Shown one piece after another: positions 1-64,000 of a stretch of 64,000 nucleotides of DNA. The DNA comes from Candidatus Falkowbacteria bacterium (GTDB lineage: Bacteria > Patescibacteriota > Patescibacteriia > Patescibacteriales > UBA12075). The notes beneath the pieces were generated by a model, which was not told where the DNA came from, ran no database searches, and saw nothing but the letters and a program-made list of their open reading frames with translations. Location of the stretch: NCBI GenBank assembly GCA_003514005.1, contig DOSJ01000004.1, positions 37,533 to 101,532 on the forward strand. Reading direction: 5' to 3'. How positions within the stretch are numbered: the stretch's first letter is position 1; each line of letters begins with the position of its first letter. Position numbers and translations under genes: made by a program.

Positions 1-963
1 TTATTTGTATTGTTCGTTGGAACGTCTTTTGCTGAAAAAACCACACTGAATATTGGCTCTGGCGCTGAAGGCGGCGTATATTATCGAATTATCGAGGAAA
101 TCGGAAAATTTTGCAATTCTGCCACTTTGGGAATTGAACACTATATGGTAGAAAGTGGATCTCCGGCAAAAAAACAGCCTGAAGGTGGTTCTGTAAAAAA
201 TCTGCGCAATTTACTGAATAATAATATAAATGCTGGAATTATTCAGGCAGATATTGCTCATTTGGAAAAAATGAACAATCAAGACATGAATCGGATTCAG
301 GCGTTGGTACCACTCCATAAAGAATATGTACATATTATTGTTCCAACTATTGTCAGAAAAATTGTTCAGGAAGCGACAAAGGGAAAATTCGGTTTTGGCG
401 CTAAAGAAGCGGTTTACGGAGTAGTGGAAAACCCTCTGGAAAATATTGGTCAGTTATCAGGCCTGAAAGTGGTAGCATGGGGCGGATCGATAAAAACCGC
501 AGAAATTATCAAGCTGATGAGTAACATTGGTTATGAGATTATTCCAGTAGAAGATTTAGAAGAGGCTAAGCTAAAAATTAACAATAATGAAGCTAGCGCA
601 ATTATTGCCGTTGTCGGCACACCGGCACCGTTTGTTGAGGCACTACCAAAGAGAGAGTTTAAGCTTTTGAATCTTAACAAGGCGACGCAAGACAGTCTGA
701 ACAGTATTTATGGAGTTGGAAAAGTCTCCTATGATAATCTTGGCACCTTAAGTGGCCAATCCGCGGAAGTTTTTTCAGTGGATAGTATCCTATTTACCAG
801 GGTATACAGCACTCCTCAAATGGTTTCTGCTTTGTCTGAATTGCAAAATAGCATAAAGAAAAAGATTTTTGAAATTCGGGATGCTAGCGGTACTCATCCG
901 GCGTGGCAGACTATTGACCCTTCCCGCCCAGTAAAATGGGATAACGTGTTTACCGGAAAATAG
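1..963 (+). CDS. TAXI/NMT1-like periplasmic solute-binding protein (5' end probably outside window)
   Basis: The frame-1 ORF is open to the left window edge; the listed start at 10 is an internal TTG. The glycine-rich 'TLNIGSGAEGGVYY' and 'GGSVKNLRNL..NAGIIQADIA' resemble the N-terminal signature of TAXI-type TRAP solute receptors. No HMM run. Confidence 0.5.
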   Translation, partial: LFVLFVGTSFAEKTTLNIGSGAEGGVYYRIIEEIGKFCNSATLGIEHYMVESGSPAKKQPEGGSVKNLRNLLNNNINAGIIQADIAHLEKMNNQDMNRIQALVPLHKEYVHIIVPTIVRKIVQEATKGKFGFGAKEAVYGVVENPLENIGQLSGLKVVAWGGSIKTAEIIKLMSNIGYEIIPVEDLEEAKLKINNNEASAIIAVVGTPAPFVEALPKREFKLLNLNKATQDSLNSIYGVGKVSYDNLGTLSGQSAEVFSVDSILFTRVYSTPQMVSALSELQNSIKKKIFEIRDASGTHPAWQTIDPSRPVKWDNVFTGK

Positions 964-987
964 GTAAACAGAAAAAAATAAACAAAA

Positions 988-1016
988 CCCTTAACGTCTT
1001 ACGTTAAGGGTTTTTA
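988..1016. terminator. Rho-independent terminator, probably bidirectional
   Basis: Stem CCCTTAACGT/ACGTTAAGGG with loop CTT. T5 follows on the + strand and a T-rich run on the - strand. It lies between convergent genes. Confidence 0.8.
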
Positions 1017-1073
1017 ATTTGAAAAATAAAATTTTTTAATGTTACATATTTTCTGTCTTATGTTTCATCCGAT

Positions 1074-1649
1074 TTATATTACCCCTCGTCCTCTCAATTC
1101 AAAAAAACACCGCGCGCAAGCTTTTACATCCGCCAGCGCATCGTGCGCTCCGTCAAATCCTTCGTCGAATAATTTGATATGTAATTCTGTCAGTTTTGGC
1201 CATTTGAAACCGCGGCCGTTTGCATGCGGAATGCGGCAAAAATCGGTAGCGGTTTGCATGGTGCAGAATTTATCAATATCATCCAAGCTGTTTTCGATCT
1301 TTTTGCGGAAAAATTCGGCGCCGATTATTTTTATATCAAAACTAATGTTGTGAGCGATAAGCATTTCGGAATTATTAAGCGAATCGGAAAATTCTTGCAA
1401 GGCATTATGCAAATCGATTCCCTCAGTCAACGCCCGTTCAGTTGTAATGCCATGAACGCTAGAAGCTTCTTTAGGAATTAAAAATCCTTCTGGCTTTATA
1501 ATATAATTTTGCCCGGATAAGACCTCGCCGTTATCATCAGTCGCAACCCAGGCAAGCTGGACCATGCGTGGCCAATTGTCCGTATCATGAATCGGTGCTT
1601 GCCAGTTTTTTGGTAAACCGGTTGTTTCTGTGTCAAAAAATAAGTACAT
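1074..1649 (-). CDS. DEDDh 3'-5' exonuclease (DnaQ / Pol III epsilon-like)
   Basis: Exo motifs 'FFDTETTGL', 'LIAHNISFD' and 'HDALADV' occur in the canonical order and spacing. Confidence 0.85.
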   Translation of the reverse strand: MYLFFDTETTGLPKNWQAPIHDTDNWPRMVQLAWVATDDNGEVLSGQNYIIKPEGFLIPKEASSVHGITTERALTEGIDLHNALQEFSDSLNNSEMLIAHNISFDIKIIGAEFFRKKIENSLDDIDKFCTMQTATDFCRIPHANGRGFKWPKLTELHIKLFDEGFDGAHDALADVKACARCFFELRGRGVI

Positions 1650-1704
1650 AATTTTTTATTTTTTAGTATTTAGATATTTTTTAATATAGCATGGAAACAT
1701 ATTT

Positions 1705-1713
1705 TTATCCACA
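1705..1713 (+). promoter_or_regulatory. Perfect TTATCCACA 9-mer (DnaA-box consensus), function unknown
   Basis: Exact match read in the divergent intergenic region, ~150 bp upstream of the -10 at 1859. One of four perfect copies in the window, all intergenic. Confidence 0.4.
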
Positions 1714-1837
1714 AGAGAATAATTAAATTAAAAATTAAAAATTAAGAATTAAAAATGAATTAATTTTAAAAATTTTCTTTTCTAATGTTAGTTAATTGTT
1801 AATAACAGACATAAGACAATAAATATAGATCTTACGC

Positions 1838-1867
1838 TTGTATTTTAGTGGCTAAAAATGGTACAAT
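1838..1867 (+). promoter_or_regulatory. Extended -10 promoter of the HTH gene / giant ORF 1 unit
   Basis: TTGTAT, 18 nt, then TGgTACAAT. The block AAAATGGTAYAATATAKTTAGAAAA is conserved with the promoter at 10844. Confidence 0.6.
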
Positions 1868-1917
1868 ATATTTAGAAAAGAAAAATCTCGTAGGTCGAGA
1901 TTTGACGTAAAAATTCT

Positions 1918-1949
1918 TATCTCGAGTATCGAGAATGACTAATATTAAA
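1918..1949 (+). promoter_or_regulatory. Conserved leader: hairpin TCTCGA-GTA-TCGAGA plus (A)TGAsCTAATATTAAA
   Basis: The same ~32-nt block occurs at 10871-10902. Both copies end ~25 nt before a start codon. A second similar hairpin, ATCTCG..CGAGAT, lies at 1885-1901. Confidence 0.55.
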
Positions 1950-1957
1950 TAAACAAC

Positions 1958-2371
1958 GTGAAAGACGAAAAAAACCTTATATCCTTGAAAGATGCGGCAA
2001 AAATATCTGGGTATTCAGCGGATTATATTGGACAGTTGATTCGAGCCGGAAAGATACCCGGAAAACAAGTGTGTTGCACTGTTGCCTGGATGACAACCGC
2101 TGATGCCGTTACTGCCTATAAAAACAAAGGCAATGCTGACGCTAAATTAAGTATCAAGGAAAAACTGGCGAATCAAGCGCGAATGGTGGTTATGGAATTT
2201 GATATTATCAAGCTATTTTTTAAAACATTCAAACATTCTTTGCCTTTATTATTAGTAATTTTTATCAGCTTTATCAGTATCAGTTTTTTTGTCGTTTACC
2301 TAATCGGCGCAAAAACAAATGTTAATTCAAAAAGTATTAACAATTCGTCTAGATCGGGTATGACATTCTGA
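1958..2371 (+). CDS. Small HTH (excisionase/MerR-like) protein with C-terminal transmembrane helix
   Basis: The N-terminal 'ISLKDAAKISGYSADYIGQLIRAGKIPG' is HTH-like. A hydrophobic helix 'LPLLLVIFISFISISFFVVYLI' lies near the C-terminus. GTG start. Confidence 0.5.
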   Translation: MKDEKNLISLKDAAKISGYSADYIGQLIRAGKIPGKQVCCTVAWMTTADAVTAYKNKGNADAKLSIKEKLANQARMVVMEFDIIKLFFKTFKHSLPLLLVIFISFISISFFVVYLIGAKTNVNSKSINNSSRSGMTF

Positions 2372-2534
2372 AATATATTTAATTATTTTTTTAAAATTAA
2401 GCCTTTAAACTTTAAAAATTTAAATGGTAGCACAAGACAAGATGTTTAAACTATTACTTTAACATACACGCTAATAGTAATAGACGTAAAGGCGAGTAAT
2501 TTTAAAAAAATAATTAAATATATTTCAGAATGTC
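2362..2534. repeat. Perfect 38-bp inverted repeat flanking a 97-nt spacer
   Basis: Left arm 2362-2399 (GACATTCTGAAATATATTTAATTATTTTTTTAAAATTA) is the exact reverse complement of 2497-2534. The left arm overlaps the stop codon of the HTH gene. Confidence 0.95.
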
Positions 2535-2604
2535 GCGTAAATTTATTTAATAAAGCCCAAAAAAACTTATAAATAAGTAGTTTTTGTAAATAAAAAGCAT
2601 CCCC

Positions 2605-5600
2605 ATGCTTGTGCGCAAGAACAGATATCGAAAAATTGTGAGAAATTTTTCTCGATTTTTTGGTCATAAAAACAAAATAACCAGCCAGAGGCGTGTCTAC
2701 GTTTCTGGCTGGCGTTTTGTTTTCGCAAGCTTTATCATATTTTCGATTTTTGCTTATTTTTTTCCGTTCGGACGATTGTTAAATTCGATCAAAGCCTTTG
2801 GTGGGCAAACGGAAAAAATCAACCTGTATGCCAACTATATTCAATCTGAAGAAACGGATGACTTTGCGCAAGGCTGGCACAACAAAGAAAAAGCCGGCGG
2901 CTTGCAAGACCTTGGTCCGAATGCGGACATGCTCGAGTTTTCCGATGAAAATTCCGCTTTTTATTCTGGCGGAAATTTTAGCTTGATTGCCGGGAATTTT
3001 CAATTTTTAACAGAGGCGGCGAATAAGATTATTGAAAATGAACAAGCCGAAGATATTTTGGCAGAAGAACAAGGTGCGGAAATAGTTGATGAGTCTGCTG
3101 ACCTGGAAGATGACACCGAGTCTGAAGATGAAGTCAATTCAGGTGATGAAGCTAATCTGAATGAGGTAGACGAAAATGTGTTTTTGTCAGACGAACAGGG
3201 TGATGACAATTTTGATCAAGAAGAAGAAACCATAAATTCGGCTGATTCAAATTTGACAGAGGAAGCGAACAACATTGTTGACGATAGTTTTGTTGAATCA
3301 GAAAATCTGGATAAACCAGATGTTACTTCAGAAACGACTAAGAGTGAAATTAAAGACTCGGAAGAAACAGAACCGGTTGTAGAACCATTTGACAATAGCC
3401 AAACTCAGGTTTTGATTGAAAGTATTCCAGTCGTTGAAACGGAAACCGAAGTAGTCGGATCTAATGAATCAGGGGCAGAACCCGAGGCCGAGGTGATTGG
3501 GACAGATGAGTCCGTTGCCGAGCAGGTTGTTTCTTATTTAGACAAATTTAAAAAATATTTTATTGCAAAAGCCGCGAACGCGCAAAGCTTTGTCAGCGCG
3601 GAAATTAAAACTTTGGAAGATTTGGGGACATTTAAATCAGCGGTAATTAATCTTTCTTTGGCAATCCATTCCGGAGATATTGCCGGTGATGTTATTGCGG
3701 AAAATATGGATAGCCCGGAAGCTGATACTGCGGAGACGGGGCAATTAGAATCCGATTTTGATAATTCTTTAATAACTATTTGGTATTCGCTTGGCGAACA
3801 AGCCGTGGAAACTGATTCTGACGCGGCAAGCAATACAGATAATCTTTTGTGGCAAAAGCTGGATGTGATTCAATCGAGCAGTGTTTCCAATGCCCTTAAT
3901 AACGGATACTTCAGTTTTGCGGCGCCGTTTTTGGAATCTTGGCAGGATATAGATAATCTAAAAATTAAGCTGGAAGTTTTGGATAATGGCCGGAAAAACT
4001 TGATTTATCTGGATAGTGTTTGGGTTGAGAGCGTATTTGAACGTGAGTCCGAACTGGACAAGCTAAAACAGCGCCAGCGCTGGGAAGAGGCCTTGGACGT
4101 TTTGTCTGACAACTTGATATTCAAAGCCGGTGAAGGCGGCGAGTTGAAATTCCAATACAACAAGAATGAAGAGCGGATTTGGGAAACGCTGGGAGAGTTT
4201 TTGGGTATTGGCAATTTTTGGAAGAATGTTGATTTGGCAATCGTATTGTTTGATCCTTCCGGAGCTGAAACCAATATTGATCTGACTACGATATTTGAGA
4301 GCGACGGAATATTTACCGTTCGTTTGCCGGATACGCTCGCGCTTATGCCCGGCCAATATCGATTGAAGTTTTTTATCAAAGACAGCTCAGGTGAAGCAGT
4401 GGAGGAATTTGAAAAAGTACAAGAATTTTATTGGGGAGTTTTGGCAATGAATTTTAATAAATCCGAATACGAGGCCGCGGAAACCGGTTTTGTACAGATG
4501 GCGGTCCTGGATGACGGCGGACATACGATTTGCAACGCCGAGGTGAACCTTGAGGTCAAAGATGCAAATGGCGATACGCAAATATTTTCGACAAGCGAAA
4601 CCGATGAAGCGAAGCGAATTGTCGTTTCCAAAGAATGCGGTCCAGAAACGGTTACGAATGTACCGGATTATTCGATGCATTATCAGTTTGGTGATAAGGG
4701 AAACTATGAATTCAAATTGACAGCCAAGACTTCTGCCGGAGAGAAAACTATTTTTGAAACAATTGAGGTGAAAGATGTGGGCGCTTTTAGCGTGGAGCGT
4801 TTTGGGCCGACGCGTATTTGGCCGAAAGCGGATTATGGGATGAAGATGAATGTTCTTAGTAGAGAAGATTTTGTTGGAAGTATAGTTGAGACTGTTCCGA
4901 CAGGGTTTAAAATTTCTAATTTCCAATTTCTAATTTCTAATGAATTGCAAAATTTTCAATTTTCAATTGACGAGTTAGAGAATGGAAGCCAAATTACGAT
5001 TAAAGATGTGAATTTAAAAGCTGGGGAGGTTTTGGATATCAATTATACTTTTGATGCACCGGATCGGTCGCCGGAATTGTATCTAGTTGGGCCGCTCTCA
5101 ATCCAAATCGAAAACCCGAAAAGTCCCGATGGGACATCGGGTCTTGATCGAAAATCGGAAATCGAAAATCGCTCCTGGCAGATCGCGTCCGATTCGTTTG
5201 TTAAGCGAGCGCGAACTGTTATGTTTCAGGCTGGGGTTTATAATGACGTGGCAGGCGGGACCGGGCAGAATACCAATAATGACCATGTTTTGCCGGTTTT
5301 TAATTGGAAATTGGCAGAAAGCGGCGTTACGATAAAGAACGCTTATGTTGTTATGGAAACGCAGTTTGAGGCTTATAATACTACCGGTGTTGCTTATAGC
5401 GGCTATAAGCTTGGATTTGATGCTTGCGTTGAAGATTGTACAGCCGCGGCTTTTGGCGCCGGGGGCGGTCAAATAGCAGATGACAATGCTAATGCGCTTG
5501 TGTATGATGATACAGAATCAAACAACGGGCGCTTTCTTTTGGATGTGACGAACGAGGCACAGATTAGTGCCTATACCGGTGATGGCGTATTGATGGAGTC

Positions 5601-8600
5601 GCAGTTTGGCTATCGCTTAAAAAACAGCTCGGCTTATTCTTCGATAGCGAATGCCAGTGCAATGTTGATAGTCACGTATACATATGATATTGATTCGCCG
5701 AATATTACTAATACGGTTATTTATCCTCTGGATTCCGACACCGGTACGAACTATGGCTCTATGCAAGCCGCCCAAGCTGCTTGCACGGCTGACAGCAATT
5801 GTCCGACATTTTCTTATAATATGACATTGCCAGAGTGGTCGGGAGTCGCGACTTCAAGCAATAGGGTTTCTCAGTGGTTCAAAATGTTTGCCGCGCCTAC
5901 TGCCAATACGACAACTGATTTGCGCCCATATCTAGATATTCAGACCATAAATAACAATAGCAGTGCTTTTCATTTTGAAGAAGCTCTTTCTGGCAATGGC
6001 AGTACGCCGCCGATGTATTTTTCGGACTGGTCAGGATCCGGATACGCCGAGAATTTGGCGCAACAAACCGAACTATATGTCAATACGACTAATTATGTTT
6101 TGGGCGGCGAGGTTACGGAAACTTATATCGCCTCTAGCTCCGCGCCGGTAAAAACACGGACTGTGTCTTTTCCGATGGGTGTTATTTCAAACGGTAATAC
6201 CGTTGCTTTGAATAGTCAAACAGCAAATGTGTTTTTTCCGGAAAATGGAAGCGCGACTGGTACGGTTGATATCAAGAGTGCTTGGGTTAGAATAACGGCG
6301 AATGGACATACGGTTAGCGGAACTACCTATACCGCGAATGTATCGACAAAAACCGGAAATAATACTACTACCGGAAATCTGGCTTATCAGTTTCGCTCTT
6401 CGGTTGCCGTAACTAGTCCGGTTTTAAATATAATCCATATAATACCTTCAAGTGATTATACAGAGCTGGAAAGCGCGACAGCCACATCCGGTAAGGCGGT
6501 TGTCGTGAATCTGACATATCTTAACGCCTTGTTTAATGGCGCATCCGTGGAGCTTATGATTACCTATACTTATTCCAGCGAGCAGTCTGGGTATCTTTCC
6601 AGTTTGAATCTTTTTGGCGGACAAGCGGCAAGCGCGCCGGCAACTTCTACCGTTTTGGCAACCGCCAATTCTGTGTTTCCAGAATCGGCAAACAAGACTT
6701 TACTGGCAGCCGGTTTGCGCGCGCATTATTTGAACTCAAACAGCTCAGCCGCGATGGGCACTACCGTTCATTTGTCAACGGCAAATTTGGCGATTGGAAC
6801 ACCGAATTGCGGTTCACCGGCTTATCGGGCGATTCCTGATAGTGTTAATATGACAACAGAAATGCTAGTTAGCGTCAGCGGAGCAATGACAACGGATGAT
6901 AATCAAGCGTATTCCGCCTGCTATGCCAGTGATAATACGGCTATAACAACGGATTCGGCGAAAATGAACGGGACATTGACCTATACTTACGGCTGGACCA
7001 ATACGCCTCCGGTAAGCTCTTTTAATAGCGCAGTTTTTCGGCGAGACGGCAGCGGGACAGTTGATTTGGATGTAGAGGCTGATGATGCTGATGATCATGA
7101 CGTGCGCGCAAAGCTAGAGTTTGCTACTGGAACGACCTGCGTTTTTAGTGCGCCCGGTGACCCTTTGCTTGATGAAATAAATGAAAATATTACGGCTGAT
7201 TTTGCCGATCCATATATCGAGAATGATAATATTTATCAGATTGGAACTGCTAATGGCTATATTAAAACTGCCTCTGGCTCGAATTCGGTTTCTTTTGATT
7301 GGTTGGCAAAGCAAAATTTGGACAAGGTTGAGGGAACTTATTGCCTCAGGCTGACAGCGAATGATACGTTTGCCGATCAGAGCGCGCCGGCGACGACTAC
7401 CGTATATATTGACACTTTGCCACCAACTTCGCCTGGACAATTAAGTCTGAATAGCAGGACAGGGACTAGCGTAACTTTGAATTTTGGAGCTACAACGACC
7501 GAAACAAATTTTAATGAATATAAGATATTTTATAAAATCGCGAATGGCACGGATCCGACCGAGAGCGACAATATGTGGGCATCCTCTTCAGACATTAATC
7601 TGTATAATAAATTTTTTAATGATAAATCTACCACGACAATCAATGTTAGCTTGGTCGGCAGTACGACATATAGCTTTGCGATTTGGGCTTATGATACATA
7701 CGGCAACAAAGCCAGTTCGTCGCGGGTTGATATAATGACGAATGACGCGCCTTTGAGCAGTTTTAACACAGCGGACACAAAGCAAAGAAATGATGGCAGT
7801 GGAGTTGTTGATATTTCGTTGGAGATAGACGATTTGAACGATCATAATCAGCTGTCGGCAAAGCTTGAATACGCATTGGGAGCAGATTGTATTTTTGCTC
7901 CGGGATTGGACCCGCTCTTGGATGAAAATCCGGCGCATGTATCCGCGGATTTTGGCTTGCCCGGAGTGTTGAATGAGAATGAATATCAGATTGGTAATGC
8001 AACCGGCTGGATCATGACTTCGCCTGGAGCAAACACGATTAATGTGGATTGGCTTATGCGGCAAGACGAGGAAAATGCTGATAGCACATATTGTTTGCGT
8101 TTGACAGCTAATGACAGCTTTGATATTCAAAAGACCCTAGCAACCGCGACAATTACGTTGGATAATGTTAATCCAACTGCACCTGGCGCGCTAAGTTCGG
8201 CCGGAGTAACAACCAATAGCATTGATCTGGCCTATGATACTGATAATATTTCAAGCGACACAAACGAGCCTACTGTAAACGCATACAAAGTATATTATAA
8301 AAAAGCGGAGTCAGGGGTAACAATGAACGATACAGAAATCGATAGAACGCATTTTAATACCTACGATTTTAATGGCGCGACATCAACTTTGATAAGCGGA
8401 CTAGAGCAGAATACTTGGTATGTCTTTAATATTTGGTCTTTTGACGCGTATGGCAACATGTCAACAGGAACCGAAACTGCGATCAAGACCAGCGCGACAA
8501 TCAAGAATGAATCGTTAACTTTTGTAAATCCGCGAACAGAAGGGTTGGATACAAACGTTGCGGTAGCGCGACCGGAAAATGAATGGAATTTCCGAGCCGT

Positions 8601-8991
8601 AGTTTCGGAAACAAACGGTTATTTTGCGCTGGATACCGTAAATCTGCGCTTGGCAAATCAGACCGATGATTCTTCGCCATTTTCCGATTTGGTTTTCTCA
8701 TGGGATCAAACGTCCGGCGTATTTACGGAAATAGGCGCGGATATCGGTAACGCGGCAGAGCTTGGTACAGGAAGCAGTGCAGATTGTCTGGGCAATATTT
8801 GTACTTTGGATTTTTATATAGTATTTACAAAAAATTATTTGGCTACCAGCACAGCTTATGCGGTTGGACTTTTGAGCACGAATGACAGCGCTACGACCGA
8901 TGAAGATATGTATTCAAATTTTTACCAAGTACGTTATCCGTTTGTCAGCCAGACGCATTATCGTTGGCGGAATGATGATGGAGGGGAGTAG
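2605..8991 (+). CDS. Giant membrane-anchored surface protein (2128 aa), paralogue of the 5230-aa ORF
   Basis: 6.4-kb uninterrupted ORF. It has a basic N-terminus plus one hydrophobic helix, and a ~170-aa Asp/Glu-rich tract. A ~255-aa module (aa ~606-862) is shared with aa ~158-402 of the 5230-aa ORF. It carries two cassettes of a ~130-aa 'DGSG..D...YCLRLTAND' domain plus an FN3-like 'LNFGATTTExNFxEYKIxYK'. It ends 'HYRWRNDDGGE*'. Confidence 0.9.
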   Translation: MLVRKNRYRKIVRNFSRFFGHKNKITSQRRVYVSGWRFVFASFIIFSIFAYFFPFGRLLNSIKAFGGQTEKINLYANYIQSEETDDFAQGWHNKEKAGGLQDLGPNADMLEFSDENSAFYSGGNFSLIAGNFQFLTEAANKIIENEQAEDILAEEQGAEIVDESADLEDDTESEDEVNSGDEANLNEVDENVFLSDEQGDDNFDQEEETINSADSNLTEEANNIVDDSFVESENLDKPDVTSETTKSEIKDSEETEPVVEPFDNSQTQVLIESIPVVETETEVVGSNESGAEPEAEVIGTDESVAEQVVSYLDKFKKYFIAKAANAQSFVSAEIKTLEDLGTFKSAVINLSLAIHSGDIAGDVIAENMDSPEADTAETGQLESDFDNSLITIWYSLGEQAVETDSDAASNTDNLLWQKLDVIQSSSVSNALNNGYFSFAAPFLESWQDIDNLKIKLEVLDNGRKNLIYLDSVWVESVFERESELDKLKQRQRWEEALDVLSDNLIFKAGEGGELKFQYNKNEERIWETLGEFLGIGNFWKNVDLAIVLFDPSGAETNIDLTTIFESDGIFTVRLPDTLALMPGQYRLKFFIKDSSGEAVEEFEKVQEFYWGVLAMNFNKSEYEAAETGFVQMAVLDDGGHTICNAEVNLEVKDANGDTQIFSTSETDEAKRIVVSKECGPETVTNVPDYSMHYQFGDKGNYEFKLTAKTSAGEKTIFETIEVKDVGAFSVERFGPTRIWPKADYGMKMNVLSREDFVGSIVETVPTGFKISNFQFLISNELQNFQFSIDELENGSQITIKDVNLKAGEVLDINYTFDAPDRSPELYLVGPLSIQIENPKSPDGTSGLDRKSEIENRSWQIASDSFVKRARTVMFQAGVYNDVAGGTGQNTNNDHVLPVFNWKLAESGVTIKNAYVVMETQFEAYNTTGVAYSGYKLGFDACVEDCTAAAFGAGGGQIADDNANALVYDDTESNNGRFLLDVTNEAQISAYTGDGVLMESQFGYRLKNSSAYSSIANASAMLIVTYTYDIDSPNITNTVIYPLDSDTGTNYGSMQAAQAACTADSNCPTFSYNMTLPEWSGVATSSNRVSQWFKMFAAPTANTTTDLRPYLDIQTINNNSSAFHFEEALSGNGSTPPMYFSDWSGSGYAENLAQQTELYVNTTNYVLGGEVTETYIASSSAPVKTRTVSFPMGVISNGNTVALNSQTANVFFPENGSATGTVDIKSAWVRITANGHTVSGTTYTANVSTKTGNNTTTGNLAYQFRSSVAVTSPVLNIIHIIPSSDYTELESATATSGKAVVVNLTYLNALFNGASVELMITYTYSSEQSGYLSSLNLFGGQAASAPATSTVLATANSVFPESANKTLLAAGLRAHYLNSNSSAAMGTTVHLSTANLAIGTPNCGSPAYRAIPDSVNMTTEMLVSVSGAMTTDDNQAYSACYASDNTAITTDSAKMNGTLTYTYGWTNTPPVSSFNSAVFRRDGSGTVDLDVEADDADDHDVRAKLEFATGTTCVFSAPGDPLLDEINENITADFADPYIENDNIYQIGTANGYIKTASGSNSVSFDWLAKQNLDKVEGTYCLRLTANDTFADQSAPATTTVYIDTLPPTSPGQLSLNSRTGTSVTLNFGATTTETNFNEYKIFYKIANGTDPTESDNMWASSSDINLYNKFFNDKSTTTINVSLVGSTTYSFAIWAYDTYGNKASSSRVDIMTNDAPLSSFNTADTKQRNDGSGVVDISLEIDDLNDHNQLSAKLEYALGADCIFAPGLDPLLDENPAHVSADFGLPGVLNENEYQIGNATGWIMTSPGANTINVDWLMRQDEENADSTYCLRLTANDSFDIQKTLATATITLDNVNPTAPGALSSAGVTTNSIDLAYDTDNISSDTNEPTVNAYKVYYKKAESGVTMNDTEIDRTHFNTYDFNGATSTLISGLEQNTWYVFNIWSFDAYGNMSTGTETAIKTSATIKNESLTFVNPRTEGLDTNVAVARPENEWNFRAVVSETNGYFALDTVNLRLANQTDDSSPFSDLVFSWDQTSGVFTEIGADIGNAAELGTGSSADCLGNICTLDFYIVFTKNYLATSTAYAVGLLSTNDSATTDEDMYSNFYQVRYPFVSQTHYRWRNDDGGE

Positions 8992-8992
8992 T

Positions 8993-9025
8993 GATTTGCG
9001 ATTTCCGATTTGCGATTTAGGATTT
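8993..9025. repeat. Tandem heptamers (GATTTSC)x4.7
   Basis: GATTTGC GATTTCC GATTTGC GATTTAG GATTT immediately follow the stop codon of giant ORF 1. Confidence 0.9.
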
Positions 9026-9030
9026 AAAAA

Positions 9031-9050
9031 ACGGCTGGTGCCGTTTTTTT
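9031..9050 (+). terminator. Rho-independent terminator of giant ORF 1
   Basis: ACGGC-TGGT-GCCGT followed by T7. Confidence 0.75.
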
Positions 9051-9058
9051 ATGTTTGT

Positions 9059-9088
9059 GGTAGAGACGCATTGCAATGCGTCTGTACA
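9059..9088. repeat. Palindrome GTAGAGACGCATTGC/GCAATGCGTCTGTAC
   Basis: 30-nt near-perfect palindrome with one mismatch. A related copy lies at 10659-10687 and a weaker one at ~9091-9125. Confidence 0.85.
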
Positions 9089-9123
9089 AGAGATGTTCAT
9101 TGCAACGCGTCTGCATTGAGACA

Positions 9124-9954
9124 TCACAAATATTTTTCTATTATCACCCTATAATTTTTACAAAAATCATCAATAAAATTTTGGTCGTTAAAGAAATTTT
9201 TCAGATCATAGGCTAATTTTTGCGGTGTTACATTTTTTTCGATAAGAAGTTTGATTTTATTTTTTAGTTCAGCCATATTTTTTATGCCATCAGTTTTTGC
9301 AAGTTCGCTCCAATTTGGCTCTATATCATTTTGTAAATACCAAAACAGATCATAAAAATCCCTGCCTTTGATATTTATTTCATTTTTATCGCCTTTGAAC
9401 CAGCTTCGGTTTAATAATGCTCGAATTTTTCCGGTCATTAAATATTCAAGAGAGTAGTTTTTTACAACTGTGTTGTAGCCGAATTTTGAAATTGGATTAA
9501 TTTCGATTTTTGGCTTTGTATATTCGGACTTGGAAAATTCTAGCTTAACATATAAAAAATCGCTTTCAGAAATATTTTTTGATAATCCTAAATTATTCAA
9601 GACTGGAAATTTTAAGTATAATCTTTTGTCGGATTGAATTTTTACATCAATTTCCAAAAGCCCGTTTATTTTAAAATAGTTTACCAATTCGTCGGATAAT
9701 AATTTAAGATCCAATTTTTGAAAACTGTTTGCCGGTAAATCAAAATCTAAATCTTCAGAAAGTCTTGGTAGGCCGTAGCAGATTCGCAAGCAAGAACCGC
9801 CGGTAAAGATGAAATCATTATATTTCTTATTGCTATAAAGAAAATTTAAAACCGGATATTGCAGAAATTCCTTTAAAAAATTTATGATTACAAAATTGGG
9901 AATTCCTAATTTTTGTTTTTCATTTACAATTTCTTTTAAAATATTGACTAGCAT
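9124..9954 (-). CDS. AbiEii/AbiGii-family nucleotidyltransferase toxin (type IV TA)
   Basis: 'FTGGSCLRICYGLPRLSEDLDFD' matches the GGTAL..R.S.DIDF signature of DUF1814/AbiEii. It lies immediately downstream of an AbiEi-like gene. Confidence 0.8.
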   Translation of the reverse strand: MLVNILKEIVNEKQKLGIPNFVIINFLKEFLQYPVLNFLYSNKKYNDFIFTGGSCLRICYGLPRLSEDLDFDLPANSFQKLDLKLLSDELVNYFKINGLLEIDVKIQSDKRLYLKFPVLNNLGLSKNISESDFLYVKLEFSKSEYTKPKIEINPISKFGYNTVVKNYSLEYLMTGKIRALLNRSWFKGDKNEINIKGRDFYDLFWYLQNDIEPNWSELAKTDGIKNMAELKNKIKLLIEKNVTPQKLAYDLKNFFNDQNFIDDFCKNYRVIIEKYL

Positions 9955-9960
9955 AGATTT

Positions 9961-10596
9961 TTAATAATACATTTTTTTAATTAAAGCAATTGCCATTTTA
10001 ATTTTGTTACTTCTGGCAAACACAGCGTATCCCGCCAATTCGTCAAATTCTTTGGCAGATATATTTTCCCAGTTTATCCTTAATTCTTTGATCTCATTTT
10101 CGTTGATTGGTGTGTTTTTGATAAATCGCAAATAAAGATAATCAAAAACCGCTTTGGACTTGGTTGCAACCATAATCGGCGCTGTGTCGATAAATTTGGC
10201 TTCGTATCCACAAAACAATTTAGGATTTATAGTATAATATCTGAACACACCTAATTTGTTTTTGTATTCCCTGGTGCTTTTGTTGGTGACGGATGTAATG
10301 GATCTAACTGGTTCTGATAAAAGCTGATATTTTGACATTATATATTCCAAAGAAAGATAGGACGGAGTAACCAACTGGCCGGCGGCATATTCTAGAAAAG
10401 CATCTTTGTTTACTTCATTTTTATATTGTTCGCTGAAGGTGTATAAACCGTTTTTAAGCGCAATTAAATCGTCACTATTTAGCCAGTATTTTATATTGGC
10501 ATCAAGAGTATTTGCGTTTTTTTCAAAATTTTTTAAAATATCTTTTGAAAAAATCCTTAATTTTGCTGTTTTATTTTTGATTTCGATTAATTTCAT
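9961..10596 (-). CDS. AbiEi-like antitoxin / transcriptional regulator
   Basis: 211-aa ORF ending 6 nt upstream of the AbiEii toxin start. Size and position are typical of AbiEi. A decayed homologue at 59391-59962 shares 'YLS(L/F)E(Y/W)'. Confidence 0.65.
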   Translation of the reverse strand: MKLIEIKNKTAKLRIFSKDILKNFEKNANTLDANIKYWLNSDDLIALKNGLYTFSEQYKNEVNKDAFLEYAAGQLVTPSYLSLEYIMSKYQLLSEPVRSITSVTNKSTREYKNKLGVFRYYTINPKLFCGYEAKFIDTAPIMVATKSKAVFDYLYLRFIKNTPINENEIKELRINWENISAKEFDELAGYAVFARSNKIKMAIALIKKMYY

Positions 10597-10658
10597 ATTG
10601 TTTTGGAATTAGTATATATATTATACCATATCCAAAACAATTGTCAATAACATCACAT

Positions 10659-10687
10659 GTAGAGACGCCCAATTTGGGCGTCTCTAC
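10659..10687. repeat. Perfect palindrome GTAGAGACGCCCAA-T-TTGGGCGTCTCTAC
   Basis: 14-bp arms. Same GTAGAGACG...CGTCTCTAC family as 9059-9088, on the other side of the TA cassette. Confidence 0.9.
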
Positions 10688-10703
10688 GGCAAATGTTTAT
10701 TAG

Positions 10704-10712
10704 TTATCCACA
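10704..10712 (+). promoter_or_regulatory. Perfect TTATCCACA 9-mer (DnaA-box consensus), function unknown
   Basis: Exact match ~140 bp upstream of the -10 at 10844. Confidence 0.4.
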
Positions 10713-10843
10713 AAAATAATTATTTTAATATTAGTAAAATCGTATTTTTTTAAATGCGATTTTTTGTTTTATTTTTTGGCTAATAATAAACTTTTATTTA
10801 TTAATAATTCGGAAAGAAATATTCGCTTTTTAAGCATAAAATA

Positions 10844-10852
10844 TGGTATAAT
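10844..10852 (+). promoter_or_regulatory. Extended -10 promoter of giant ORF 2
   Basis: TGgTATAAT, with flanks conserved with the promoter at 1859. Confidence 0.6.
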
Positions 10853-10870
10853 ATAGTTAGAAAAATGTTA

Positions 10871-10902
10871 TATCTCGAGTATCGAGATGAGCTAATATTA
10901 AA
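10871..10902 (+). promoter_or_regulatory. Conserved leader: hairpin TCTCGA-GTA-TCGAGA plus TGAGCTAATATTAAA
   Basis: Second copy of the block at 1918-1949. It ends 12 nt (hairpin 28 nt) before the ATG at 10915. Confidence 0.55.
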
Positions 10903-10914
10903 GATTAATTTTCA

Positions 10915-13900
10915 ATGTTTAGAACGCTAAAAAATAACTGCAAAAAGTTACTGTTTGGGGTAATTATTTTTTTGTTTATAACATTTATTTTTTCGGCAAT
11001 TCCCAGTTCTGCGTCAGATAAAAAAATAATTTATGGGAAGCAGGACATGTCCCTAGAGTTAGTTTCTGAAATTGGCGATATGAAGAGCAATAATTCCGAG
11101 TTGGAACTAAAACTTAAAAAGAAGCGTAAACTGCCCGGAGCTGTTGGCGCTTTTTTTAAAGGTTTTTTTGTGGATGAGTTTAAGAAAGCGGAAATTAGCG
11201 CGGAAATGGTAGAAGGCGAGAGTGAAGAAAGTGATTTTTTTGTTGAAACTTTTTATCAGGAAGACGGTGAATTTTCAGTTCAATTAAAGCCAAAAGGACG
11301 GCAGGTAAAACCAGGCTTGCATAAAGTAGTTATTACTTTGAAAGACGAAAAATTAACCGGTAATGAAACAATCAGTTTTGTGCAGGATTTTAGTTGGGGT
11401 GTTCTGGCTTTTAATAGTAATAAATCAATTTATCAACCGGATGAAAATGCGTATTTGCAGATGGGGGTTTTGGATGAGCTTGGACACACAGTTTGTGGCG
11501 CTGATCTGGAGATGATTATTACCGCACCGGATAAAGGTAAGGCGGTTTTAAGTACAAAAAACGGTTTGATTATCCGCAACCCGGAATGCGGGCCGGATAA
11601 TGTTATTTTAACTCCGGATTATTACGCGAATTATGGTTTGGGAGAGATTGGTGAATATACTGTGAAATTAATCGCTACTACGGAAAAAGGTTCTTGGGAG
11701 ATAAGCGATGTTATTAGCGTGCAGGCCGAATCGCCTTTTGTTGTCGAGCGCATCGGGCCGACGCGTATCAATCCGACAGCGGAGTATGGGATGATGGTGA
11801 AGATTAGGGCGAATGAGGATTTTAGCGGAAACCTTATCGAAAAAATGCCGGAGGATTTTAAAATTTCTAATTTCCAATTTCTAATTTCTAATCAATTACA
11901 AATTACAAATTACAAATTACAAATAGATGATGCTGGAAAAAATTTGATTTTGGAGAATATTATTCTTAAAAAAGGAGATGAGGCAACATTGATTTATAAG
12001 TTTGACGCGCCGGATATTTTTCCGGAATTTTATTTGCTGGGTCCGCTTGAAGCAATCTCCGCCCAAGGCGGACCAGCCATAGGCTGGGAAAATCGCAGCT
12101 GGCAGATCGCGTCGGACGGCGAGAATCAGGTGATTGTGGCACAGAAGATTGCGATTGATGCCGGTACGGCGGACACTGTAAATTGGACAGAAGCGGTTAA
12201 GGCGACATCCACGCTATTTAGCGGAGGACAGAAATATTTTGTGTATGTGACGGCTGGTTTTTCAGGAAGTGTGGCCGGTGTAATTTCGAATTTTGAAATT
12301 TTGTATGGAAGCACGATCCAATATTCCGGCTCAATTGAAGCATCCGGGGATCAAGCGAATGACGCGATGCAGATTTCTTGGTTTGATGTAATGGATCAGG
12401 CGGCAACCCCTGAGGACATTATTTTACGTTATCGCACTGTTTCCGGAACTTCGTATATAATGAACGCGCAGATTGTGGCAATGAATATCAGTAACCTGGA
12501 AACGACTGATTGGAAATATGCCGTCAATTCAACATCGCGCGCTTTAACTACAACCGTAACCGCGGACGCAAACATTACCATGAATAACGCTGATGGCGTC
12601 AAGGATTGGCTGGTGTTTGCGATGGCGGAAATTGATATTTCAAGCGCGTTAAGACAATATGTCAGCCAAATATACAATGGCGCAAGCGCCTCTATGTCAT
12701 TTCAAAGAGAAGGTGAAAATACGAATGAATTTTTACCGCACGCCATATATCGACCATTTGATAACGTGGCGCAAAATACGGTTTTTAGTATTCGCAATTA
12801 TTCAATCACTTCCAATGTTAACACGCACTTGCGCAGCCGCGTTTTTGCTTTGAATTTGAACCGTTTTGAAAGCTTTAAAACATATTATGCAGATCTTCCC
12901 TCGACCGCGATCAACGGTACCTGGACGGTGATAGGTAATTTGAATAGCGGGGGAAATTACGCCCCGCAGACAAGTGGCGACCAACTGATCTTTTCTTCGT
13001 TTATAAATGATATTACGGCAAATACGAATGAATCGGACGATCGTTTGCAAGTGAATGGGGTAACAGTGCCGACCAGCTGGAGCTGGGGGCAGTCGCCGGC
13101 CGGATACCGGACCGGTTATGACGCCGCGGACGAGCCGGTACATAATATTGTCGCAAGAGTAAGCATTCCGACAACCGGACAGACAATCAGTTTGGACGCG
13201 ATTGAGGTGCCCAATTCCACTCAGGTCGGCGACGAGGTGAGCTTGGCCGCGTTCAGTACACGGCTCAAGAATATTAATCGGCCTTTTGGCGTCGTTAATT
13301 CCAAATCTTTCCGCGCGGATGGATCCGGGGTTGTTGATTTTGCTTTTGACGTATCGGATCGCGACCTGGATGACGCGCGCGTTAAAGTCGAATATGAACA
13401 AGGAAGCACCTGCGCCTTTAGTTCGTCTGCCAAGACAACTATCAGCACGGTTGACGCCGATACTACCGCTACTTATGGCGACCCCAAGGTGGATAATACG
13501 AATGCTTATCAAGTCGGTACCACGACCGGTTGGATTACGACTACCTTCGGTACGAGCACGGTCAATTTTGATTGGACTAGTCAGGCCAATATACCTTATG
13601 CATCCAGCACTTATTGCGTGCGCCTGACCGCAAATGACGGAACAAATGATCAGCTGGTATCGGCGACTACAACTGTTTACATCGACAATTTTGATCCGAT
13701 AATTTCTGGTGTTGCGATTCCTGATCGGATGTACAAGATTGGCGACACCATGACCGCGACTATCACGCTAGCGACGGCGGAATCGGATGCACTGACAATT
13801 GGTACTAGCTCTGAAATAAATGGCGGCCCAATATTTAATTTACAGAAAATTAACAACACGACTTTTACTGCCGATTATCTGATAGCAAGCGGACAGACAG

Positions 13901-16900
13901 ATCGCGCGAGCAATACCATCCCGTTTGAAATATCCTTGGTGGATCCTTATCTTAACCAAAGCGCGTCATCATCCGGATCATTCAGCGGCGGATCGATTGA
14001 TGCTAACGCTCCTGAGATAACAGCGGTTGAAATTGTTAATCTGATGTATGGTATAGGAGACATTATGACAGCAACGATAACGACTGCCTTGGATGCCAGC
14101 CTTTATCTTTTGGAGACATCTTCGCTTAATGCCGCAACGAGCGCGACCGCGAATCTGACAAAGATCAATAACACAACCTATACGCTGGAATATACGGTTG
14201 CCGAAGGCAATGTTGATCGCGCAACCGGAACGATACCGTATCATATTGTTTTGCGCGATTCTTATGGCAATATCAATGCGCCGTATGCCGGTGTTTTTGC
14301 GAATGGATCGCTGGACGCGCATGCTCCGATTATCCAGGCCGTTTATTTGAATAACGGTGCTTATGGTATAAACAGCAGTTTGCCGATTATCATTGATACG
14401 GCGGAAACGGGTTTGGCTTTGGGAGAGAGTACCGTGAACGGAAAGACATTATCCGGCTTTTCGGACCTAGCAGATACGACTTATCAGGCATATTATATCG
14501 TGGCCGAAGGCGATATGGACAGAACGGCCGGGAATGTGCCGATTTCGATAATCATGCGCGATAATTATGGCAATGAGAACGCGGCCTATGTTACACCGGC
14601 CGCGAATACGGCTTCAGTGGATGCGCACAAACCCGAGATACTTTCGATCGTTATCCCAAATCTTGTTTACAAAATCGGCGATACGATTCGCGCGACTGCG
14701 ACGGTAGCGGCTGACGTGGCTGCCTATACGCTTGGAACGACAACTGTTAATAATGTTGCGGCAAGTAATTTGCAAAAATATGATAACTCAACTTATACTT
14801 TTGATTATACGGTCTTGTCCGGACATACGGATCGCTCGGCTGGAACGATTCCGTTTTCGCTGATGTTAAAAGATCAGCTGGAGCAGTATAATGATCCCGC
14901 CTTTACCGCGATTACCGCCAATACGGCGTCAATCGACGCGAATGCGCCGGCGGTTTCAGCGCTTAGTTTTGCGCCGTCTTCCGGAGTTCTGAAAATCGGC
15001 GATACGGCAACCGCCACGATTACGGCCGCGAGCGCGGAAACCGGATTGAGCGCGGGCGCGACAATCAATATTAATAGCAAAGACGCAAGAGCCAGCTTTA
15101 CTGAACTTGGTGGTGGAGAGTATCGGATAGTTTATATTGTCGCAGAAGGCGACGTTGATCGTCCGGATAATGATGATTTGCCGGTCAATATTATTTTACG
15201 CGATAGCGCAGGTAATGAATCCGTTGCTTTTCAATCTTCTGATCCGACCAATCGTCCGGGAGTCGATGCCAATCGTCCGGTCATTTCCAATGTAACTTTT
15301 AATATCACATCCGGCGTACTCAAAATCGGCGATACGGCAACAGCGACGATTTATACCGATGGGACAGGGTATTTGGCTGATACGATTACCGTAAACGGCA
15401 TTGATGTTTCCGGCACGTTAGTTTCGGCCGGAGGAAATGATTATACGATTACCTATACCGTGGCCGAGGGACACGATGATATTTTAGACGCCAACGATTT
15501 GCCGATTAATATAGTTTTGAGCGATCCGGCCGGAAATGATTCGATTCCATATACGACAGAAGACGCCAGTAATCGTCCGGGCGTTGATGGACACAAACCG
15601 GTAATCTCCAATGTCAGTTTTAATATCACATCGGGTGTGCTCAAAATCGGCGATATTGCCACGACCACGATTTTTGCGGATGCGTCCGGATATTCGGCCG
15701 GCGCGATAACTATCAATGGTGTTGATGTGTCCGGCACATTGGCTTCAGCCGGCGGCAATGATTATACTGTCAGCTATATTGTTATTGAGGGAAATAACGA
15801 TATTTTGGATGCAAACAATCTGCCAATCAGCATCGTGCTTCGGGATGTGGCCGGAAATAATTCCGTTACTTACGTAACGATTGATTCCGCGAATCGTCCG
15901 GGAGTGGATGCCCATCGTCCGGTAATCAATTCAGCCGTATTTGTCCCGTCATCGGGAATTTTGAAAATCGGCGCAAGCGCCACCGCTACATTATCTGTCG
16001 CGGATGCAGAAGAAAATCTCTCGATTATCAGTGCGACAATCAACTATATTAATGTTGCATCCAGTTTTTTTGAAATCGGTTCCGGTGATTACCGCTTGGT
16101 TTATACCGTTAGCGAGGGCGATAACCCGATTAATGATATTGCCGACTTGCCGGTTTATTTTGTTGTATCCGACGCGGCTGGGAATTATTCACTAGCTTTT
16201 AATTCTTCTGACCCCTCTAATCGTCCAGGAGTTGATGCCAGTCAGCCGATTATTTCCAATGTAATTTTCAATATCACATCGGGTATGCTCAAAATCGGCG
16301 ATACAGCAACGGCAACGATATATTCCGACGAGACAGGATACTCAGCTGGCACGATTACAGTAAACAACGTTGACGTATCCGGCACGCTGGCTTCGGCTGG
16401 CGGCAATAATTATACCGTTGCTTATACTGTGGCAGAAGGGCACGATGATATTTTGGATGAGAATGATTTGCCGATTAATATCGTTTTGAGAGATTCTGCC
16501 GGAAACGATTCGAATCCTTATACGACAGAAGACGCCGGCAATCGTCCGGGTGTTGACGGGCACGCGCCGGTTATTTCCAATGTCAGCTTCAATATCACAT
16601 CCGGTTTGCTCAAGATCGGCGATATAGCGACAGCGACGATTTCCGCGGATGCATCCGGCTATTTGGCCGGAGCGATTACTATTAACGGCGTTGACGTGAG
16701 CGCAAGTTTGGCTTCGGCCGGCGGAAATAATTATACGGTCAACTATATCGTCAGCGAAGGACATAATGATATTTTAGACAGTAGTGATTTGCCGATCAGC
16801 GTCGTACTTGTTGATACGAACGGTAATAATTCCTCGACCTATACGACGGCCGATGCGGGCAATCGTCCGGGTGTAGACGGTCATGCGCCGACTGTGCCGG

Positions 16901-19900
16901 GAAACCTTGGTTTTTATAGTAGGGGAAATAACTCCATTACGCTTAATTTTGGCGCGACAACAACAGAAAGCAATTTTTCCGAATATGTAATTTATTATAA
17001 GGCGGGAACAAGCGGAGTTTCCGAGAATGACAGCCGTTGGGATTCGGGCGATGACGGACATCTAGGGCATATTCTTTTTAGCGGATATGGGTCAACGACG
17101 ATAACGGGACTGCTTTCCCAGACTGCTTATGTTTTTAATATCTGGGCATATGACCAAGCCGGTAATAAGACACAGGCGACAGAGGAACTTTCGGCTGCGA
17201 CGAATTACTTACCGCTTTTATCTGATAATCTAGAACAAAGATTGAATGATAATTTTACGGTTGTTTCCAACAACGCTTGGGCGATCGATCAATCAATGGT
17301 ATTGTCGGCCAGCTCAACAGATCCGGAAGGCGGATATTTTGATTACTATTACGAAGTCATCAGCGCGACCGGCACGCTGACAACCGCGACATCGGTTCCG
17401 GCATCCAGCTGTAATTCCGGAACCGGATTTTTGCAGTGTTCGGAAAAGATTTGGAAACAATCCACCGGTCCGGATTGGTATAACGAGGAATGGCTGTATC
17501 GCAAGCAAATAGTCATTGACTCGGATTTAATCGAAGATGATATGCAGGATTTTCCGATTTTGACCAATACGGTTGATGATGATTTGCGGAGAAATGCCCG
17601 TTCTGACGGACACGATATTTTGTTTACGGCGGCCGATGGCGTTACTAAGCTTTCGTATGAAAGAAAGGTATATGATTCAAGCGATGGCGAATTGATTGCC
17701 TGGGTAAAGACTGATGTTTCTTCTTCAACAGACACGATCGTTTATATGTATTACGGAAACGCGGATGTCGCTTCGGACCAGTCAAGCGCGTCCGGCGTTT
17801 GGGATTCGAGCTACTTGGGTGTTTGGCATATGGATGAGGAGCCGACCGGATCTGCGGATGATATCAAAGATAGTTCCGGCAATAGCCGCCATATGACTTC
17901 GTTTAATATGGGAGCTAGTAAGCGTGTCAAAACCGATACCGGCTATGCTTATGAATTTGATGGCGCAGGCGATTACCTGGAGGACGCGGATGGCGAAAAT
18001 TATATTAATGGACTTTCGGAGTTTACGGTAGAGCTATGGCTGAAATCTGATTTGATTGCGACTGATCGCGGATTTATTATCGGTTCAGCCCCGGCTGGAA
18101 ACGATAGTTTTTTTACCTTGCGCTATGATGATGCCGGAGTTAACGGCGGCGGCAATGATGTGATTAAAGGGGCTATTACGACGACCGTAACTGGCGAGAT
18201 TCAGATGGAAAGTTCGAGTTTTTCCCAGACTACCGATTGGCAGCACTTGGTTTTTCGCTGGGAAAGTGGCCGGCAATATGAGCTTTTGGTTGATGGCGAT
18301 TTGGATACTCCTACTTCTAATGATCCGGCCGGCACAGGTCTTACTTCCGGCGCGTCGACTTTGCGCATCGGGCAGGGCGGAAAAGATATTACAACCGCGC
18401 TTGGTTGGGATGGTTTGATTGACGAGGTCCGCATTTCCAATGTTTACCGTTCCGATGCTTGGGTAAAAACAGCTTATAACAATCAATCCAATTTGGCTTC
18501 GTTTGCCCTATTTGGCGCGCAGGATGCCGTCCGCATATTCAATCTTCCCGAATCGGATGACGGCTATATCTGGCAGGTGATGGCTTGCGACCAGCTGGGT
18601 GCCTGTTCAGAATGGGTAAAATATAATGAAGAGTCGCCGAATTTCAAGGTGGATAATACGCCGCCGACAGCGCCGGGCAGTTTAAGCGAAAATTCCAAAA
18701 CATCAACTAGCGTTACGTTTAACCTGTCGGGCACAAGCACGGAATCGTTTTTCAGCGATTACCGCATTTATTACAAAGAATATGGCGGCGATGTTGTTTC
18801 TACTAATGATTCGTATTTCGGGACATCATCCGACGCGAATTTGTCAAATATCCTTTTTAATGGAGCGTCTACCACTACGGTTCCATTCTTGACCGCCGAT
18901 ACGGAATACCAGTTTAATATTTGGGCTTTTGATGAATCCGGCCAAAGCGCGAGCGCTACGCCGATTGTTGTTACGACAGAGATCGGCACAAATCGTCCGA
19001 CTGGTTTGTTTGACTCGGTCGAGCAGAAGCGGGACGGTTCCGGTAGGATTGATATTGGGATAATCGTGAATGACCTTGATAACAACCCTTCCCGGGCGCG
19101 GATTGATTATGTGTCGGGCGTGGCATGCAATTTTTCTTCGCCTTTGGATCCGTATCTTGATGAAGACGGCGCGAATATTTCAGCGACAAATTTACCGGCC
19201 CCTTTGATTGATAATGCTTCAGCGTACCAGGTTGGTACCGGAAGTGAATGGATTTTGACAGCGCCTGCGGCGAATAATGTAGGCTTTGATTGGCTGTCTG
19301 CGCTTAACTTGTCTGGCGTTGAAGGAAACTATTGTCTGCGTCTGACCGTGAATGACGGAGTATATAGCCAGCTGGTTCCTGCGACATCTACCGTGTATAT
19401 TGATAATGCTAGGCCAAGTTCGCCCGGCGCATTGTCATTGGCTGAAAAAAATACTGAAACCCTGGTGTTGACATTTGGGGCAACCTCTACGGAAACCAAT
19501 TTTGCCGAGTACAAGATATTTTATAAGATCGCGGATGGTACTGCGCCGGATGAATCAGACAGCGTCTTGTCATCAAGTACGGATATTAATTTGTCTGATA
19601 AATTTTTCAATACCGCGGCAACGACAACAATCAGTGATTTGATGGCCGGCACTATATATAGTATTGTGATCTGGGCGTACGATGATTATGGTAACGCCGC
19701 CAGCTCTTCGTATGTGAATTTTACCACAAACCATATTCCCTCCGCGCCGACAAACCTTCGACAATACAAAGCGGACGGAGTAACGGAAATTGTAAACAAC
19801 GGCTGGACGATAGAAGATATCGCGACGATACAAGCCGAGGTTAATGACGGCGATGCCGGCGAAAATATCAGTCTTTATTTTGAATTACTTGCGAATAGCG

Positions 19901-22900
19901 ATACGTTTAGGACTGCGACGACCGTGCCATTCAATGCTTGCGCGCCGGATGATTCCTGGTCGGATTGCGCAAGTAAAATTTGGAAAGTAACATCCGTGGC
20001 CGGCGACTACTCAGTAGCTCCTTTCAGCGGAACAACTAGTCCGGCGAACTTGCCAAATTCCAACAGCGGATTTAAATGGCAGGTTATTGCCTGTGATAAT
20101 GACAACGTCTGTTCGGAATGGACGCGTTATAATGACGCGATTCCGAATTTCAAGATTGATTTTATTGCGCCGACCGCTCCCGGCGATTTAAGCGTTGCCG
20201 CTTATACGAGCAATAGTATCACCTTGAATTTTGGCGCAACCACGACAGAAGAGAATTTTAAAGAGTATATAATTTATTACAAAGAGGGCACAAGCGGCGT
20301 AAATGAAACAAACACAAAGCACGGTTCCAGTACAGATGGCAATTTGGCGCATATTTTATTTAATAGCGCGGCTACAACGACTATTAGCGGTTTGAATGCT
20401 GGCACCGCTTATTTTTTTAATATCTGGGCGTATGACCAGGCCGGAAATAAAAATTATGCGGTTTATGAAATTAGCACGACTACGAATAACAAACCGCAAA
20501 GCAATATTGTATCAGCTATGCAAAAAACCAATGGTACAGGAGGCGTTGATATTGTAATTTCAGCCAATGACGCGGACGTGGAAAATCTGTTTGCTATGTT
20601 GGAATTCGCGACCGGAACAGATTGTTTATTTACATCTGCCGGAGACCCGACGCTTGATGAAATTGATGCTAACGCGACCTCGAGCCAAGCCGATGCCAAG
20701 ATCGAAAATGATAACGCTTATCAGATTGGTAATGCGTCCGGATGGATCGTAACGACGGGCGGAGCAAATGCGGTTTCTTTTGATTGGCTTTCTAATACGG
20801 ATTTACCCAATCAATCGGGAACATATTGTTTGCGAATAAGAACAAATGACGGCCATGAAGACAGTGTGTTTGCCACAACCACGCTCATGATCGACAATCT
20901 CAGTCCGACCGCGCCTGGAAATTTAAGCCTGATTGAAAGCCATGGAAATTATTTTGTTCTTGGTTTTGGCGCGACCAGCACGGAAACGAATTGGTTGCGC
21001 TATCGGATTTTTTATAAGCAAGGCGTATCCACGGTCAATGAAAACGATCTGGAATTAATTGATTCTGATTTGGCTGATAAAAATTATAACAATACGGCTA
21101 CGACTTCTGTTTCCGGTTTGCTTGCGAATACGCAATACAGCTTCCGCGTTTTTGCCTATGATATTTATGGCAATAAAGCGCAATCCGGACAAGAAACGTT
21201 TACTACCAATTCTTATCCGTCTTCCTCGTTCAATTCCGCGGCTCAGAAAATCGACGGTAGCGGAAGAGTGGACATTTCTTTGGAAATATACGATACGGAT
21301 GGGGACAATTGTTATGCCAAGCTGGAATTCGCGACCGGAACGGCGTGTGATTTTTCTAGTCCGGGCGACCCGGAGCTAGATGAAGGTTCAGAAAATATTT
21401 CTGTTGATTACGAACCTTTGGGGATCGCAAATACAAATGAATATCAAATCGGCACAGCGGGTGCGCCGATTATCACAGACCAAGGTTCCAATACCATTGA
21501 TCTGGATTGGCTGTCAAAAAGCAATTTGCCGACAGCGGACGGCGATTATTGTCTGCGCCTGACCGTTACGGACGGGTCGGATACGCATAGCGCGACAACG
21601 ACGCTTACGATTGACAACGCCGTTCCGCAAAGACCGGCTGATTTAACGATCGGTTATGCCGATGTCAGGACAATTCGGCTTGATTTTGGTTCGGCTGGCA
21701 GTGATACGCATTTTAAAGAGTATAAGATTTTTTATAAAGAGGGCGTAAGCGGCGTAGCGGAAACCGATAGCGCATGGGACAAGAATGACGACGCTGCCCT
21801 TGGCATAGAGGATTTTGGCGCAGCCGCGTCAACGACAATCGGCGGTCTTTTGCCTGATACGGACTATGTTTTTAATATTTGGATTTATGATGATTTTGGC
21901 AATAAGTCTTTTGCAAGCGGCGAGATATCCAGCTCAACCTTGGAAGCGGTCAGCGCAACCTGGCGCGAGACCGAGGATACGCCTGATCCGACTACTGGAG
22001 TATATGCTTCAAAAGAGCAGACTGTCCGATTGCGCGTGGCAGTAGCCAATTCCGGGACCTGGAGTACCGAAGATTATCGGTATGACTTGCAATATGGCAT
22101 TAAAGATGGAACTTGTGAAAATGTTTCCGCTTGGACTTTGGTGCCGGCAACTGCCGCGGGTGAACATTTTGAAATGAAATCAAGTGTATATTTTATTGAA
22201 AATGCGTCAACAACGCCGCGTTTAACTGGCGACGGCTATGCATTCCGACCAGGATATATGGTACAAGCACCGTTTAGTCAGACCGGAACGATTACGCTTT
22301 ATGGAAATGAGTATTCGGAATTGGAATATACGATAGCCGCGACAACTGATGCCAGTCGTAGCGCAACATATTGTTTTCGCGCGGTTAATCAGGGCGCGGG
22401 TGTCGATGATTATGGGGTTTATCCGGAATTTTCTTTGACGCCACCTCCCTTAAGCGATTTTGTTTCAGCGGTACAGAGAGACGACGGCAGCGGACGCGTC
22501 GATGTTCGTTTTACAGCCGATGATTATAGTAATCAGAATTTGCGTCTAAGAATGGATTATGCGACCGGAACCTTGTGCGACTTCAGCCAGCCGGGAGACC
22601 TAACATTTGATATTTTGAATGAGAATACAAGCGCAACCTATGGCGACCCCTTGATTGATAATGACGCACCTTATCAGATCGGAACCGGTCTTGCGTATGT
22701 TTTGACGCAATATGGCGAAAATACCGTTGATTCTGATTGGCTTTCCGGTGGCGATCTTGGCGGGATTGAAGGAGAATATTGCCTGCGTTTAACTGCTAAT
22801 GATCTTTTTGACGACCAAACCATACCGGCGACTACGACGGTAATGATAGATAACAAAGCGCCGACAGCACCGGGAAATCTGAGCCTGATGTCAAAGACAA

Positions 22901-25900
22901 TCAATAGCGTTACTATTGAATTGGGCGCGACTTCTTCAGATTTGAATTTTTTTGAATATCGGATTTATTACAAGGAAGGCGTGAGTGGAGTTACCGAATC
23001 TGATTCTATGCATGCATCTAACACTGATCCAAATTTGGGTAATGTGTTGTATAACGGCGCGGCCAGTACGACGATAAATAATTTGATTGCCAATCGGCAA
23101 TATGTTTTTCGGATTTATGCTTATGATAAATACGGCAACAAGTCCGCGTCCGTGGGAGAATTTACAACCAAACTCGTACCCTCTATTTCCGGTATTGTTT
23201 ATGCCGCTGATGGTATTACGCCAATTTTGACAGCACCGAATGTTACTATGGTAGTCAACGGTGCGGTAATGGAGACCGTGTCCGCATCGGCGGCAAACGG
23301 CAGATTTATCTTTTGGGAAATCGATCCGCCAGCAACCGGCACGCCGATGCTGGTTTATGTCAATGGCAACAGCATGAAAGGCGCGACTTATTCGCTGTAT
23401 GGCGGCGCGGGAGAAGTGACGGATATGCATATTTATTCGGAACGAGTCGTTTTACGCCATTATGGATCTGAGGTAATTGGTAATGAACATATTGAAACCT
23501 ACGACAATGATCAAGATGCGGACATCATGATTCAAATCGATGGCGGAAATCTTAGCATACTTGGTAACAGTGAACTATATATTTGGCCGGGGTCAACTTT
23601 TAAAAACAACGCAAGCGTCTTGACTTTGTTTGATGTTCGAATTGAAGGCACGCTAGACGCTTCATCAACCGAAATTATTACAGTTTCCGGTAATTGGAAT
23701 GCGGAGAATGGCATATTTAATGCGGCGTCTTCTAGCGTCAAATTTGTAGCAAACGATCAGGACAATGTAATTGTTACAAACAAACAAAAATTTTATAATT
23801 TGGAATTTGACGGTCTTGGCGGAAAATGGACACTGATTGACGGCGCGACTACGACCGCGACGACGACCATAAGTCAAGGAACGCTAGTCCAAGGTGGAGA
23901 TGTTGATTTTGAAACCGGTAGTTTGATAATCGAACTGGGCGCGAATTTTACAAAAGCCAGTGGTACTGGGGTGTTTGTGTTTGAGGATCTTGGTCAAGGA
24001 GTATTTGAAGACAAAAACGACGTTAAAAATAATCTTGGTAATGTAATAATCGGGCATTCGCCTGCCTCAACTTTTCTTGCTTCCGATATGGTTGCTGATA
24101 GCTTAACCGTTAACAGCGGCGACAGTTTATTTGCGCGCGGTTATGAATTAGATATTACGAGATTTATTACAGTTAATGGTACGCTTGATTGTATTGATGA
24201 TAGTGAGGGAGATGGAACTATTATTACGCTTGGCACAAATTGGACGGTATTGCCGACCGCGACGTTTATTGCTGGAAACTCCACGACGACTTTTGACAAC
24301 GCGACCGGCGGAATTATTAGTACAGGTGGAATTGACGCAAATCACGATTTTTATAATCTTAGTTTTGCGAAAACTGCGGCTACGACAACGGTGCTTGGCG
24401 GGTATCCGCTAAAAGTTTCCGGTGATTTGACTATTGGCGCAAACTCAACGCTGGATGTTTCATCTTCAAATTACGATATTTATGCCGGCGGCAATTGGAT
24501 TAATAACGGCGTGTATAACGCGCGAAACGCGACAACGACATTTGATTCCGTCTCGACCGGAAAAATAATAAATCCCGGACAATCCGCGTTTAACCGCATA
24601 ATATTTAATAGCGCAAGCGGCGGCTGGAATATTATCGGAAATGCAACTTCAAGCTCGGATTGGATTATGACTAGCGCATCCGCTTTTAGTGTTAGCGCGG
24701 ATAAGACCATCGAAGTACGGGGTCAATACATTTTGGCAGACACGATACCGGATATTAGTACATGGAATTCCGGTTCAACCCTGTATTTGAATAATGGCGG
24801 CGCTTATACGGTCGCGACAAAAAATCAAAGCGCGGAGACCTACGCAAATTTAAAAATCGGCGCTGATACGGATATTCGGATGTGGAATTCCGGGTCTGAT
24901 ACAGCTAGTGTTGATTCAAGCGGATCGCTTTATTCAATGGATTATGCCGGTACGAATGGCGCATTGCGCATTTGGGGAGACTACCACTCATTGGAAAGCG
25001 CTGATTATTGGAGTTATGCAAAGGATTTTGACGGCGCAGACATATCTGGTACGCCACGCGCTTGCCAAATTCAGATTTTTGGCGGATCAAATCTTGATTA
25101 TTCGAGTTCTGTCTTGGAAATTGTCGGAACGAGTGGCGCGACAACGACAATTGCCAATCAAAGTTCCGGCGCCTATTCTTTGTCAATTGCCGATACTTTT
25201 TTAACTATGGATTATTTTCAAATAAGAAACATAGATAGCAACGGCTTAAATATTTCCGGTACAACTACGCTTGGTAGTATTAACAACGGTGATTTTGAGC
25301 TTGATGTGGAAGGTGGCGCATTAATAAGCGTAACAGCAGAAACAATCAACGCAAGTTCATGGTCAACCAGCACCAATATTCGTTTTGCAACCAGCACGGG
25401 AATAGCAAATGGCAATAATGTAAAGTTAAGCGGAATACCGACAGCACCTTGGACATTCGTTTCGCACTATGGAAATCTTGCCGGCGAGGCTTTTGACAGC
25501 GACTCGGGCGATCCGCGCGGCTATATTCTTTGGGATGACAGCCCATCGTATTCACCAAAATCACAAAATTGGCGCTGGTATCATGATGAAGACAAGGAAA
25601 CGCCGCTTATTCCGATTGCCTTGGAAAACTATTCTCCGCAAATTGTTGGCAATGGCAACCTTATAAAACTTCGAATGACAATCAAAGAAACAGAAGGCAT
25701 TTCCGGTGCCAATGTAAAAATGCGCTTGCAATACTCCACAGATTCAAATTTCGATTCGGATGTCAGCTGGGTAGGAGAAAAAGGCTCAACAACCGCGCTT
25801 TGGACATGTGGCGAGGGCATTGATAACGACAATGATTTAATAAGTACTTTGGCATTGACAGACTCGTTAATTAAAGCAACCCATAATGAGTCCGGAATTT

Positions 25901-26607
25901 CAACCACCTCATTTGCACACTCCGCATTGGATGCAAACGAGTGGGAGTTTACGCTTTACGCGAATAGCCCGGCGACATCAACGACTTATTATTTTCGGGC
26001 ATTCAGCAGTTATTACAGCGTTTACAGTGATTATGAAAAAGCGGTTTTGAAAAACGGCGCGAGCGCTTATCCGAGTGTAGTCGTTTCCAGCGCGGTTTTG
26101 AATTTTACAATCGAAGGATTACCAGGTGGTACGGATACCGAGGGTATAATTACGGATTTTCCAACCACGGTTGACAGTGTTTCTTTTGGCTCCCTGCCGT
26201 TAAATACAAGAGTTGAAGGCGCGCACCGTTTTAAAATTACAACAAACGCGGAAAGCGGATATCAATTGTTTGTGTATCAAAGACAAGACCTGGTTTCGAA
26301 TACCGGAGCATATATCAGCGCCATTTCGTACACGAACAATAATCCCGGTCCTTGGCCGGAAAATCCGGATCCGGGCGCTTTTGGTTATCACAGCGGCGAT
26401 GATACTCTTTCCGGAAACTCGCCATCGCGGTTTTTACCGGATAATATGTTTGCTAAGTTTAATGGCAGTTTGGAAGAAATCTCGTATAGCCCCATACCGG
26501 TCAGTGATGACAGCGTTGATTTTGTGTATCGTTTAGAGGTAAATGACTTGCAGTCGGCAGGGGATTATCGGACAAGCATTGTATATATATTGGTACCGCA
26601 GTTTTGA
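10915..26607 (+). CDS. Giant secreted multidomain adhesin-like protein (5230 aa) with WxL-like C-terminal domain
   Basis: 15.7-kb uninterrupted ORF with a signal-peptide-like N-terminus. It carries the module shared with giant ORF 1 and ten tandem ~105-aa Ig-like repeats. It has a DUF2341-like segment ('WLYRKQIVIDS..VYMYYGN') plus a LamG/ConA-like lectin domain ('LGVWHMDE..WDGLIDEVRISN'). It also has five 'DGSG' domains, seven FN3-like domains and a long Gly/Asn/Thr-rich beta-helix-like region. Two 'WR..ED' beta-sandwich domains are present. The C-terminal ~175 aa are homologous to the 366- and 339-aa ORFs. Confidence 0.9.
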   Translation: MFRTLKNNCKKLLFGVIIFLFITFIFSAIPSSASDKKIIYGKQDMSLELVSEIGDMKSNNSELELKLKKKRKLPGAVGAFFKGFFVDEFKKAEISAEMVEGESEESDFFVETFYQEDGEFSVQLKPKGRQVKPGLHKVVITLKDEKLTGNETISFVQDFSWGVLAFNSNKSIYQPDENAYLQMGVLDELGHTVCGADLEMIITAPDKGKAVLSTKNGLIIRNPECGPDNVILTPDYYANYGLGEIGEYTVKLIATTEKGSWEISDVISVQAESPFVVERIGPTRINPTAEYGMMVKIRANEDFSGNLIEKMPEDFKISNFQFLISNQLQITNYKLQIDDAGKNLILENIILKKGDEATLIYKFDAPDIFPEFYLLGPLEAISAQGGPAIGWENRSWQIASDGENQVIVAQKIAIDAGTADTVNWTEAVKATSTLFSGGQKYFVYVTAGFSGSVAGVISNFEILYGSTIQYSGSIEASGDQANDAMQISWFDVMDQAATPEDIILRYRTVSGTSYIMNAQIVAMNISNLETTDWKYAVNSTSRALTTTVTADANITMNNADGVKDWLVFAMAEIDISSALRQYVSQIYNGASASMSFQREGENTNEFLPHAIYRPFDNVAQNTVFSIRNYSITSNVNTHLRSRVFALNLNRFESFKTYYADLPSTAINGTWTVIGNLNSGGNYAPQTSGDQLIFSSFINDITANTNESDDRLQVNGVTVPTSWSWGQSPAGYRTGYDAADEPVHNIVARVSIPTTGQTISLDAIEVPNSTQVGDEVSLAAFSTRLKNINRPFGVVNSKSFRADGSGVVDFAFDVSDRDLDDARVKVEYEQGSTCAFSSSAKTTISTVDADTTATYGDPKVDNTNAYQVGTTTGWITTTFGTSTVNFDWTSQANIPYASSTYCVRLTANDGTNDQLVSATTTVYIDNFDPIISGVAIPDRMYKIGDTMTATITLATAESDALTIGTSSEINGGPIFNLQKINNTTFTADYLIASGQTDRASNTIPFEISLVDPYLNQSASSSGSFSGGSIDANAPEITAVEIVNLMYGIGDIMTATITTALDASLYLLETSSLNAATSATANLTKINNTTYTLEYTVAEGNVDRATGTIPYHIVLRDSYGNINAPYAGVFANGSLDAHAPIIQAVYLNNGAYGINSSLPIIIDTAETGLALGESTVNGKTLSGFSDLADTTYQAYYIVAEGDMDRTAGNVPISIIMRDNYGNENAAYVTPAANTASVDAHKPEILSIVIPNLVYKIGDTIRATATVAADVAAYTLGTTTVNNVAASNLQKYDNSTYTFDYTVLSGHTDRSAGTIPFSLMLKDQLEQYNDPAFTAITANTASIDANAPAVSALSFAPSSGVLKIGDTATATITAASAETGLSAGATININSKDARASFTELGGGEYRIVYIVAEGDVDRPDNDDLPVNIILRDSAGNESVAFQSSDPTNRPGVDANRPVISNVTFNITSGVLKIGDTATATIYTDGTGYLADTITVNGIDVSGTLVSAGGNDYTITYTVAEGHDDILDANDLPINIVLSDPAGNDSIPYTTEDASNRPGVDGHKPVISNVSFNITSGVLKIGDIATTTIFADASGYSAGAITINGVDVSGTLASAGGNDYTVSYIVIEGNNDILDANNLPISIVLRDVAGNNSVTYVTIDSANRPGVDAHRPVINSAVFVPSSGILKIGASATATLSVADAEENLSIISATINYINVASSFFEIGSGDYRLVYTVSEGDNPINDIADLPVYFVVSDAAGNYSLAFNSSDPSNRPGVDASQPIISNVIFNITSGMLKIGDTATATIYSDETGYSAGTITVNNVDVSGTLASAGGNNYTVAYTVAEGHDDILDENDLPINIVLRDSAGNDSNPYTTEDAGNRPGVDGHAPVISNVSFNITSGLLKIGDIATATISADASGYLAGAITINGVDVSASLASAGGNNYTVNYIVSEGHNDILDSSDLPISVVLVDTNGNNSSTYTTADAGNRPGVDGHAPTVPGNLGFYSRGNNSITLNFGATTTESNFSEYVIYYKAGTSGVSENDSRWDSGDDGHLGHILFSGYGSTTITGLLSQTAYVFNIWAYDQAGNKTQATEELSAATNYLPLLSDNLEQRLNDNFTVVSNNAWAIDQSMVLSASSTDPEGGYFDYYYEVISATGTLTTATSVPASSCNSGTGFLQCSEKIWKQSTGPDWYNEEWLYRKQIVIDSDLIEDDMQDFPILTNTVDDDLRRNARSDGHDILFTAADGVTKLSYERKVYDSSDGELIAWVKTDVSSSTDTIVYMYYGNADVASDQSSASGVWDSSYLGVWHMDEEPTGSADDIKDSSGNSRHMTSFNMGASKRVKTDTGYAYEFDGAGDYLEDADGENYINGLSEFTVELWLKSDLIATDRGFIIGSAPAGNDSFFTLRYDDAGVNGGGNDVIKGAITTTVTGEIQMESSSFSQTTDWQHLVFRWESGRQYELLVDGDLDTPTSNDPAGTGLTSGASTLRIGQGGKDITTALGWDGLIDEVRISNVYRSDAWVKTAYNNQSNLASFALFGAQDAVRIFNLPESDDGYIWQVMACDQLGACSEWVKYNEESPNFKVDNTPPTAPGSLSENSKTSTSVTFNLSGTSTESFFSDYRIYYKEYGGDVVSTNDSYFGTSSDANLSNILFNGASTTTVPFLTADTEYQFNIWAFDESGQSASATPIVVTTEIGTNRPTGLFDSVEQKRDGSGRIDIGIIVNDLDNNPSRARIDYVSGVACNFSSPLDPYLDEDGANISATNLPAPLIDNASAYQVGTGSEWILTAPAANNVGFDWLSALNLSGVEGNYCLRLTVNDGVYSQLVPATSTVYIDNARPSSPGALSLAEKNTETLVLTFGATSTETNFAEYKIFYKIADGTAPDESDSVLSSSTDINLSDKFFNTAATTTISDLMAGTIYSIVIWAYDDYGNAASSSYVNFTTNHIPSAPTNLRQYKADGVTEIVNNGWTIEDIATIQAEVNDGDAGENISLYFELLANSDTFRTATTVPFNACAPDDSWSDCASKIWKVTSVAGDYSVAPFSGTTSPANLPNSNSGFKWQVIACDNDNVCSEWTRYNDAIPNFKIDFIAPTAPGDLSVAAYTSNSITLNFGATTTEENFKEYIIYYKEGTSGVNETNTKHGSSTDGNLAHILFNSAATTTISGLNAGTAYFFNIWAYDQAGNKNYAVYEISTTTNNKPQSNIVSAMQKTNGTGGVDIVISANDADVENLFAMLEFATGTDCLFTSAGDPTLDEIDANATSSQADAKIENDNAYQIGNASGWIVTTGGANAVSFDWLSNTDLPNQSGTYCLRIRTNDGHEDSVFATTTLMIDNLSPTAPGNLSLIESHGNYFVLGFGATSTETNWLRYRIFYKQGVSTVNENDLELIDSDLADKNYNNTATTSVSGLLANTQYSFRVFAYDIYGNKAQSGQETFTTNSYPSSSFNSAAQKIDGSGRVDISLEIYDTDGDNCYAKLEFATGTACDFSSPGDPELDEGSENISVDYEPLGIANTNEYQIGTAGAPIITDQGSNTIDLDWLSKSNLPTADGDYCLRLTVTDGSDTHSATTTLTIDNAVPQRPADLTIGYADVRTIRLDFGSAGSDTHFKEYKIFYKEGVSGVAETDSAWDKNDDAALGIEDFGAAASTTIGGLLPDTDYVFNIWIYDDFGNKSFASGEISSSTLEAVSATWRETEDTPDPTTGVYASKEQTVRLRVAVANSGTWSTEDYRYDLQYGIKDGTCENVSAWTLVPATAAGEHFEMKSSVYFIENASTTPRLTGDGYAFRPGYMVQAPFSQTGTITLYGNEYSELEYTIAATTDASRSATYCFRAVNQGAGVDDYGVYPEFSLTPPPLSDFVSAVQRDDGSGRVDVRFTADDYSNQNLRLRMDYATGTLCDFSQPGDLTFDILNENTSATYGDPLIDNDAPYQIGTGLAYVLTQYGENTVDSDWLSGGDLGGIEGEYCLRLTANDLFDDQTIPATTTVMIDNKAPTAPGNLSLMSKTINSVTIELGATSSDLNFFEYRIYYKEGVSGVTESDSMHASNTDPNLGNVLYNGAASTTINNLIANRQYVFRIYAYDKYGNKSASVGEFTTKLVPSISGIVYAADGITPILTAPNVTMVVNGAVMETVSASAANGRFIFWEIDPPATGTPMLVYVNGNSMKGATYSLYGGAGEVTDMHIYSERVVLRHYGSEVIGNEHIETYDNDQDADIMIQIDGGNLSILGNSELYIWPGSTFKNNASVLTLFDVRIEGTLDASSTEIITVSGNWNAENGIFNAASSSVKFVANDQDNVIVTNKQKFYNLEFDGLGGKWTLIDGATTTATTTISQGTLVQGGDVDFETGSLIIELGANFTKASGTGVFVFEDLGQGVFEDKNDVKNNLGNVIIGHSPASTFLASDMVADSLTVNSGDSLFARGYELDITRFITVNGTLDCIDDSEGDGTIITLGTNWTVLPTATFIAGNSTTTFDNATGGIISTGGIDANHDFYNLSFAKTAATTTVLGGYPLKVSGDLTIGANSTLDVSSSNYDIYAGGNWINNGVYNARNATTTFDSVSTGKIINPGQSAFNRIIFNSASGGWNIIGNATSSSDWIMTSASAFSVSADKTIEVRGQYILADTIPDISTWNSGSTLYLNNGGAYTVATKNQSAETYANLKIGADTDIRMWNSGSDTASVDSSGSLYSMDYAGTNGALRIWGDYHSLESADYWSYAKDFDGADISGTPRACQIQIFGGSNLDYSSSVLEIVGTSGATTTIANQSSGAYSLSIADTFLTMDYFQIRNIDSNGLNISGTTTLGSINNGDFELDVEGGALISVTAETINASSWSTSTNIRFATSTGIANGNNVKLSGIPTAPWTFVSHYGNLAGEAFDSDSGDPRGYILWDDSPSYSPKSQNWRWYHDEDKETPLIPIALENYSPQIVGNGNLIKLRMTIKETEGISGANVKMRLQYSTDSNFDSDVSWVGEKGSTTALWTCGEGIDNDNDLISTLALTDSLIKATHNESGISTTSFAHSALDANEWEFTLYANSPATSTTYYFRAFSSYYSVYSDYEKAVLKNGASAYPSVVVSSAVLNFTIEGLPGGTDTEGIITDFPTTVDSVSFGSLPLNTRVEGAHRFKITTNAESGYQLFVYQRQDLVSNTGAYISAISYTNNNPGPWPENPDPGAFGYHSGDDTLSGNSPSRFLPDNMFAKFNGSLEEISYSPIPVSDDSVDFVYRLEVNDLQSAGDYRTSIVYILVPQF
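13681..16872 (+). repeat. Ten tandem ~315-325-bp coding repeats (Ig-like, Big_5/SbsA-type guess)
   Basis: Each unit starts D(A/G)(N/H)xP and contains 'KIGDTxTATI' and 'Y(T/I)VAEG..D'. Units 5-7 and 8-10 form a duplicated three-unit super-repeat. Confidence 0.85.
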
Positions 26608-26636
26608 TAATCGCTGATTCACGCGGATATAATAGT

Positions 26637-26645
26637 TTATCCACA
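26637..26645 (+). promoter_or_regulatory. Perfect TTATCCACA 9-mer (DnaA-box consensus), function unknown
   Basis: Exact match 30 nt after the stop of giant ORF 2 and ~160 bp upstream of the -10 at 26801. Confidence 0.4.
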
Positions 26646-26656
26646 GTGCTGGTAAA

Positions 26657-26684
26657 ATATTCAATATTCAATATTCAATATTCA
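26657..26684. repeat. Tandem heptamers (ATATTCA)x4
   Basis: Four perfect copies. The same heptamer array recurs at 32037-32090. Confidence 0.9.
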
Positions 26685-26777
26685 TTAAATATTTAATATA
26701 AAATAAATAAATTTTTTTTAAAAAATAAAATTAAAAGCTAATATTTAATTTAATCATGTTATTAACAATAATATAGA

Positions 26778-26806
26778 TTGACCTTATTGCTAAAATAGTG
26801 TATAAT
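26778..26806 (+). promoter_or_regulatory. Near-consensus sigma70-type promoter
   Basis: TTGACC, 17 nt, then TATAAT, with TG at -15/-14. Confidence 0.7.
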
Positions 26807-26977
26807 AAAATTAAGTATAGTAGTATAGTACTATATTAAAAAAAGAAAAAAATCAAAAAAAATAAAAATTGCCCAAAATAGGCGAAAAACAAAAATGAAA
26901 ACCCAAAATCAAATACAATTTAAGATATATATTCAGAAACTTTTTTGTGGAAAAGTTTTTTTTGTTGTTTAAAAATA

Positions 26978-27075
26978 ATTACGAATGCACAAATTTATTC
27001 ACAAATTTACAAATGTTTATTTAAGAATTTTATTAAATATTCGTGTATTTGTGAATAAATTCGTGTATTTGTAAT
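26978..27075. repeat. Imperfect 38-nt inverted repeat built from ACAAAT-type repeats
   Basis: ATTACGAATGCACAAATTTATTCACAAATTTACAAATG pairs with TATTCGTGTATTTGTGAATAAATTCGTGTATTTGTAAT at ~31/38, with a 22-nt spacer. Confidence 0.8.
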
Positions 27076-27140
27076 CTTAATAAAAAAGGTCGAAAACAAA
27101 AATGCCGGAAGGCAAAAATAAAAATTAAAAAATAAACTTT

Positions 27141-27356
27141 ATGCAAGATAAAAAATATCGCCTAAAGGATATTCAGGAAAAAATCGATCGAGACAAGACT
27201 ACCTTGATACGCTGGGAAAAAGAAGGTTTAATACCCGAAGCCAAGCGGGACTCGCGCGGATGGCGGTATTATAACCAAAACGAAGTCAGTAGTATCATAA
27301 ATTTAGTCTTAAGCTCGGATTATTTCCGAAATATTCATAGCCGATCAACTATTTAA
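27141..27356 (+). CDS. Small MerR-type HTH DNA-binding protein
   Basis: '[39 protein letters not shown]' fits the MerR-family N-terminal HTH pattern (TLRxWExxGLI..R...G.R.Y). First gene after the 26778 promoter. Confidence 0.6.
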
Positions 27357-27373
27357 TATAAAAATAAAACAAT

Positions 27374-28474
27374 ATGAACCAATTTAAAAAACAAAAAAAA
27401 GCCATCTCAACTCTCCTCGTCGTAGCGATTATGGTTGCGATGTATGGCTTTATTCCCCGCCCGAATAATGCCAACGCAGTCGACGCAATCGTTGACGCGC
27501 GCGATTTGATTAGCGATTCCGATTTAGGCGTGTCCGCTAACCACACGCTGACTTTTACAACTAGCACCTCGACCCCAGCAACCGATTATATAGAATTTGT
27601 TTTGCCTGCCCAGTTCGGAACTACAACATTGGCAAACACTACTTGTCCTGATGGCGGTACGGATTGGACTGAGGCTCTTTCAAATGGCGATAGAACTTTA
27701 CGATGTACCAGAACAGGCGCGACAAGAGCGGCGGGAGCGGCAACAACAACTATAAATAGCGTTATAAATCCTATTTCCGAAGCGTCACGTTATATTAGTA
27801 TTACCCATTATGATAGTCTTGGAAATGTCAGGGAACGTGTTGATGTTGCGGTTGCAATCATCGAAGACGTTCTAATGACGGCGAGAGTGAGTTCCACTTT
27901 GACATTTGTCGTGAGCGGAACATCAACTGCCGGCAGAGTAGGTGGCATTCCTTGTTCAAATGAATCAACTGCCACAAATACGCCTTTTGGAACCTTGGTT
28001 GTCAACGCTACTTCAACAGTTTGTCAAACCCTTAAAGTAACGACAAACGCGGACGACGGCTATACTGTGACCGTATTTGAAGATGATGAGCTTACCTCTG
28101 ATTCCGGATCAAATATCAACAGCTTTAACAACGCTTTTGATAATACTGGTTCTACTACGGCTGCGGCTTGGTTAGCCCCACAAAATTTGTTGGACCAGTA
28201 TTATACATATGGCCACATGGGTTTGCATTCCGAAGATGCGGACTTAGACACTCTTGGCGGTTATACAAATCAAAACTTTGATAATGGCGGAACCTTGTTT
28301 GCCGGTTTGAATGCCTCTGATCCTTTGCCGATTATGCATCATGACGGACCTTCTGATGGTCTGACACCAAACAAAGGTACAACAAACGTGATTTACCAGG
28401 TACAAATCGGTTCATTACAGGAAGCTGGTGACTACCAAAATACTCTTACCTATATTTGTACGCCTATCTTCTAG
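27374..28474 (+). CDS. Secreted surface protein A (366 aa) with WxL-like C-terminal domain
   Basis: Signal peptide 'LLVVAIMVAMYGFIPRPNNANA'. The N-terminal module 'D.ISDS....ANHT.TF' is shared with the 339- and 623-aa ORFs. The C-terminal domain (27872-28471) ends 'QEAGDYQNTLTYICTPIF*'. Confidence 0.85.
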   Translation: MNQFKKQKKAISTLLVVAIMVAMYGFIPRPNNANAVDAIVDARDLISDSDLGVSANHTLTFTTSTSTPATDYIEFVLPAQFGTTTLANTTCPDGGTDWTEALSNGDRTLRCTRTGATRAAGAATTTINSVINPISEASRYISITHYDSLGNVRERVDVAVAIIEDVLMTARVSSTLTFVVSGTSTAGRVGGIPCSNESTATNTPFGTLVVNATSTVCQTLKVTTNADDGYTVTVFEDDELTSDSGSNINSFNNAFDNTGSTTAAAWLAPQNLLDQYYTYGHMGLHSEDADLDTLGGYTNQNFDNGGTLFAGLNASDPLPIMHHDGPSDGLTPNKGTTNVIYQVQIGSLQEAGDYQNTLTYICTPIF

Positions 28475-28497
28475 CTCTTAGGGCGATACAGTAAAAA

Positions 28498-28529
28498 ACT
28501 CCGCCTTTCGCGAAAGGCGGAGTTTTTTT
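28498..28529 (+). terminator. Rho-independent terminator
   Basis: ACTCCGCCTTT-CGCG-AAAGGCGGAGT followed by T7. Confidence 0.9.
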
Positions 28530-28530
28530 A

Positions 28531-28560
28531 TTGGTGAAAAATTTAATTTTGTGTTATAAT
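28531..28560 (+). promoter_or_regulatory. Extended -10 promoter of surface protein B
   Basis: TTGGTG, 18 nt, then TGtTATAAT. Confidence 0.6.
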
Positions 28561-28576
28561 AAAAAACATAACAAAA

Positions 28577-28598
28577 TTATCCATAGGAGTGTGGATAA
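28577..28598. promoter_or_regulatory. Inverted pair of TTATCCACA-like boxes (operator-like)
   Basis: TTATCCATA-GGAG-TGTGGATAA. The right half is a perfect reverse-complement DnaA box. It lies ~20-40 nt downstream of the -10 at 28552. Confidence 0.45.
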
Positions 28599-28736
28599 AA
28601 AAGGTCGAAATTTTGTTATGCACATTAAAAATAAGCTTATTTTTCTTGCCTTTTTATAAAGGTAAGACATTATTTATTTTTTCTAAGAATTTAGCAAATA
28701 AAATTTTTATAATTTTATTATCTAGATTTTATCCCC

Positions 28737-29756
28737 ATGCAAAAAATAAAAAGAAGCAAGATTGCAATCGTTGCTGTTTTGATTTTTTCGATGTTGGCGA
28801 TTTATGGGTCTGTTCCGACTGTCAAAGCCGTTTCTTTGGATTTGGCAAAGGATACGATCAGTGATTCGTCACCAAGTTCAAGCGGAGTAACACATACAAT
28901 CGTTTTTGATTTGGGCACTGCCCTGAGCCAAGGCGAATATGTGAACTTTACTTTTGAATCCGGAATTGTTTTAACTGCGGCAACAACAACTTGCCCGTTT
29001 AATACGACCGGATCGGTTGTAAGCGCGCAAGTAATTCGTTGTACAGTAGACTCCGGACAAACCTTGGCGTCCACAACCGCTACATCAACAATCGTTGTTG
29101 ACGCAGTAAATCCCGCTACTTCCAACGATTATAGCGTAACCATCAGTACGCATCAGACTGGTGGTACCGAAATTGAATCTTCTGAAGTGAAGATCTATAT
29201 CATTGACGAAGTTACGGTTACCGCACATGTGCCCGCAACTTTGACATTTACAATCGGTACTACTACTCCTGATGATACGCTCAATAGCCAAAATTTTTCA
29301 GGAACTTCCAGTCCAACATCAATTCCTTTTGGAACTCTTAGCACAACCGAAAAGTTAATGGGTCAAGTATTGAGTGTCTCCACTAACGCTGATGATGGAT
29401 TTAATGTTACCGTGCAGCAAGATGGAAATTTACGTAGCGCGGGAGCGGCAGATATTGATAGTTTTTCAACATCTTCCGCAGTCGTATGGGCTGCACCTAC
29501 ACCAAATATTGATAATGAAAATACTTGGGGTCATATGGGTGTAACATCTGATGATTCTGGAGTATTTACATCAAATACATATAGAGGTTTTGACGGGGTA
29601 AATGCCTTAAGCATTTTTAGCCATAATGGACCGACCAATTCAACCGGCACTGGTACAGGTACCGCTATTGTCGGTTTTAAAATCCAAGTTTCCGCAATGC
29701 AGGAAGCCGGTGATTATCAAAACAAATTGACTTATATTTGCACGCCTACATACTAA
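28737..29756 (+). CDS. Secreted surface protein B (339 aa) with WxL-like C-terminal domain
   Basis: Signal peptide 'IAIVAVLIFSMLAIYGSVPTVKA'. The C-terminal domain (29207-29753) carries 'FGTL', 'STNADDGFNVTV' and ends 'QEAGDYQNKLTYICTPTY*'. Confidence 0.85.
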   Translation: MQKIKRSKIAIVAVLIFSMLAIYGSVPTVKAVSLDLAKDTISDSSPSSSGVTHTIVFDLGTALSQGEYVNFTFESGIVLTAATTTCPFNTTGSVVSAQVIRCTVDSGQTLASTTATSTIVVDAVNPATSNDYSVTISTHQTGGTEIESSEVKIYIIDEVTVTAHVPATLTFTIGTTTPDDTLNSQNFSGTSSPTSIPFGTLSTTEKLMGQVLSVSTNADDGFNVTVQQDGNLRSAGAADIDSFSTSSAVVWAAPTPNIDNENTWGHMGVTSDDSGVFTSNTYRGFDGVNALSIFSHNGPTNSTGTGTGTAIVGFKIQVSAMQEAGDYQNKLTYICTPTY

Positions 29757-29807
29757 ATCTTTTGCAAATAGATTGTTGAAAATTTTTTGATAGTTTACAT
29801 AAAAATG

Positions 29808-29841
29808 CCCTCTTAAATTATTTTGAGAGGGTGTTTTTTTT
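29808..29841 (+). terminator. Rho-independent terminator
   Basis: CCCTCTT / GAGAGGG stem followed by TGT8. Confidence 0.8.
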
Positions 29842-29948
29842 GTTTAAGAATTATTTGTAATCCTGACTAAAAAATGTTAAAATATAAAAAGTAAAAACAC
29901 TTAAGCACAGGTGTTAATTTTTATATTTAATGATTAATAAAACGTAAA

Positions 29949-31064
29949 ATGACAATAAAAAAAGGCTTTTTGTTTGTAGTCGCTTTGACGGCAATAATTT
30001 TTTTTAAAACTGATATTGTTTTCGCGCAAGAAGGTGCGGGGATAAAGATTAGTCCGGTGCGGATTGAAGAGATGGTTGATCCAGGACAGGCACTACACTC
30101 TGAAGTAAGTGTGACTAACGAATCGGGTGAGGCAAAGACATTTTACGTTTATTTGCGCGATTTTAAATCCGAGGGTGAGTCCGGAAGTGCGCGTTTGATT
30201 GAACCGGGGACGGAAGAAGGCAATTATTTGGCGTCTTGGATTGTTATTAGCAATGAAGGGACTTTATTACAATCGGGAGAAACAAAAACGTTTCCTTTCC
30301 AAGTCATTGTTCCGGCTGAAGTCGGTCCGGGGGGGTATTTCGGAGCAATCGTATTTGGAACAGAACCACCACGCATCCAGATGGAGAATGAAGACAAGGG
30401 AGCGGGCATGGCAATCGCCCAGCAAACAGCGTGTTTGGTGTTGTTGCGCGTAAAAGGCGACGTGTATGAAGACGCGCAAATAGTTGAATTTAATACTGAT
30501 AAAGATTTTTATTCTACGCCCTTTTCCGTTGATTTTACGGTTCGGATCGAGAATATCGGCAATGTTCATATCAAGCCGCGCGGTTCAATATCCATCAAAA
30601 ACATGTTTGGGAAAGAGGTCTCAATTGTAAAGATTAATGAAAAAGGCGGTAATATTTTGCCTAAATCAATTAGAAATTTTGGCCAAAATTTTTGGAACGG
30701 AGACAATGCTTTTGGAAAATATACCGCAAGTTTAGGCATTACCTATGGTGTTTCAGCGGATGAAGGCGGACAAGGAAAAAATAGCTTGGTTTCCGTGAAA
30801 ACATTTTGGATTATTCCTTGGCGGATTTTAATCCCGATAACGTTGATTCTTTTGTTTATCAGCGGAACATTTATGCTTTTTATCAGGTTGTACAAGAACA
30901 AGGCAGTGCGAAAAGCCATGGAAAGGGCGGGATTACCTAATGTCCGTTATGTTAAAACGCGAAAAAATTCTTCACCGACTGTGCATTTTATGGTTATCCT
31001 GGTAATCGTATTTATAATGATGTTTATTTTATTGAGTGGATTATATTTCTTGTTTTTTTCTTAA
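29949..31064 (+). CDS. DUF916/DUF3324-like (CscA / WxL-interacting-protein-like) membrane-anchored surface protein, paralogue 1
   Basis: Signal peptide, then 'GIKISPVRIEEMVDPGQ..VSVTNES', 'PGGYFGAIVFG' and a second Ig-like half 'IENIGNVHIKPRGSISI'. C-terminal TM helix 'ILIPITLILLFISGTFMLFI' plus a basic tail. Confidence 0.65.
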   Translation: MTIKKGFLFVVALTAIIFFKTDIVFAQEGAGIKISPVRIEEMVDPGQALHSEVSVTNESGEAKTFYVYLRDFKSEGESGSARLIEPGTEEGNYLASWIVISNEGTLLQSGETKTFPFQVIVPAEVGPGGYFGAIVFGTEPPRIQMENEDKGAGMAIAQQTACLVLLRVKGDVYEDAQIVEFNTDKDFYSTPFSVDFTVRIENIGNVHIKPRGSISIKNMFGKEVSIVKINEKGGNILPKSIRNFGQNFWNGDNAFGKYTASLGITYGVSADEGGQGKNSLVSVKTFWIIPWRILIPITLILLFISGTFMLFIRLYKNKAVRKAMERAGLPNVRYVKTRKNSSPTVHFMVILVIVFIMMFILLSGLYFLFFS

Positions 31065-31068
31065 AATA

Positions 31069-32037
31069 ATGTTTGCAAAAAGAATCAAAATGATAATAAT
31101 CGTAATATTGTTTTTTTCTTGTTTTCGCTTGGTTCAGGCTGAGGAGGGCGGTATTGTGATTAGTCCGTATGTGATTGATGAAAAGGCCAAGGCTTCGGAA
31201 CAGATTGAGAGGATGATAAAGATAAAAAATAATACCGAGTTTAAAGTAGATCTTTATCCGATGGTAAACGACGTATCTTCCGAAGGAGGAAAACAGGAAT
31301 TTATAGATCCGGGAAAATTGGACAAGTCCACTTCATTGGCGCGTTGGATTCGGATACAGCGCGGTGCGATCCAACTTATGCCTGGCGAGGAAACGGAAAT
31401 GCCGTTTAAAATCGAAGTCAATGCCAGCGCGGTTCCGGGCAAGCGATACGCAATCGTTTCATTTCCGGCAGGCGCGAATACCGAGGTAGCGGCTGAAAAT
31501 TTAAAAAAGAACAATACAACTTCGCTTTTAATTAATCTTGAGATAGAAGACGTGTCGGTTGAGAAAGCGCAGTTGATTACCTTTGAAGCGGAGCGGACTA
31601 CTTTTTTTAAATGGCCGGTTAAGTTTAACGCAAGTCTAAAAAATACCGGTACGGTAGATCTTGCGCCAAAAGGTACGATCAGTATTTTTAATCGACGTGG
31701 ACAGTATCTGGAAAAGATTGATGTTAATCCGGAAAATATAAATATTTTATCCGGAGAAACAAAAGATTTTTATATAACTTGGGACAAGAATCGGGGAATT
31801 GGAAAATTCAAAGCTAAATTGGAGCTTGAATATGGCGATAAAGAGAAGCACGATTTAGCGGATACGGTTTATTTTTGGATATTGCCTCTGCCTTTTGTTT
31901 TGTTTTTTATCGGGGGCTTATTTATTTCCGTTTCGGTTTTGGTGTATTATCTTTTTCGCCGGACATATATTCATCATCAGCACAAGCATGAAGATGAGGA
32001 GGAGGATGTTGTGATTAATTTAAGAAAGCTTGAGTAA
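31069..32037 (+). CDS. DUF916/DUF3324-like membrane-anchored surface protein, paralogue 2
   Basis: Same architecture. I prefer the ATG at 31069 ('MFAKRIKMIIIVILFF') over the listed 31036 start, which overlaps the previous gene. Confidence 0.65.
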   Translation: MFAKRIKMIIIVILFFSCFRLVQAEEGGIVISPYVIDEKAKASEQIERMIKIKNNTEFKVDLYPMVNDVSSEGGKQEFIDPGKLDKSTSLARWIRIQRGAIQLMPGEETEMPFKIEVNASAVPGKRYAIVSFPAGANTEVAAENLKKNNTTSLLINLEIEDVSVEKAQLITFEAERTTFFKWPVKFNASLKNTGTVDLAPKGTISIFNRRGQYLEKIDVNPENINILSGETKDFYITWDKNRGIGKFKAKLELEYGDKEKHDLADTVYFWILPLPFVLFFIGGLFISVSVLVYYLFRRTYIHHQHKHEDEEEDVVINLRKLE

Positions 32038-32090
32038 TATTCAATGTTCAATATTCAATAATCAATATACAATATTCATTCAATATTCTA
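32037..32090. repeat. Degenerate tandem heptamers (ATATTCA)x~7
   Basis: Same unit as 26657-26684. It begins at the stop codon of paralogue 2. Confidence 0.85.
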
Positions 32091-32143
32091 ATAATTTGAG
32101 ATTTGAAAAAAATCTTCATTATTTAATACTAATTTTCCCCATT

Positions 32144-32233
32144 TGTCATTCCCGTACCCCTCCGGGCATAAACTCCGGCGGGAATCCAGGGGTTATCGTC
32201 CGAATCTGGATTCCCGCCTACACGAGAATGACA
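32144..32233. repeat. Nested palindromic GC-rich element (TGTCATTCCCG...GCGGGAATCCAG/CTGGATTCCCGC...AGAATGACA)
   Basis: Outer arms TGTCATTCCCGT / ACGAGAATGACA. The inner arms are a perfect 12-bp inverted repeat, 32178-32189 / 32206-32217. A GC-rich island in AT-rich spacer, which explains the spurious ORF 32030-32287. Confidence 0.85.
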
Positions 32234-32283
32234 GAAAAAAATAATTTCCAAGTTTTAATATTTATTGTTATTTTGATTACAGT

Positions 32284-33354
32284 ATGAAAAAAATAGTAGT
32301 TGTATTTATATTTTTGTTAGTATTTATTAATGTTCCGTTTGTTTTTGCGCAAGAGGGGATCACTTTATCCATTACTCCTCCGCTAATCAAAAATAACATG
32401 AATCCGGGGGATATTTGGAAGAGTACGATCAAGGTGGCTAACAATAATCCAGAGGAACATACTATATATGTTGAGGCGGTTGATTTTCGCGCTAAACAAG
32501 AAGATGGCGTGGTTGAATTTTTGTCATCAGAAAAAACTGGCACATCTTCGGAAGGTGTGAGTCCGTTTTTGAGTCAATGGATAGTGCTTGAAGAAAACGA
32601 AGTTGTGATACCGGCATTTGGCAGTCGCGAAATTCCTTATATTATCGATGTCCCGGAGAACGCATCACCTGGCGGGCATTATGCCGCTATTTTGGCGGGA
32701 ACGCGACCGCCGGCAGATAGTGTTAGCGGCTCGGTAATAAAGGTATCATCGCTTTTAGCTTCTTTGGTGCTTTTGAATGTAAAAGGCGATGTCGAAGAAC
32801 GCGGCGTTATCCGTGAATTTGTTTCAGATAAGGTTTTTTATGACAAGACGGATGTTGGGTTCAAAGTGCGCTTTGAAAATTTGGGCAATGTCCATCTTCA
32901 GCCATTGGGAGAAATAAAAATATATGCGCCTTTTAATAAGCTAAAAAATACAATAACCATCAACCACAATTCCGAATTTGGCAATGTACTCCCAGAAAGC
33001 ATTCGCAAATGGGAATTCAATTGGAAGGGAGATAAAAATTTATTGGAAATGGGACGTTATCGCGCCGAGCTGATATTGGGTTATGGCGAAGAAGGCCGCC
33101 AGGCGGATAATCGCGTCATATATTTTTGGGTTATTTATCCAAAACCGGTTATATTTGCTGTGTCAGCAGTTATTATATTTATATTATTAATCACCGTATT
33201 AATTCGTCTTTATATCCGGCGCGCAATCCGAAATACCACCGGTTTGAATACGCAAATAGTCGGCAAAAAATCAGAACCTGCAAAAAAGATATTTTTTAAA
33301 AGGAGTCAGTCAAAGCCAGAAAAAAAAGACGATGTGATTAATTTGAAAAAATAA
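32284..33354 (+). CDS. DUF916/DUF3324-like membrane-anchored surface protein, paralogue 3
   Basis: 'GITLSITPPLIKNNMNPGD', 'PGGHYAAILAG' and 'FENLGNVHLQPLGEIKI'. C-terminal TM helix 'IFAVSAVIIFILLITVLI' plus a basic tail. Confidence 0.65.
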   Translation: MKKIVVVFIFLLVFINVPFVFAQEGITLSITPPLIKNNMNPGDIWKSTIKVANNNPEEHTIYVEAVDFRAKQEDGVVEFLSSEKTGTSSEGVSPFLSQWIVLEENEVVIPAFGSREIPYIIDVPENASPGGHYAAILAGTRPPADSVSGSVIKVSSLLASLVLLNVKGDVEERGVIREFVSDKVFYDKTDVGFKVRFENLGNVHLQPLGEIKIYAPFNKLKNTITINHNSEFGNVLPESIRKWEFNWKGDKNLLEMGRYRAELILGYGEEGRQADNRVIYFWVIYPKPVIFAVSAVIIFILLITVLIRLYIRRAIRNTTGLNTQIVGKKSEPAKKIFFKRSQSKPEKKDDVINLKK

Positions 33355-33360
33355 AAACAA

Positions 33361-34209
33361 ATGCGAAAAACCATTAATTTGAAAAAGAAAAGCCTGATCG
33401 GAAAACGAGAGCTTATAGTAATGATAACTGCCGTGGTTTTGACAACGGCCGGTATCAAAGCAAGCGACACCTTGCTTAATCCAAATGAAAGCGCGGCCGT
33501 ACCGAGCGGACCCTGTGAAGAAAGTATGGTTTTGGTAACGAATAGTTCGGGAAATTTTTGCATAGACAAATATGAAGCTGCTCCGGGAAAAGGCTGTCCG
33601 TACCAAGATCCGTCGAATCAGACCGATACGCGCCTGAATCTTGACTATAGCGATTGCAAGCCGGAATCACGCCCGCAGGCTTTGCCGTGGCGCTTTATAT
33701 CACAGAACCAGGCGGCAATGGCATGCGCAAAAGCCGGAAAACGCTTGCCTACGAATAATGAATGGTTAAGCGCGTCATTGGGAACACCGGATATAAATAA
33801 TTCGTGGAGCACAAATGATTGTCAGGTTGCGAAAAATTGGCAAGTTCAGCCGGGCGCGAGCGGTTCCGGAGAAAACTGCAAATCATCCGCGGGCGCGTAC
33901 GATATGATCGGAAATGTTTGGGAATGGGTGGAAGGGACAGTTAATGACGGGCAATACAAAGAAAAGGCCTTGCCGGAAAGCGGTTTTGTTCTGGGTGTAG
34001 ACGACGAGGCAATGCCAAGCGTAACACGCGCGGAATCCGGAGATGAAAATTATTATAATGATTTTTTTTGGATAAAGCAAAAAGGCATCCGCGGCATGGC
34101 GCGCGGCGGCTACTGGGACAATGCGTCCGATGCCGGACAATATTCGCTATACGTTGTTTCCGAACCGTCTTTTGCCGGTACGGGCGTGGGGTTTCGGTGT
34201 GTTAAATAG
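33361..34209 (+). CDS. Membrane-anchored FGE-sulfatase (SUMF1/C-lectin fold) domain protein 1
   Basis: N-terminal TM helix. Also 'FCIDKYEA', 'ACAKAGKRLPTNNEW', 'YDMIGNVWEWV', 'ARGGYW' and 'GVGFRC', which are hallmarks of the FGE-sulfatase domain. Confidence 0.8.
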   Translation: MRKTINLKKKSLIGKRELIVMITAVVLTTAGIKASDTLLNPNESAAVPSGPCEESMVLVTNSSGNFCIDKYEAAPGKGCPYQDPSNQTDTRLNLDYSDCKPESRPQALPWRFISQNQAAMACAKAGKRLPTNNEWLSASLGTPDINNSWSTNDCQVAKNWQVQPGASGSGENCKSSAGAYDMIGNVWEWVEGTVNDGQYKEKALPESGFVLGVDDEAMPSVTRAESGDENYYNDFFWIKQKGIRGMARGGYWDNASDAGQYSLYVVSEPSFAGTGVGFRCVK

Positions 34210-34210
34210 T

Positions 34211-34292
34211 GATTAGTTAATTAGTTAATTAGGTGTTTGGAGATGAAAAAGTAATTTTTTAACTCCCTAATTAACTAATCAACTAATTAACT
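34211..34292. repeat. Imperfect inverted repeat of TTAATTAG-type repeats
   Basis: GATTAGTTAATTAGTTAATTAGG pairs with CCTAATTAACTAATCAACTAATTAAC. Confidence 0.7.
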
Positions 34293-34299
34293 AAACTAT

Positions 34300-34692
34300 A
34301 TGCTACACAAATCAATATCAATCATCCATCAGCTCCGAGTATATTTTTTGCTTGCGATTATCATCGTTTTTTTCGCGTCAGCCGGCATCAATCCCGTTGA
34401 TGTCGGGATTTTTTATGGATCCAAAGTCGGCTCGGCAGTCGGTATGTCGTCCAGTGTAGCGGAAAATCCGTTCAACAAGCTGGCGCTGGATTTGAAGAAC
34501 AAAGAAAACAGCCTAAGCCAGAAAGAGCAGGCCTTGAATGCGAGAGAGGCGGAATTGAATAGCCGCAGCGGACTTAATCAGACGGTTTTGCTGTGGGTGG
34601 TTATTGTTGGAATATTCATATTATTTATTTTGATAATAATCAATTTTATTCTTGATTATCGCAGAAGAAAAAATGAAAAAAATATTTCTTAA
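34300..34692 (+). CDS. Small bitopic/two-TM protein with extracytoplasmic coiled coil
   Basis: Hydrophobic helices near both ends, with a central 'LDLKNKENSLSQKEQALNAREAELN'. No recognisable family. Confidence 0.5.
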   Translation: MLHKSISIIHQLRVYFLLAIIIVFFASAGINPVDVGIFYGSKVGSAVGMSSSVAENPFNKLALDLKNKENSLSQKEQALNAREAELNSRSGLNQTVLLWVVIVGIFILFILIIINFILDYRRRKNEKNIS

Positions 34693-35521
34693 AATATTGA
34701 AATATTTAAGCATTGGTACGGCAGCGATAATTTTGGTTTCGGTTGGGATTGACGCTGCTGATAATTATGACAACATTCCCGAATCGATTTTGGGAAAAGT
34801 GATATTCGGCAAACCGGAAGGTCCTTGTCCCGAAGAAATGGCTTTTATACCATCGGAAAACGGCGGTTTTTGCATAGATAAATATGAAAATTCACCGAAT
34901 GAAAAATGCCAGAACAAAGTCGTGACCAATCAGTCGGAGACCAGGTCAAATCTTGATTACGCGGATTGTTTTCCGGTTTCAGTAAAAAATGCCGAGCCGT
35001 GGCGCTTTATTTCCCAGACGCAAGCGATTGCCGCGTGCGCCAAAGCCGGCAAAAGACTGCCGACTAGCGAGGAATGGTTTGTTGCTTCGCAAGGCAGTCC
35101 TGACAAGAATACTGATTGGGATTCTGATGATTGCCAAGTGGATAACAATTGGCCAAATCAGCCGGGACTTACCGGAACAGGTGAGAAATGCGTTTCGGCA
35201 TTCGGCGCTTTTGACATGATCGGCAATGTTTGGGAGTGGGTAAAAGGTGAAATTAACAATGGCATGCTTGACGGACGCGCTCTTCCCGAATCAGGGTATA
35301 TTATTTCTGCTGACAGCAGCGGTTTACCTACGGAAATAAACAAAGAAAAAGCAGATGAAAATTATAATGAAGACTTTTTTTGGATTAAGAATAATGAAGT
35401 GCGCGGCATGGCTCGCGGCGGATATTGGGAAAATAAGTCTGATGCTGGATTGTATTCTATGTACTTGGTTTCTCCGCCGTCTTTCGCCGGAACCGGCGTC
35501 GGGTTCCGGTGCGCGAAGTAA
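34673..35521 (+). CDS. Membrane-anchored FGE-sulfatase (SUMF1/C-lectin fold) domain protein 2
   Basis: Paralogue of 33361-34209 ('FCIDKYEN', 'FDMIGNVWEWV', 'ARGGYW', 'GVGFRC'). Start taken at 'MKKIFLKILKYL'; the listed 34652 start is also possible. Confidence 0.8.
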   Translation: MKKIFLKILKYLSIGTAAIILVSVGIDAADNYDNIPESILGKVIFGKPEGPCPEEMAFIPSENGGFCIDKYENSPNEKCQNKVVTNQSETRSNLDYADCFPVSVKNAEPWRFISQTQAIAACAKAGKRLPTSEEWFVASQGSPDKNTDWDSDDCQVDNNWPNQPGLTGTGEKCVSAFGAFDMIGNVWEWVKGEINNGMLDGRALPESGYIISADSSGLPTEINKEKADENYNEDFFWIKNNEVRGMARGGYWENKSDAGLYSMYLVSPPSFAGTGVGFRCAK

Positions 35522-35539
35522 TAAAAAATTGAAAGTTGA

Positions 35540-35608
35540 AAGTATAAAGTTGAAAGTTGTAAAGTTAAATTTTGAAGATCATACTTTATAACTTTTAACT
35601 TTATACTT
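35540..35608. repeat. Imperfect inverted repeat of AAGTTGA/AAGTATA repeats
   Basis: AAGTATAAAGTTGAAAGTTGTAAAGT pairs with ATACTTTATAACTTTTAACTTTATACTT. Confidence 0.7.
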
Positions 35609-35616
35609 AGTAAAAA

Positions 35617-37488
35617 ATGTTAAAAAAATTTGTTTTACTATTTATAGTTGTTATCTGCATCTGCGGTTTTCTTTTTGCATCGTATAATTCGGCGAATGCT
35701 TTGTATCGTGCCAGTGATAGGATATCTACTTCCTGGCCCAGTACGGGAGCGAACCATATTTTTGAATTTCGCAATGTTAATGAAATTCCGGCTGGCGGAA
35801 AAATTGTACTTGATTTTGACGATGATTTCATGATTCCAAATGAGATGGATTTATCTGATATTGATTTTACGGTTGCGGATAATTCTAGCGGGCCTTATGT
35901 TGATCGGCAATTGGCAACAACCAGCTCTATTGTTGACGATGGAATTGCGATTGCGACAACAACAAGAATGATAGAGATTCATTTGAATAGCTCGGACGGA
36001 GTTTTAGCGCGCAGATACATGCGGATCATTGTCGGAAATCAAGCCGTTTATGGATCTGTTGGAACAAGAAACATTATAAATCCGGCAGTCGTTGGCTCAT
36101 ATCATATAAATGCGAGAATTTATAATTCAGGGAACAACTATTTGGAGGCTGCTTCAATCATCATCGCCGTTGTTGATCCGGTTGGAATGAGCACATATTC
36201 CAAGACGAGATACTTGGGCGCTTCACCGGTCGGCTGGCTGAATTTTGGTACGACACAAACTATTATGTCTATGACTACAAATTATCCAGCCCGTTGTCGT
36301 TATGCGACTGCTTCAGGCACGCCATATTCAAGCATGACCGAAAGCTTTAATTATGCTTCTACTACGGCATATTATTTTAATCATACGGTTATTTTGGATG
36401 ACTTGGTAAACGGTGGAGATTATTATTATTATGTCCGCTGTACGGACCAATTCGGTGTCCGGGATATTGTTAATGATTGTTTTTATTCCAGTGCTAGTAC
36501 TACGCCGTATTTTACGGCATCCGGCGTCCCTGTTACTTATTTGGAATGCGTTGATTATTATATTCCTTTTTCGATTTCCGGACAAGCAGGCGAAGGCGGT
36601 GGAGTTGACGACGGTGAGGGCGGAGACGACCCGGAAGAAACTGACTCAGGCACCAGTCATGGCGGCGGCACTGGCACAGGCAGCGGTGGTGGAGGAGGCG
36701 GTGGTGTCGGCTCGGCTCCATCGATGTATTTGCCTTACCCCCCACCTCCGGGAGCGCCGGGGGTTGTCTTTACCGGCTGGGCATATCCTGGAAAAGAAGT
36801 AGTTTTTTTGCAGGACGGCGTTGAACAGGGCAGGGTATTGGCAAAACCAGACGCTTCTTTTTCCGCTTATGTCGAGGAGTTGGTTCGCGGAGTATATACT
36901 TTTGGAATTTGGTCAGAGGATTCGTTAAAGCGCCGTTCAAGCACTTTTTCAACCACTTTTTGGCTGGAAGCCAACACCCAGACAACAATATCGGATATTA
37001 TCTTAACTCCGACGATTTCCGTAACTAATTCAGCTGTAACAGCCGGGCAGATGCTGGAAGTTTCCGGACAGACTGTACCGGAAAGTAATGTTGAAGCATG
37101 GCTTTATCCAGAAAAAAATATCAAAGTCCTTGATTTGGAGATTGTAAAAAAAATAGGCTTATCAAGTAAAAACGGAGATTGGTCATTGTATCTGGATACA
37201 AAAGATTTGGATGACGGTGCATATCTGGTAAAAGCGCGTACAACAATAAATGGCAAGGGCACTAGCGATTTTGGAAAAATTTTGAAAATAAGCATTGGCG
37301 CTGCGCCGATTGTAAAAGAAAGCGTATGTTCGGGGGCGGATCTTAATCTTGACGGCAAGGTCAATTTAACGGATTTTTCGATTTTATTATATCATTGGGG
37401 TGGAAGCAATGAATGTGCCGACCAAAACCATGATGGGATTGTCAATCTGACGGATTTTAGTATTATGATGTTCCATTGGACAGGTTGA
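35617..37488 (+). CDS. Secreted protein with C-terminal dockerin (623 aa)
   Basis: Signal peptide. The N-terminal module 'DRISTSWPSTGANHIFEF' is shared with surface proteins A and B. A Gly/Pro-rich linker follows. The C-terminus has the duplicated 'DLNLDGKVNLTDFSILL' / 'DQNHDGIVNLTDFSIMM' dockerin EF-hand-like repeats. Confidence 0.8.
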   Translation: MLKKFVLLFIVVICICGFLFASYNSANALYRASDRISTSWPSTGANHIFEFRNVNEIPAGGKIVLDFDDDFMIPNEMDLSDIDFTVADNSSGPYVDRQLATTSSIVDDGIAIATTTRMIEIHLNSSDGVLARRYMRIIVGNQAVYGSVGTRNIINPAVVGSYHINARIYNSGNNYLEAASIIIAVVDPVGMSTYSKTRYLGASPVGWLNFGTTQTIMSMTTNYPARCRYATASGTPYSSMTESFNYASTTAYYFNHTVILDDLVNGGDYYYYVRCTDQFGVRDIVNDCFYSSASTTPYFTASGVPVTYLECVDYYIPFSISGQAGEGGGVDDGEGGDDPEETDSGTSHGGGTGTGSGGGGGGGVGSAPSMYLPYPPPPGAPGVVFTGWAYPGKEVVFLQDGVEQGRVLAKPDASFSAYVEELVRGVYTFGIWSEDSLKRRSSTFSTTFWLEANTQTTISDIILTPTISVTNSAVTAGQMLEVSGQTVPESNVEAWLYPEKNIKVLDLEIVKKIGLSSKNGDWSLYLDTKDLDDGAYLVKARTTINGKGTSDFGKILKISIGAAPIVKESVCSGADLNLDGKVNLTDFSILLYHWGGSNECADQNHDGIVNLTDFSIMMFHWTG

Positions 37489-37496
37489 GAAAGTGC

Positions 37497-37643
37497 CGAA
37501 TGTCGAGTGTCGAGTGTCGAATTTTAATAACTGTTTATTAATTTTGTTTTCTTATTAATTTATGTTATAATATGTTTATAAATATTTTGTTAATTATTTT
37601 TAAAATTAACACTCGAAATTCGACACTCGACACTCGACATTCG
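37497..37643. repeat. Perfect 28-bp inverted repeat flanking a 91-nt spacer that contains a promoter
   Basis: CGAATGTCGAGTGTCGAGTGTCGAATTT (37497-37524) is the exact reverse complement of 37616-37643. The spacer carries TGTTATAAT at ~37563-37571, pointing at the Hsp20 gene. Confidence 0.95.
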
Positions 37644-37666
37644 AAAATCGACATTCGAAAATTTCT

Positions 37667-38119
37667 ATGAGTTTTTTAGATAAATTAAAAGTAAAAGTTG
37701 AAGAAAATAAAGACACAAGCGAGATTAAAGACGGTAAAGTTGATAAAAGCGCAGGTTTTATGCAGCTTGAAGTTGATATTTTTCAGACTGCTTCCGATAT
37801 TTTTGTGATTGCTCCAATGCCGGGTGTTGATATCAAGGATGTTGATATAAGTATTGAAAATGAAAACGATGTAGTAACTATCCAAGGCAAAAAAGACCGG
37901 CCTGCGGTAACAGAATTAAGTGAGGAAAAAGATGATGATTCAAAATTTTTGCGCCAGGAATGCAAATGGGGATTGTTTTATCGCCAAATAATTTTACCCC
38001 AAGAGATAAACGTGGCTGAGGTAGAGGCAAAATTTAAAAAAGGCATCTTAATATTAAGATTACCCATGCTTTTGCTCCAGACAAAAGGAAAGAAAAAGAT
38101 TACCATCAACAACGCCTAG
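37667..38119 (+). CDS. Hsp20/alpha-crystallin small heat-shock protein
   Basis: 'DIFQTASDIFVIAPMPGVDIKDVDISIENENDVVTIQGKK' and 'AKFKKGILILRLP' fit the alpha-crystallin domain pattern. Confidence 0.85.
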   Translation: MSFLDKLKVKVEENKDTSEIKDGKVDKSAGFMQLEVDIFQTASDIFVIAPMPGVDIKDVDISIENENDVVTIQGKKDRPAVTELSEEKDDDSKFLRQECKWGLFYRQIILPQEINVAEVEAKFKKGILILRLPMLLLQTKGKKKITINNA

Positions 38120-38160
38120 GATTTTTGTGTAAATATTTAATGTTGAAATTATTTTAAATT

Positions 38161-39921
38161 ATGAAGAAATTTTTTAGCGTACTTCTTTTGTTTTTTTTAT
38201 CGTACGCAAATATTTTACCGATTACCGATTCATTGGCCCAGACCAAGAATGCGGTTTTATTTTTGTCTCCTAATTCTGGTTCTTATACTGTAAATTCAAG
38301 TTTTTCAGTTAAAGTCGCAGTTAATAGCGGCGGCGGTACTGGCATAAATGCGGCCGAGGGTTTGATTAAATTCGACAATTCATTTTTGACAGTTACAAAA
38401 GTCGCAGACACCGGCTCTATTTTCAAGCTCTGGACAACGGATCCTACATTTTCAAATTCCGCCGGGACTATCAGCTTTGGCGGAGGATCCCCCGGGCCTT
38501 ATACCGGCAATAACGGGACAATATTTACGATTTCTTTTACTTCAAAAAAAGCTGGTACGACTGCGGTCAATTTCACTTCCGGTATTGTTCTGGCAGCCGA
38601 TGGCAAGGGCACTAATGTTTTCTCAGGATTTGGCAATGCCAGTTTTAATATAACAGAAGCGCAAAAAACCGAAGAAAAGCCGATAGAAAAACCAAAGGCA
38701 GAAGAAGAAAAACCGACAGCGAAAGGATTGCTTCCGCCTTTGCCGGAAGTATCCTCGGAAACTCATCCTGAAACTGATATCTGGTACATGAATAATCATC
38801 CGCAATTTTCTTGGAAGCTATTAGCTGATTTGATCGGTGTTAGCTACGATATTAGCACTAATCCAACAGCTGATCCGGGGGCTGAAATCGACGGTATTAT
38901 CGAGGATGTGCTTTTTGAAGAAGCGGTTCCGGATGGTGAACAATATTTTCATATTAAATATAAGAACAAGAGTGGTTGGGGACAGATTGCTCACCGCAAG
39001 CTTTTGGTGGACGCGACACCGCCAAAGAGTTTTAATGTTACCGTTGATAACGGGGGAGATGAAACCAATCCTGTGCCACAGTTACGATTCAAAACGATTG
39101 ATGAAGCATCTAGTTTGGATTATTACAAATTGAATGTTAATGAAAAAATTGAGCAGATAAAGCCGGAAGATATGGAAAAAGGCTATTATCAGCTTCAGCC
39201 GCTTGCGCCGGGTGAGTATTTGGCAGATATCGCCGCTTTTGATAAGGCCGGTAATGTGTCGTCTTCGACAGTAAAATTTTTAGTTGAGCCTTTGCGAGCG
39301 CCGATTATTACAAGTATACCAAAAACAGTCAATAGTAAAGAAGAATTGGTAATACGCGGCACATCATTTTATCCGCGGGTGAATGTAAAAATTTTCATCA
39401 TGAAGGACGGCAATGACCCGATCGAAGCATCTGTAAAAACCGATGATGATGGCAATTGGTCATATTTCCGCAATGAAATATTAGAAAAAGGTAATTATGA
39501 AGTATGGGCAAAAATAGTTGATGATCGCGGCGCGCAAAGTTCGGATAGTACCAGATATATCTTGTCTGTCATTTCCCTTTCTTTTATAGAAAGATTCAGC
39601 CTTTGGATTATTATTTTGCTGTTAACGATAATCGTTGCCTTGGTCTTGTATATTATTTATCAACGCCGGGAATATTTGGACGAAAAGCGAAGGATTATGC
39701 GTGAAACAGAAGAAGTAAAGGTAAAACTTGCCAAAATTTTCATGGCTTTGCGCGAAGAAGTGGATGAATTGATTGAGATGGCTGACAAAAAACCAGGGCT
39801 TTCCGATGCCGAGCGCCGCGTCAAGGAGCGGTTGCAGGAGTCGCTTGATATTTCCGAAGAGTTTATAAACAAAGAAGTGACTGACGTTGAGAAAGAAATC
39901 AAATTGCCAAAGAAAAAATAA
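38161..39921 (+). CDS. Cohesin-domain surface protein with C-terminal TM anchor and cytoplasmic coiled-coil tail (586 aa)
   Basis: After the signal peptide comes 'VLFLSPNSGSYTVNSSFSVKVAVNSGGGTGINAAEGLIKFDNSFLTV..GTISFGGG..FTISFTSKKAGTTAVNF', which is a cohesin-like pattern. TM helix 'LWIIILLLTIIVALVLYIIY' is followed by a charged helical tail. Confidence 0.75.
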   Translation: MKKFFSVLLLFFLSYANILPITDSLAQTKNAVLFLSPNSGSYTVNSSFSVKVAVNSGGGTGINAAEGLIKFDNSFLTVTKVADTGSIFKLWTTDPTFSNSAGTISFGGGSPGPYTGNNGTIFTISFTSKKAGTTAVNFTSGIVLAADGKGTNVFSGFGNASFNITEAQKTEEKPIEKPKAEEEKPTAKGLLPPLPEVSSETHPETDIWYMNNHPQFSWKLLADLIGVSYDISTNPTADPGAEIDGIIEDVLFEEAVPDGEQYFHIKYKNKSGWGQIAHRKLLVDATPPKSFNVTVDNGGDETNPVPQLRFKTIDEASSLDYYKLNVNEKIEQIKPEDMEKGYYQLQPLAPGEYLADIAAFDKAGNVSSSTVKFLVEPLRAPIITSIPKTVNSKEELVIRGTSFYPRVNVKIFIMKDGNDPIEASVKTDDDGNWSYFRNEILEKGNYEVWAKIVDDRGAQSSDSTRYILSVISLSFIERFSLWIIILLLTIIVALVLYIIYQRREYLDEKRRIMRETEEVKVKLAKIFMALREEVDELIEMADKKPGLSDAERRVKERLQESLDISEEFINKEVTDVEKEIKLPKKK

Positions 39922-40052
39922 TTTTACACGAAACATGTAGCACGCAGCACGCAACAATTATAAGTTGCGTGCTGTTTGTTTTGTGTCGTATTGCTTGTTG
40001 CATGTTGCTTGATGCGTGTTGCGTGCTATGTGTTGCAATATTTTTTAACGCT

Positions 40053-40061
40053 TGTTATAAT
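40053..40061 (+). promoter_or_regulatory. Extended -10 promoter only ~10 nt from the ATG (leaderless or near-leaderless mRNA)
   Basis: TGTTATAAT ends at 40061 and the start codon is at 40071. Confidence 0.45.
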
Positions 40062-40070
40062 TAAAGCACT

Positions 40071-40685
40071 ATGAATCGATTGAATCTAATCGCGAATAAG
40101 CGCGCGCTCGTGATAGTCGCGCATCCGGACGACGAGACAATCTGGATGGGAGGAACGATCCGCAAGCAAACCGATGTCTTATGGACTATTTTTTCTTTGT
40201 GCCGTGAAAGCGACAAAGATCGCGAGCCAAAATTTCGCCGTGTTTGTGCGTACTACAAAGCCGAGTGCTTGATTGCCGATCTTGACGATGAGGGCAAGCT
40301 TGATTTAAACGAAGCCAAGGAAGAGGCAAAAAAAATATTAACAGTTACGCTGAAAGAAAATAATTATGACTATATTTTTACGCACGGTACAAATGGCGAA
40401 TATGGACACTTGCTTCATATCGCAGTCCACAAGGCGGTTGCCGAATTGATAAAAGAAGAGAAACTAAAACCGGAGGCGGTTTTTTATTTTGATTATACAA
40501 AAAAAGGCTCAAAATTAATTTCAGGAAACAAAAGCCTGACTGTTGAATTGACCAAGGATGAGATATTGAAAAAAAAACAGATTGTCGCGGAAATGTACGG
40601 ATATGCACCGGATGGAATCGATGTCGGCTACTGCACAAATCCGGAAGCATTTACGCGGTGCGTAGTAAAAAGTAAAAAGTTATAA
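40071..40685 (+). CDS. PIG-L/LmbE-family deacetylase
   Basis: 'LVIVAHPDDETIWMGG' and 'THGTNGEYGHLLH' motifs. Confidence 0.8.
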   Translation: MNRLNLIANKRALVIVAHPDDETIWMGGTIRKQTDVLWTIFSLCRESDKDREPKFRRVCAYYKAECLIADLDDEGKLDLNEAKEEAKKILTVTLKENNYDYIFTHGTNGEYGHLLHIAVHKAVAELIKEEKLKPEAVFYFDYTKKGSKLISGNKSLTVELTKDEILKKKQIVAEMYGYAPDGIDVGYCTNPEAFTRCVVKSKKL

Positions 40686-40710
40686 AGTTTTAAATTTAAT
40701 TATAAAATTT

Positions 40711-41853
40711 ATGAAAATCGCAGTACTTCACGCGTATCCGGTCGAACCGGATGGTCTTTCGATCCAGGGCAACCTGCTTTATCGAGGACTAAAAGAGATT
40801 GGAGTAGATGTTATGCCATGCCACTATGTTCCAAATTTTCAAAAGCAATGGCTTTTTGACGCCTATAAGCCGGACATCGCGATCGGCGTCGGTTGCTGGA
40901 CCTATACGCCGGATATTATCTACAGTCCGCAAAATCATGGCGTAATTCCTGTGCCGTGGTTTGTGGCCGATGGCTGGGTGGCAAATTATCACGATGTTAT
41001 TGGCAAACTACCGCTGGTTCTTACGACTAGCAACTGGGTAACAGATACGTATAAGCGCGATGGTGTTAATGTGAATAATTTTCGCACTTTGCCAATCGGT
41101 TTTGATGCGGATGAGATGCGCCCAATTCTAAAGAGCGATCCCAAAATCATCAAGCTGCGCGAAATGCTCGGCATTCAGCCGCATGAAAAGATGATTTTGA
41201 CAGTCGGCGGCGACGTAACCAGTAAAGGGGCGCAAGAAATGTTTCATGCCTTGGCTGAGGTTGATAAAACTTTCAAAGATTGGAAATACGTTCTTAAACA
41301 CTGGGATTGCGAGTCGGCCGAGGTTCATGGCAAGGAAGAGGACGTGCTAATCGACCAGCTTGGGCTGGATCGCGGCAAAATCCAGTTTTTGTCCGGCGCC
41401 TTTTCCCATGATTTTATGGCCTATCTATTATCGGCCGCGGATATATACGCCGCCCCGAGTCGCCTGGAAGGTTTTGGCATGATTCAAATGGAAGCGGAAG
41501 CTTGCGGAGTGCCTGTTATTTCCATTAATGTCGGCGGTCCGGTAGATACGATTGTTCATGGCAAGACCGGTTATTTGGCGTCAATCGGCAGTACAGTCGC
41601 TTTGACAGAGGAGTGGGCGTATGAAAGCATGGGCTTTGAAGCAGATCACAAGGTAAAATTTGACGAACCGAAAGTATTTGCTTATCGCGCGGACATTGCC
41701 GAGTTGGCAAAATACACTTTGGAACTTTTGACCAACGACAAGCTGCGTGAAGAGATGGGTCAGAACGGACGCGCGCACGCGATGGCAAATTTCCAATACA
41801 AGGACGTAGCGCAAAAAGCTATGAAATTTATTGAAGAGAATATTAAGCTTTAA
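40711..41853 (+). CDS. GT4-family glycosyltransferase
   Basis: C-terminal 'PSRLEGFGMIQMEAEACGVPVISINVGGPVDTIVHGKTGYL' (EX7E motif region). Confidence 0.85.
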   Translation: MKIAVLHAYPVEPDGLSIQGNLLYRGLKEIGVDVMPCHYVPNFQKQWLFDAYKPDIAIGVGCWTYTPDIIYSPQNHGVIPVPWFVADGWVANYHDVIGKLPLVLTTSNWVTDTYKRDGVNVNNFRTLPIGFDADEMRPILKSDPKIIKLREMLGIQPHEKMILTVGGDVTSKGAQEMFHALAEVDKTFKDWKYVLKHWDCESAEVHGKEEDVLIDQLGLDRGKIQFLSGAFSHDFMAYLLSAADIYAAPSRLEGFGMIQMEAEACGVPVISINVGGPVDTIVHGKTGYLASIGSTVALTEEWAYESMGFEADHKVKFDEPKVFAYRADIAELAKYTLELLTNDKLREEMGQNGRAHAMANFQYKDVAQKAMKFIEENIKL

Positions 41854-41869
41854 TTTTTATTGTGCAAAC

Positions 41870-41901
41870 AACCCCGCCCTTCGTGAAGGGCGGGGTTTTT
41901 G
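41870..41901 (+). terminator. Rho-independent terminator
   Basis: AACCCCGCCCT-TCGTGA-AGGGCGGGGTT followed by a T-run. Confidence 0.9.
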
Positions 41902-41911
41902 CTAAAATTGA

Positions 41912-43345
41912 ATGGAATATCAGGAAAAAATCAGGATTTTTTATTATATTTGCATATCATACATTTTTGGCATTCTTGTTGCTTCGTTTTTACCGCAAAA
42001 AATTATTAAAAATATTTTTTTATTTTTTTGCATATTTGTATTGCTCACCAGTTTAATTTTTATTTTTAATAAAAAAAGAATTAAATTAATTCTATTGATC
42101 TTTGCTGTTTTGTTTTTTGCATTATGGCGTTATGCTTTTTATTTACCGCAAGACACTTTAGAAAATATTTGGCATTATAATGGTGAGTTAATTACCTTTC
42201 GCGGACTAGTAAACAAAGAAGCTGATGCTAGATTAAATAATCAAAAACTGGAAATTTCTGAATTGGCAATAATGAGTAACCACACGAAAAAGGTTCAGGG
42301 GAAGGTGCTGGTCACAACCGAATTGTTTCCGGCATATGCGTATGGCGAAGAACTGGAAATTACCTGCGATTTAAAAAAACCCGAGCCGTTTTCCGGTTTT
42401 GATTATGACCGTTATTTGGCGCGTCATGATATTTTTTCTGTTTGTTATTATCCTAAAATATTAAAAATAAAATCAGAAAATAAATTTAGTCTAAAACAAA
42501 ATTTTTATAAAAATATTTTTTTGTTCAAAGATAAAATGCGATACCTAATCGAGGGTGGATTATCAAAAACAGAAGCGGATTTTGCCAAAGCGATTATTTT
42601 GGGAGATATGAACGCGATTTCAAAAGAGTGGCAAGAAATATTTTCTCGGGCCGGAATCAGTCATATCGTTTCGATTTCCGGAACACACATCAGTATACTA
42701 GCTGTCATTGTCATGTCGTTTTTGCTAAATATTGGTCTTTGGCGCAAGCATGCTTTTTATCTGACAAATATTTTTTTGGCGGTTTATATTATTTTAATCG
42801 GCATGCCGGCCAGCGCTATGCGTGCCGGATTAATGGGGTTTTGCGTTCTTTGGGCATTAAAATTGGGGAGAATAAGTAAAATTTTTAATTCGCTTTTGTT
42901 ATCGGCCGTTATTTTACTTTTAATCAATCCTTTACTGTTGAGAGACGATATTGGCTTTCAATTGTCATTTTTGGCAGTTTTTGGAATTGTTTATGTTCTG
43001 CCATATATAAAAAAATATTCTGAAAAAATTTTGGGAGAAAAACTGGCTAATCAAAAAATTTTAAAAATAATAATTGATGTTTTTGGCATTACTCTTGCCG
43101 CCCAGGTGTTTACTTTGCCGATTATATATTATAATTTTGGTAGTATATCATTGGTAGCGCCTCTGACTAATTTACTTGTGCTCTGGGTTTTCCCACCGCT
43201 TATGATTTTTTTATTGTTAGCAATGCTTGTCGGCTGGTTTTTTCCATCTTGGCTAATCGTTATATTCTTTCCGGCAAAAATTCTTTTGGCTTACACCTTG
43301 TTTGTCTCGCATTTGCTAGGGGCATGGAAATATGCGATTTTTTAA
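41912..43345 (+). CDS. comEC: ComEC/Rec2-family DNA internalisation channel protein
   Basis: Polytopic membrane protein. It has an N-terminal DUF4131-like OB region and the competence-domain motif 'AGISHIVSISGTHISILA'. No C-terminal metallo-beta-lactamase domain. Confidence 0.75.
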   Translation: MEYQEKIRIFYYICISYIFGILVASFLPQKIIKNIFLFFCIFVLLTSLIFIFNKKRIKLILLIFAVLFFALWRYAFYLPQDTLENIWHYNGELITFRGLVNKEADARLNNQKLEISELAIMSNHTKKVQGKVLVTTELFPAYAYGEELEITCDLKKPEPFSGFDYDRYLARHDIFSVCYYPKILKIKSENKFSLKQNFYKNIFLFKDKMRYLIEGGLSKTEADFAKAIILGDMNAISKEWQEIFSRAGISHIVSISGTHISILAVIVMSFLLNIGLWRKHAFYLTNIFLAVYIILIGMPASAMRAGLMGFCVLWALKLGRISKIFNSLLLSAVILLLINPLLLRDDIGFQLSFLAVFGIVYVLPYIKKYSEKILGEKLANQKILKIIIDVFGITLAAQVFTLPIIYYNFGSISLVAPLTNLLVLWVFPPLMIFLLLAMLVGWFFPSWLIVIFFPAKILLAYTLFVSHLLGAWKYAIF

Positions 43346-43808
43346 TTTATTACTGAGTTTCAGATATGTTGACTTAATGATATTTTAATATTTGATATGG
43401 TATGATATAATCAAATAAAGATAAACAATTATTAGTTCTTTAATAAAATATCAGCTAAAACGAGAAAATATATTTCTCGTGAACTGAAAAAGCTTCACCA
43501 TTCGTTTATACAAGATTTGGATTAAATAATTAGCATGGCTTTCCGTTTCCTTCGTTTCTTTGGAAACGTAGGTAGGAATAAAGAGTATTAAATCTGTATC
43601 AACCTATTTTCTTTTGGAACAAAAAAATTTCTAAGAGATTTTAACAGGATACAATCTGCGATTAAATTTGCAGAACTCTCTAAATATAGCCATTTCTTGG
43701 ATACTGCTTCTGGTGGAGCTTTTTTAGTTTTCTTTTTCTTTATAAAACATTAACATTTTTCTCTCTTTACAAAATTTATAAATATTGTAAGATTAAAGAA
43801 TATTTATG

Positions 43809-43879
43809 CGGGCTGTAGTATAATGGTAGTACGCGAGGCTGGGGGTCTTGTAGCCCGAGTTCGATTCTCGGCAGCCCGA
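43809..43879 (+). tRNA. tRNA-Pro (anticodon GGG)
   Basis: Hand-folded cloverleaf. Acceptor CGGGCTG/CAGCCCG, D-stem GTAT/GTAC, anticodon stem CGAGG/TCTTG with loop CT-GGG-GG, T-arm CCGAG-TTCGATT-CTCGG, discriminator A. No encoded CCA. Confidence 0.85.
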
Positions 43880-43895
43880 CGTCGTATCCAAATGT

Positions 43896-43998
43896 AAAAT
43901 GTAAATCTCAAAATTCAAAATTGCAATGTAAAATTTAAAAATTTATTTATTAATTTTTCATTTTAAACTGCAATTTTGAATTATGAGATTTACATTTT
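43896..43998. repeat. Imperfect ~39-nt inverted repeat (hairpin) between the two tRNAs
   Basis: AAAATGTAAATCTCAAAATTCAAAATTGCAATGTAAAAT pairs with CATTTTAAACTGCAATTTTGAATTATGAGATTTACATTTT. 24-nt loop. Confidence 0.8.
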
Positions 43999-44077
43999 AA
44001 ATTATACTAATTTATATAATCATGGGATTTTAATATTTAAAACAAGTTTAAAACCAAAAATATTAAATTAAATAAAG

Positions 44078-44159
44078 GGGTGCGTGGCGAAACTGGTAGA
44101 CGCATACGCTTCAGGTGCGTACGGAGCAATCTGTGTGGGTTCGAGTCCCACCGCGCCCA
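44078..44159 (+). tRNA. tRNA-Leu (anticodon CAG)
   Basis: Hand-folded type II tRNA. Acceptor GGGTGCG/CGCGCCC, D-arm GCG-AAACTGGTAGA-CGC, anticodon stem TACGC/GCGTA with loop TT-CAG-GT, long variable arm, T-arm GTGGG-TTCGAGT-CCCAC, discriminator A. Confidence 0.9.
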
Positions 44160-44213
44160 CTGATTTTTTGTTCATTTTATTTTTTATAAAAACTATTAAC
44201 AAGGGGGGGCATA

Positions 44214-44717
44214 ATGGAAAACCAAAAATTTACCGCCGAAGAAATAGGTAGACTACTAACGACTGATGAAATTAATCAAAAATTGAATTTGTTTTTCAAC
44301 GAACACAAAGAAATACTTCCCAAAACCGTTCATGAAACAAAAGAGCATTTGCTGACTTTGGATTTGGTGCCAGTACAAAATTCTACTGTTGAACTTCCCA
44401 TAGCTTTTAGATCCAATGTTACTCAGTCCCCAGATTACTATAAACAAAGCTGGAAACACGAAGTTAATAATGGATTTTGGCTTAATGGGCAAAGAATAAA
44501 AGTGGCGTGCGCAATGTGCGATATATATTTTGGCGCATCTGTGCCCCAGCTGTACCAATGTCTTAAAAGTTCTTTAGATCACTCAAATAACAATAAAAAA
44601 CCACCGTTTGTTTTTATAACAGATAGAGCGAAAAACTCATTTAATGGGGTGCCATCCGGGACTGTGGTTGTAAAGACATCAAAAAAATATAAGGAAACCA
44701 AGATTCGATTAGTGTAA
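44214..44717 (+). CDS. Hypothetical protein (167 aa)
   Basis: Strong SD (AAGGGGGGG) 6 nt upstream, and a terminator follows. No recognisable motif. Confidence 0.6.
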   Translation: MENQKFTAEEIGRLLTTDEINQKLNLFFNEHKEILPKTVHETKEHLLTLDLVPVQNSTVELPIAFRSNVTQSPDYYKQSWKHEVNNGFWLNGQRIKVACAMCDIYFGASVPQLYQCLKSSLDHSNNNKKPPFVFITDRAKNSFNGVPSGTVVVKTSKKYKETKIRLV

Positions 44718-44738
44718 TATTCAATAAAAGTAGATAAA

Positions 44739-44767
44739 AGGTCCGTAAAAAATGCGGACCTGTTTTT
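44739..44767 (+). terminator. Rho-independent terminator
   Basis: AGGTCCG..CGGACCT followed by GT5. Confidence 0.8.
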
Positions 44768-44828
44768 ATATAAGGAATTGCTTAAAATACAAAAAAAGTG
44801 TATTATTTAAATAGGAAAATAATAATAT

Positions 44829-45131
44829 ATGTCATATTTTGGCGTGTTAATTGATAAAATTTCGGCTTATCCTTGGGTTGTAAAAGTGTTATTTTATATC
44901 TATTCTCTGAATTCAGAGGAGATTTGGATAATTATAATCATTACGGCATTACTTTTTGCGATTTTGGTTTATCGTTTGTGGGGTGCGACATTAATGTGGG
45001 TTTTGATGTTCTTGTATATGATAAGCTATGTTTTATATTCCGCAAATATTTTTGGGTATTATAAGGATAATAACAAAAGTAATGAGATACGGATGAACCA
45101 GATTCAAAATGAAATAAATAAGACAGAGTAA
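44829..45131 (+). CDS. Small integral membrane protein (100 aa)
   Basis: Three hydrophobic helices. Tightly coupled to the next gene (6-nt gap). Confidence 0.5.
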   Translation: MSYFGVLIDKISAYPWVVKVLFYIYSLNSEEIWIIIIITALLFAILVYRLWGATLMWVLMFLYMISYVLYSANIFGYYKDNNKSNEIRMNQIQNEINKTE

Positions 45132-45137
45132 AGAATT

Positions 45138-46355
45138 ATGTTAAATAAAATAGTATACCTAGTTTGTTCGCTTTTAGTTTTATTAAGTCCTATTGAAACA
45201 AAAGCGGTTTTTGAAGAGTTAAGCGGAAGAATTTTATTGCAGGTTGAAAGCCATGGTGAAGCTTGGTATTTTTCTCCTGTTGTTAAAAAACGTTTTTATC
45301 TTGGCCGTCCGGATGATGCCTTTCGGATTATGCGTGAGCAGGGAGTGGGAATTTCGAATCAAGATTTGGAGAAAATTCCGACAAGAGACGAACGCGCATC
45401 TTTTAATTTGGAATTTGCCAAAAAGCATAAGGGTAAAATATTTTTGGCAGTCGAAGACAAAGGTCAAGCTTGGTATATTAACCCTTTGGATTTGAAAAGA
45501 TATTATTTGGGCCGTCCTGCCGATGCATTTGCAATTTTACAACTTTTTGGACTTGGTATAAGCAATGCAAATTTATCAAAGATACCGGCTGTTTATGATA
45601 AATTGGAATATCTATCGCTAGAAAAACGGATTAATGATTTGATAAATAAAGAAAGAACAAAATCGGGCTTGAATGAACTTGCATATTCCGATGAGATTGC
45701 CGCTGTCGCAAGAGAACATAGTGAAAATCTTGCAAGAGAAAATAAAGCATTTACATCAATAAACAAAGTCTGCGATTTGCCAATGATTCATCATGAAGGA
45801 CTGGATTTTGGGATATCGCATAGCGAGCGATTGAATAATCGCAATATTTATAATTTTAGCCGCAGTGGTGAAAATATTGCCTTGATTGCTTCGCTTGATT
45901 ATAGCATCGAATATATTCCGGGTGATAATGTCGAGGCGGAATTGAAAGCTTGTGATCCGATTAGGCAGAAGGCTGAACTTGATTTTAAGGAAAAAATTAA
46001 TAATGCGAAAGAAGGCGACGAAAAATTAAATATTATAAAAAAAGAAATAACCAAACGTGTAAATTTTTTTAATAATTCCGCAAATATAGAGCCAATCAAT
46101 ATTGAAAATCATAGTGAAGAGAAAATTGCGGAAAAGACAGTCTTGGGTTGGATGGAAAGTCCGGGACACAAAAAAAATATTTTAACAGCCGAATATGATA
46201 CGACCGGAATCGGCGTAGCGATTATTGATACCTATATTATCGCGACGCAGGTTTTTACTAAAAAATCTGAGTGTGGCTTTTTTAACGGCCATTGCTGTGA
46301 ATCTGGCGGTTGTTATGTGCCGTATACATGCGGTAATGATGGAATGTGTCGATAA
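45138..46355 (+). CDS. Secreted CAP/SCP (YkwD-like) domain protein with two N-terminal GEAWY repeats
   Basis: Two copies of 'G(R/K)I(L/F)LxVExxGxAWYxxPxxxKR(F/Y)YLGRPxDAF'. The CAP-domain motifs 'AREHSENLA', 'GENIA' and 'GWMESPGHKKNIL' follow, then a Cys-rich tail. Confidence 0.75.
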   Translation: MLNKIVYLVCSLLVLLSPIETKAVFEELSGRILLQVESHGEAWYFSPVVKKRFYLGRPDDAFRIMREQGVGISNQDLEKIPTRDERASFNLEFAKKHKGKIFLAVEDKGQAWYINPLDLKRYYLGRPADAFAILQLFGLGISNANLSKIPAVYDKLEYLSLEKRINDLINKERTKSGLNELAYSDEIAAVAREHSENLARENKAFTSINKVCDLPMIHHEGLDFGISHSERLNNRNIYNFSRSGENIALIASLDYSIEYIPGDNVEAELKACDPIRQKAELDFKEKINNAKEGDEKLNIIKKEITKRVNFFNNSANIEPINIENHSEEKIAEKTVLGWMESPGHKKNILTAEYDTTGIGVAIIDTYIIATQVFTKKSECGFFNGHCCESGGCYVPYTCGNDGMCR

Positions 46356-46373
46356 TAAAATATTAATAATTAT

Positions 46374-46979
46374 ATGCAAACATACATTATTTACGGAGCA
46401 ATATCAGCGATTATAATTTATTTTTTAAGTAAATTTATTTTTGATCTTTTGTTGCGCGGTTTTTCGCCATTTATCCAATCCCGGCCATGGGTGGTTGACC
46501 AGATTTCTTCGCACTTAAAAATAACGCAAAAAAATCCGAACTTTTTAGCCCTAAGCTCAGGCCGTTCTGGTTTTTTTAATGTTCTTGCAAAAAAATATCC
46601 GACCGCAAAATTGACAGGAGTTGAGCCGTATTTTTTTTCTTATTTGGTCGCGATAACGCAAATTTTTATCAGGCGCAGTCCAATAAAAATTATCCATCAA
46701 GCCGTCCATCATGTAAATTATAAAGAAGCAGACCTTGTTTATTGTCATTTAGAGCCGGATCAGATGCGCGACCTGGGTGCAAAATTGAAGTTTGAATGCA
46801 AACCGGGCGCGTTGATTGTCAGTACCGGTTTTAACATTGTCGGCCTCAAACCATCTAAAGTAATTGATTTGCCAGATCGCAAAGGCAGGCTGGATTGGCT
46901 TTCAAAAAACCAAAAACTATTTCAAGCAAAGCATAAGAAATATAAAAAGGAAAAAAAGGCTTATTTTTATGAGATTTAG
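46374..46979 (+). CDS. Putative class I SAM-dependent methyltransferase-like protein (weak)
   Basis: N-terminal TM helix. 'LALSSGRSGFFNVLAKKYPTAKLTGVE' loosely resembles motifs I/II of Rossmann methyltransferases. Confidence 0.35.
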   Translation: MQTYIIYGAISAIIIYFLSKFIFDLLLRGFSPFIQSRPWVVDQISSHLKITQKNPNFLALSSGRSGFFNVLAKKYPTAKLTGVEPYFFSYLVAITQIFIRRSPIKIIHQAVHHVNYKEADLVYCHLEPDQMRDLGAKLKFECKPGALIVSTGFNIVGLKPSKVIDLPDRKGRLDWLSKNQKLFQAKHKKYKKEKKAYFYEI

Positions 46980-47051
46980 AGGTAATTTGCAATAATATAG
47001 TTTTTTGCTAAAATAAGTTTAATAAAATAATCTCGTCATTTTAATCGTCAC

Positions 47052-47179
47052 GCAAATGTTTGATATTTCTTATTTTTCCTCCTGTCCCCTTCGGGACTCG
47101 CACACACCATGTGGTAGTTCAATTATTTTTTAGGCTCAAACAGTCCTCGGAGTAAAAATAAGAAATATCAAACATTTGC
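47052..47179. repeat. Structured ~125-nt repeat, copy 1 (long covarying stem; MITE-like or RNA element)
   Basis: GCAAATGTTTGATATTTCTTATTTTTCCTCC ... GGAGTAAAAATAAGAAATATCAAACATTTGC. The second copy is at 52995-53115. It lies in the argS 5' UTR, with a putative promoter TTGCAA-16-TAAAAT at ~46986-47013. Confidence 0.85.
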
Positions 47180-47202
47180 TAACTAAAATAAATACATTTT
47201 TT

Positions 47203-48966
47203 ATGTACTCACTTAATAAAATAAAACAAACTATTGCAGAAGAGGTAAATCGGATTGTTGGTGCTGATATTGTTTTGGCTGAAAATCTGGTCTATCCGCC
47301 GAATGCCGAGATGGGGGATTTGAGTTTGCCGTGTTTTGTTTTGGCAAAACAGCTAGGTAAAAATCCGGCGCAGGTGGCGGAATTTTTGGTAGGTCAAATA
47401 AAATCCAAGGGCGCAATCGCGGGCGTGAGCGCGCTTGGGCCGTATTTTAACATCAAGCTTGTTAAAAATGTATTGGCTAGTTCGGTTATTCATGAGATTA
47501 ATGAACAAAAAGAAAAATATGGAATTAACGAAAGTGGCGAAAGGCAAAAGCTATTGATTGAATTTTCCAATGTGAATACGCACAAGGAGTATCATGCCGG
47601 ACATTTGCGCAATCTTTGTTATGGCGACGCGGTTACGCGGATCATGTCCGCAAATGATTATCAGGCCATACCGGTTTCGTATGTGAACGATTTCGGAATT
47701 CATGTGGCAAAAACATTGTGGGCGCTCATCGCTTATTACCTAGACGACAAGCTTGGGGCGGATATTGACGAAGATTTGAAAAAAGTTCCTGATAATGGCA
47801 ATCGGGGCGCGTTTTTGGGCGGTGTTTATGTAAAAGCGAGCCAGGAATTAAAAGAAAATAAAATTGCCAAATCGTTGGTTGAAATAATAATGAAAAAGAT
47901 CGAAAGCCGGAGCGGACAAGAATACGCGCTTTGGCAGAAAACGCGTGAATGGTCAATCGCGCAATTCGCGAAAATTTACGAAGAGCTTGGTGTTAATTTT
48001 ATTAAGACCTATTATGAAAGCGAATTTATTGATCGCGGGCGGGAGTTGGTTTTTGAATTATTAGATAAAGGGATCTTGCGCAAGAGCGAGGGCGCGGTGA
48101 TTGCCGATCTAGAAGAATACGGGCTTGGCGTCCTCGTCGTGTTGCGTACCGACGGTACGGCTACTTATCCGGTAGCTGACATTCCTTTGGCAATGGCAAA
48201 GTTCAAGGAGTACGAACCGGATGCTTCAATCTATATCGTGGATATCCGGCAGGCGCTATATTTCAAGCAGTTATTTCAGATTATGAAATTAATGGACTAT
48301 AAAAAGCCGATGATCCATTTGGGTTATGATGTTGTAAAATTACCGACCGGTATGATGTCGTCGCGTTCGGGCAATGTTATTACTTATGAAGATTTGAAAG
48401 AAAAATTAATTTCAAAGGCTAGCGCGGAAACGGTCGCGCGCCATCCGGAATGGGCAAAAGAAAAAATTGATTCTGTCGTAAACGCATTGGTTAAGGGCAC
48501 AATAAAATTTGAAATGTTAAAAATAGGACAGGATCAACCGATAACTTTTGACATGGAAAAGGCTTTGAGTTTTAGCGGTTTTACAGCGGCGTATTTGCAG
48601 TATACTTTTGCGCGGATGCAGAGTATTATTCGGAAAGACTATGAGTTAAGTAAGAAGTTAGAAGTAAGAAGTGAGAAGGATTTTAATTTGAGTAATCTTA
48701 CTGAAGAAAAAGAGCACAAATTGGTATTAAAGCTGGCAAAGTATCCGGAGGCGGTGAAGCAGGGTGGGAAGAATTTTGATCCTTCGGAAATTGCGCGGTA
48801 TCTTTTTGAATTGGCGCAGGAATTGAACGATTATTATCATAGTGTTCCGATCTTAAAAGTCGAAGCAGATGTTTGTCTTGCTAGGTTGCAACTGATTGTT
48901 TCCGCGTGCCAGATTATTTCAAATGGTCTTGGTTTACTGGGTATAGAAACGATCGATGAGATGTAA
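47203..48966 (+). CDS. argS: Arginyl-tRNA synthetase
   Basis: 'FSNVNTHKEYHAGHLRN' (HIGH region) and 'MSSRSGN' (KMSKS variant). The anticodon-binding DALR-type C-terminus ends in '..DEM'. The ATG at 47203 is preferred over the listed TTG at 47176. Confidence 0.9.
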   Translation: MYSLNKIKQTIAEEVNRIVGADIVLAENLVYPPNAEMGDLSLPCFVLAKQLGKNPAQVAEFLVGQIKSKGAIAGVSALGPYFNIKLVKNVLASSVIHEINEQKEKYGINESGERQKLLIEFSNVNTHKEYHAGHLRNLCYGDAVTRIMSANDYQAIPVSYVNDFGIHVAKTLWALIAYYLDDKLGADIDEDLKKVPDNGNRGAFLGGVYVKASQELKENKIAKSLVEIIMKKIESRSGQEYALWQKTREWSIAQFAKIYEELGVNFIKTYYESEFIDRGRELVFELLDKGILRKSEGAVIADLEEYGLGVLVVLRTDGTATYPVADIPLAMAKFKEYEPDASIYIVDIRQALYFKQLFQIMKLMDYKKPMIHLGYDVVKLPTGMMSSRSGNVITYEDLKEKLISKASAETVARHPEWAKEKIDSVVNALVKGTIKFEMLKIGQDQPITFDMEKALSFSGFTAAYLQYTFARMQSIIRKDYELSKKLEVRSEKDFNLSNLTEEKEHKLVLKLAKYPEAVKQGGKNFDPSEIARYLFELAQELNDYYHSVPILKVEADVCLARLQLIVSACQIISNGLGLLGIETIDEM

Positions 48967-49050
48967 TAAATTTTAGTATTAAGTATATAGTATATAGTAT
49001 TAAGTAAATTATTATTAAATAATTTATTTAATTTATATACTAAAAATTTT

Positions 49051-49755
49051 ATGAAAAAAATAGTAATTATTACGCTTAGTTTAGTTTTTTGTCTGAGCAT
49101 GACTGCCTGCGGTAAAAAAGCTGTGCAAAATAGTGCGCCAGCACCAACTGGAGGTTTGGAAGTCAAGGAGAATAATACCTTGCTGGGCTGGTTGAAAAAA
49201 GGCAAGGCGATCGAATGTGAAGTGCTTAGTCCAAGCGGCAGAGTGGCGATTAAATCCAAAAACGAAGCAGTGCGCATGGAGGGGATTCCATTCTTTTCAC
49301 CGGATTCCACCGGCGCACAGCCAAATGCCGCAAATGGCGTATTGCTAAACGCTAACGGTTGGACATATATGTGGGATCAAGAAACAAAAAAAGGTACCAA
49401 AATCAATGACGCGGAATTGGCAGAGCTTAGTGGCGAAGAAGAGGCCGCGGATGTGAGCAAAGATTGGAATGAGATGGTAAAAGAATGGGATGAGGCGCAG
49501 ATCGGCTATGATTGCAAAGAAGCGGCCTTGGGCGATGAGCTATTTTCAGAACCGACTGATATTGAATTTACGGATTTGACCGAAATATTGACCGGAGCAA
49601 AAAATATGGCAGACGAAGCTCTAAAAAATCTACCTATACCCGAAGCTCCGGAAGATATCAATATGGACGGCGTAACCATTCCAGAAGGCGCGACTCAGGA
49701 AGATATTGAAAAATTACTGGAAGAGCAGAATAGCGCAAGCGACATGGCGTTATAA
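49051..49755 (+). CDS. Lipoprotein, acidic C-terminal half
   Basis: Signal peptide with the lipobox-like 'LSMTAC'. No recognisable family. Confidence 0.6.
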   Translation: MKKIVIITLSLVFCLSMTACGKKAVQNSAPAPTGGLEVKENNTLLGWLKKGKAIECEVLSPSGRVAIKSKNEAVRMEGIPFFSPDSTGAQPNAANGVLLNANGWTYMWDQETKKGTKINDAELAELSGEEEAADVSKDWNEMVKEWDEAQIGYDCKEAALGDELFSEPTDIEFTDLTEILTGAKNMADEALKNLPIPEAPEDINMDGVTIPEGATQEDIEKLLEEQNSASDMAL

Positions 49756-49775
49756 TTATTAATAATCATATCCTT

Positions 49776-49806
49776 CCGCCCCGGTATATCCGGGGCGGTT
49801 TTTTGT
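49776..49806 (+). terminator. Rho-independent terminator
   Basis: CCGCCCCGG-TATAT-CCGGGGCGG followed by T6. Confidence 0.9.
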
Positions 49807-49908
49807 TTTTTAATCTGCCTTGACTTTTAACGTAATTCTTGGTAATTTGTTTGGTAGCTGTTTAACAATTTAGGTAAGTAGTAATAACTTATAACAAGGA
49901 GAAAAGCA

Positions 49909-51141
49909 ATGGCAAAAAATTTTTTGGTAGTGTCACCGAGTTTTGTGGAAGAAATGAAAGAAACAAAAGCAAAAATAGACAGAATGGCGGTATTTGCAGA
50001 AATATTTTTAATTCTTGATGATAAGTATGAAATTAATTTGCCACAAGCGGAGATTTTAATAATTTTAGAAAAAAAAGGATTTAACTATTCAATTTCAGTT
50101 ATACGGAATTTTCTAAAAATAATTAGAGAAACAAGAGAATTTTTATTTGATAAGTCAGAAAATAAAATTGCAGATTTTGTGAATTATTTCAATGAAACAG
50201 CTACGAGAAGTGGTTATACAAGATTTGTGAATATTGGAATATCTTGTTTTATTGCGGATAAAATAACTAGCTGGGAGCAAGTTGAAAAACTTATGTCAGG
50301 AAAAAATGACGAAGTTGTCGATATTCCTTCGTTTGAAATCAAGCCAGACGTTGAAAAAAATTTGGCAGAAGAATGTGTTGATAGAGTTTCTGACTTGTTT
50401 AAATCTTTGATAGATGAGTATGATTTATTAAAAAATGAAAATGATTCAATGCATAAGTCAATAAGCTTTTATGAAAATGGATTTAAGAAGCTACAATCGG
50501 AGCACTGCGAATGTCTTGATGAATTAAAAGATTTGAAAAGTGTTGAAGAAATTAATATCGGCTTAATCGAAGAGATGGAAAAATTTAAATTAGAGATAGC
50601 TGGTTTAAAAAAGGAAAAAAGCCAAGACAATAAAACCATTGAATTCTTGAAGGAAACAAAACAGCAATTAGATTCGGAAATTACCAGATTAAAACAAGAG
50701 ATTGAAGAATTAAAAAAAACCGATATACAAAAAGTTTATTCAATGATTACAAATTTGACGGAAAAAGGATTGGAGCGAGGAGGCCAGGCAAAAATTATAG
50801 GGAACGGAAAAGAAAAGTTTCAAAATAGTGATCTTTTGCCAAAAAAATATATACCTGAAGGAAATGATATCGTATATTCAAAATTATTTATTGCTCAATT
50901 CAATGATTTAGACCGGACGGTGGCAAAAAATATTTCAAAAACCATTCGATTAATTTCGGAGAACGGTCTTAATGTTATATCGGCTAGCAACAAGAAAGTA
51001 ATTCAAAAATGTGTTACAGGAGTACCTGATAAATCAATCCAGGTAACAATAAAAAAATACCGGACTATGTGCAGGGTATTTGCTCATGTATTGTATTTTT
51101 ATGATGTGTTCCATCGAAAAAATTCACCATACGCAAGTTAA
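49909..51141 (+). CDS. Coiled-coil protein with RelE/ParE-like C-terminal region (410 aa)
   Basis: Central heptad-rich Glu/Lys region. The last ~95 aa ('FIAQFNDLDRTVAKNISKTIRLI...KKYRTMCRVFAHVLYFYDVFHRKNSPY') resemble the RelE/ParE pattern (YRiiY....v.il.v.HRk..Y). Confidence 0.55.
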   Translation: MAKNFLVVSPSFVEEMKETKAKIDRMAVFAEIFLILDDKYEINLPQAEILIILEKKGFNYSISVIRNFLKIIRETREFLFDKSENKIADFVNYFNETATRSGYTRFVNIGISCFIADKITSWEQVEKLMSGKNDEVVDIPSFEIKPDVEKNLAEECVDRVSDLFKSLIDEYDLLKNENDSMHKSISFYENGFKKLQSEHCECLDELKDLKSVEEINIGLIEEMEKFKLEIAGLKKEKSQDNKTIEFLKETKQQLDSEITRLKQEIEELKKTDIQKVYSMITNLTEKGLERGGQAKIIGNGKEKFQNSDLLPKKYIPEGNDIVYSKLFIAQFNDLDRTVAKNISKTIRLISENGLNVISASNKKVIQKCVTGVPDKSIQVTIKKYRTMCRVFAHVLYFYDVFHRKNSPYAS

Positions 51142-51150
51142 ATAATTTCT

Positions 51151-51184
51151 GGGTTCTGCTAAAAAAAAGCAGAGCCCTTTTTTA
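51151..51184 (+). terminator. Rho-independent terminator
   Basis: GGGTTCTGC-A8-GCAGAGCCC followed by T6. Confidence 0.85.
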
Positions 51185-51212
51185 TTGACAAGAAAAATAA
51201 ATAATATATAAT
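51185..51212 (+). promoter_or_regulatory. Consensus sigma70-type promoter of the glyQS leader
   Basis: TTGACA, 16 nt, then TATAAT. Confidence 0.75.
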
Positions 51213-51218
51213 GAGAAT

Positions 51219-51370
51219 ATAAGCAATTTTGGGAGATTGGCACCCGAAAAAAATTGCTTATCAATCAAGGCGCCCCGGTTGCGATCGGGGAAACTAGATG
51301 GAACCGCGGGAATTACCTCGTTCTAGTACTTAAAAATAATTTTTTAAGTATTGGAACGAGGTCTTTTTTT
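51219..51370 (+). promoter_or_regulatory. Glycine T-box riboswitch leader (minimal Stem I) with intrinsic terminator
   Basis: Stem I AAGCAATTTT..AAAATTGCTT has the apical loop AGAUUGGCA, with the GGC Gly codon followed by A. Stem III is CCCCG-GTTGCGAT-CGGGG. The T-box is AACTAGATGGAACCGCGGG, with UGGA in the bulge. The antiterminator ACTAGA/TCTAGT competes with the terminator ACCTCGTTC...GAACGAGGT + CT7 (51315-51370). It lies upstream of glyQS. Confidence 0.7.
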
Positions 51371-51378
51371 ATAAAGAA

Positions 51379-51522
51379 TACAAATTACAAATTGCTACAA
51401 ATATCACAAATATTAATTAAAAAATTAGTTATAATTAAGACGTTTAAACTAGGTGATTATCTTTGTTAAAAAAAATGTAAACGAAAAGTATTTGTGTAAT
51501 TTATAGCAATTTGTAATTTGTA
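51379..51522. repeat. Imperfect 34-nt inverted repeat of ATTACAA-type heptamers flanking a 76-nt AT-rich spacer
   Basis: TACAAATTACAAATTGCTACAAATATCACAAATA pairs with TATTTGTGTAATTTATAGCAATTTGTAATTTGTA (3 mismatches). The spacer contains GTTATAAT. Confidence 0.85.
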
Positions 51523-51563
51523 ATCTTAAAATAATTTGTAATCTTATAATAATTCAAAAAAAT

Positions 51564-52964
51564 ATGCAAAATCAAACAACAATTGAAAAAATCACATCAC
51601 TTGCAAAACGGCGGGGTTTTGTGTTTCCGTCTTCGGAAATATATGGGGGCTTTGCGGCCGTGTACGATTACGGTCATTATGGCATTTTGTTAAAAAATAA
51701 TTTGGCGGCGGCTTGGTGGAAGCATATGGTGCAGTTGCGTCCGGATGTTGTTGGTTTGGATTCGGCGATATTTATGCATCCGACAACCTGGAAAGCGAGC
51801 GGGCATGTGGACGGCTTTGATGATCCACAGATCGATTGCCGCGATTGTAAAGCGCGCATGCGCGCGGATCATATGCTCGAAGCTTTTGGAATCGACGCGG
51901 ACAAGATGAGTGCGGCAGAAATAAATGAACAGATTGAAAAATTAAAAACAGAGGGCAAGGAATTGAAATGTATTTCCTGCGGGAAAAAGAACTTAACTCC
52001 TGCAAAAAGATTTTCGCTTATGGTAAAGTCCAATCTTGGTTCACCGACCGATGCTTTAAGCGAAGAGAATGTGGTATATTTGCGTCCGGAAACATGTGGT
52101 GGAATTTATTTGAATTATAAAAATACATTGGATTCAACCAGGGTTAAATTGCCGTTTGGTATTGCCCAAGTCGGTAAAGCTTTTCGCAATGAAATAGTCG
52201 CGCGCCAATTTATATTCCGCACGCGCGAATTTGAGCAGATGGAAATGCAATATTTTTTGCATCCATCCGACATGAACCGGAAATACGAGGAATGGAAAGA
52301 AGCGCGTTGGCAGTGGTATTTGGAATATGGCATTAAGGCGGAAAATCTGCGCTGGTACAAGCATATTAAGCTCGCGCATTACGCGGCCGCGGCTTTTGAT
52401 ATCGAATATAACTATACAGCACTTGGCGGATTCAAGGAGATGGAAGGTATTCATCAACGCGGTGATTGGGATTTGTCACAGCATAGTAAATTTTCAGGAC
52501 AGAAATTGGATTATACGGATCCAAAAAGCGGCGAGAAATTTATTCCGCACATCATGGAGACATCAGTTGGTCTCAATCGTATGTTTTTTGCATTTTTGCA
52601 CGAGGCTTATACCGAGGAAGGCGAGGGCGAAGATATGCGCGTTGTATTAAAATTCGACAAACGTTTGGCGCCGGTTAAAATAGCGGTTTTCCCTTTGCTA
52701 AAAAATAAGCCGGAGCTGGTTGCGAAGGCCGAAGAAGTCTTTAAAAATCTGGCAAAAAATTATATGTGCGAGTTTGATGATAACGGCAATATCGGCAAAC
52801 GCTATCGTCGTCAAGACGAGATCGGTACGCCGTATTGCGTTACAATCGATTTTGATACTTTGGAAAAAGATAATTGCGTAACCGTCCGTGATCGGGATAC
52901 TATGCAGCAAGAGCGGGTTAGTTTGGAAAATTTAAGTGTTTATTTTGCAGAAAAATTTGTATAA
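51564..52964 (+). CDS. glyQS: Glycyl-tRNA synthetase (alpha2 dimeric type)
   Basis: The N-terminal 'LAKRRGFVFPSSEIYGGFAAVYDYGHYG' and class II motifs ('FRNEI..R..FIFRTREFEQME', 'GIHQRGDWDL', 'ETSVGLNR') are typical of GlyQS. Confidence 0.9.
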   Translation: MQNQTTIEKITSLAKRRGFVFPSSEIYGGFAAVYDYGHYGILLKNNLAAAWWKHMVQLRPDVVGLDSAIFMHPTTWKASGHVDGFDDPQIDCRDCKARMRADHMLEAFGIDADKMSAAEINEQIEKLKTEGKELKCISCGKKNLTPAKRFSLMVKSNLGSPTDALSEENVVYLRPETCGGIYLNYKNTLDSTRVKLPFGIAQVGKAFRNEIVARQFIFRTREFEQMEMQYFLHPSDMNRKYEEWKEARWQWYLEYGIKAENLRWYKHIKLAHYAAAAFDIEYNYTALGGFKEMEGIHQRGDWDLSQHSKFSGQKLDYTDPKSGEKFIPHIMETSVGLNRMFFAFLHEAYTEEGEGEDMRVVLKFDKRLAPVKIAVFPLLKNKPELVAKAEEVFKNLAKNYMCEFDDNGNIGKRYRRQDEIGTPYCVTIDFDTLEKDNCVTVRDRDTMQQERVSLENLSVYFAEKFV

Positions 52965-52994
52965 AATTTTTGAAACTATTTTTAAATCACGAAC

Positions 52995-53115
52995 GCAAAT
53001 CTTAAATATTTCTTATTTTTCCTCCTGCGGAACTCGCCCACACCGCCAGATAATCCAGTCATTGTTTAGGCTCGAACAGTCCTCGGAGTAAAAATAAGAA
53101 ATATTTAAGATTTGC
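52995..53115. repeat. Structured ~125-nt repeat, copy 2
   Basis: GCAAATCTTAAATATTTCTTATTTTTCCTCC ... GGAGTAAAAATAAGAAATATTTAAGATTTGC. Arm differences from copy 1 are compensated on the opposite arm. Confidence 0.85.
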
Positions 53116-53199
53116 TAGAAAAAAAATGACGTTTAATCTTTTAATAAGTGAACGTTATTTTTTTGCAAATCGCATAAAAAAATGCTAATATAATAGCAT

Positions 53200-54546
53200 A
53201 TGGAATTTATAAAAAATAAAAAAGAATTAGGGATTACACGGATGCGAGAGCGGGCGTTGAGTTTTTTGGAGGCCGGTCTTTTTGCGATTGATCCGTTTTC
53301 TTTAATGAAAAAATCTTTGTTGTACAGTGAAAAATTCAATTGTTTAACTGTGCAGAATACGGAATTTAATATTATTAGCGGACGGATTTTTGTTGTGGGC
53401 GGCGGTAAAGCGGCCGGACGGATGGCTGAGGCTTTGGAGGATGTTATCGGTGAAAAAAATATTACCGCGGGTTTTGTTAATGCATTGGAAAAAAACAGCA
53501 AATTGAAAATAATAAAAGTTACCAAGGCTGGACATCCATTGCCGGATAAAAATGGCGTTTTAGGGGTTGAGAAAATGCTTGCATTAAAAGAGGAATATGA
53601 TATTAATAAAAAAGATCTGGTTGTTGTCCTGCTCTCCGGCGGCGGATCAGCGCTTTTGCCTGCGCCTGTTTCCGGCATCAGTTTGGATGATAAGCAGAAA
53701 ACTACAGATATCCTGATTAAATCAGGCGCGAATATCCGCGAGATTAATACTGTACGCAAACATTTGTCGCGGATAAAAGGCGGACGTTTGGCCGAATATT
53801 TCGCGCCGGCCAAAGTCGTTTCATTGATTATTTCCGATGTATTGGATAATGATCCGCAAACAATCGCATCGGGTCCGGGGGCGATTGACAAGACGGTTTA
53901 TCACGATGCTTACGCGGTTTTGGAAAAATACCAGTTAATCCAAAAAGTGCCGACGGCAGTTGAAAATTATTTAAGAAAGTGCGCGCAAGAAAATGTTCGG
54001 GATACGCCCAAAAAACTTCCCAATGCCAGCAGTTTTATTATCGGTTCCAATCTGGAGCTTTTGGATGCGATGACACTGCTTGCTAAAAAGCAGAAAATGA
54101 AACCGCTCGTCATTACTTCGCGCATGTGCCGTGATGTTCTGACCGAGGCCAAGGAATTGGCAACCGATATTATAGCAGGCAAGTACAAAGATTATGATGT
54201 CTTGTTATTTGCCGGTGAAACTTTGATAAACGTTCTTGGGAAAAGCGGTAAAGGTGGACGCAATCAGCATTTTTCCGCTCTATTCATGCCGTATCTAAAA
54301 AACTTTGACAAAGAATGGGTGCTAGCCAGCATCAGCACGGACGGACGGGATTACATCGCCGGCGTTGGTGGCGCTATTATTGATAACAATTCTCTTCATC
54401 AGGCGCAAAGCGCGAATTTGGCATATGAAAAATATTTGAATGATTTTGATGCCTATAATCTTTTAAAAAAATTGAAAAATTCATTAATCAATACCGAAAA
54501 TACCGGAACGAATGTCGGGGATGCAGGCGTATTTATTTTAAAATAA
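53200..54546 (+). CDS. Glycerate 2-kinase / hydroxypyruvate reductase-like (DUF4147 + MOFRL family)
   Basis: 'VVGGGKAAGRMAEAL', 'GHPLPD', 'LLSGGGSALL', 'INTVRKHLSRIKGG', 'ISDVLDNDPQTIASGP' and 'STDGRD'. Confidence 0.8.
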   Translation: MEFIKNKKELGITRMRERALSFLEAGLFAIDPFSLMKKSLLYSEKFNCLTVQNTEFNIISGRIFVVGGGKAAGRMAEALEDVIGEKNITAGFVNALEKNSKLKIIKVTKAGHPLPDKNGVLGVEKMLALKEEYDINKKDLVVVLLSGGGSALLPAPVSGISLDDKQKTTDILIKSGANIREINTVRKHLSRIKGGRLAEYFAPAKVVSLIISDVLDNDPQTIASGPGAIDKTVYHDAYAVLEKYQLIQKVPTAVENYLRKCAQENVRDTPKKLPNASSFIIGSNLELLDAMTLLAKKQKMKPLVITSRMCRDVLTEAKELATDIIAGKYKDYDVLLFAGETLINVLGKSGKGGRNQHFSALFMPYLKNFDKEWVLASISTDGRDYIAGVGGAIIDNNSLHQAQSANLAYEKYLNDFDAYNLLKKLKNSLINTENTGTNVGDAGVFILK

Positions 54547-54568
54547 TTTTATAATTAATAAAAACTTT

Positions 54569-55720
54569 ATGAAAAATTTTAAACCCATTTTTTTCATTCT
54601 GCTCTTTCTCTTTTTCTTGTCCCCGATTGTCGCATTTGCCTTTACAGCTGAAAAAGGCACCTCAATCTATGTAGGAGAAACAAAAACAATCGAAGGAAAC
54701 TATTTTGTAGCAGCCGCAAATATTACCATCGATGGTCATATAACCGGTGACATTTTTTGCGCTGCGCAATCCGTTGTAATAAATGGTACTGTTGATGGTG
54801 ATGTGATTTGTGTCGGACAGTCTATTAGTGTCAACGGTAAAGTTGGGGGTAGTCTGCGAACAGCGGCAAGCGATATCAATATCCGCGGAACAATTGATCG
54901 CGGAGTTTCACTCGCGGCGGCAAATGTGAATATTGAAAAATCAGGCAAAATCGGCTGGGACGCTTTGATCGCGGCCGCAAACGCGCAAATACGCGGCGAG
55001 CTTGGACGTTCTTTGCATGGCGCCGGCGCTAATTATACCTTGGGTGGAAAAATTGTTGGAGATGTGGACATTTATCTGGATAATAATCAAAAAACAACGA
55101 GCAATGAACTAGTTGTCGGCGAGACCGCGGAGATTGGCGGCAAGCTGAATTATATGAGCAAGACTGATGCAAAAATTTCCGAGCAAGCACAGATTGCGGG
55201 CGAGGTCATTCATAAAGCTTTCCCGGTAAAGAGAGAAAGAAAAGCCGCGAAAGGCGGTTATGCTACCCTTATGTTTATTGCTATGCTTTCCGCCCTGATT
55301 GTCGGGACAGTATTGGTCAAGCTTTGGCGCGCTCCGATTTTAGAGATTACGGAAAACATGCTGAAAAAATTCTGGCCGACATTAGGCTGGGGCTTTGTCC
55401 TAACAATTATTACGCCAATCGCCGCTTTCTTGATCGCGATAACCATTATCGGTGCCAGGCTTGCTTTGATAATTTTTTCCGTCTGGATGCTTATGATGAT
55501 GTTTTCAAAAATTATGGCCGCGATCGCGTTTGGCGTATGGTTGGTAAGGAATTATTGGTCAGCTAAAAAAGATTCGTTAATTACCGCTATGGTTCTCGGC
55601 ATAATCATATCTTGGCTGATTTTCTATATCCCATTTTTCGGCTTTATTGTTTCGGCTATAGCGCTATGGTGGGGGATGGGCGGATTGCTTGTTTATCTTA
55701 AAAAAAGGTACGAGAAATAA
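54569..55720 (+). CDS. Membrane protein with bactofilin-like (polymer-forming beta-helix) repeats
   Basis: Signal/TM helix, then repeated 'I(D/N)G.(I/V).GD(I/V)' turns ('ITIDGHITGDIFCAAQSVVINGTVDGDVICVGQSISVNGKVGG'), then four to five C-terminal TM helices. Confidence 0.55.
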   Translation: MKNFKPIFFILLFLFFLSPIVAFAFTAEKGTSIYVGETKTIEGNYFVAAANITIDGHITGDIFCAAQSVVINGTVDGDVICVGQSISVNGKVGGSLRTAASDINIRGTIDRGVSLAAANVNIEKSGKIGWDALIAAANAQIRGELGRSLHGAGANYTLGGKIVGDVDIYLDNNQKTTSNELVVGETAEIGGKLNYMSKTDAKISEQAQIAGEVIHKAFPVKRERKAAKGGYATLMFIAMLSALIVGTVLVKLWRAPILEITENMLKKFWPTLGWGFVLTIITPIAAFLIAITIIGARLALIIFSVWMLMMMFSKIMAAIAFGVWLVRNYWSAKKDSLITAMVLGIIISWLIFYIPFFGFIVSAIALWWGMGGLLVYLKKRYEK

Positions 55721-55746
55721 AATTATGTAGATTTTTATAAAAAAAT

Positions 55747-55779
55747 ACGGGCTCGCTTTCAAGCTTGCCCGTTTTTTTT
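55747..55779 (+). terminator. Rho-independent terminator
   Basis: ACGGGC..GCCCGT followed by T8. Confidence 0.85.
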
Positions 55780-55904
55780 GCTGTTTATGCATCCACCTTG
55801 TTTTCTTCCCTTATTTGTTTCTTCTTTTTGTAGTTAAGATGTAATTGCCCTTTTTTACTTTTTATCACATAAATATGTTTTTATAAAGCATTTATTTTTT
55901 TTTG

Positions 55905-56531
55905 TTAGGTTTTACGTCTTGATTTGATTGTTTCTGTAATAAATGGAATAATCGAGATTAAAATAATTGCGATAATAACATATTCAAAATGCGTTTGTAC
56001 AAAAGGAATGGAGCCTAAATAATAACCGGTAAAAACAAAAAGACTTGTCCAAGCGAATGCGCCAGCAATATTGTAAAAAATAAAGGCAGAGTAATGCATT
56101 TTTCCAATTCCAGCAACAAAAGGGGCAAAGGTGCGTATAATTGGAATGAATCTAGCTAGTATAATTGTCATGCCGCCGCGTTTTTCGTAAAATGCTTGGG
56201 CTTTTAGCAGATATGCCTTATTAAAAAGCCGTGAATTGTCTTTTGAAAAAACTTTTGGTCCAACATGGTAGCCGATCATATAGTTTACTGTATCGCCGAT
56301 AATTGCTGCTGCAACAATAACAGTATATATTGTCCAAATATTAAGACTGCCGCTTCCGGCAAATGCGCCAGCGGCAAATATTAAAGAATCGCCTGGCAAA
56401 AAAGGCGTAACCACTAAGCCGGTTTCGGCAAATATGATCAAAAAGATAAACACATAAGTTCCTGAACCGAATAATGTTATTATACTTGCCAAATATTTGT
56501 CGATGTGTAGGATAAATTTGATTATTTCCAT
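55905..56531 (-). CDS. DedA-family membrane protein
   Basis: 'FAETGLVVTPFLPGDSLIFAAGAFA' and 'RFIPIIRTFAPFVAG' are DedA/SNARE-associated signatures. Confidence 0.85.
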   Translation of the reverse strand: MEIIKFILHIDKYLASIITLFGSGTYVFIFLIIFAETGLVVTPFLPGDSLIFAAGAFAGSGSLNIWTIYTVIVAAAIIGDTVNYMIGYHVGPKVFSKDNSRLFNKAYLLKAQAFYEKRGGMTIILARFIPIIRTFAPFVAGIGKMHYSAFIFYNIAGAFAWTSLFVFTGYYLGSIPFVQTHFEYVIIAIILISIIPFITETIKSRRKT

Positions 56532-56648
56532 TTTATTTCAGTTAATTTTTTAATACTTTTTTAGTATAACATTAAAATTGAAAAATAAAAATGCCAGAAG
56601 TTCGCTGTTGATTTTCTCGTTAATAAAGACTAAAATGAAAACATCTTT

Positions 56649-57362
56649 ATGAATAACCAAAAAATAAAAGTCTCAAAAAATGGTCCATATCTGGTGTCTG
56701 GAAAAATACCGCTTGCCAAGGAAATTGCAATTGGAAATGCTAATAATGGCCCGACAGATTGGGTGCGGGAGGAGGAAATGGAGGTTTTGGAAAATTATGC
56801 CTTGTGTCGTTGTGGTCATTCGCGCAACAAACCATTTTGTGATGGCACGCATCAAAAAATATATTTTGTTGCGTTGGATATTATTGACCAGCAACTATTT
56901 ACTGAGAAAGCTAGTAAAATAGTAGGACCAGAACTGGATCTGTATGATTATCAAAAACTCTGTTCTGGTGCTAGGTTTTGTCATCTGGGACAAAGCACCT
57001 GGAATGACGTGATCAATTCAAATAATCTAGAAGCCAAGCAAAATGCTATCCGGTCTGCCTGTAATTGTCCTTCGGGTCGTTTGGTAGTTGTAGATAAACA
57101 AACTGGAAAAATGATTGAACCAGATTATCAGCCAGTAATTGGTATTACCGAAGATCCGTTAGCCGGTGTTAGTGGGCCGCTAGCAGTGAAAGGTAATATT
57201 GAAATCGAAACTTCTGATGGTGAAAAATATGAAACCAGAAATCGTGTTACGCTTTGCCGTTGCGGACTATCAAAAAATATGCCTTTTTGTGATGCAAAAC
57301 ACTTGGGTTCGTCATTTAATGATGGGGATAAAAGTTTGAAACCCAAAAGAAATAACGAATAA
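56649..57362 (+). CDS. CDGSH iron-sulfur domain protein (two CDGSH motifs)
   Basis: 'CRCGHSRNKPFCDGTH' and 'CRCGLSKNMPFCDAKH'. Confidence 0.85.
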   Translation: MNNQKIKVSKNGPYLVSGKIPLAKEIAIGNANNGPTDWVREEEMEVLENYALCRCGHSRNKPFCDGTHQKIYFVALDIIDQQLFTEKASKIVGPELDLYDYQKLCSGARFCHLGQSTWNDVINSNNLEAKQNAIRSACNCPSGRLVVVDKQTGKMIEPDYQPVIGITEDPLAGVSGPLAVKGNIEIETSDGEKYETRNRVTLCRCGLSKNMPFCDAKHLGSSFNDGDKSLKPKRNNE

Positions 57363-57488
57363 GAAGAATTAAATTAATTTAATTACTTTTTAATTAAAAA
57401 TTCATTACTTTGTGTTATATTAATAATGAAAGAGAAGAGGACGCAAATACGTCCTTTTAACTGACGTTTAGCGCCAGTATCTATTTCA

Positions 57489-57533
57489 AAAAAATAAAAA
57501 AAGACGTAGTTAAAACCATGGTAGGTCTACGTC
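57489..57533 (-). terminator. Rho-independent terminator of the SHOCT gene
   Basis: GACGTAG..CTACGTC stem, followed on the - strand by T7AT4. Confidence 0.7.
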
Positions 57534-57569
57534 AATTTTTAATTGCGGTTTGATTTTTTATGTATAAAA

Positions 57570-57815
57570 CTATATCAAATCTTTCTTCTTCTCTTCAAAC
57601 TCTTTTTTATCAATCTCGCCTTTTGCATAGCGCTCTTTCAGAATATTCAATGCTGAGTTATTTTTTTCTTGTGAATGATTGCACCATTTTCCACTATGCC
57701 CAGACGCCATGCGTACAAAAGTGACAATCGCAAAAATGATCATTCCCCAAAAGAGTATCATAAAAATCGGTCCCAAAAAACCGTAGTCAAAAGGCGAGTA
57801 TCCAAAGTTCATCAT
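57570..57815 (-). CDS. Small membrane protein with C-terminal SHOCT domain
   Basis: One TM helix, then 'ALNILKERYAKGEIDKKEFEEKKKDL'. Confidence 0.75.
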   Translation of the reverse strand: MMNFGYSPFDYGFLGPIFMILFWGMIIFAIVTFVRMASGHSGKWCNHSQEKNNSALNILKERYAKGEIDKKEFEEKKKDLI

Positions 57816-57971
57816 ATTATTATAATTATTTAATTAATTGGAATTGTTAATTTCCTCTACTATTTATAATAGCTTTTTAATATTAAGAATAGATTAATAC
57901 GATAATTGTATTAATCTTTATGCATGATGTATAATGATTGTATTATATAGATTAATAATTAAACTAATTTT

Positions 57972-58466
57972 ATGAAAAAAATATTCTTAACACTGATACT
58001 TTCAATATTAATCAGTGGTTGCAGTCACACTAGTATTGTAAATACAGAGCCGGCTTTAAATAATACTTCTTCAGCGCCGGCTATTCAGACAGATAATGTT
58101 TTGAATCTGAGCCAAAAAAATTTAACAAAAATCGATATGTCTGTTTTTGATAAAACTGATCTGGTAGAACTAGATATTTCCAATAACCAATTAATCGGCG
58201 CACTGCCCTCGCAAATCGGGAAGTTAAAAAATCTAAAAGTACTTAAAGCCGGTAATAATCAAATGACCGGAGTGCCCGCAGAAATCGGTCAATTGAACAA
58301 TCTGGAAATATTAGATTTATCTAATAATCAACTGACTGGTTTACCAAATGAATTGGCAAATCTTAAAAACCTGAAAACTTTGAACCTGTCCGGTAATCAG
58401 TACTCCGAACAAGATTTAAATATCATTCGTAATAGTTTGCCAAATGTTAATTATATTTTAAAATAA
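57972..58466 (+). CDS. Leucine-rich-repeat lipoprotein
   Basis: Lipobox 'LISGC'. Four to five 23-aa LRRs ('LxxLxLSNNQLTGLPxELxNLKNLK'). Confidence 0.85.
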   Translation: MKKIFLTLILSILISGCSHTSIVNTEPALNNTSSAPAIQTDNVLNLSQKNLTKIDMSVFDKTDLVELDISNNQLIGALPSQIGKLKNLKVLKAGNNQMTGVPAEIGQLNNLEILDLSNNQLTGLPNELANLKNLKTLNLSGNQYSEQDLNIIRNSLPNVNYILK

Positions 58467-58488
58467 ATAATAATTTTGACATATGCAC

Positions 58489-58638
58489 GACTTACGCATC
58501 CGTTGTTTAATTCGAAAAGTATTTGCTGATATTTTATAATTATTCGATTTGGGCGACTGCACCTTCCATACGCCCCATGAGAAGAATTATAAAATATCAG
58601 CAAATACGGTGGTTGCATAAAAATCAAACGCGTAAGTC
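58489..58638. other. ~150-nt extended hairpin (possible sRNA, MITE or bidirectional terminator)
   Basis: Outer stem GACTTACGC/GCGTAAGTC. The middle stem is 26/27 bp (58519-58545 / 58581-58607). Apical stem GGGCG/CGCCC. It lies between convergent genes. Confidence 0.8.
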
Positions 58639-58696
58639 CTAATTTGCAAAAATAGAAAAAAATAAAATGTAAAGATAAATTAGAAAAATCCTGTTA

Positions 58697-58725
58697 ATAA
58701 AAAAACTCCTCAAAAGAGGAGTTTT
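58697..58725. terminator. Bidirectional rho-independent terminator
   Basis: ACTCCTC-AAAA-GAGGAGT flanked by an A-run and a T-run. Confidence 0.8.
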
Positions 58726-58743
58726 AAAAATTTGTAATATAAA

Positions 58744-59100
58744 TTATAAATATTTTTTTGCCAATTCAATAAAGTCGGTTTTATCCAAATCATTTTTGTT
58801 GATTATTTTTTCCGCACCCAGTTTTCTGACTTTGGCTATATTTTCTGCATCTTCAACAGCAGTAACAACGATTACCGGAATATTTTTGGTTCTTTCATTT
58901 TCTTTAAGCTCTTTGAGGGTTTCAAAGCCGTCTTTTGATGGCATTATCAGATCAAGAAATATTAAAATCGGTATTGCCACCTTTGCTTTTCCCAGCGCCT
59001 GGTTACCGTTTTCCGCTTCAATAATTTCTATGCCCTCAATTGTTCCAAGCTGGCTCTTGATTACTGTACGCGCAAAATTTTGATCATCTCCGATAAGAAT
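58744..59100 (-). CDS. Stand-alone response-regulator receiver domain (no canonical start codon)
   Basis: The frame is open from 59103: 'KILIGDDQNFARTV...ILIFLDLIMPSKDG...VVVTAV...' with the DD pocket, phospho-acceptor Asp, Thr and Lys. The only canonical start (GTG at 58980) would delete beta1/alpha1. A TGCTATAAT promoter lies at ~59144-59136. Confidence 0.55.
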   Translation of the reverse strand: MLIGDDQNFARTVIKSQLGTIEGIEIIEAENGNQALGKAKVAIPILIFLDLIMPSKDGFETLKELKENERTKNIPVIVVTAVEDAENIAKVRKLGAEKIINKNDLDKTDFIELAKKYL

Positions 59101-59390
59101 TTTTTATAATTTTTTGATTATTTATAAATTATGTTTTAATTATAGCATATTTTTTAAATACAATCTATTTATTTTTCAAATATGATATTTTTAAATCATC
59201 TTAAGTAGCATGTTTTTGCTTGGCTTAGAAAAATAATTATATTAATGATACAATAATATTAACAGTTATGTTAATAATTAGGTATCACAAAATATGTATG
59301 AAAATCAACTAAACGAGTATATTAAAGAATTTGAAAATGAATTAAAAGTATTTTTACCAAAAAAATATTATCCAATCATTAATCAACTAT

Positions 59391-59962
59391 ATGAGCAACT
59401 TGGAAAAACAATTAAATAAAATAAAAAAGAGTTATTTTTCTTTTGCAGATTTGCGGAAAATATCATTGTTAGATGATGCAGGTTTAAGAGTTGCAATTAG
59501 TCGTCTAGTTAAAGCTGAAAAATTATATAAAATTTACAAAGGCTATTATTGTTTGGACAAATCAAGAGTAGACTTGTAAAAAATAGCATTAGAAATTTAT
59601 AAACCATGCTATTTGTCTTTTGAATGGGTGTTGGGAAGATATAATATTCTTAGTCAAAAATCATATGCTTTAACTTTGGCGACTACCAAACGCGCCTCCG
59701 CAAAAGAGGTTTGCGATACGGTCCTAAATTATCATCACATTCAGAAAAATTTATTTTTTGGTTATAATTTAAAAGATGGTTATTTGATTGCCGAACCGGA
59801 AAAAGCTTTTTTGATTTGGCTTATTTGTCATTAAATGGTTATGCCAATTTTGATATAGAAGAAATGAATCTTATATTGCTTGATAAAAAAAGGATTAAAT
59901 ATTTTTTAAAAAAGTTTAAAAATAAGAGATTGGATGGATTGATTGGAAAAGTATTAAAATAA
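59391..59962 (+). pseudogene. Decayed AbiEi-like antitoxin gene (in-frame stop plus frameshift), no partner toxin
   Basis: Homologous to 9961-10596 ('YLSFEWVLGRYNILSQ' vs 'YLSLEYIMSKYQLLSE'). TAA at 59577-59579 is in frame. The T6 run at 59807-59812 needs one more T to continue into '..DLAYLSLNGYANFDIEEMN..'. Confidence 0.7.
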
Positions 59963-60112
59963 TAATTTGAAATAGTACAAAAATACTCTTTGTAAATCCA
60001 TAATAAAACTGTCCCATGAAAGACAGTTTTATTTTTGGGTCGGCTAATCGAGAAAATTGGAAAACATTTTTATTGGATAATATTTACTCTATCGGGAAAA
60101 TAATTATATCGA

Positions 60113-60619
60113 TTATTTTATTTCACACACCATCTCGTATTCATCATAATATTTTCCATCACCTAATAACTGATCTTTATGAGTATCCAAAATGGTAAAA
60201 CCTAATTTTTTATACAATGAAATGGCGGCAAGTTGATCTACGTTAACCCTTAAAAATGCCTTAAGGGTTTTTCTGATTTTTAACTCTTCTCTTATTGATG
60301 ATAATAATTTATTTCCGATGCCTTTCCCTCTATTGTTTGGCTTTGTATAAATTGCAATTATATTCCATTCATTATTTTCTTCTTGAAAGGCGCCACCTAT
60401 AGCAACAAGCTTTTCGTCAATTTGAGCTGCGTAGTAAAACTTACTACTTTTGCTTGATTCAATATCTTTGAACTTTTTTTGCCAATCTTCATCGCTTCTT
60501 TTAAATTCGGTGTCATAAGAACTGCCAAAAGCACTCGGTTCATTTTTTAAAGCCTCAAGGCGAATTTCTTTATATAATTTCCAATCCGATTTTTTTAGTT
60601 TTTTTATTTTATAGTTCAT
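60113..60619 (-). CDS. GNAT-family N-acetyltransferase
   Basis: 'IIAIYTKPNNRGKGIGNKLLSSI' acetyl-CoA-binding motif (Q/RxxGxG/A). Confidence 0.85.
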   Translation of the reverse strand: MNYKIKKLKKSDWKLYKEIRLEALKNEPSAFGSSYDTEFKRSDEDWQKKFKDIESSKSSKFYYAAQIDEKLVAIGGAFQEENNEWNIIAIYTKPNNRGKGIGNKLLSSIREELKIRKTLKAFLRVNVDQLAAISLYKKLGFTILDTHKDQLLGDGKYYDEYEMVCEIK

Positions 60620-60773
60620 ATGATTGGTCTAATGTTGGTTTTCATTATTTCCTATTTTTTTTAAAGTTTATTGACTACAAGGAATTTGTGAATAAGATGG
60701 GCTATTTAAGATTTTCTAAAATATAGAGATTATATGACTAATGTTAGAGAAAGTCTGAAGGGAATATATGATT

Positions 60774-62123
60774 TTACTTTTTCTTAAATAATTCATTTAT
60801 TTTTTCAGTTGGATAATAAAAAACATTTCTGCCTTCTTTTTGCGCGGTTAAGAACCCATTGCCTTCTAGTTCCCTTAAGTCTTTTATAGCTGTCATTTTA
60901 GCAACTTGAAATATATTAATGTGCGTCTTCATGTTGGTCCGCTCATCTGGATCACCACAAAAATATTGTAAAACCTGTATTTGCCTTTCATTGAATTTGT
61001 ATTTAACTTTTACTTCCTTATTTATTTCTTTATTGTTTTTAGATTGTGTCTCGACATAGTTTTGAAAATCTACCATTGCTTGTTTGATTTTCTTGATATT
61101 ATAGTCAATAAAGTAGGTCAAATCATTATCGTCTTGTTCACTGTATACATAGGCCATTTTATATTGGACGGGGGATTTTTTTATAATTGCAGATATAGGT
61201 AGGTAGGCAAATGCCCAATAATCATGTTTTAGTAAGTACCAATAAAATAAAAGTCTAGCTAAACGACCATTACCATCAGTGAATGGGTGAAGAAATCCAA
61301 GCCAAAAATGAAGCATTATTGCCTTGATTACGGGATGAATAAAATGATCACCTTCAAGTCCATCGTTCGCAAATTTAAAAAAATTTTTCAATTCTTTTTT
61401 AACAAAACATATGTCAGGTGCTGTATGATAAATTTCTCCATTTGATCTATCTGCTACATAAATTAAGTCCTTTGCTGTCCTTAACATGGGAATTTTGCCA
61501 TCACCATCCACTGTATTTTTCGTAATCATCCCTTGAAGCTCTGATAACAGCTCCATGCCCATCTTTTTGTCTCTGTATTTTTCTTCTAATGCAAGCATCG
61601 TTTGGTAATTATTCATTATCATTTGCTCTGATTCATTTCTTGGCTTTCTTCCTTCTTTAATCATTTTTTTTGCAACCTGCCTGCTTGTGACAGCACCCTC
61701 AAGTTGAGAGGATGCAATTGCCTCTTCCATAATTCCTCTTGATATAAATTTTTGTTTATTCTTAATATCGCTTTCTTTTTTTGTGATCGCTAATTCCCCT
61801 CCCAGATTAAGATCAAGGTTATGAAAAAAAGCTTCATAACTTGGTAGTTTATGCCATTTGAAATTCTTGTCGCTTATGTCTTTAATATCAGTTGATAACG
61901 ATGAAGATTCGCGAATAAATTTAATTATCATCCATAAAATTTCTGGTTTAATATTTTTCGGCATTGGTTTTTTATATTGCACCTTGTCCCAATAAAGATA
62001 TTCTGGTTCATTTGATTTTTTAACAAAATCAAAAATTTCATCCTTTTTTTTATTAAGCAATGCCTCAGAGAATTCTTCTTTTTTTATTTTATTTAAATTT
62101 GGTTTTTTAAGTTTATAATGCAT
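60774..62123 (-). CDS. Fic-family protein (class II, N-terminal inhibitory helix) with C-terminal wHTH
   Basis: Fic motif 'HPFTDGNGRLARLL'. The upstream 'SSQLEGA' matches the (S/T)xxxE(G/N) auto-inhibition motif. Confidence 0.85.
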   Translation of the reverse strand: MHYKLKKPNLNKIKKEEFSEALLNKKKDEIFDFVKKSNEPEYLYWDKVQYKKPMPKNIKPEILWMIIKFIRESSSLSTDIKDISDKNFKWHKLPSYEAFFHNLDLNLGGELAITKKESDIKNKQKFISRGIMEEAIASSQLEGAVTSRQVAKKMIKEGRKPRNESEQMIMNNYQTMLALEEKYRDKKMGMELLSELQGMITKNTVDGDGKIPMLRTAKDLIYVADRSNGEIYHTAPDICFVKKELKNFFKFANDGLEGDHFIHPVIKAIMLHFWLGFLHPFTDGNGRLARLLFYWYLLKHDYWAFAYLPISAIIKKSPVQYKMAYVYSEQDDNDLTYFIDYNIKKIKQAMVDFQNYVETQSKNNKEINKEVKVKYKFNERQIQVLQYFCGDPDERTNMKTHINIFQVAKMTAIKDLRELEGNGFLTAQKEGRNVFYYPTEKINELFKKK

Positions 62124-62336
62124 ATTTTTAAATAGGTCTAATTATACCTTTACTATACCTATAGTATACCTATTTATACATATTGTCAATAGGTCTAATT
62201 ACATATTTATAACACAAAAACCCGCTATTTCGCGGGTTTTGTGTAAAGTTAAATTTAACTTCGAGTGGGTTGGCATTCGATAAAGTCGGAAAACTTTTTT
62301 GATGGATTTTATAGTGAGCCAAAATTTTTAATTGAT

Positions 62337-63116
62337 TCATGTTTTATTTATAACATCACCATATCTTTCAGATCGCTCCCAACATAACTTTAAAAAATCT
62401 TCAAACGAGTTCTTGCTTGTTAAATGTTTTTTATATAAATTTTCAAAATAAGGAATCAGTTTTTTACCACCGATTTTAATATCTTGAAATTCTTTATAAC
62501 CAGGCGAATATGCTTTAACCATTTTATGTATTTCTGGATGATGATTTGAAATAATGGGTGCTAATATTTCGCTCAGTTTCCAAACAAGATAAGGCGAGTC
62601 CATTTCTTTTCTTTTGGTATTTGGAAATACCTCTAACCATTTTTTAAAATGCAAGAAATGCATTATCTCATGCGTGGCAATTCTTCTCATGTATTCCGGT
62701 CTGTTATATTGGACGTTAAATGACCACTCGTCAAGAAAGCGAGGACAAATCGGATTTATTGAAACATACGCAATGATTATTTTTTTATTTTTTGGGTAAT
62801 TCGTTTCAAAATGCTTTGATAAAATTTTTAAATATTTTTCACCAAATTTATCCCACTCCTTTTGAAAATCAGCAACAGCGCCTTTAAGTTCTTTTTTATT
62901 TTCTTTAATAAACTTATTTGCATATTTACTACACTGATCAAAAAACTTATCTTTGTTTTTTATGCCAACTACTAGTTTTTTTAACTCTGGATGTTGTTTA
63001 TAAACTCTACCGCTCCAATCCCAGCCAGTTGGTCTTGGATGACAAAAACCATAAAGCATATTTGCTTCTCTTTCAAGCGTTGGAAGTTTGAATTTTATTT
63101 TTGGAATACACATCAT
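62337..63116 (-). CDS. Hypothetical protein with HExxH motif (possible zinc metallopeptidase)
   Basis: 'RRIATHEIMHFLHF'. No other recognisable features. Confidence 0.35.
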   Translation of the reverse strand: MMCIPKIKFKLPTLEREANMLYGFCHPRPTGWDWSGRVYKQHPELKKLVVGIKNKDKFFDQCSKYANKFIKENKKELKGAVADFQKEWDKFGEKYLKILSKHFETNYPKNKKIIIAYVSINPICPRFLDEWSFNVQYNRPEYMRRIATHEIMHFLHFKKWLEVFPNTKRKEMDSPYLVWKLSEILAPIISNHHPEIHKMVKAYSPGYKEFQDIKIGGKKLIPYFENLYKKHLTSKNSFEDFLKLCWERSERYGDVINKT

Positions 63117-63499
63117 AGTTTTAAAGAGTTAATTTTGTAATTTTATTTTATCATGAATTATATAAAACAAAAACAGTGTCCAAAAACACTGCTTTTGTAA
63201 GAATGGGTCAGGCACTGTCGGGTCTTATAACAGTGCTCGAGGATAAAGAATATATGGTTACTTTACGCGAAAAAATGAATAACATCAAGAAAGTTGCCAA
63301 GTTTTACAACTACGACCTCCTACTAGCCAAAAAATAAAACATTGTTGCCCCTTGTCTGCCCTTGTGGCGAGCTTTGCACCCCAGGTAGACCCTTGACACC
63401 TCCTGCGACCATAGCCCACCGGTTTGACGAAATTTGCGAGCCTAGAACAATTTGCTTAACTTCGGAAAAATTAAGCAAATTGCACCGAGTCATATTTGC

Positions 63500-63790
63500 T
63501 TAACCTTTTCGCTTTTTTGATTTAGAGACTTCCTTCCGATCTGCCTGAATATTTTTAACGATTTCCGCCTGCTCTGCTAGCCACTTATCATAGTCCGGTC
63601 CTGCAAAACTCGGTTCGCCGCCGGTGTCGATATACTTCTGGATATCCTCCATAGCGAATTTCCCCAGAGCATCGTAAAAGTTAAGCAAGTTAAATGCTTC
63701 ATCCGAGGCTTCCTGATCCGTCCATTCAACACCAAAATCTCTTTTGACCAATTCCTTTAACTCGTCGATTTTCTTTTTTGATGGAATCAT
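63500..63790 (-). CDS. Hypothetical protein (96 aa)
   Basis: Clean ORF, 4 nt downstream of the 59-aa acidic ORF. Confidence 0.5.
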   Translation of the reverse strand: MIPSKKKIDELKELVKRDFGVEWTDQEASDEAFNLLNFYDALGKFAMEDIQKYIDTGGEPSFAGPDYDKWLAEQAEIVKNIQADRKEVSKSKKRKG

Positions 63791-63794
63791 AAAA

Positions 63795-63974
63795 TTAAAG
63801 ACTTTCTTCGATTTCGACGGCGTCGTCCTCGTCTACACCCAAGTCCTCCATAATCTCTTGAACACGCTCGGCTGTGTCCTTATCAAGATCGTGGGTTTCC
63901 ATAAGCTCGGCGACTTCCTCGTCCGGAGTTTCTTCTATTGCGTCGTCTTTAGCTGAATTAATACTATCAGTCAT
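63795..63974 (-). CDS. Small acidic protein (59 aa), not in the ORF track
   Basis: Hand-translated: 'MTDSINSAKDDAIEETPDEEVAELMETHDLDKDTAERVQEIMEDLGVDEDDAVEIEESL*'. Its stop lies 4 nt before the next ATG. Confidence 0.4.
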   Translation of the reverse strand: MTDSINSAKDDAIEETPDEEVAELMETHDLDKDTAERVQEIMEDLGVDEDDAVEIEESL

Positions 63975-64000
63975 AAATCATTGATTCTTTAGTTTACAAT

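Follow-up and report, generated by a model that had tools for sequence, protein, structure and literature searches.

A family of hairpin elements with freely varying arms and an invariant core in Candidatus Falkowbacteria and other bacteria

Two copies of a short, non-coding hairpin element are present in a stretch of 64,000 nucleotides from a Candidatus Falkowbacteria bacterium (contig DOSJ01000004.1; the whole stretch that was analysed is referred to here as the window), and they belong to a family that is also represented elsewhere in the same organism and in metagenomes. The elements are about 105-135 nt long and share a core of 37 nt in total, CTCCTGCGGAACTCGCC and GGCTCAAACAGTCCTCGGAG, that stands on either side of a variable hairpin and is enclosed within long arms (25-35 bp) of freely varying sequence. 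Bacteria commonly carry small palindromic repeats, which normally have conserved ends, free interiors and a family distribution within one genus; the hairpin family reverses this logic, with an invariant interior, free arms and a core that is found across phyla. The explanation that we prefer, tentatively and at somewhat less than an even chance, is that this is a non-autonomous, selfish palindromic insertion element which acts as a folded single strand and whose core is read by a trans-acting protein. Judged by its sequence, the element appears to be undescribed and to lie outside every known family with which it was compared.

Both copies, which had been reported in an earlier reading of the window made from the sequence only, were found at their reported positions on the + strand when the window sequence was read (Table 1), and they correspond to the two-member family D13 of a repeat finder and to inverted repeats I7 and I8. 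The sequence-only reading described the stem as 31 bp long; the arms of each copy are indeed 31 nt long and 97 % complementary, with 66 nt (copy 1) and 59 nt (copy 2) between them, but the stem itself consists of 26 perfect Watson-Crick pairs followed by one C.U mismatch and then by CUCC/GGAG. It also placed the differences between the copies in the outer seven positions of the stem, and although a variable heptamer with compensation does exist, it is internal, the six outermost pairs (GCAAAT/ATTTGC) being identical in copies 1 and 2, and only three of its seven positions differ. All three of these differing pairs are restored on the opposite arm (G-C to C-G, U-A to A-U and G-C to A-U), so that the compensatory nature of the stem changes, as originally claimed, is borne out. 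Folded as RNA, copy 1 has a free energy of -51.6 kcal/mol (z = -9.6) and copy 2 of -47.5 kcal/mol (z = -9.2), with none of 200 shuffles equally stable; folded as single-stranded DNA they have z-values of -9.5 and -7.0 respectively, and the opposite strand folds equally well. The shared core blocks have no further occurrence in the window, in which zero matches are expected by chance.

Table 1. Coordinates of the two window copies, their parts and the adjoining terminator-like hairpin
Feature	Coordinates	Strand	Remarks
Copy 1, whole stem-to-stem unit	47052..47179	+	Between the 201-aa gene (46374-46979) and argS (47203-48966); I7; covariance model R1, 105 bits; ortholog in close strain L024
Copy 1 5' arm, 26 nt	47052..47077	+	Perfect pairing with 47154-47179
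Copy 1 5' core block, CTCCTGT[CCCCTTC]GGGACTCGCA	47079..47102	+	Deviates from the family consensus CTCCTGCGGAACTCGCC
Copy 1 lineage-specific 7-nt insertion, CCCCTTC	47086..47092	+	No counterpart in the L024 ortholog, which reads ...CCTGTGGAACTCGCA...
Copy 1 variable apical region, P3 interior, 30 nt	47103..47132	+	
Copy 1 3' core block, GGCTCAAACAGTCCTCGGAG	47133..47152	+	
Copy 1 3' arm	47154..47179	+	
Copy 2, whole unit	52995..53115	+	In the glyQS (51564-52964) 3' UTR, 30 nt past the stop codon and upstream of the terminator; I8; R1, 117 bits
Copy 2 5' arm, 26 nt	52995..53020	+	Perfect pairing with 53090-53115
Copy 2 5' core block, CTCCTGCGGAACTCGCC	53022..53038	+	Equals the family consensus
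Copy 2 variable apical region, P3 interior, 30 nt	53039..53068	+	
Copy 2 3' core block, GGCTCGAACAGTCCTCGGAG	53069..53088	+	
Copy 2 3' arm	53090..53115	+	
glyQS terminator-like hairpin, ACGTTTA...TGAACGT and T-run	53129..53164	+	3' of copy 2, outside the element; read directly from the sequence

The genes beside the copies had been correctly assigned in every case, as argS, glyQS and a glycerate-kinase-type gene (DUF4147/MOFRL). The promoter proposed upstream of copy 1 can be recognized as a promoter-like site at 46987-47014, but such sites are no commoner there than in shuffles. The GTCCC-CTTC-GGGAC hairpin noted in copy 1 is also present, and arises from the CCCCTTC insertion together with one A-to-G change; the resulting GUCCC-CUUC-GGGAC structure sequesters the 5' strand of the core helix P2, and it takes the place of P2 in the minimum-energy fold of this copy. 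It is absent even from the L024 ortholog of copy 1, and since that ortholog is without CCCCTTC, the extra hairpin is evidently a recent, lineage-specific insertion that disrupts P2 and is no module of the element. In the relative L025, which is without the element, the homolog of the terminator-like hairpin beyond copy 2 is the GACGTTCAAGC...GCTTGAACGTTTTTTT terminator behind the glyQS stop codon; a simple terminator consensus scan missed the window hairpin because its loop is longer than 8 nt. Since the window hairpin is downstream of copy 2, the copy lies inside the glyQS 3' UTR and transcript.

The 5' core block reads CUCC-UGC-GGAACU-C-GCC and the 3' core block GGC-UCAAAC-AGUCC-UC-GGAG. Between them they form an inner helix (CUCC/GGAG), a small internal loop with UGC opposite UC, helix P2 (GGA(A)CU/AGUCC, with a bulged A), an asymmetric loop in which a C stands opposite the 6-nt bulge UCAAAC, and the base of the apical helix P3 (GCC/GGC). 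P3 itself is 9, 9, 12, 24, 24 or 30 nt long and of unrelated sequence, and is paired in every copy. The two core blocks are therefore kept in juxtaposition while their linear distance varies fourfold (9 to 30 nt), from which it follows that the folded form, and not the duplex, must matter. The core is near-perfectly conserved between a candidate-phyla-radiation (CPR) bacterium and a Verrucomicrobiae-like organism, and its helices are invariant, with no covariation. The substitutions in it are few and one-sided: a G-to-A change in each of L011, L013 and L026 gives an A.C in every case, and position C17 is changed to A in copy 1 and L024 and to G in L026; L008 has one U-G among its core pairs, as read on the + strand. 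Given a core that is invariant and arms that need only to pair, something sequence-specific must read the irregular helix in the folded strand.

The family was sought by an exact-pattern scan with the 3' block GGCTCNAACAGTCCTCGGAG of 596 Gb of species-representative genomes (185,579) and of the JGI metagenome collection. The reference genomes gave three matches in 596 Gb, all of them without the 17-mer and the rest of the element, where by our own arithmetic about four chance matches are expected; these three are evidently chance, and no true family match was found among the 185,579 genomes. The metagenome scan gave ten stretches that represent eight distinct loci, and at seven of these the 17-mer CTCCTGCGGAACTCGCC, which was outside the query, lies 9-30 nt upstream of the searched 20-mer with no more than two mismatches; the eighth locus, L012, is a weak partial copy. 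Long complementary arms of unrelated sequence flank the core blocks at the metagenome loci, being AT-rich in AT-rich hosts and GC-rich elsewhere. Beyond the window the family thus comprises two copies in the same Candidatus Falkowbacteria organism (L008 and L009, the proteins of which are in its MAG accession series, so that one genome holds at least four copies), one on a Verrucomicrobiae-like contig (L013) and four at other metagenome loci; at the remaining loci the GC content is 47-53 % and the genes are those of ordinary bacterial chromosomes. The sequence-only reading had proposed that further copies be collected, and the family now numbers nine full copies across different organisms, with arms that are unlike in sequence yet pair, or eleven with two orthologs found by synteny, a size at which the statistics are thin. 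The host of the window copies is a groundwater bacterium, Candidatus Falkowbacteria GW2011_GWC2_38_22 / GWE1_38_31 / GWF2_38_1205.

Fuzzy pattern searches and covariance model R1 gave no further or degenerate copies in about 265 kb other than the weak partial L012, and there is no further copy in about 19 kb past the ends of the window. When the whole window was scanned with Rfam 15 at gathering thresholds only two tRNAs were matched, and under permissive settings copy 1 and five other loci drew spurious hits to long-hairpin microRNAs and nothing else, all far below threshold, with no ribozyme, T-box or riboswitch match. The element was not found in PLSDB plasmids, GenBank phages or E. coli genomes, and IMG/VR gave nothing real with three patterns. 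Full-text literature searches for strings of the core sequence returned unrelated papers only, and nothing relevant was found in the literature on CPR repeats and motifs.

The order CAP-domain gene, 201-aa gene, argS, ~234-aa gene and glyQS is conserved in relatives, and the element is present at some of the orthologous positions and absent from others. Upstream of argS it is absent from L018/L019 (71 % ArgS identity), in which 3 nt separate the 201-aa gene from argS, from L017 and L020/L021 (67-76 %), which have tyrS at that position, and from L022 (84 %) and L023 (83 %), and it is present in L024 (at least 90 %). Downstream of glyQS, within the window's 90 %-identity GlyRS cluster, it is present in L026 and absent from L025, where an intrinsic terminator lies 23 nt after the stop codon; the same position in L018 and L020 is also without it. 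Both window copies are at synteny breakpoints, and as direct repeats they bracket the argS-to-glyQS block. Loci elsewhere adjoin pilus, histidine-kinase, exonuclease, methyltransferase and hydrolase genes, so that the flanking genes, which the sequence-only reading had suggested recording, prove to be unrelated; the orientation is uniform, the element being in sense with the gene on its 5' side at all nine loci. At L007 and L010/L014 the downstream gene is convergent, and the element lies between convergent genes. The gene tables of the examined loci contain no gene common to the neighbourhoods and no transposase nearby, and the ~83 kb around the window copies hold no integrase, cassette array or Nop-domain gene. 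From the GC skew the + strand of the window is the leading strand; this makes the motif strand the one that is exposed on the lagging-strand template as well, so that orientation cannot separate an RNA reading from one based on single-stranded DNA. No promoter or terminator of the element's own is conserved. A check for target-site duplications, also suggested earlier, showed none at the stem bases of four copies aligned with their flanks, and the filled and empty pairs (with L025 as the empty site) are too diverged for exact ends to be placed.

Across the nine copies there are 23 arm pairs with changes on both sides, and 76.9 % of the cells are paired as against 61.9 % in shuffles, with none of 500 shuffles reaching the observed score, in an alignment that has four sequences out of register through bulges. 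Among the five Falkowbacteria copies double changes are seen in 9 of the 26 arm pairs (12 cells) and 97.4 % of the cells are paired, whereas slid controls are at most 50 % paired and, again, no shuffle of 500 reaches the score. The stem is therefore maintained. The covariation was originally taken to mean selection on structure, and it now extends far beyond the evidence of two copies; selection on RNA structure does not follow, however, because there is no G-U pair in any of the 130 arm cells of the Falkowbacteria copies, despite turnover at 9 of the 26 positions, and because many of the swaps are transversions (C-G to G-C or U-A to A-U, for example). The arms of decayed copies contain 11 G.U and 6 A.C oppositions, which we judged to be about equal, and both strands fold equally well. 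In P3, G-U pairs do occur on the + strand, two in L006 and one in copy 1 and L024. Replication-associated template switching is known to homogenize the arms of inverted repeats, and so to generate apparent compensatory changes without selection (PMC8604942, PMC7202029). The complementarity of the arms may accordingly be kept at the DNA level, and both the lack of G-U pairs and the transversions would also fit homogenization of this kind. The family is thus a clean natural case in which compensated stem changes without G-U pairs need not imply selection for RNA structure. The possibility that the arms are copied from the target site was rejected, since those of four Falkowbacteria copies are homologous to one another.

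On the insertion-element explanation that we tentatively prefer, the element, which occurs in other phyla too, would have spread by copying to new intergenic positions in Falkowbacteria, each copy coming to lie in a 3' UTR or an intercistronic region with the sense orientation. The protein partner that we infer would be, for example, a hairpin-specific transposase, recombinase or nuclease, acting in trans and not encoded nearby, that reads the irregular core helix either in the + strand folded on the lagging-strand template or in the transcript. The long arms would only drive folding, and would be kept complementary mainly at the DNA level, whether through template switching from one arm to the other, through selection for a stable hairpin or through a combination of the two. 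The recovery of the unqueried 17-mer with the searched 20-mer at seven of the eight metagenome loci favours this explanation, as do the arms, which are wholly different between hosts yet pair, the presence of at least four copies in one organism, and the existence of filled and empty orthologous sites (L024 versus L017-L023 at argS and L026 versus L025 at glyQS). There are also points against it. Neither a target-site duplication nor an exact insertion boundary can be defined, no autonomous relative or candidate mobilizing enzyme was found in the examined loci, the family is rare, with no true match among the 185,579 species-representative genomes, and with nine full copies (eleven with the synteny orthologs) the statistics are thin. 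An RNA function would account just as well for the strict co-orientation with transcription and for the location of copy 2 within a 3' UTR, the + strand G-U pairs in P3 of L006, copy 1 and L024 hint at folding at the RNA level, and a 37-nt core that is near-perfect across CPR and Verrucomicrobiae-like hosts is unusual for a proteinless selfish repeat.

It is also conceivable, though clearly less likely than not, that the 37-nt core is the working part of an undescribed class of folded-strand elements, either a small self-cleaving or protein-recruiting RNA or the cis site of an undiscovered hairpin-specific mobilization system (HUH or tyrosine-type). In the latter case, recognition of the irregular helix regardless of arm sequence would explain the presence of the element in both CPR bacteria and Verrucomicrobia. 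A protein reader would make it a candidate for a new hairpin-directed mobilization or recombination system, and if the core acts alone, it would rank as a candidate ribozyme or RNA module of a new kind.

Several other explanations can be weighed against the same observations. A functional structured RNA made from the + strand is a serious rival, although we think it less likely than the insertion element; it could be a self-cleaving ribozyme, or a protein-binding or RNA-processing module, placed in 3' UTRs and intercistronic spacers, with the internal loops as its active or recognition site and the long stem as a folding clamp or as an RNase III stem that releases the core. The co-orientation with the upstream gene at nine of nine loci speaks for it, as does the location of copy 2 between a stop codon and a terminator, which means that the + strand is transcribed. 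The combination of an invariant core, free stems and a patchy spread over several phyla recalls the hammerhead and twister ribozymes, P3 covaries and has + strand G-U pairs in L006, copy 1 and L024, and the core of L008 has its U-G pair. It is harder to reconcile with the absence of G-U pairs from 130 Falkowbacteria arm cells and with a core whose paired positions are invariant rather than covarying, the one-sided substitutions there breaking + strand pairs. There is, in addition, no match to Rfam, all ribozyme classes included, and no conserved promoter or terminator of the element's own, and the element, besides being rare, comes and goes between close relatives. A folded-strand recombination site resembling the attC sites of integrons, which would mark the 3' ends of genes or blocks for excision, insertion or rearrangement by a tyrosine recombinase, is unlikely. 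The length of 105-135 nt is appropriate for such a site, and so are the conserved extrahelical bases, the unpaired spacer and the variable terminal structure of the hairpin, its constant location 3' of a co-oriented ORF, and the bracketing of the argS-to-glyQS block by copies 1 and 2 at synteny breakpoints. The base of the hairpin, however, reads GCAAAT.../...ATTTGC, TAGTAGC.../...GCTACTA and so on, with no R''/R' boxes (RYYYAAC/GTTRRRY), and the sole RYYYAAC-like string, GCTCAAAC, is the unpaired core bulge with an extra A. Conservation is found at the apex, whereas in attC it is the other way round; within ~83 kb there is neither an integrase nor a cassette array; and the genes between the copies have housekeeping roles and keep their order in relatives that lack the element.

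A MITE was one of the two interpretations originally offered; in its ordinary form, a cut-and-paste element that descends from an insertion sequence and is moved via its terminal inverted repeats, we consider it slightly less likely again than a recombination site. The inverted-repeat termini, the short and non-coding sequence, the multiple copies and the presence or absence at orthologous sites all accord with it. Against this, the termini are the least conserved part of the element, being wholly different between hosts and varying at 9 of 26 positions within one organism, whereas the interior is invariant; no target-site duplication is seen in the four flank-aligned copies, no parent insertion sequence was found in the examined loci, and all copies have one orientation relative to genes. 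The second of the original interpretations, a cis-acting RNA tied to aminoacyl-tRNA synthetase genes (a regulatory leader, riboswitch or T-box-like element), is already contradicted and must be regarded as very improbable. In its favour, copy 1 stands between the promoter-like site and the argS start codon, 23 nt before the latter, and copy 2 adjoins glyQS; but copy 2 is downstream of glyQS, not upstream, and the element is missing from the region upstream of argS in L017-L023 and from that downstream of glyQS in L018, L020 and L025. The other loci have unrelated neighbours, with two of them between convergent genes, and Rfam gave no T-box or riboswitch match. For genome annotation, the apparent argS and glyQS 'leaders' are insertions rather than regulators.

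Some more specific assignments were tried and rejected. The 3' block contains ACAGUCCU, as does the sTRSV substrate of the hairpin ribozyme, and the 5' block contains GGAA, as in its loop A, but on inspection helix 2 and loop B cannot form; nor, also by inspection, does the core fit a hammerhead, HDV, k-turn, box C/D, boxA, attC R-box or sarcin-ricin motif. The core carries GGAACT ... TCAAA, reminiscent of an ECF-sigma promoter, but a spacing of 15 to 36 nt rules out a linear promoter. Although the core blocks are always spaced by a multiple of 3, a coding function was rejected in view of the lack of a start codon, the stops in several copies, the complementary flanks and the lack of a consistent ORF. 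An inverton, in which the segment between the arms would invert, finds no support, as the two assemblies examined among the similar places listed match the window exactly and the element keeps a single orientation at every locus.

Of known systems, the hairpin element would seem by analogy to be most like the Correia elements, the REPINs and the attC sites, all of which are short extragenic hairpins, although it departs from each in a defining feature, whether the termini, the duplication, the R boxes and integrase, or the GTAG motif. REP sequences and REPINs, which are served by RAYT (TnpA-REP) HUH transposases, are likewise extragenic palindromes, often 3' of genes, in which pairing is kept by compensated changes; the long hairpin is the replicative unit and is thought to act as single-stranded DNA. 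They differ in having a conserved REP arm with a 5' GTAG and a variable loop, and in belonging to species-specific families. The arms of the hairpin element are not conserved and have no GTAG, and the sequence of the examined loci, which is part of the genome, contains no RAYT gene. The attC sites are also recognized as a folded strand and are of similar size (57-141 nt), with a stem that is mostly free, extrahelical bases, a spacer and a terminal structure that matter, and a location 3' of co-oriented ORFs; they have R boxes at the base of the hairpin, however, and form cassette arrays beside intI, whereas the hairpin element has an apical core and an extra outer stem of 26 bp, with no integrase or array found. 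The small self-cleaving ribozymes (hammerhead, twister, pistol and hatchet) share with it an invariant core, free stems, a patchy distribution and several copies per genome in unrelated contexts. The element is unlike them in matching no Rfam ribozyme, in its unbranched fold with no evident pseudoknot, and in having a paired core that is invariant. The stem-loop arrays of TIGR-Tas systems, known from CPR bacteria, also place variable palindromic stems around short conserved motifs, but their units form tandem arrays beside a Nop-domain Tas gene and have box C/D motifs and dual variable spacers in the loop (PMC12045711). The hairpin element departs from them in each defining feature: its copies are solitary, its interior is conserved rather than spacer-like, inspection of the core shows no UGAUGA/CUGA, and the 83 kb that were surveyed hold no Nop-domain gene.

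The Correia elements (CREE/NEMIS) of Neisseria are also intergenic, are about 100-155 bp long and have 26-bp inverted-repeat arms around a core (PMC2649163). They differ in their conserved arm sequence, TA duplication, IHF-binding site and promoter elements, and in being found in one genus; the hairpin element has free arms, an invariant interior, no duplication that could be seen and a core that extends across phyla. Correia elements are co-transcribed with their neighbours, show insertion polymorphism between strains, and give rise to hairpin RNA that is bound or cleaved by RNase III (PMC2649163). If the hairpin element is a mobile one, as we tentatively propose, the 30-bp duplex that it introduces into host mRNA would, as a by-product, be an RNase III-type substrate, and could affect the processing of the argS and glyQS transcripts.

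When gene order in the window is compared with that in the argS/glyQS regions of relatives (L017-L021), synteny is found to break at both copies of the main element (window positions 46980-47202 and 52965-53199). In these relatives the gene for a 201-aa protein and argS either have no gene between them or are separated by tyrS, which in some cases is accompanied by a tRNA_edit gene. The gene 3′ of glyQS is likewise variable and different in each relative, being a MOFRL kinase gene in the window, a Lactamase_B gene in L018 and a recQ gene in L020.

We note that several copies of the main element, in different hosts, carry a pentamer resembling RTGAC or GTCAC immediately 5′ of the stem; the pentamer may serve as a target or guide motif or may have arisen by chance. 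The spacing between the two core blocks is a multiple of three in every copy (9, 9, 12, 24, 24, 30, 30, 30 and 30 nt), despite which no consistent ORF is present across the copies. A 60-nt stretch at window positions 32134-32193 is matched with 93 % identity at positions 1722-1781 of L008, a metagenome locus from the same organism, where it lies approximately 40 nt upstream of the main-element copy; it may represent a further short repeat or a preferred neighbour of the element.

Other inverted repeats are present in the window, including a second dispersed hairpin-repeat family whose window copy shares 83 % identity with part of a contig of the same organism (L009) and 92.5 % identity with a site just downstream of argS in a relative (L023). 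The inverted repeat with 38-bp arms is a further intergenic long-hairpin element, whose interior differs from that of the main element. The arms composed of heptamer repeats are separated by a 91-nt AT-rich segment containing TATAAT, a layout that resembles a promoter with inverted repeats on either side.

Repeats, defence-type genes and 5′ stem-base strings in the window and associated loci
Feature	Location	Details
5′ stem-base strings of the main element	L008, L013, L014, window 47043-47051, L007	CATGAC, CATGAC, CGTGAC, CGTCAC, GTGCAC, respectively
Second dispersed hairpin-repeat family	window 58467-58668; L009:11391-11597; L023:1882-1947	37-nt arms at 58519-58607
Inverted repeat	window 2362-2534	38-bp arms, perfect complementarity; 97 nt unrelated sequence between arms
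Inverted repeat	window 37497-37643	28-bp perfect arms made of TCGAGTG heptamer repeats
Long imperfect inverted repeat	window 51367-51534	46-nt arms, 85 %; upstream of glyQS
Long imperfect inverted repeat	window 43891-44003	50-nt arms, 88 %; between tRNA-Pro and tRNA-Leu
Type I restriction HsdR, D12 methyltransferase, SMC_N/AAA ATPase, Fic	at or past window end (L027)	
AbiEii	close to window start (L028)	

Very large ORFs rich in repeats occupy window positions 4000-24000 and the sequence preceding the window (L028), with products of 2128 aa and 5230 aa, the latter showing faint matches to fibronectin-type-III domains. The direct-repeat families of the window (D1-D20) are mostly internal to these ORFs. 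Both flanks, L028 and the sequence beyond the window end (L027), also contain defence-type genes.

Follow-up and report, generated by a model that had tools for sequence, protein, structure and literature searches.

Described T-box leaders

Reviews of the T-box leaders recognize two kinds: transcriptional T-boxes, with a long Stem I and a platform for the elbow of the tRNA, and platform-less T-boxes, which are translational and require a Stem II. The rationale given for this division is kinetic: a switch that is coupled to RNA polymerase must catch its tRNA fast. Minimal tRNA recognition and transcriptional control are treated in these reviews as a non-viable combination.

Two described systems come closest to the leader that is the subject of this article. 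The first is the glyQS/glyS T-box of the Bacillus type (B. subtilis, G. kaustophilus, O. iheyensis; Rfam RF00230), whose Stem I of ~85-100 nt comprises a basal K-turn and, on the 3' strand, an internal S-turn loop that holds the specifier; its AG bulge and distal loop together make up the elbow-binding platform. That platform is held to be essential in transcriptional T-boxes, and a truncated Stem I without Stem II to bind tRNA barely detectably (PMC7583486); glycine T-boxes are thought, in the same source, to manage without Stem II owing to the strength of the GGC:GCC duplex. When the platform is deleted from the B. subtilis glyQS core (ΔDTM), tRNA binding persists, at half the k_on and with a k_off of ~0.03 per second (PMC5951919): the on-rate is near normal and the complex, held by two contacts (specifier and 3' end), has a lifetime of tens of seconds. 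This core is an artificial deletion in which K-turn and internal specifier loop are still present; it no longer reaches the ultra-stable state, and its function is considered to be impaired.

The second system comprises the ileS T-boxes of Actinobacteria whose Stem I is short or "ultrashort" (Sherwood, Grundy & Henkin 2015, with structures for N. farcinica and M. tuberculosis), which PMC7583486 presents as isoleucine-specific and translational, sequestering the Shine-Dalgarno sequence. A preliminary description of the DNA analyzed here had associated truncated Stems I with just these translational leaders, in agreement with that source. Our search of the literature found no report of a T-box in CPR, Patescibacteria or Parcubacteria; this is weak evidence of novelty, much of the subscription literature lying outside the reach of such a search.

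A compact leader upstream of glyS

The leader lies in a stretch of 64,000 nucleotides of Candidatus Falkowbacteria DNA (the window). It is one of a family of 12 distinct leaders (the window and 11 others), all from Patescibacteria and every one of them directly 5' of glyS or a glyS operon; the family model was built from a seed of 7 simple members, followed by covariance-model alignment. The features of the locus are these:

51151-51183, + strand: intrinsic terminator of the preceding 410-aa ORF, which ends at 51141 (terminator scan; arms GGGUUCUGC/GCAGAGCCC and T-run)
51185-51212, + strand: sigma-70-type promoter (TTGACA 51185-51190, 16-nt spacer, TATAAT 51207-51212; 12/12 consensus match)
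51219-51261, + strand: Stem I, one 43-nt hairpin of 15 bp (-12.7 kcal/mol, z = -6.7; inverted repeat, 12/12 complementary)
51219-51230/51250-51261, + strand: lower helix of Stem I
51231-51233/51243-51245, + strand: upper helix of Stem I, GGG/CCC
51234-51242, + strand: apical loop of Stem I, AGAUUGGCA, 9 nt
51239-51241 and 51242, + strand: specifier GGC (a glycine codon) and the conserved purine, A, that follows it in the apical loop
51246-51249, + strand: 3' bulge of Stem I, GAAA
51262-51272, + strand: single-stranded linker, 11 nt, ending with the purine string AGGCG (51268-51272), which fits the RRRxG motif 5' of Stem III
51273-51290, + strand: Stem III (CCCCGGU/AUCGGGG, 7 bp; in the family, every one of the 7 pairs has changed on both sides)
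51291-51292, + strand: conserved AA after Stem III
51292-51310, + strand: T-box core, AACUAGAUGGAACCGCGGG
51293-51327, + strand: antiterminator (aligned by Rfam with high posterior probability; covariation in A1; -8.6 kcal/mol when imposed)
51293-51298/51322-51327, + strand: helix A1, ACUAGA/UCUAGU
51299-51305, + strand: T-box bulge UGGAACC, whose UGGA is the predicted partner of the tRNA 3' UCCA
51306-51310/51317-51321, + strand: helix A2, GCGGG/CUCGU, with the basal wobble G51306·U51321
51315-51362 and 51364-51370, + strand: intrinsic terminator, a 22-bp hairpin (-30.0 kcal/mol), then C and U7
51367-51534, + strand: long 5'-UTR hairpin between terminator and start codon (46-nt arms 51367-51412/51489-51534; -41.5 kcal/mol, z = -5.7)
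51564-52964, + strand: the regulated gene, glyS, for a glycine--tRNA ligase of the dimeric type, 466 aa (Pfam tRNA-synt_2b and HGTP_anticodon; TIGR00389 glyS_dimeric)

The preliminary description had listed a TTGACA-16-TATAAT promoter, a Stem I reduced to a ~40-nt hairpin with GGC and then A in its apical loop and with neither platform or AG bulge nor a Stem II to follow, a Stem III hairpin, a T-box sequence exposing UGGA, mutually exclusive antiterminator and terminator helices, and a transcription terminator as output. Each of these elements was recovered, and the observation at 51185-51370 is confirmed. The placing of the DNA among the Patescibacteria in that description is likewise correct.

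There is little room for anything more. The intergenic space 5' of Stem I is wholly taken up by the terminator of the upstream ORF and the promoter, whose position puts the probable transcript start near 51219, ~20 nt 5' of the specifier codon. The -10 box precedes the codon by 26 nt in the window and by 23-50 nt across the family (equivalent promoters are found in 9 other members), and a long Stem I consequently cannot be fitted in. Stem I and Stem III are separated by a linker of 11 nt in the window, and of ~11-24 nt in the family when the leaders are read directly; in the window this leaves no space for a Stem II or a IIA/B pseudoknot, and the family has no Stem II of the actinobacterial sort, with S-turn and IIA/B pseudoknot. 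What the window leader offers in place of the long Stem I with basal K-turn, internal S-turn specifier loop and AG bulge/distal-loop platform (IDTM), none of which it contains, is a short hairpin with the specifier in its apical loop, as PMC7583486 defines the platform-less actinobacterial form. None of 500 shuffles of the flanks of Stem I folds as well, and the fold of the entire leader (~155 nt) has a z-score of -6.7.

The discriminator, scored for its elements (RRRxG, Stem III, AA, basal A2 G·U) by the definition in PMC7583486, is canonical: RRRxG-Stem III-AA, a UGGA plus ACC bulge, and G·U at the base of A2. Its output is equally plain. The 5' strand of the terminator consists of the 3' strands of A2 and A1 (an overlap of 13 nt, 51315-51327, in the window, and of 9-12 nt in the simple members), so that antiterminator and terminator are mutually exclusive; and since the terminator is also much the more stable of the two (-30 as against -8.6 kcal/mol), termination is the default outcome. 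When the terminator is removed from the window leader, the antiterminator is not the minimum-energy fold. All 12 members share the arrangement, with terminators of -22 to -32 kcal/mol that run into U5-7; the antiterminators of the simple members come to -7.5 to -15 kcal/mol.

The Rfam T-box model (RF00230) scores the window leader at 36.4 bits (E = 1.5e-6 in a 521-nt search) and the other members at 32-39 bits. Its gathering score is 93 bits, and the window leader goes unreported in a default scan. The match that the preliminary description expected of cmsearch is thus there in statistical significance, not at the level of the gathering score. (A technical note: it is tempting to argue that a score below the gathering level makes these leaders invisible and special, but the argument is weakened by canonical T-boxes found by accident and used as controls: the 8 score 44-96 bits, and 7 of them also stay below 93, a strict threshold.) The real contrast with canonical T-boxes is that of 32-39 with 44-96 bits, the 3' half alone aligning, in the window with high posterior probability. 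The model's own Stem I cannot be placed on the window leader: it is aligned, with posterior probabilities of 0.2-0.4, onto promoter DNA.

The gene downstream scores 600 bits against the NF003211 equivalog (cut-off 312), and its ATG lies 193 nt beyond the U-run. The ~190 nt given for this interval in the preliminary description hold good; the inverted repeat placed there at 51379-51522 is slightly larger than was thought, its arms extending to the limits listed above. These arms occur only once in the window. The long hairpin, transcribed but outside the sensor, probably represents a palindromic element that was inserted here; non-homologous palindromes hold the same position at loci L201, L205 and L210. 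(The seeming adjacency of leader and ATG at L216 is an artefact: the start codon is probably annotated 11 codons early.) A translational output through Shine-Dalgarno sequestration was considered and rejected, the ATG of the window being so distant and all 12 members ending in a terminator and U-run.

Need a leader of this kind sense tRNA at all? Aminoacyl-tRNA synthetase genes are sometimes autoregulated via tRNA-like leader structures. One might thus imagine that the likeness to a T-box is superficial and that attenuation is protein-mediated (GlyRS acting on its own leader, for example) or works through a leader peptide, but the idea is scarcely credible: 1) the 3' half fits the T-box covariance model position by position; 2) direct reading of the 155-nt leader turns up no plausible leader peptide rich in glycine codons; 3) the start codon is 193 nt past the terminator. 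Autoregulation through a tRNA mimic was likewise rejected: a mimic of tRNA-Gly would show an anticodon-like GCC, and what stands in the loop is the codon GGC.

Conservation and distribution

The GlyRS proteins of the leader-bearing loci are 62-86% identical, and across these lineages the loop AGAUUGGCA, UGGA, ACC, the G·U pair and the purine string are conserved. The loop consensus is AG(A/U)U(U/C)GGC(A/G), with a glycine codon in all 12 members (GGC in 11, GGA in one) and a purine after it in 11 of them. UGGA is invariant (12/12), ACC is missing only from L205, where there is an insertion (11/12), the G·U pair at the base of A2 is present in 10/11, and the purine string reads AAGGYG. Two members are atypical: L009 (16 bits), whose codon is followed by U and whose Stem I is weak, and L205, with ~30 nt inserted in the T-box bulge.

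Pairing is conserved where sequence is not. In the covariance-model alignment 95.4% of cells are paired and 13 of 21 pairs have changed on both sides, a level that none of 500 shuffles reaches and from which slid controls (at most 53%) are far removed; an alignment made with MAFFT only gives 98.6% paired and 8 pairs changed on both sides. Helix A1, for example, occurs as ACUAGA/UCUAGU, GCUAGA/UCUAGC, GCCGGA/UCCGGC, CGGG/CCCG and CAGG/CCUG. For the lower helix of Stem I, where variable bulge sizes prevent a common register, each sequence was tested separately by shuffling: in 11 of the 12 members no more than 21 of 500 shuffles fold as well. These lower helices (7-19 bp) are unrelated in sequence and constant in their pairing.

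The distribution of the leader is patchy. It is present in 3 of 24 species-level Patescibacteria genomes and in 8 of 10 close relatives; being absent at the other 21 species-level loci and in some close relatives (L001, L214, L222), it must be dispensable. The comparison of orthologous leaders proposed in the preliminary description accordingly has two sides: the elements are shared, with compensatory changes, by 11 other leaders, and they are found in part of the phylum only. The family covariance model makes no other match in the 778 kb searched, which include 11 non-Patescibacteria glyS loci. A DNA-pattern scan of metagenomes (CCGCGGTTCCA-N45-75-WKCCAMT) yielded no new family members among the matches listed, which were chance hits in GC-rich coding DNA and a few canonical T-boxes; a stricter family pattern had 0 matches in viral contigs.

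Losses in close relatives raise the question of decay. Could these leaders be relics that have kept discriminator and terminator, while a shortened Stem I no longer recruits tRNA, so that what is left is a constitutive leaky attenuator or a mere combination of upstream-gene terminator and promoter? The patchy distribution would fit, as would the very low Rfam score, the broken bulge of L205 and the mobile-looking palindromes that gather directly downstream. We nevertheless think a relic quite improbable: it would not be expected to retain the glycine codon of the loop in 12 out of 12 members, and the conservation of the functional positions just described, together with compensatory changes in every helix, Stem I included, indicates selection on the whole sensor.

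With a canonical discriminator that covaries over 12 leaders, the reading already offered in the preliminary description, a glycine T-box with a truncated Stem I and an apical-loop specifier, gains support, and we set at roughly four in five the probability that the window leader attenuates transcription as a glycine-specific T-box whose tRNA-recognition domain is minimal.

Comparison with described T-boxes

With the Bacillus type the Patescibacteria leaders have in common the specifier GGC followed by A and a UGGA bulge that matches U73; the lack of Stem II and IIA/B pseudoknot; the discriminator (purine string, Stem III, AA, A1/A2, the G·U sensor); the terminator/antiterminator switch; and control of a GlyRS gene. 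They differ in having the codon in an apical loop, near nucleotide 20 of the transcript, and none of the K-turn, S-turn and platform motifs. With the actinobacterial ileS leaders, as PMC7583486 describes them, they share the platform-less Stem I, the discriminator core and, in the short form, the specifier in an apical loop near the 5' end; they differ from them in their glycine codon, in the absence of Stem II and of a conserved K-turn, and in having an intrinsic terminator that lies well short of the start codon. To judge by sequence, then, this is a known class of T-box in what appears to be a new architecture (apical-loop Stem I, no Stem II, terminator output), seemingly unlike every described transcriptional T-box in that elbow platform, conserved K-turn and Stem II are all missing. 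The sensing unit spans 103-120 nt in the family (109 nt, 51219-51327, in the window), compared with 150-234 nt in the canonical T-box controls.

Is something else doing the work of the missing parts? Stem I is 22-50 nt long in the family, and up to 67 nt where inserts are present: L205, L208, L212 and L219 have one or two additional mini-hairpins on its 3' side, and several members have a purine-rich 3' bulge beside the upper helix (GAAA, GGAAA, UGAAU). Such additions, along with the very weak tRNA binding that the literature ascribes to a truncated Stem I alone, could be taken to mean that the leader is a genuine tRNA-Gly-sensing T-box in which a protein or extra RNA (the mini-hairpins, for instance) fills the role of platform and Stem II, and which is therefore not a true two-contact sensor. 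We consider this unlikely, if less so than a relic. The extra hairpins are missing in 7 of the 12 members; Stem I of L216 and L017 is a plain, bulge-free hairpin of 7-8 bp; glyS is the only gene that consistently accompanies the leader at the family loci; and there is no conserved GA/K-turn motif. A K-turn at the Stem I bulge was examined as a possible family trait and discarded: GA is absent from the 5' strand of Stem I in the window, no internal loop interrupts Stem I of L216 and L017, and a K-turn-like arrangement (GA/AAGAA) occurs in L003 only.

A proposed two-contact sensor

On the established T-box mechanism, the tRNA-leader complex would depend on two contacts alone, anticodon and 3' end. 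Uncharged tRNA-Gly(GCC) would pair through its anticodon with the GGC of the loop and through its 3' UCCA with UGGA; stacked on the discriminator, it would stabilize the weak antiterminator until RNA polymerase has cleared the U-run, and glyS would be transcribed. In glycyl-tRNA the amino acid would clash with the pocket formed by the G·U pair and Stem III, and the terminator would form.

Can so little suffice? If it does, the likely reason is that GGC:GCC, with three G-C pairs, is the strongest codon-anticodon duplex. The loop bases that flank the codon may add to the pairing: UUGGCA is complementary to positions 33-38 of E. coli tRNA-Gly. Directly 5' of the codon, L216 has UC and L017 has GU in place of the UU of the other members. 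(ARAGORN finds no tRNA-Gly gene in the window, in 24 and 9 Patescibacteria loci or in 60 other loci; E. coli glyV, with its GCC anticodon, U73 and anticodon loop UUGCCAA, serves as a generic bacterial reference only and is not the host tRNA.) Conversely, a two-contact sensor may be kinetically poor, given that PMC7583486 calls the platform essential and finds truncated Stem I barely binding without Stem II. The ΔDTM glyQS core also holds its tRNA by two contacts; unlike that deletion, the Patescibacteria family is natural and under selection.

The most far-reaching proposal is that these leaders are fully functional, naturally selected transcriptional T-boxes which sense tRNA-Gly by two RNA contacts only: the 3'-end/discriminator contact and an apical kissing loop, which may comprise 6 bp in place of 3 (UUGGCA with tRNA U33-A38). 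No natural tRNA-sensing riboswitch would then be smaller, the sensor measuring ~105 nt, and co-transcriptional sensing, for glycine at least, could do without platform, K-turn and Stem II alike. We regard the odds on this proposal as even.

Implications

A conserved natural family with neither platform nor Stem II that nonetheless ends in a terminator contradicts the rule of the reviews, and makes that rule testable on an RNA of ~155 nt. The family would define a minimal RNA that is enough to read both the identity and the charging of a tRNA, of use to structural studies and in the engineering of compact tRNA sensors. Curated models score the Patescibacteria leaders at about one third of the gathering threshold, with the consequence that genome annotation misses them.

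T-boxes are hereby extended to the Patescibacteria. This bears on the origin of the T-box itself: one can think of these leaders as reflecting a simple hairpin-plus-discriminator ancestor from which the elaborate forms arose, or as the product of reduction in small genomes.

Anatomy of the leader

Direct reading of positions 50900-51800, together with mechanical scans, bore out every element that the preliminary description had listed for a minimal glycine T-box at 51185-51370, upstream of the glycyl-tRNA synthetase (GlyRS) gene glyS.

Features of the leader and its surroundings (window coordinates)
51151-51177, +, hairpin of the intrinsic terminator of the upstream ORF, followed by a T-run and directly preceding the promoter
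51185-51212, +, sigma-70-type promoter TTGACA-16-TATAAT (12/12 match)
51219-51261, +, Stem I, a 43-nt hairpin (folding and inverted repeat)
51239-51241, +, specifier GGC, then A, in the apical loop of Stem I
51273-51290, +, Stem III, then AA
51293-51327, +, antiterminator ACUAGA-UGGAACC-GCGGG-AAUUAC-CUCGU-UCUAGU (helix A1, 7-nt T-box bulge, helix A2)
51315-51362, +, terminator, a 22-bp hairpin of -30 kcal/mol, then C and U7
51564-52964, +, dimeric-type glycine--tRNA ligase ORF (NF003211 equivalog; TIGR00389 glyS_dimeric)

The transcript should start near 51219. Stem I is built of a 12-bp lower helix, a 3' bulge GAAA, an upper helix GGG/CCC and a 9-nt apical loop, AGAUUGGCA; an 11-nt linker, its last bases AGGCG, leads to Stem III. 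The segment 51293-51327 is a textbook antiterminator with a G·U pair at the base of A2, and the 3' strands of A2 and A1 form the 5' strand of the terminator hairpin. When imposed, the antiterminator is worth only -8.6 kcal/mol, and the minimum-energy fold of the terminator-less leader is a different one: just what is expected of a switch that needs tRNA to hold its ON state. The downstream ORF scores 600 bits against the NF003211 equivalog (cut-off 312). The upstream ORF (410 aa, 49909-51141) matches no Pfam family and has faint coiled-coil-type matches (SMC-like, E about 1e-4).

A family of leaders

Relatives were sampled through the GlyRS protein rather than the leader, to avoid circularity. 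In a scan with a single genome for each species, 24 of the best 80 loci were from Patescibacteria and the closest GlyRS was that of a Candidatus Kuenenbacteria MAG (77% identity); on protein similarity, the window glyS is placed among Patescibacteria genes. A T-box core lies upstream in three of the 24 (L003, Nealsonbacteria; L009, Moraniibacteriota; L017). The second sample, contigs encoding ten GlyRS homologues of 74-86% identity (P0001, an eleventh, lacked enough upstream DNA to be counted), yielded the leader with eight (P0002, P0004, P0005, P0007, P0013, P0015, P0048 and P0060); it was not found upstream of P0097 and P0040. The window's own GlyRS is carried by 23 contigs; L220, the one copy examined, has an identical leader.

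Seven simple members were used to build a covariance model. Run over 778 kb, it recovered 12 distinct leaders, every one upstream of glyS, including L219 (74 bits), which lay outside the seed. The model had no match at any of the remaining 21 Patescibacteria glyS loci, nor at 11 glyS loci from outside that group, and no further T-box cores were found in the window or the loci. To judge by sequence, what the preliminary description had reported from one genome is no one-off: it is a conserved family of shared architecture, supported by only twelve distinct sequences, with L009 a weak member. The leader is absent from most sampled Patescibacteria, including the 77%-identical relative, whose short intergenic region has a promoter directly before the ATG.

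Across the 12-sequence alignment, 95.4% of cells are standard pairs, 13 of 21 pairs have changed on both sides, and the covariation score is 0.533 as against 0.243 for shuffles (equalled by none of the 500); when the partners are shifted by 1-3 columns, pairing falls to 36-53%. Because this alignment was fitted to the covariance model, seven members were also aligned by sequence alone with MAFFT and counted again: here 98.6% of cells pair, 8 pairs have changes in both partners, and shifted controls do not exceed 55%. Each of the seven pairs of Stem III shows covariation, and A1 occurs as ACUAGA/UCUAGU, GCUAGA/UCUAGC, GCCGGA/UCCGGC, CGGG/CCCG and CAGG/CCUG. The residues that do not vary are those marked functional in the structural literature: UGGA (12/12), ACC (11/12) and the G·U at the base of A2 (10/11) are invariant or nearly so, and the AAGGYG purine string and the AA after Stem III are conserved. 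The loop codon specifies glycine in all 12 members (GGC in 11, GGA in L009), within a core-clade apical loop consensus AG(A/U)U(U/C)GGC(A/G). Lower Stem I sequences are unrelated between members, with pairing always kept (7-19 bp enclosing the loop), and in 11 of 12 members no more than 21 of 500 flank shuffles reach the stability of the native fold. Every member has a terminator of -22 to -32 kcal/mol with U5-7, overlapping the antiterminator 3' strands.

Match to the Rfam T-box model

With default settings, Rfam reports only two tRNAs, and no T-box, in the 64-kb window. A permissive search of 51100-51620 gave a match to RF00230, the Rfam T-box model, at 36.4 bits (E = 1.5e-6), below the gathering score of 93. 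Posterior probabilities are near 1 from Stem III through the antiterminator end; the model's long Stem I lands on promoter DNA (0.2-0.4), and the real hairpin is placed on its Stem II. The score is low because the model's Stem I fits promoter DNA badly and only the 3' half is recognised. Other members score 32-39 bits or go unreported.

Eight canonical long-Stem-I T-boxes met by accident in metagenomes (L087, L088, L147, L149, L162, L166, L177, L200) served as controls and score 44-96 bits. A sub-gathering score was dropped as a mark of strangeness, seven of the eight (44-90 bits) also being excluded by the Rfam 15 gathering score of 93; annotation at that threshold must therefore undercount T-boxes generally. 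The fair statement is that the window leader scores about half of what ordinary T-boxes do.

How minimal is Stem I?

In the ten members with an evident promoter, 23-50 nt separate the end of the -10 box from the codon, which is hence near nt 17-44 of the RNA. The specifier of a canonical T-box comes after the distal platform, in the 3' strand of Stem I. In the window, what upstream DNA remains is taken up by the promoter and the terminator of the neighbouring ORF. The eight simple members measure 103-120 nt from the start of Stem I to the end of A1, as against 150-234 nt in the canonical controls. Read directly, the leaders have a linker of about 11-24 nt between Stems I and III, which leaves no room for Stem II and a IIA/B pseudoknot. 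No conserved K-turn was found across the family; L216 and L017 have plain 7-8 bp hairpins. One or two small extra hairpins occur on the 3' side of Stem I in L205, L208, L212 and L219, and are absent in seven members. Stem I of this family is truly minimal.

The spacer and the surroundings of glyS

Within the 190 nt between terminator and glyS lies a hairpin with arms of 46 nt each (51367-51412 and 51489-51534; -41.5 kcal/mol, z = -5.7), without other copies elsewhere in the window. The spacers of relatives are likewise palindromic or repeat-rich, with unrelated sequences.

Palindromic or repeat-rich inserts between terminator and glyS
window, 51367-51534
L201, ~2310-2480 (tandem TAGGACGG units and an inverted copy of them)
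L205, ~2370-2490 (GGGACTGTCGCCAAAT and its complement)
L210, ~2330-2480
L212, ~2010-2490

We read these palindromes as insertions into a permissive 5' UTR site, outside the sensor. At the same spacer site L212/L213 carry an inserted ORF with a PDDEXK_3 domain and a flanking TACAAAT-rich inverted repeat, which suggests a mobile palindromic element, with or without an ORF, targeting this 5' UTR. That repeat resembles the window's arms (ATTACAAATT...).

Other variations touch single loci. In L205/L206/L207 (~2263-2305 in L205) the T-box bulge contains an insert of about 30 nt, folding into two small hairpins, between UGGAAUC and CGCGGG, at the usual place of the conserved ACC, turning the antiterminator into a four-way junction; this leader type also has two extra hairpins inside Stem I. 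In L017 (6817-7188) the short T-box precedes a 123-aa ORF overlapping the glyS start, so that the leader governs a two-gene operon rather than glyS alone. The called GlyRS start of L216 (2501-2536) lies 2 nt past the U-run of the terminator; to judge by the window protein, translation probably begins at the second Met, 11 codons further on. A DUF4147/MOFRL (glycerate-kinase-like) gene lies directly 3' of glyS in the window (53200-54546) and in L208, L210 and L216, a synteny conserved in several leader-carrying relatives.

Relation to known T-boxes and proposed mechanism

According to a review (PMC7583486), a short or "ultrashort" Stem I is a trait of translational T-boxes, mostly actinobacterial, which then cannot do without Stem II; transcriptional T-boxes require the elbow-binding platform, for kinetic reasons. 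The present family shares the apical-loop Stem I with the former and a terminator-based design without Stem II with Bacillus glyQS, and so does without both auxiliary tRNA-binding devices. It has every sequence and structural feature of the T-box core and fits neither described architectural class. Our search, outside which much subscription literature lies, turned up no published connection between T-boxes and CPR, Patescibacteria or Parcubacteria, and an architecture of this kind is described neither in the TBDB paper nor in a 2024 survey of glycyl T-box idiosyncrasies.

The mechanism that we propose draws on the analysis for anatomy, conservation and competition between two helices, and on the established T-box mechanism for the remainder (PMC7583486). 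Uncharged tRNA-Gly would pair through its anticodon GCC with the loop GGC and through its 3' UCCA with UGGA, steadying the weak antiterminator until RNA polymerase is beyond the U-run; with charged tRNA, the glycyl group would clash with the G·U/Stem III pocket and the terminator would prevail. No tRNA-Gly gene was found in the window or in the Patescibacteria loci examined. The window's only tRNA genes are tRNA-Pro(GGG) and tRNA-Leu(CAG), at 43809-43880 and 44078-44160; at L068 (6595-6694, minus strand; a Rubricoccaceae MAG) ARAGORN calls a tRNA-like gene of 100 nt whose anticodon has four bases (cccg), perhaps an artefact of prediction, perhaps an unusual tRNA. E. coli tRNA-Gly(GCC), taken as a generic bacterial reference, has discriminator base U73 and the anticodon loop UUGCCAA, and the loop segment UUGGCA is complementary to its positions 33-38, a possible contact of six positions and not three. 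In 10 of 12 members the codon has UU before it.

Glycine T-boxes are thought able to dispense with Stem II, GGC:GCC being an unusually strong duplex (PMC7583486), and the B. subtilis glyQS core deleted of its platform still binds tRNA, at half the on-rate and with a lifetime of tens of seconds, losing only the ultra-stable state (PMC5951919). The strength of that duplex and the binding of tRNA by the platform-deleted core make a T-box that grips its tRNA at only two contacts credible, for glycine in particular.
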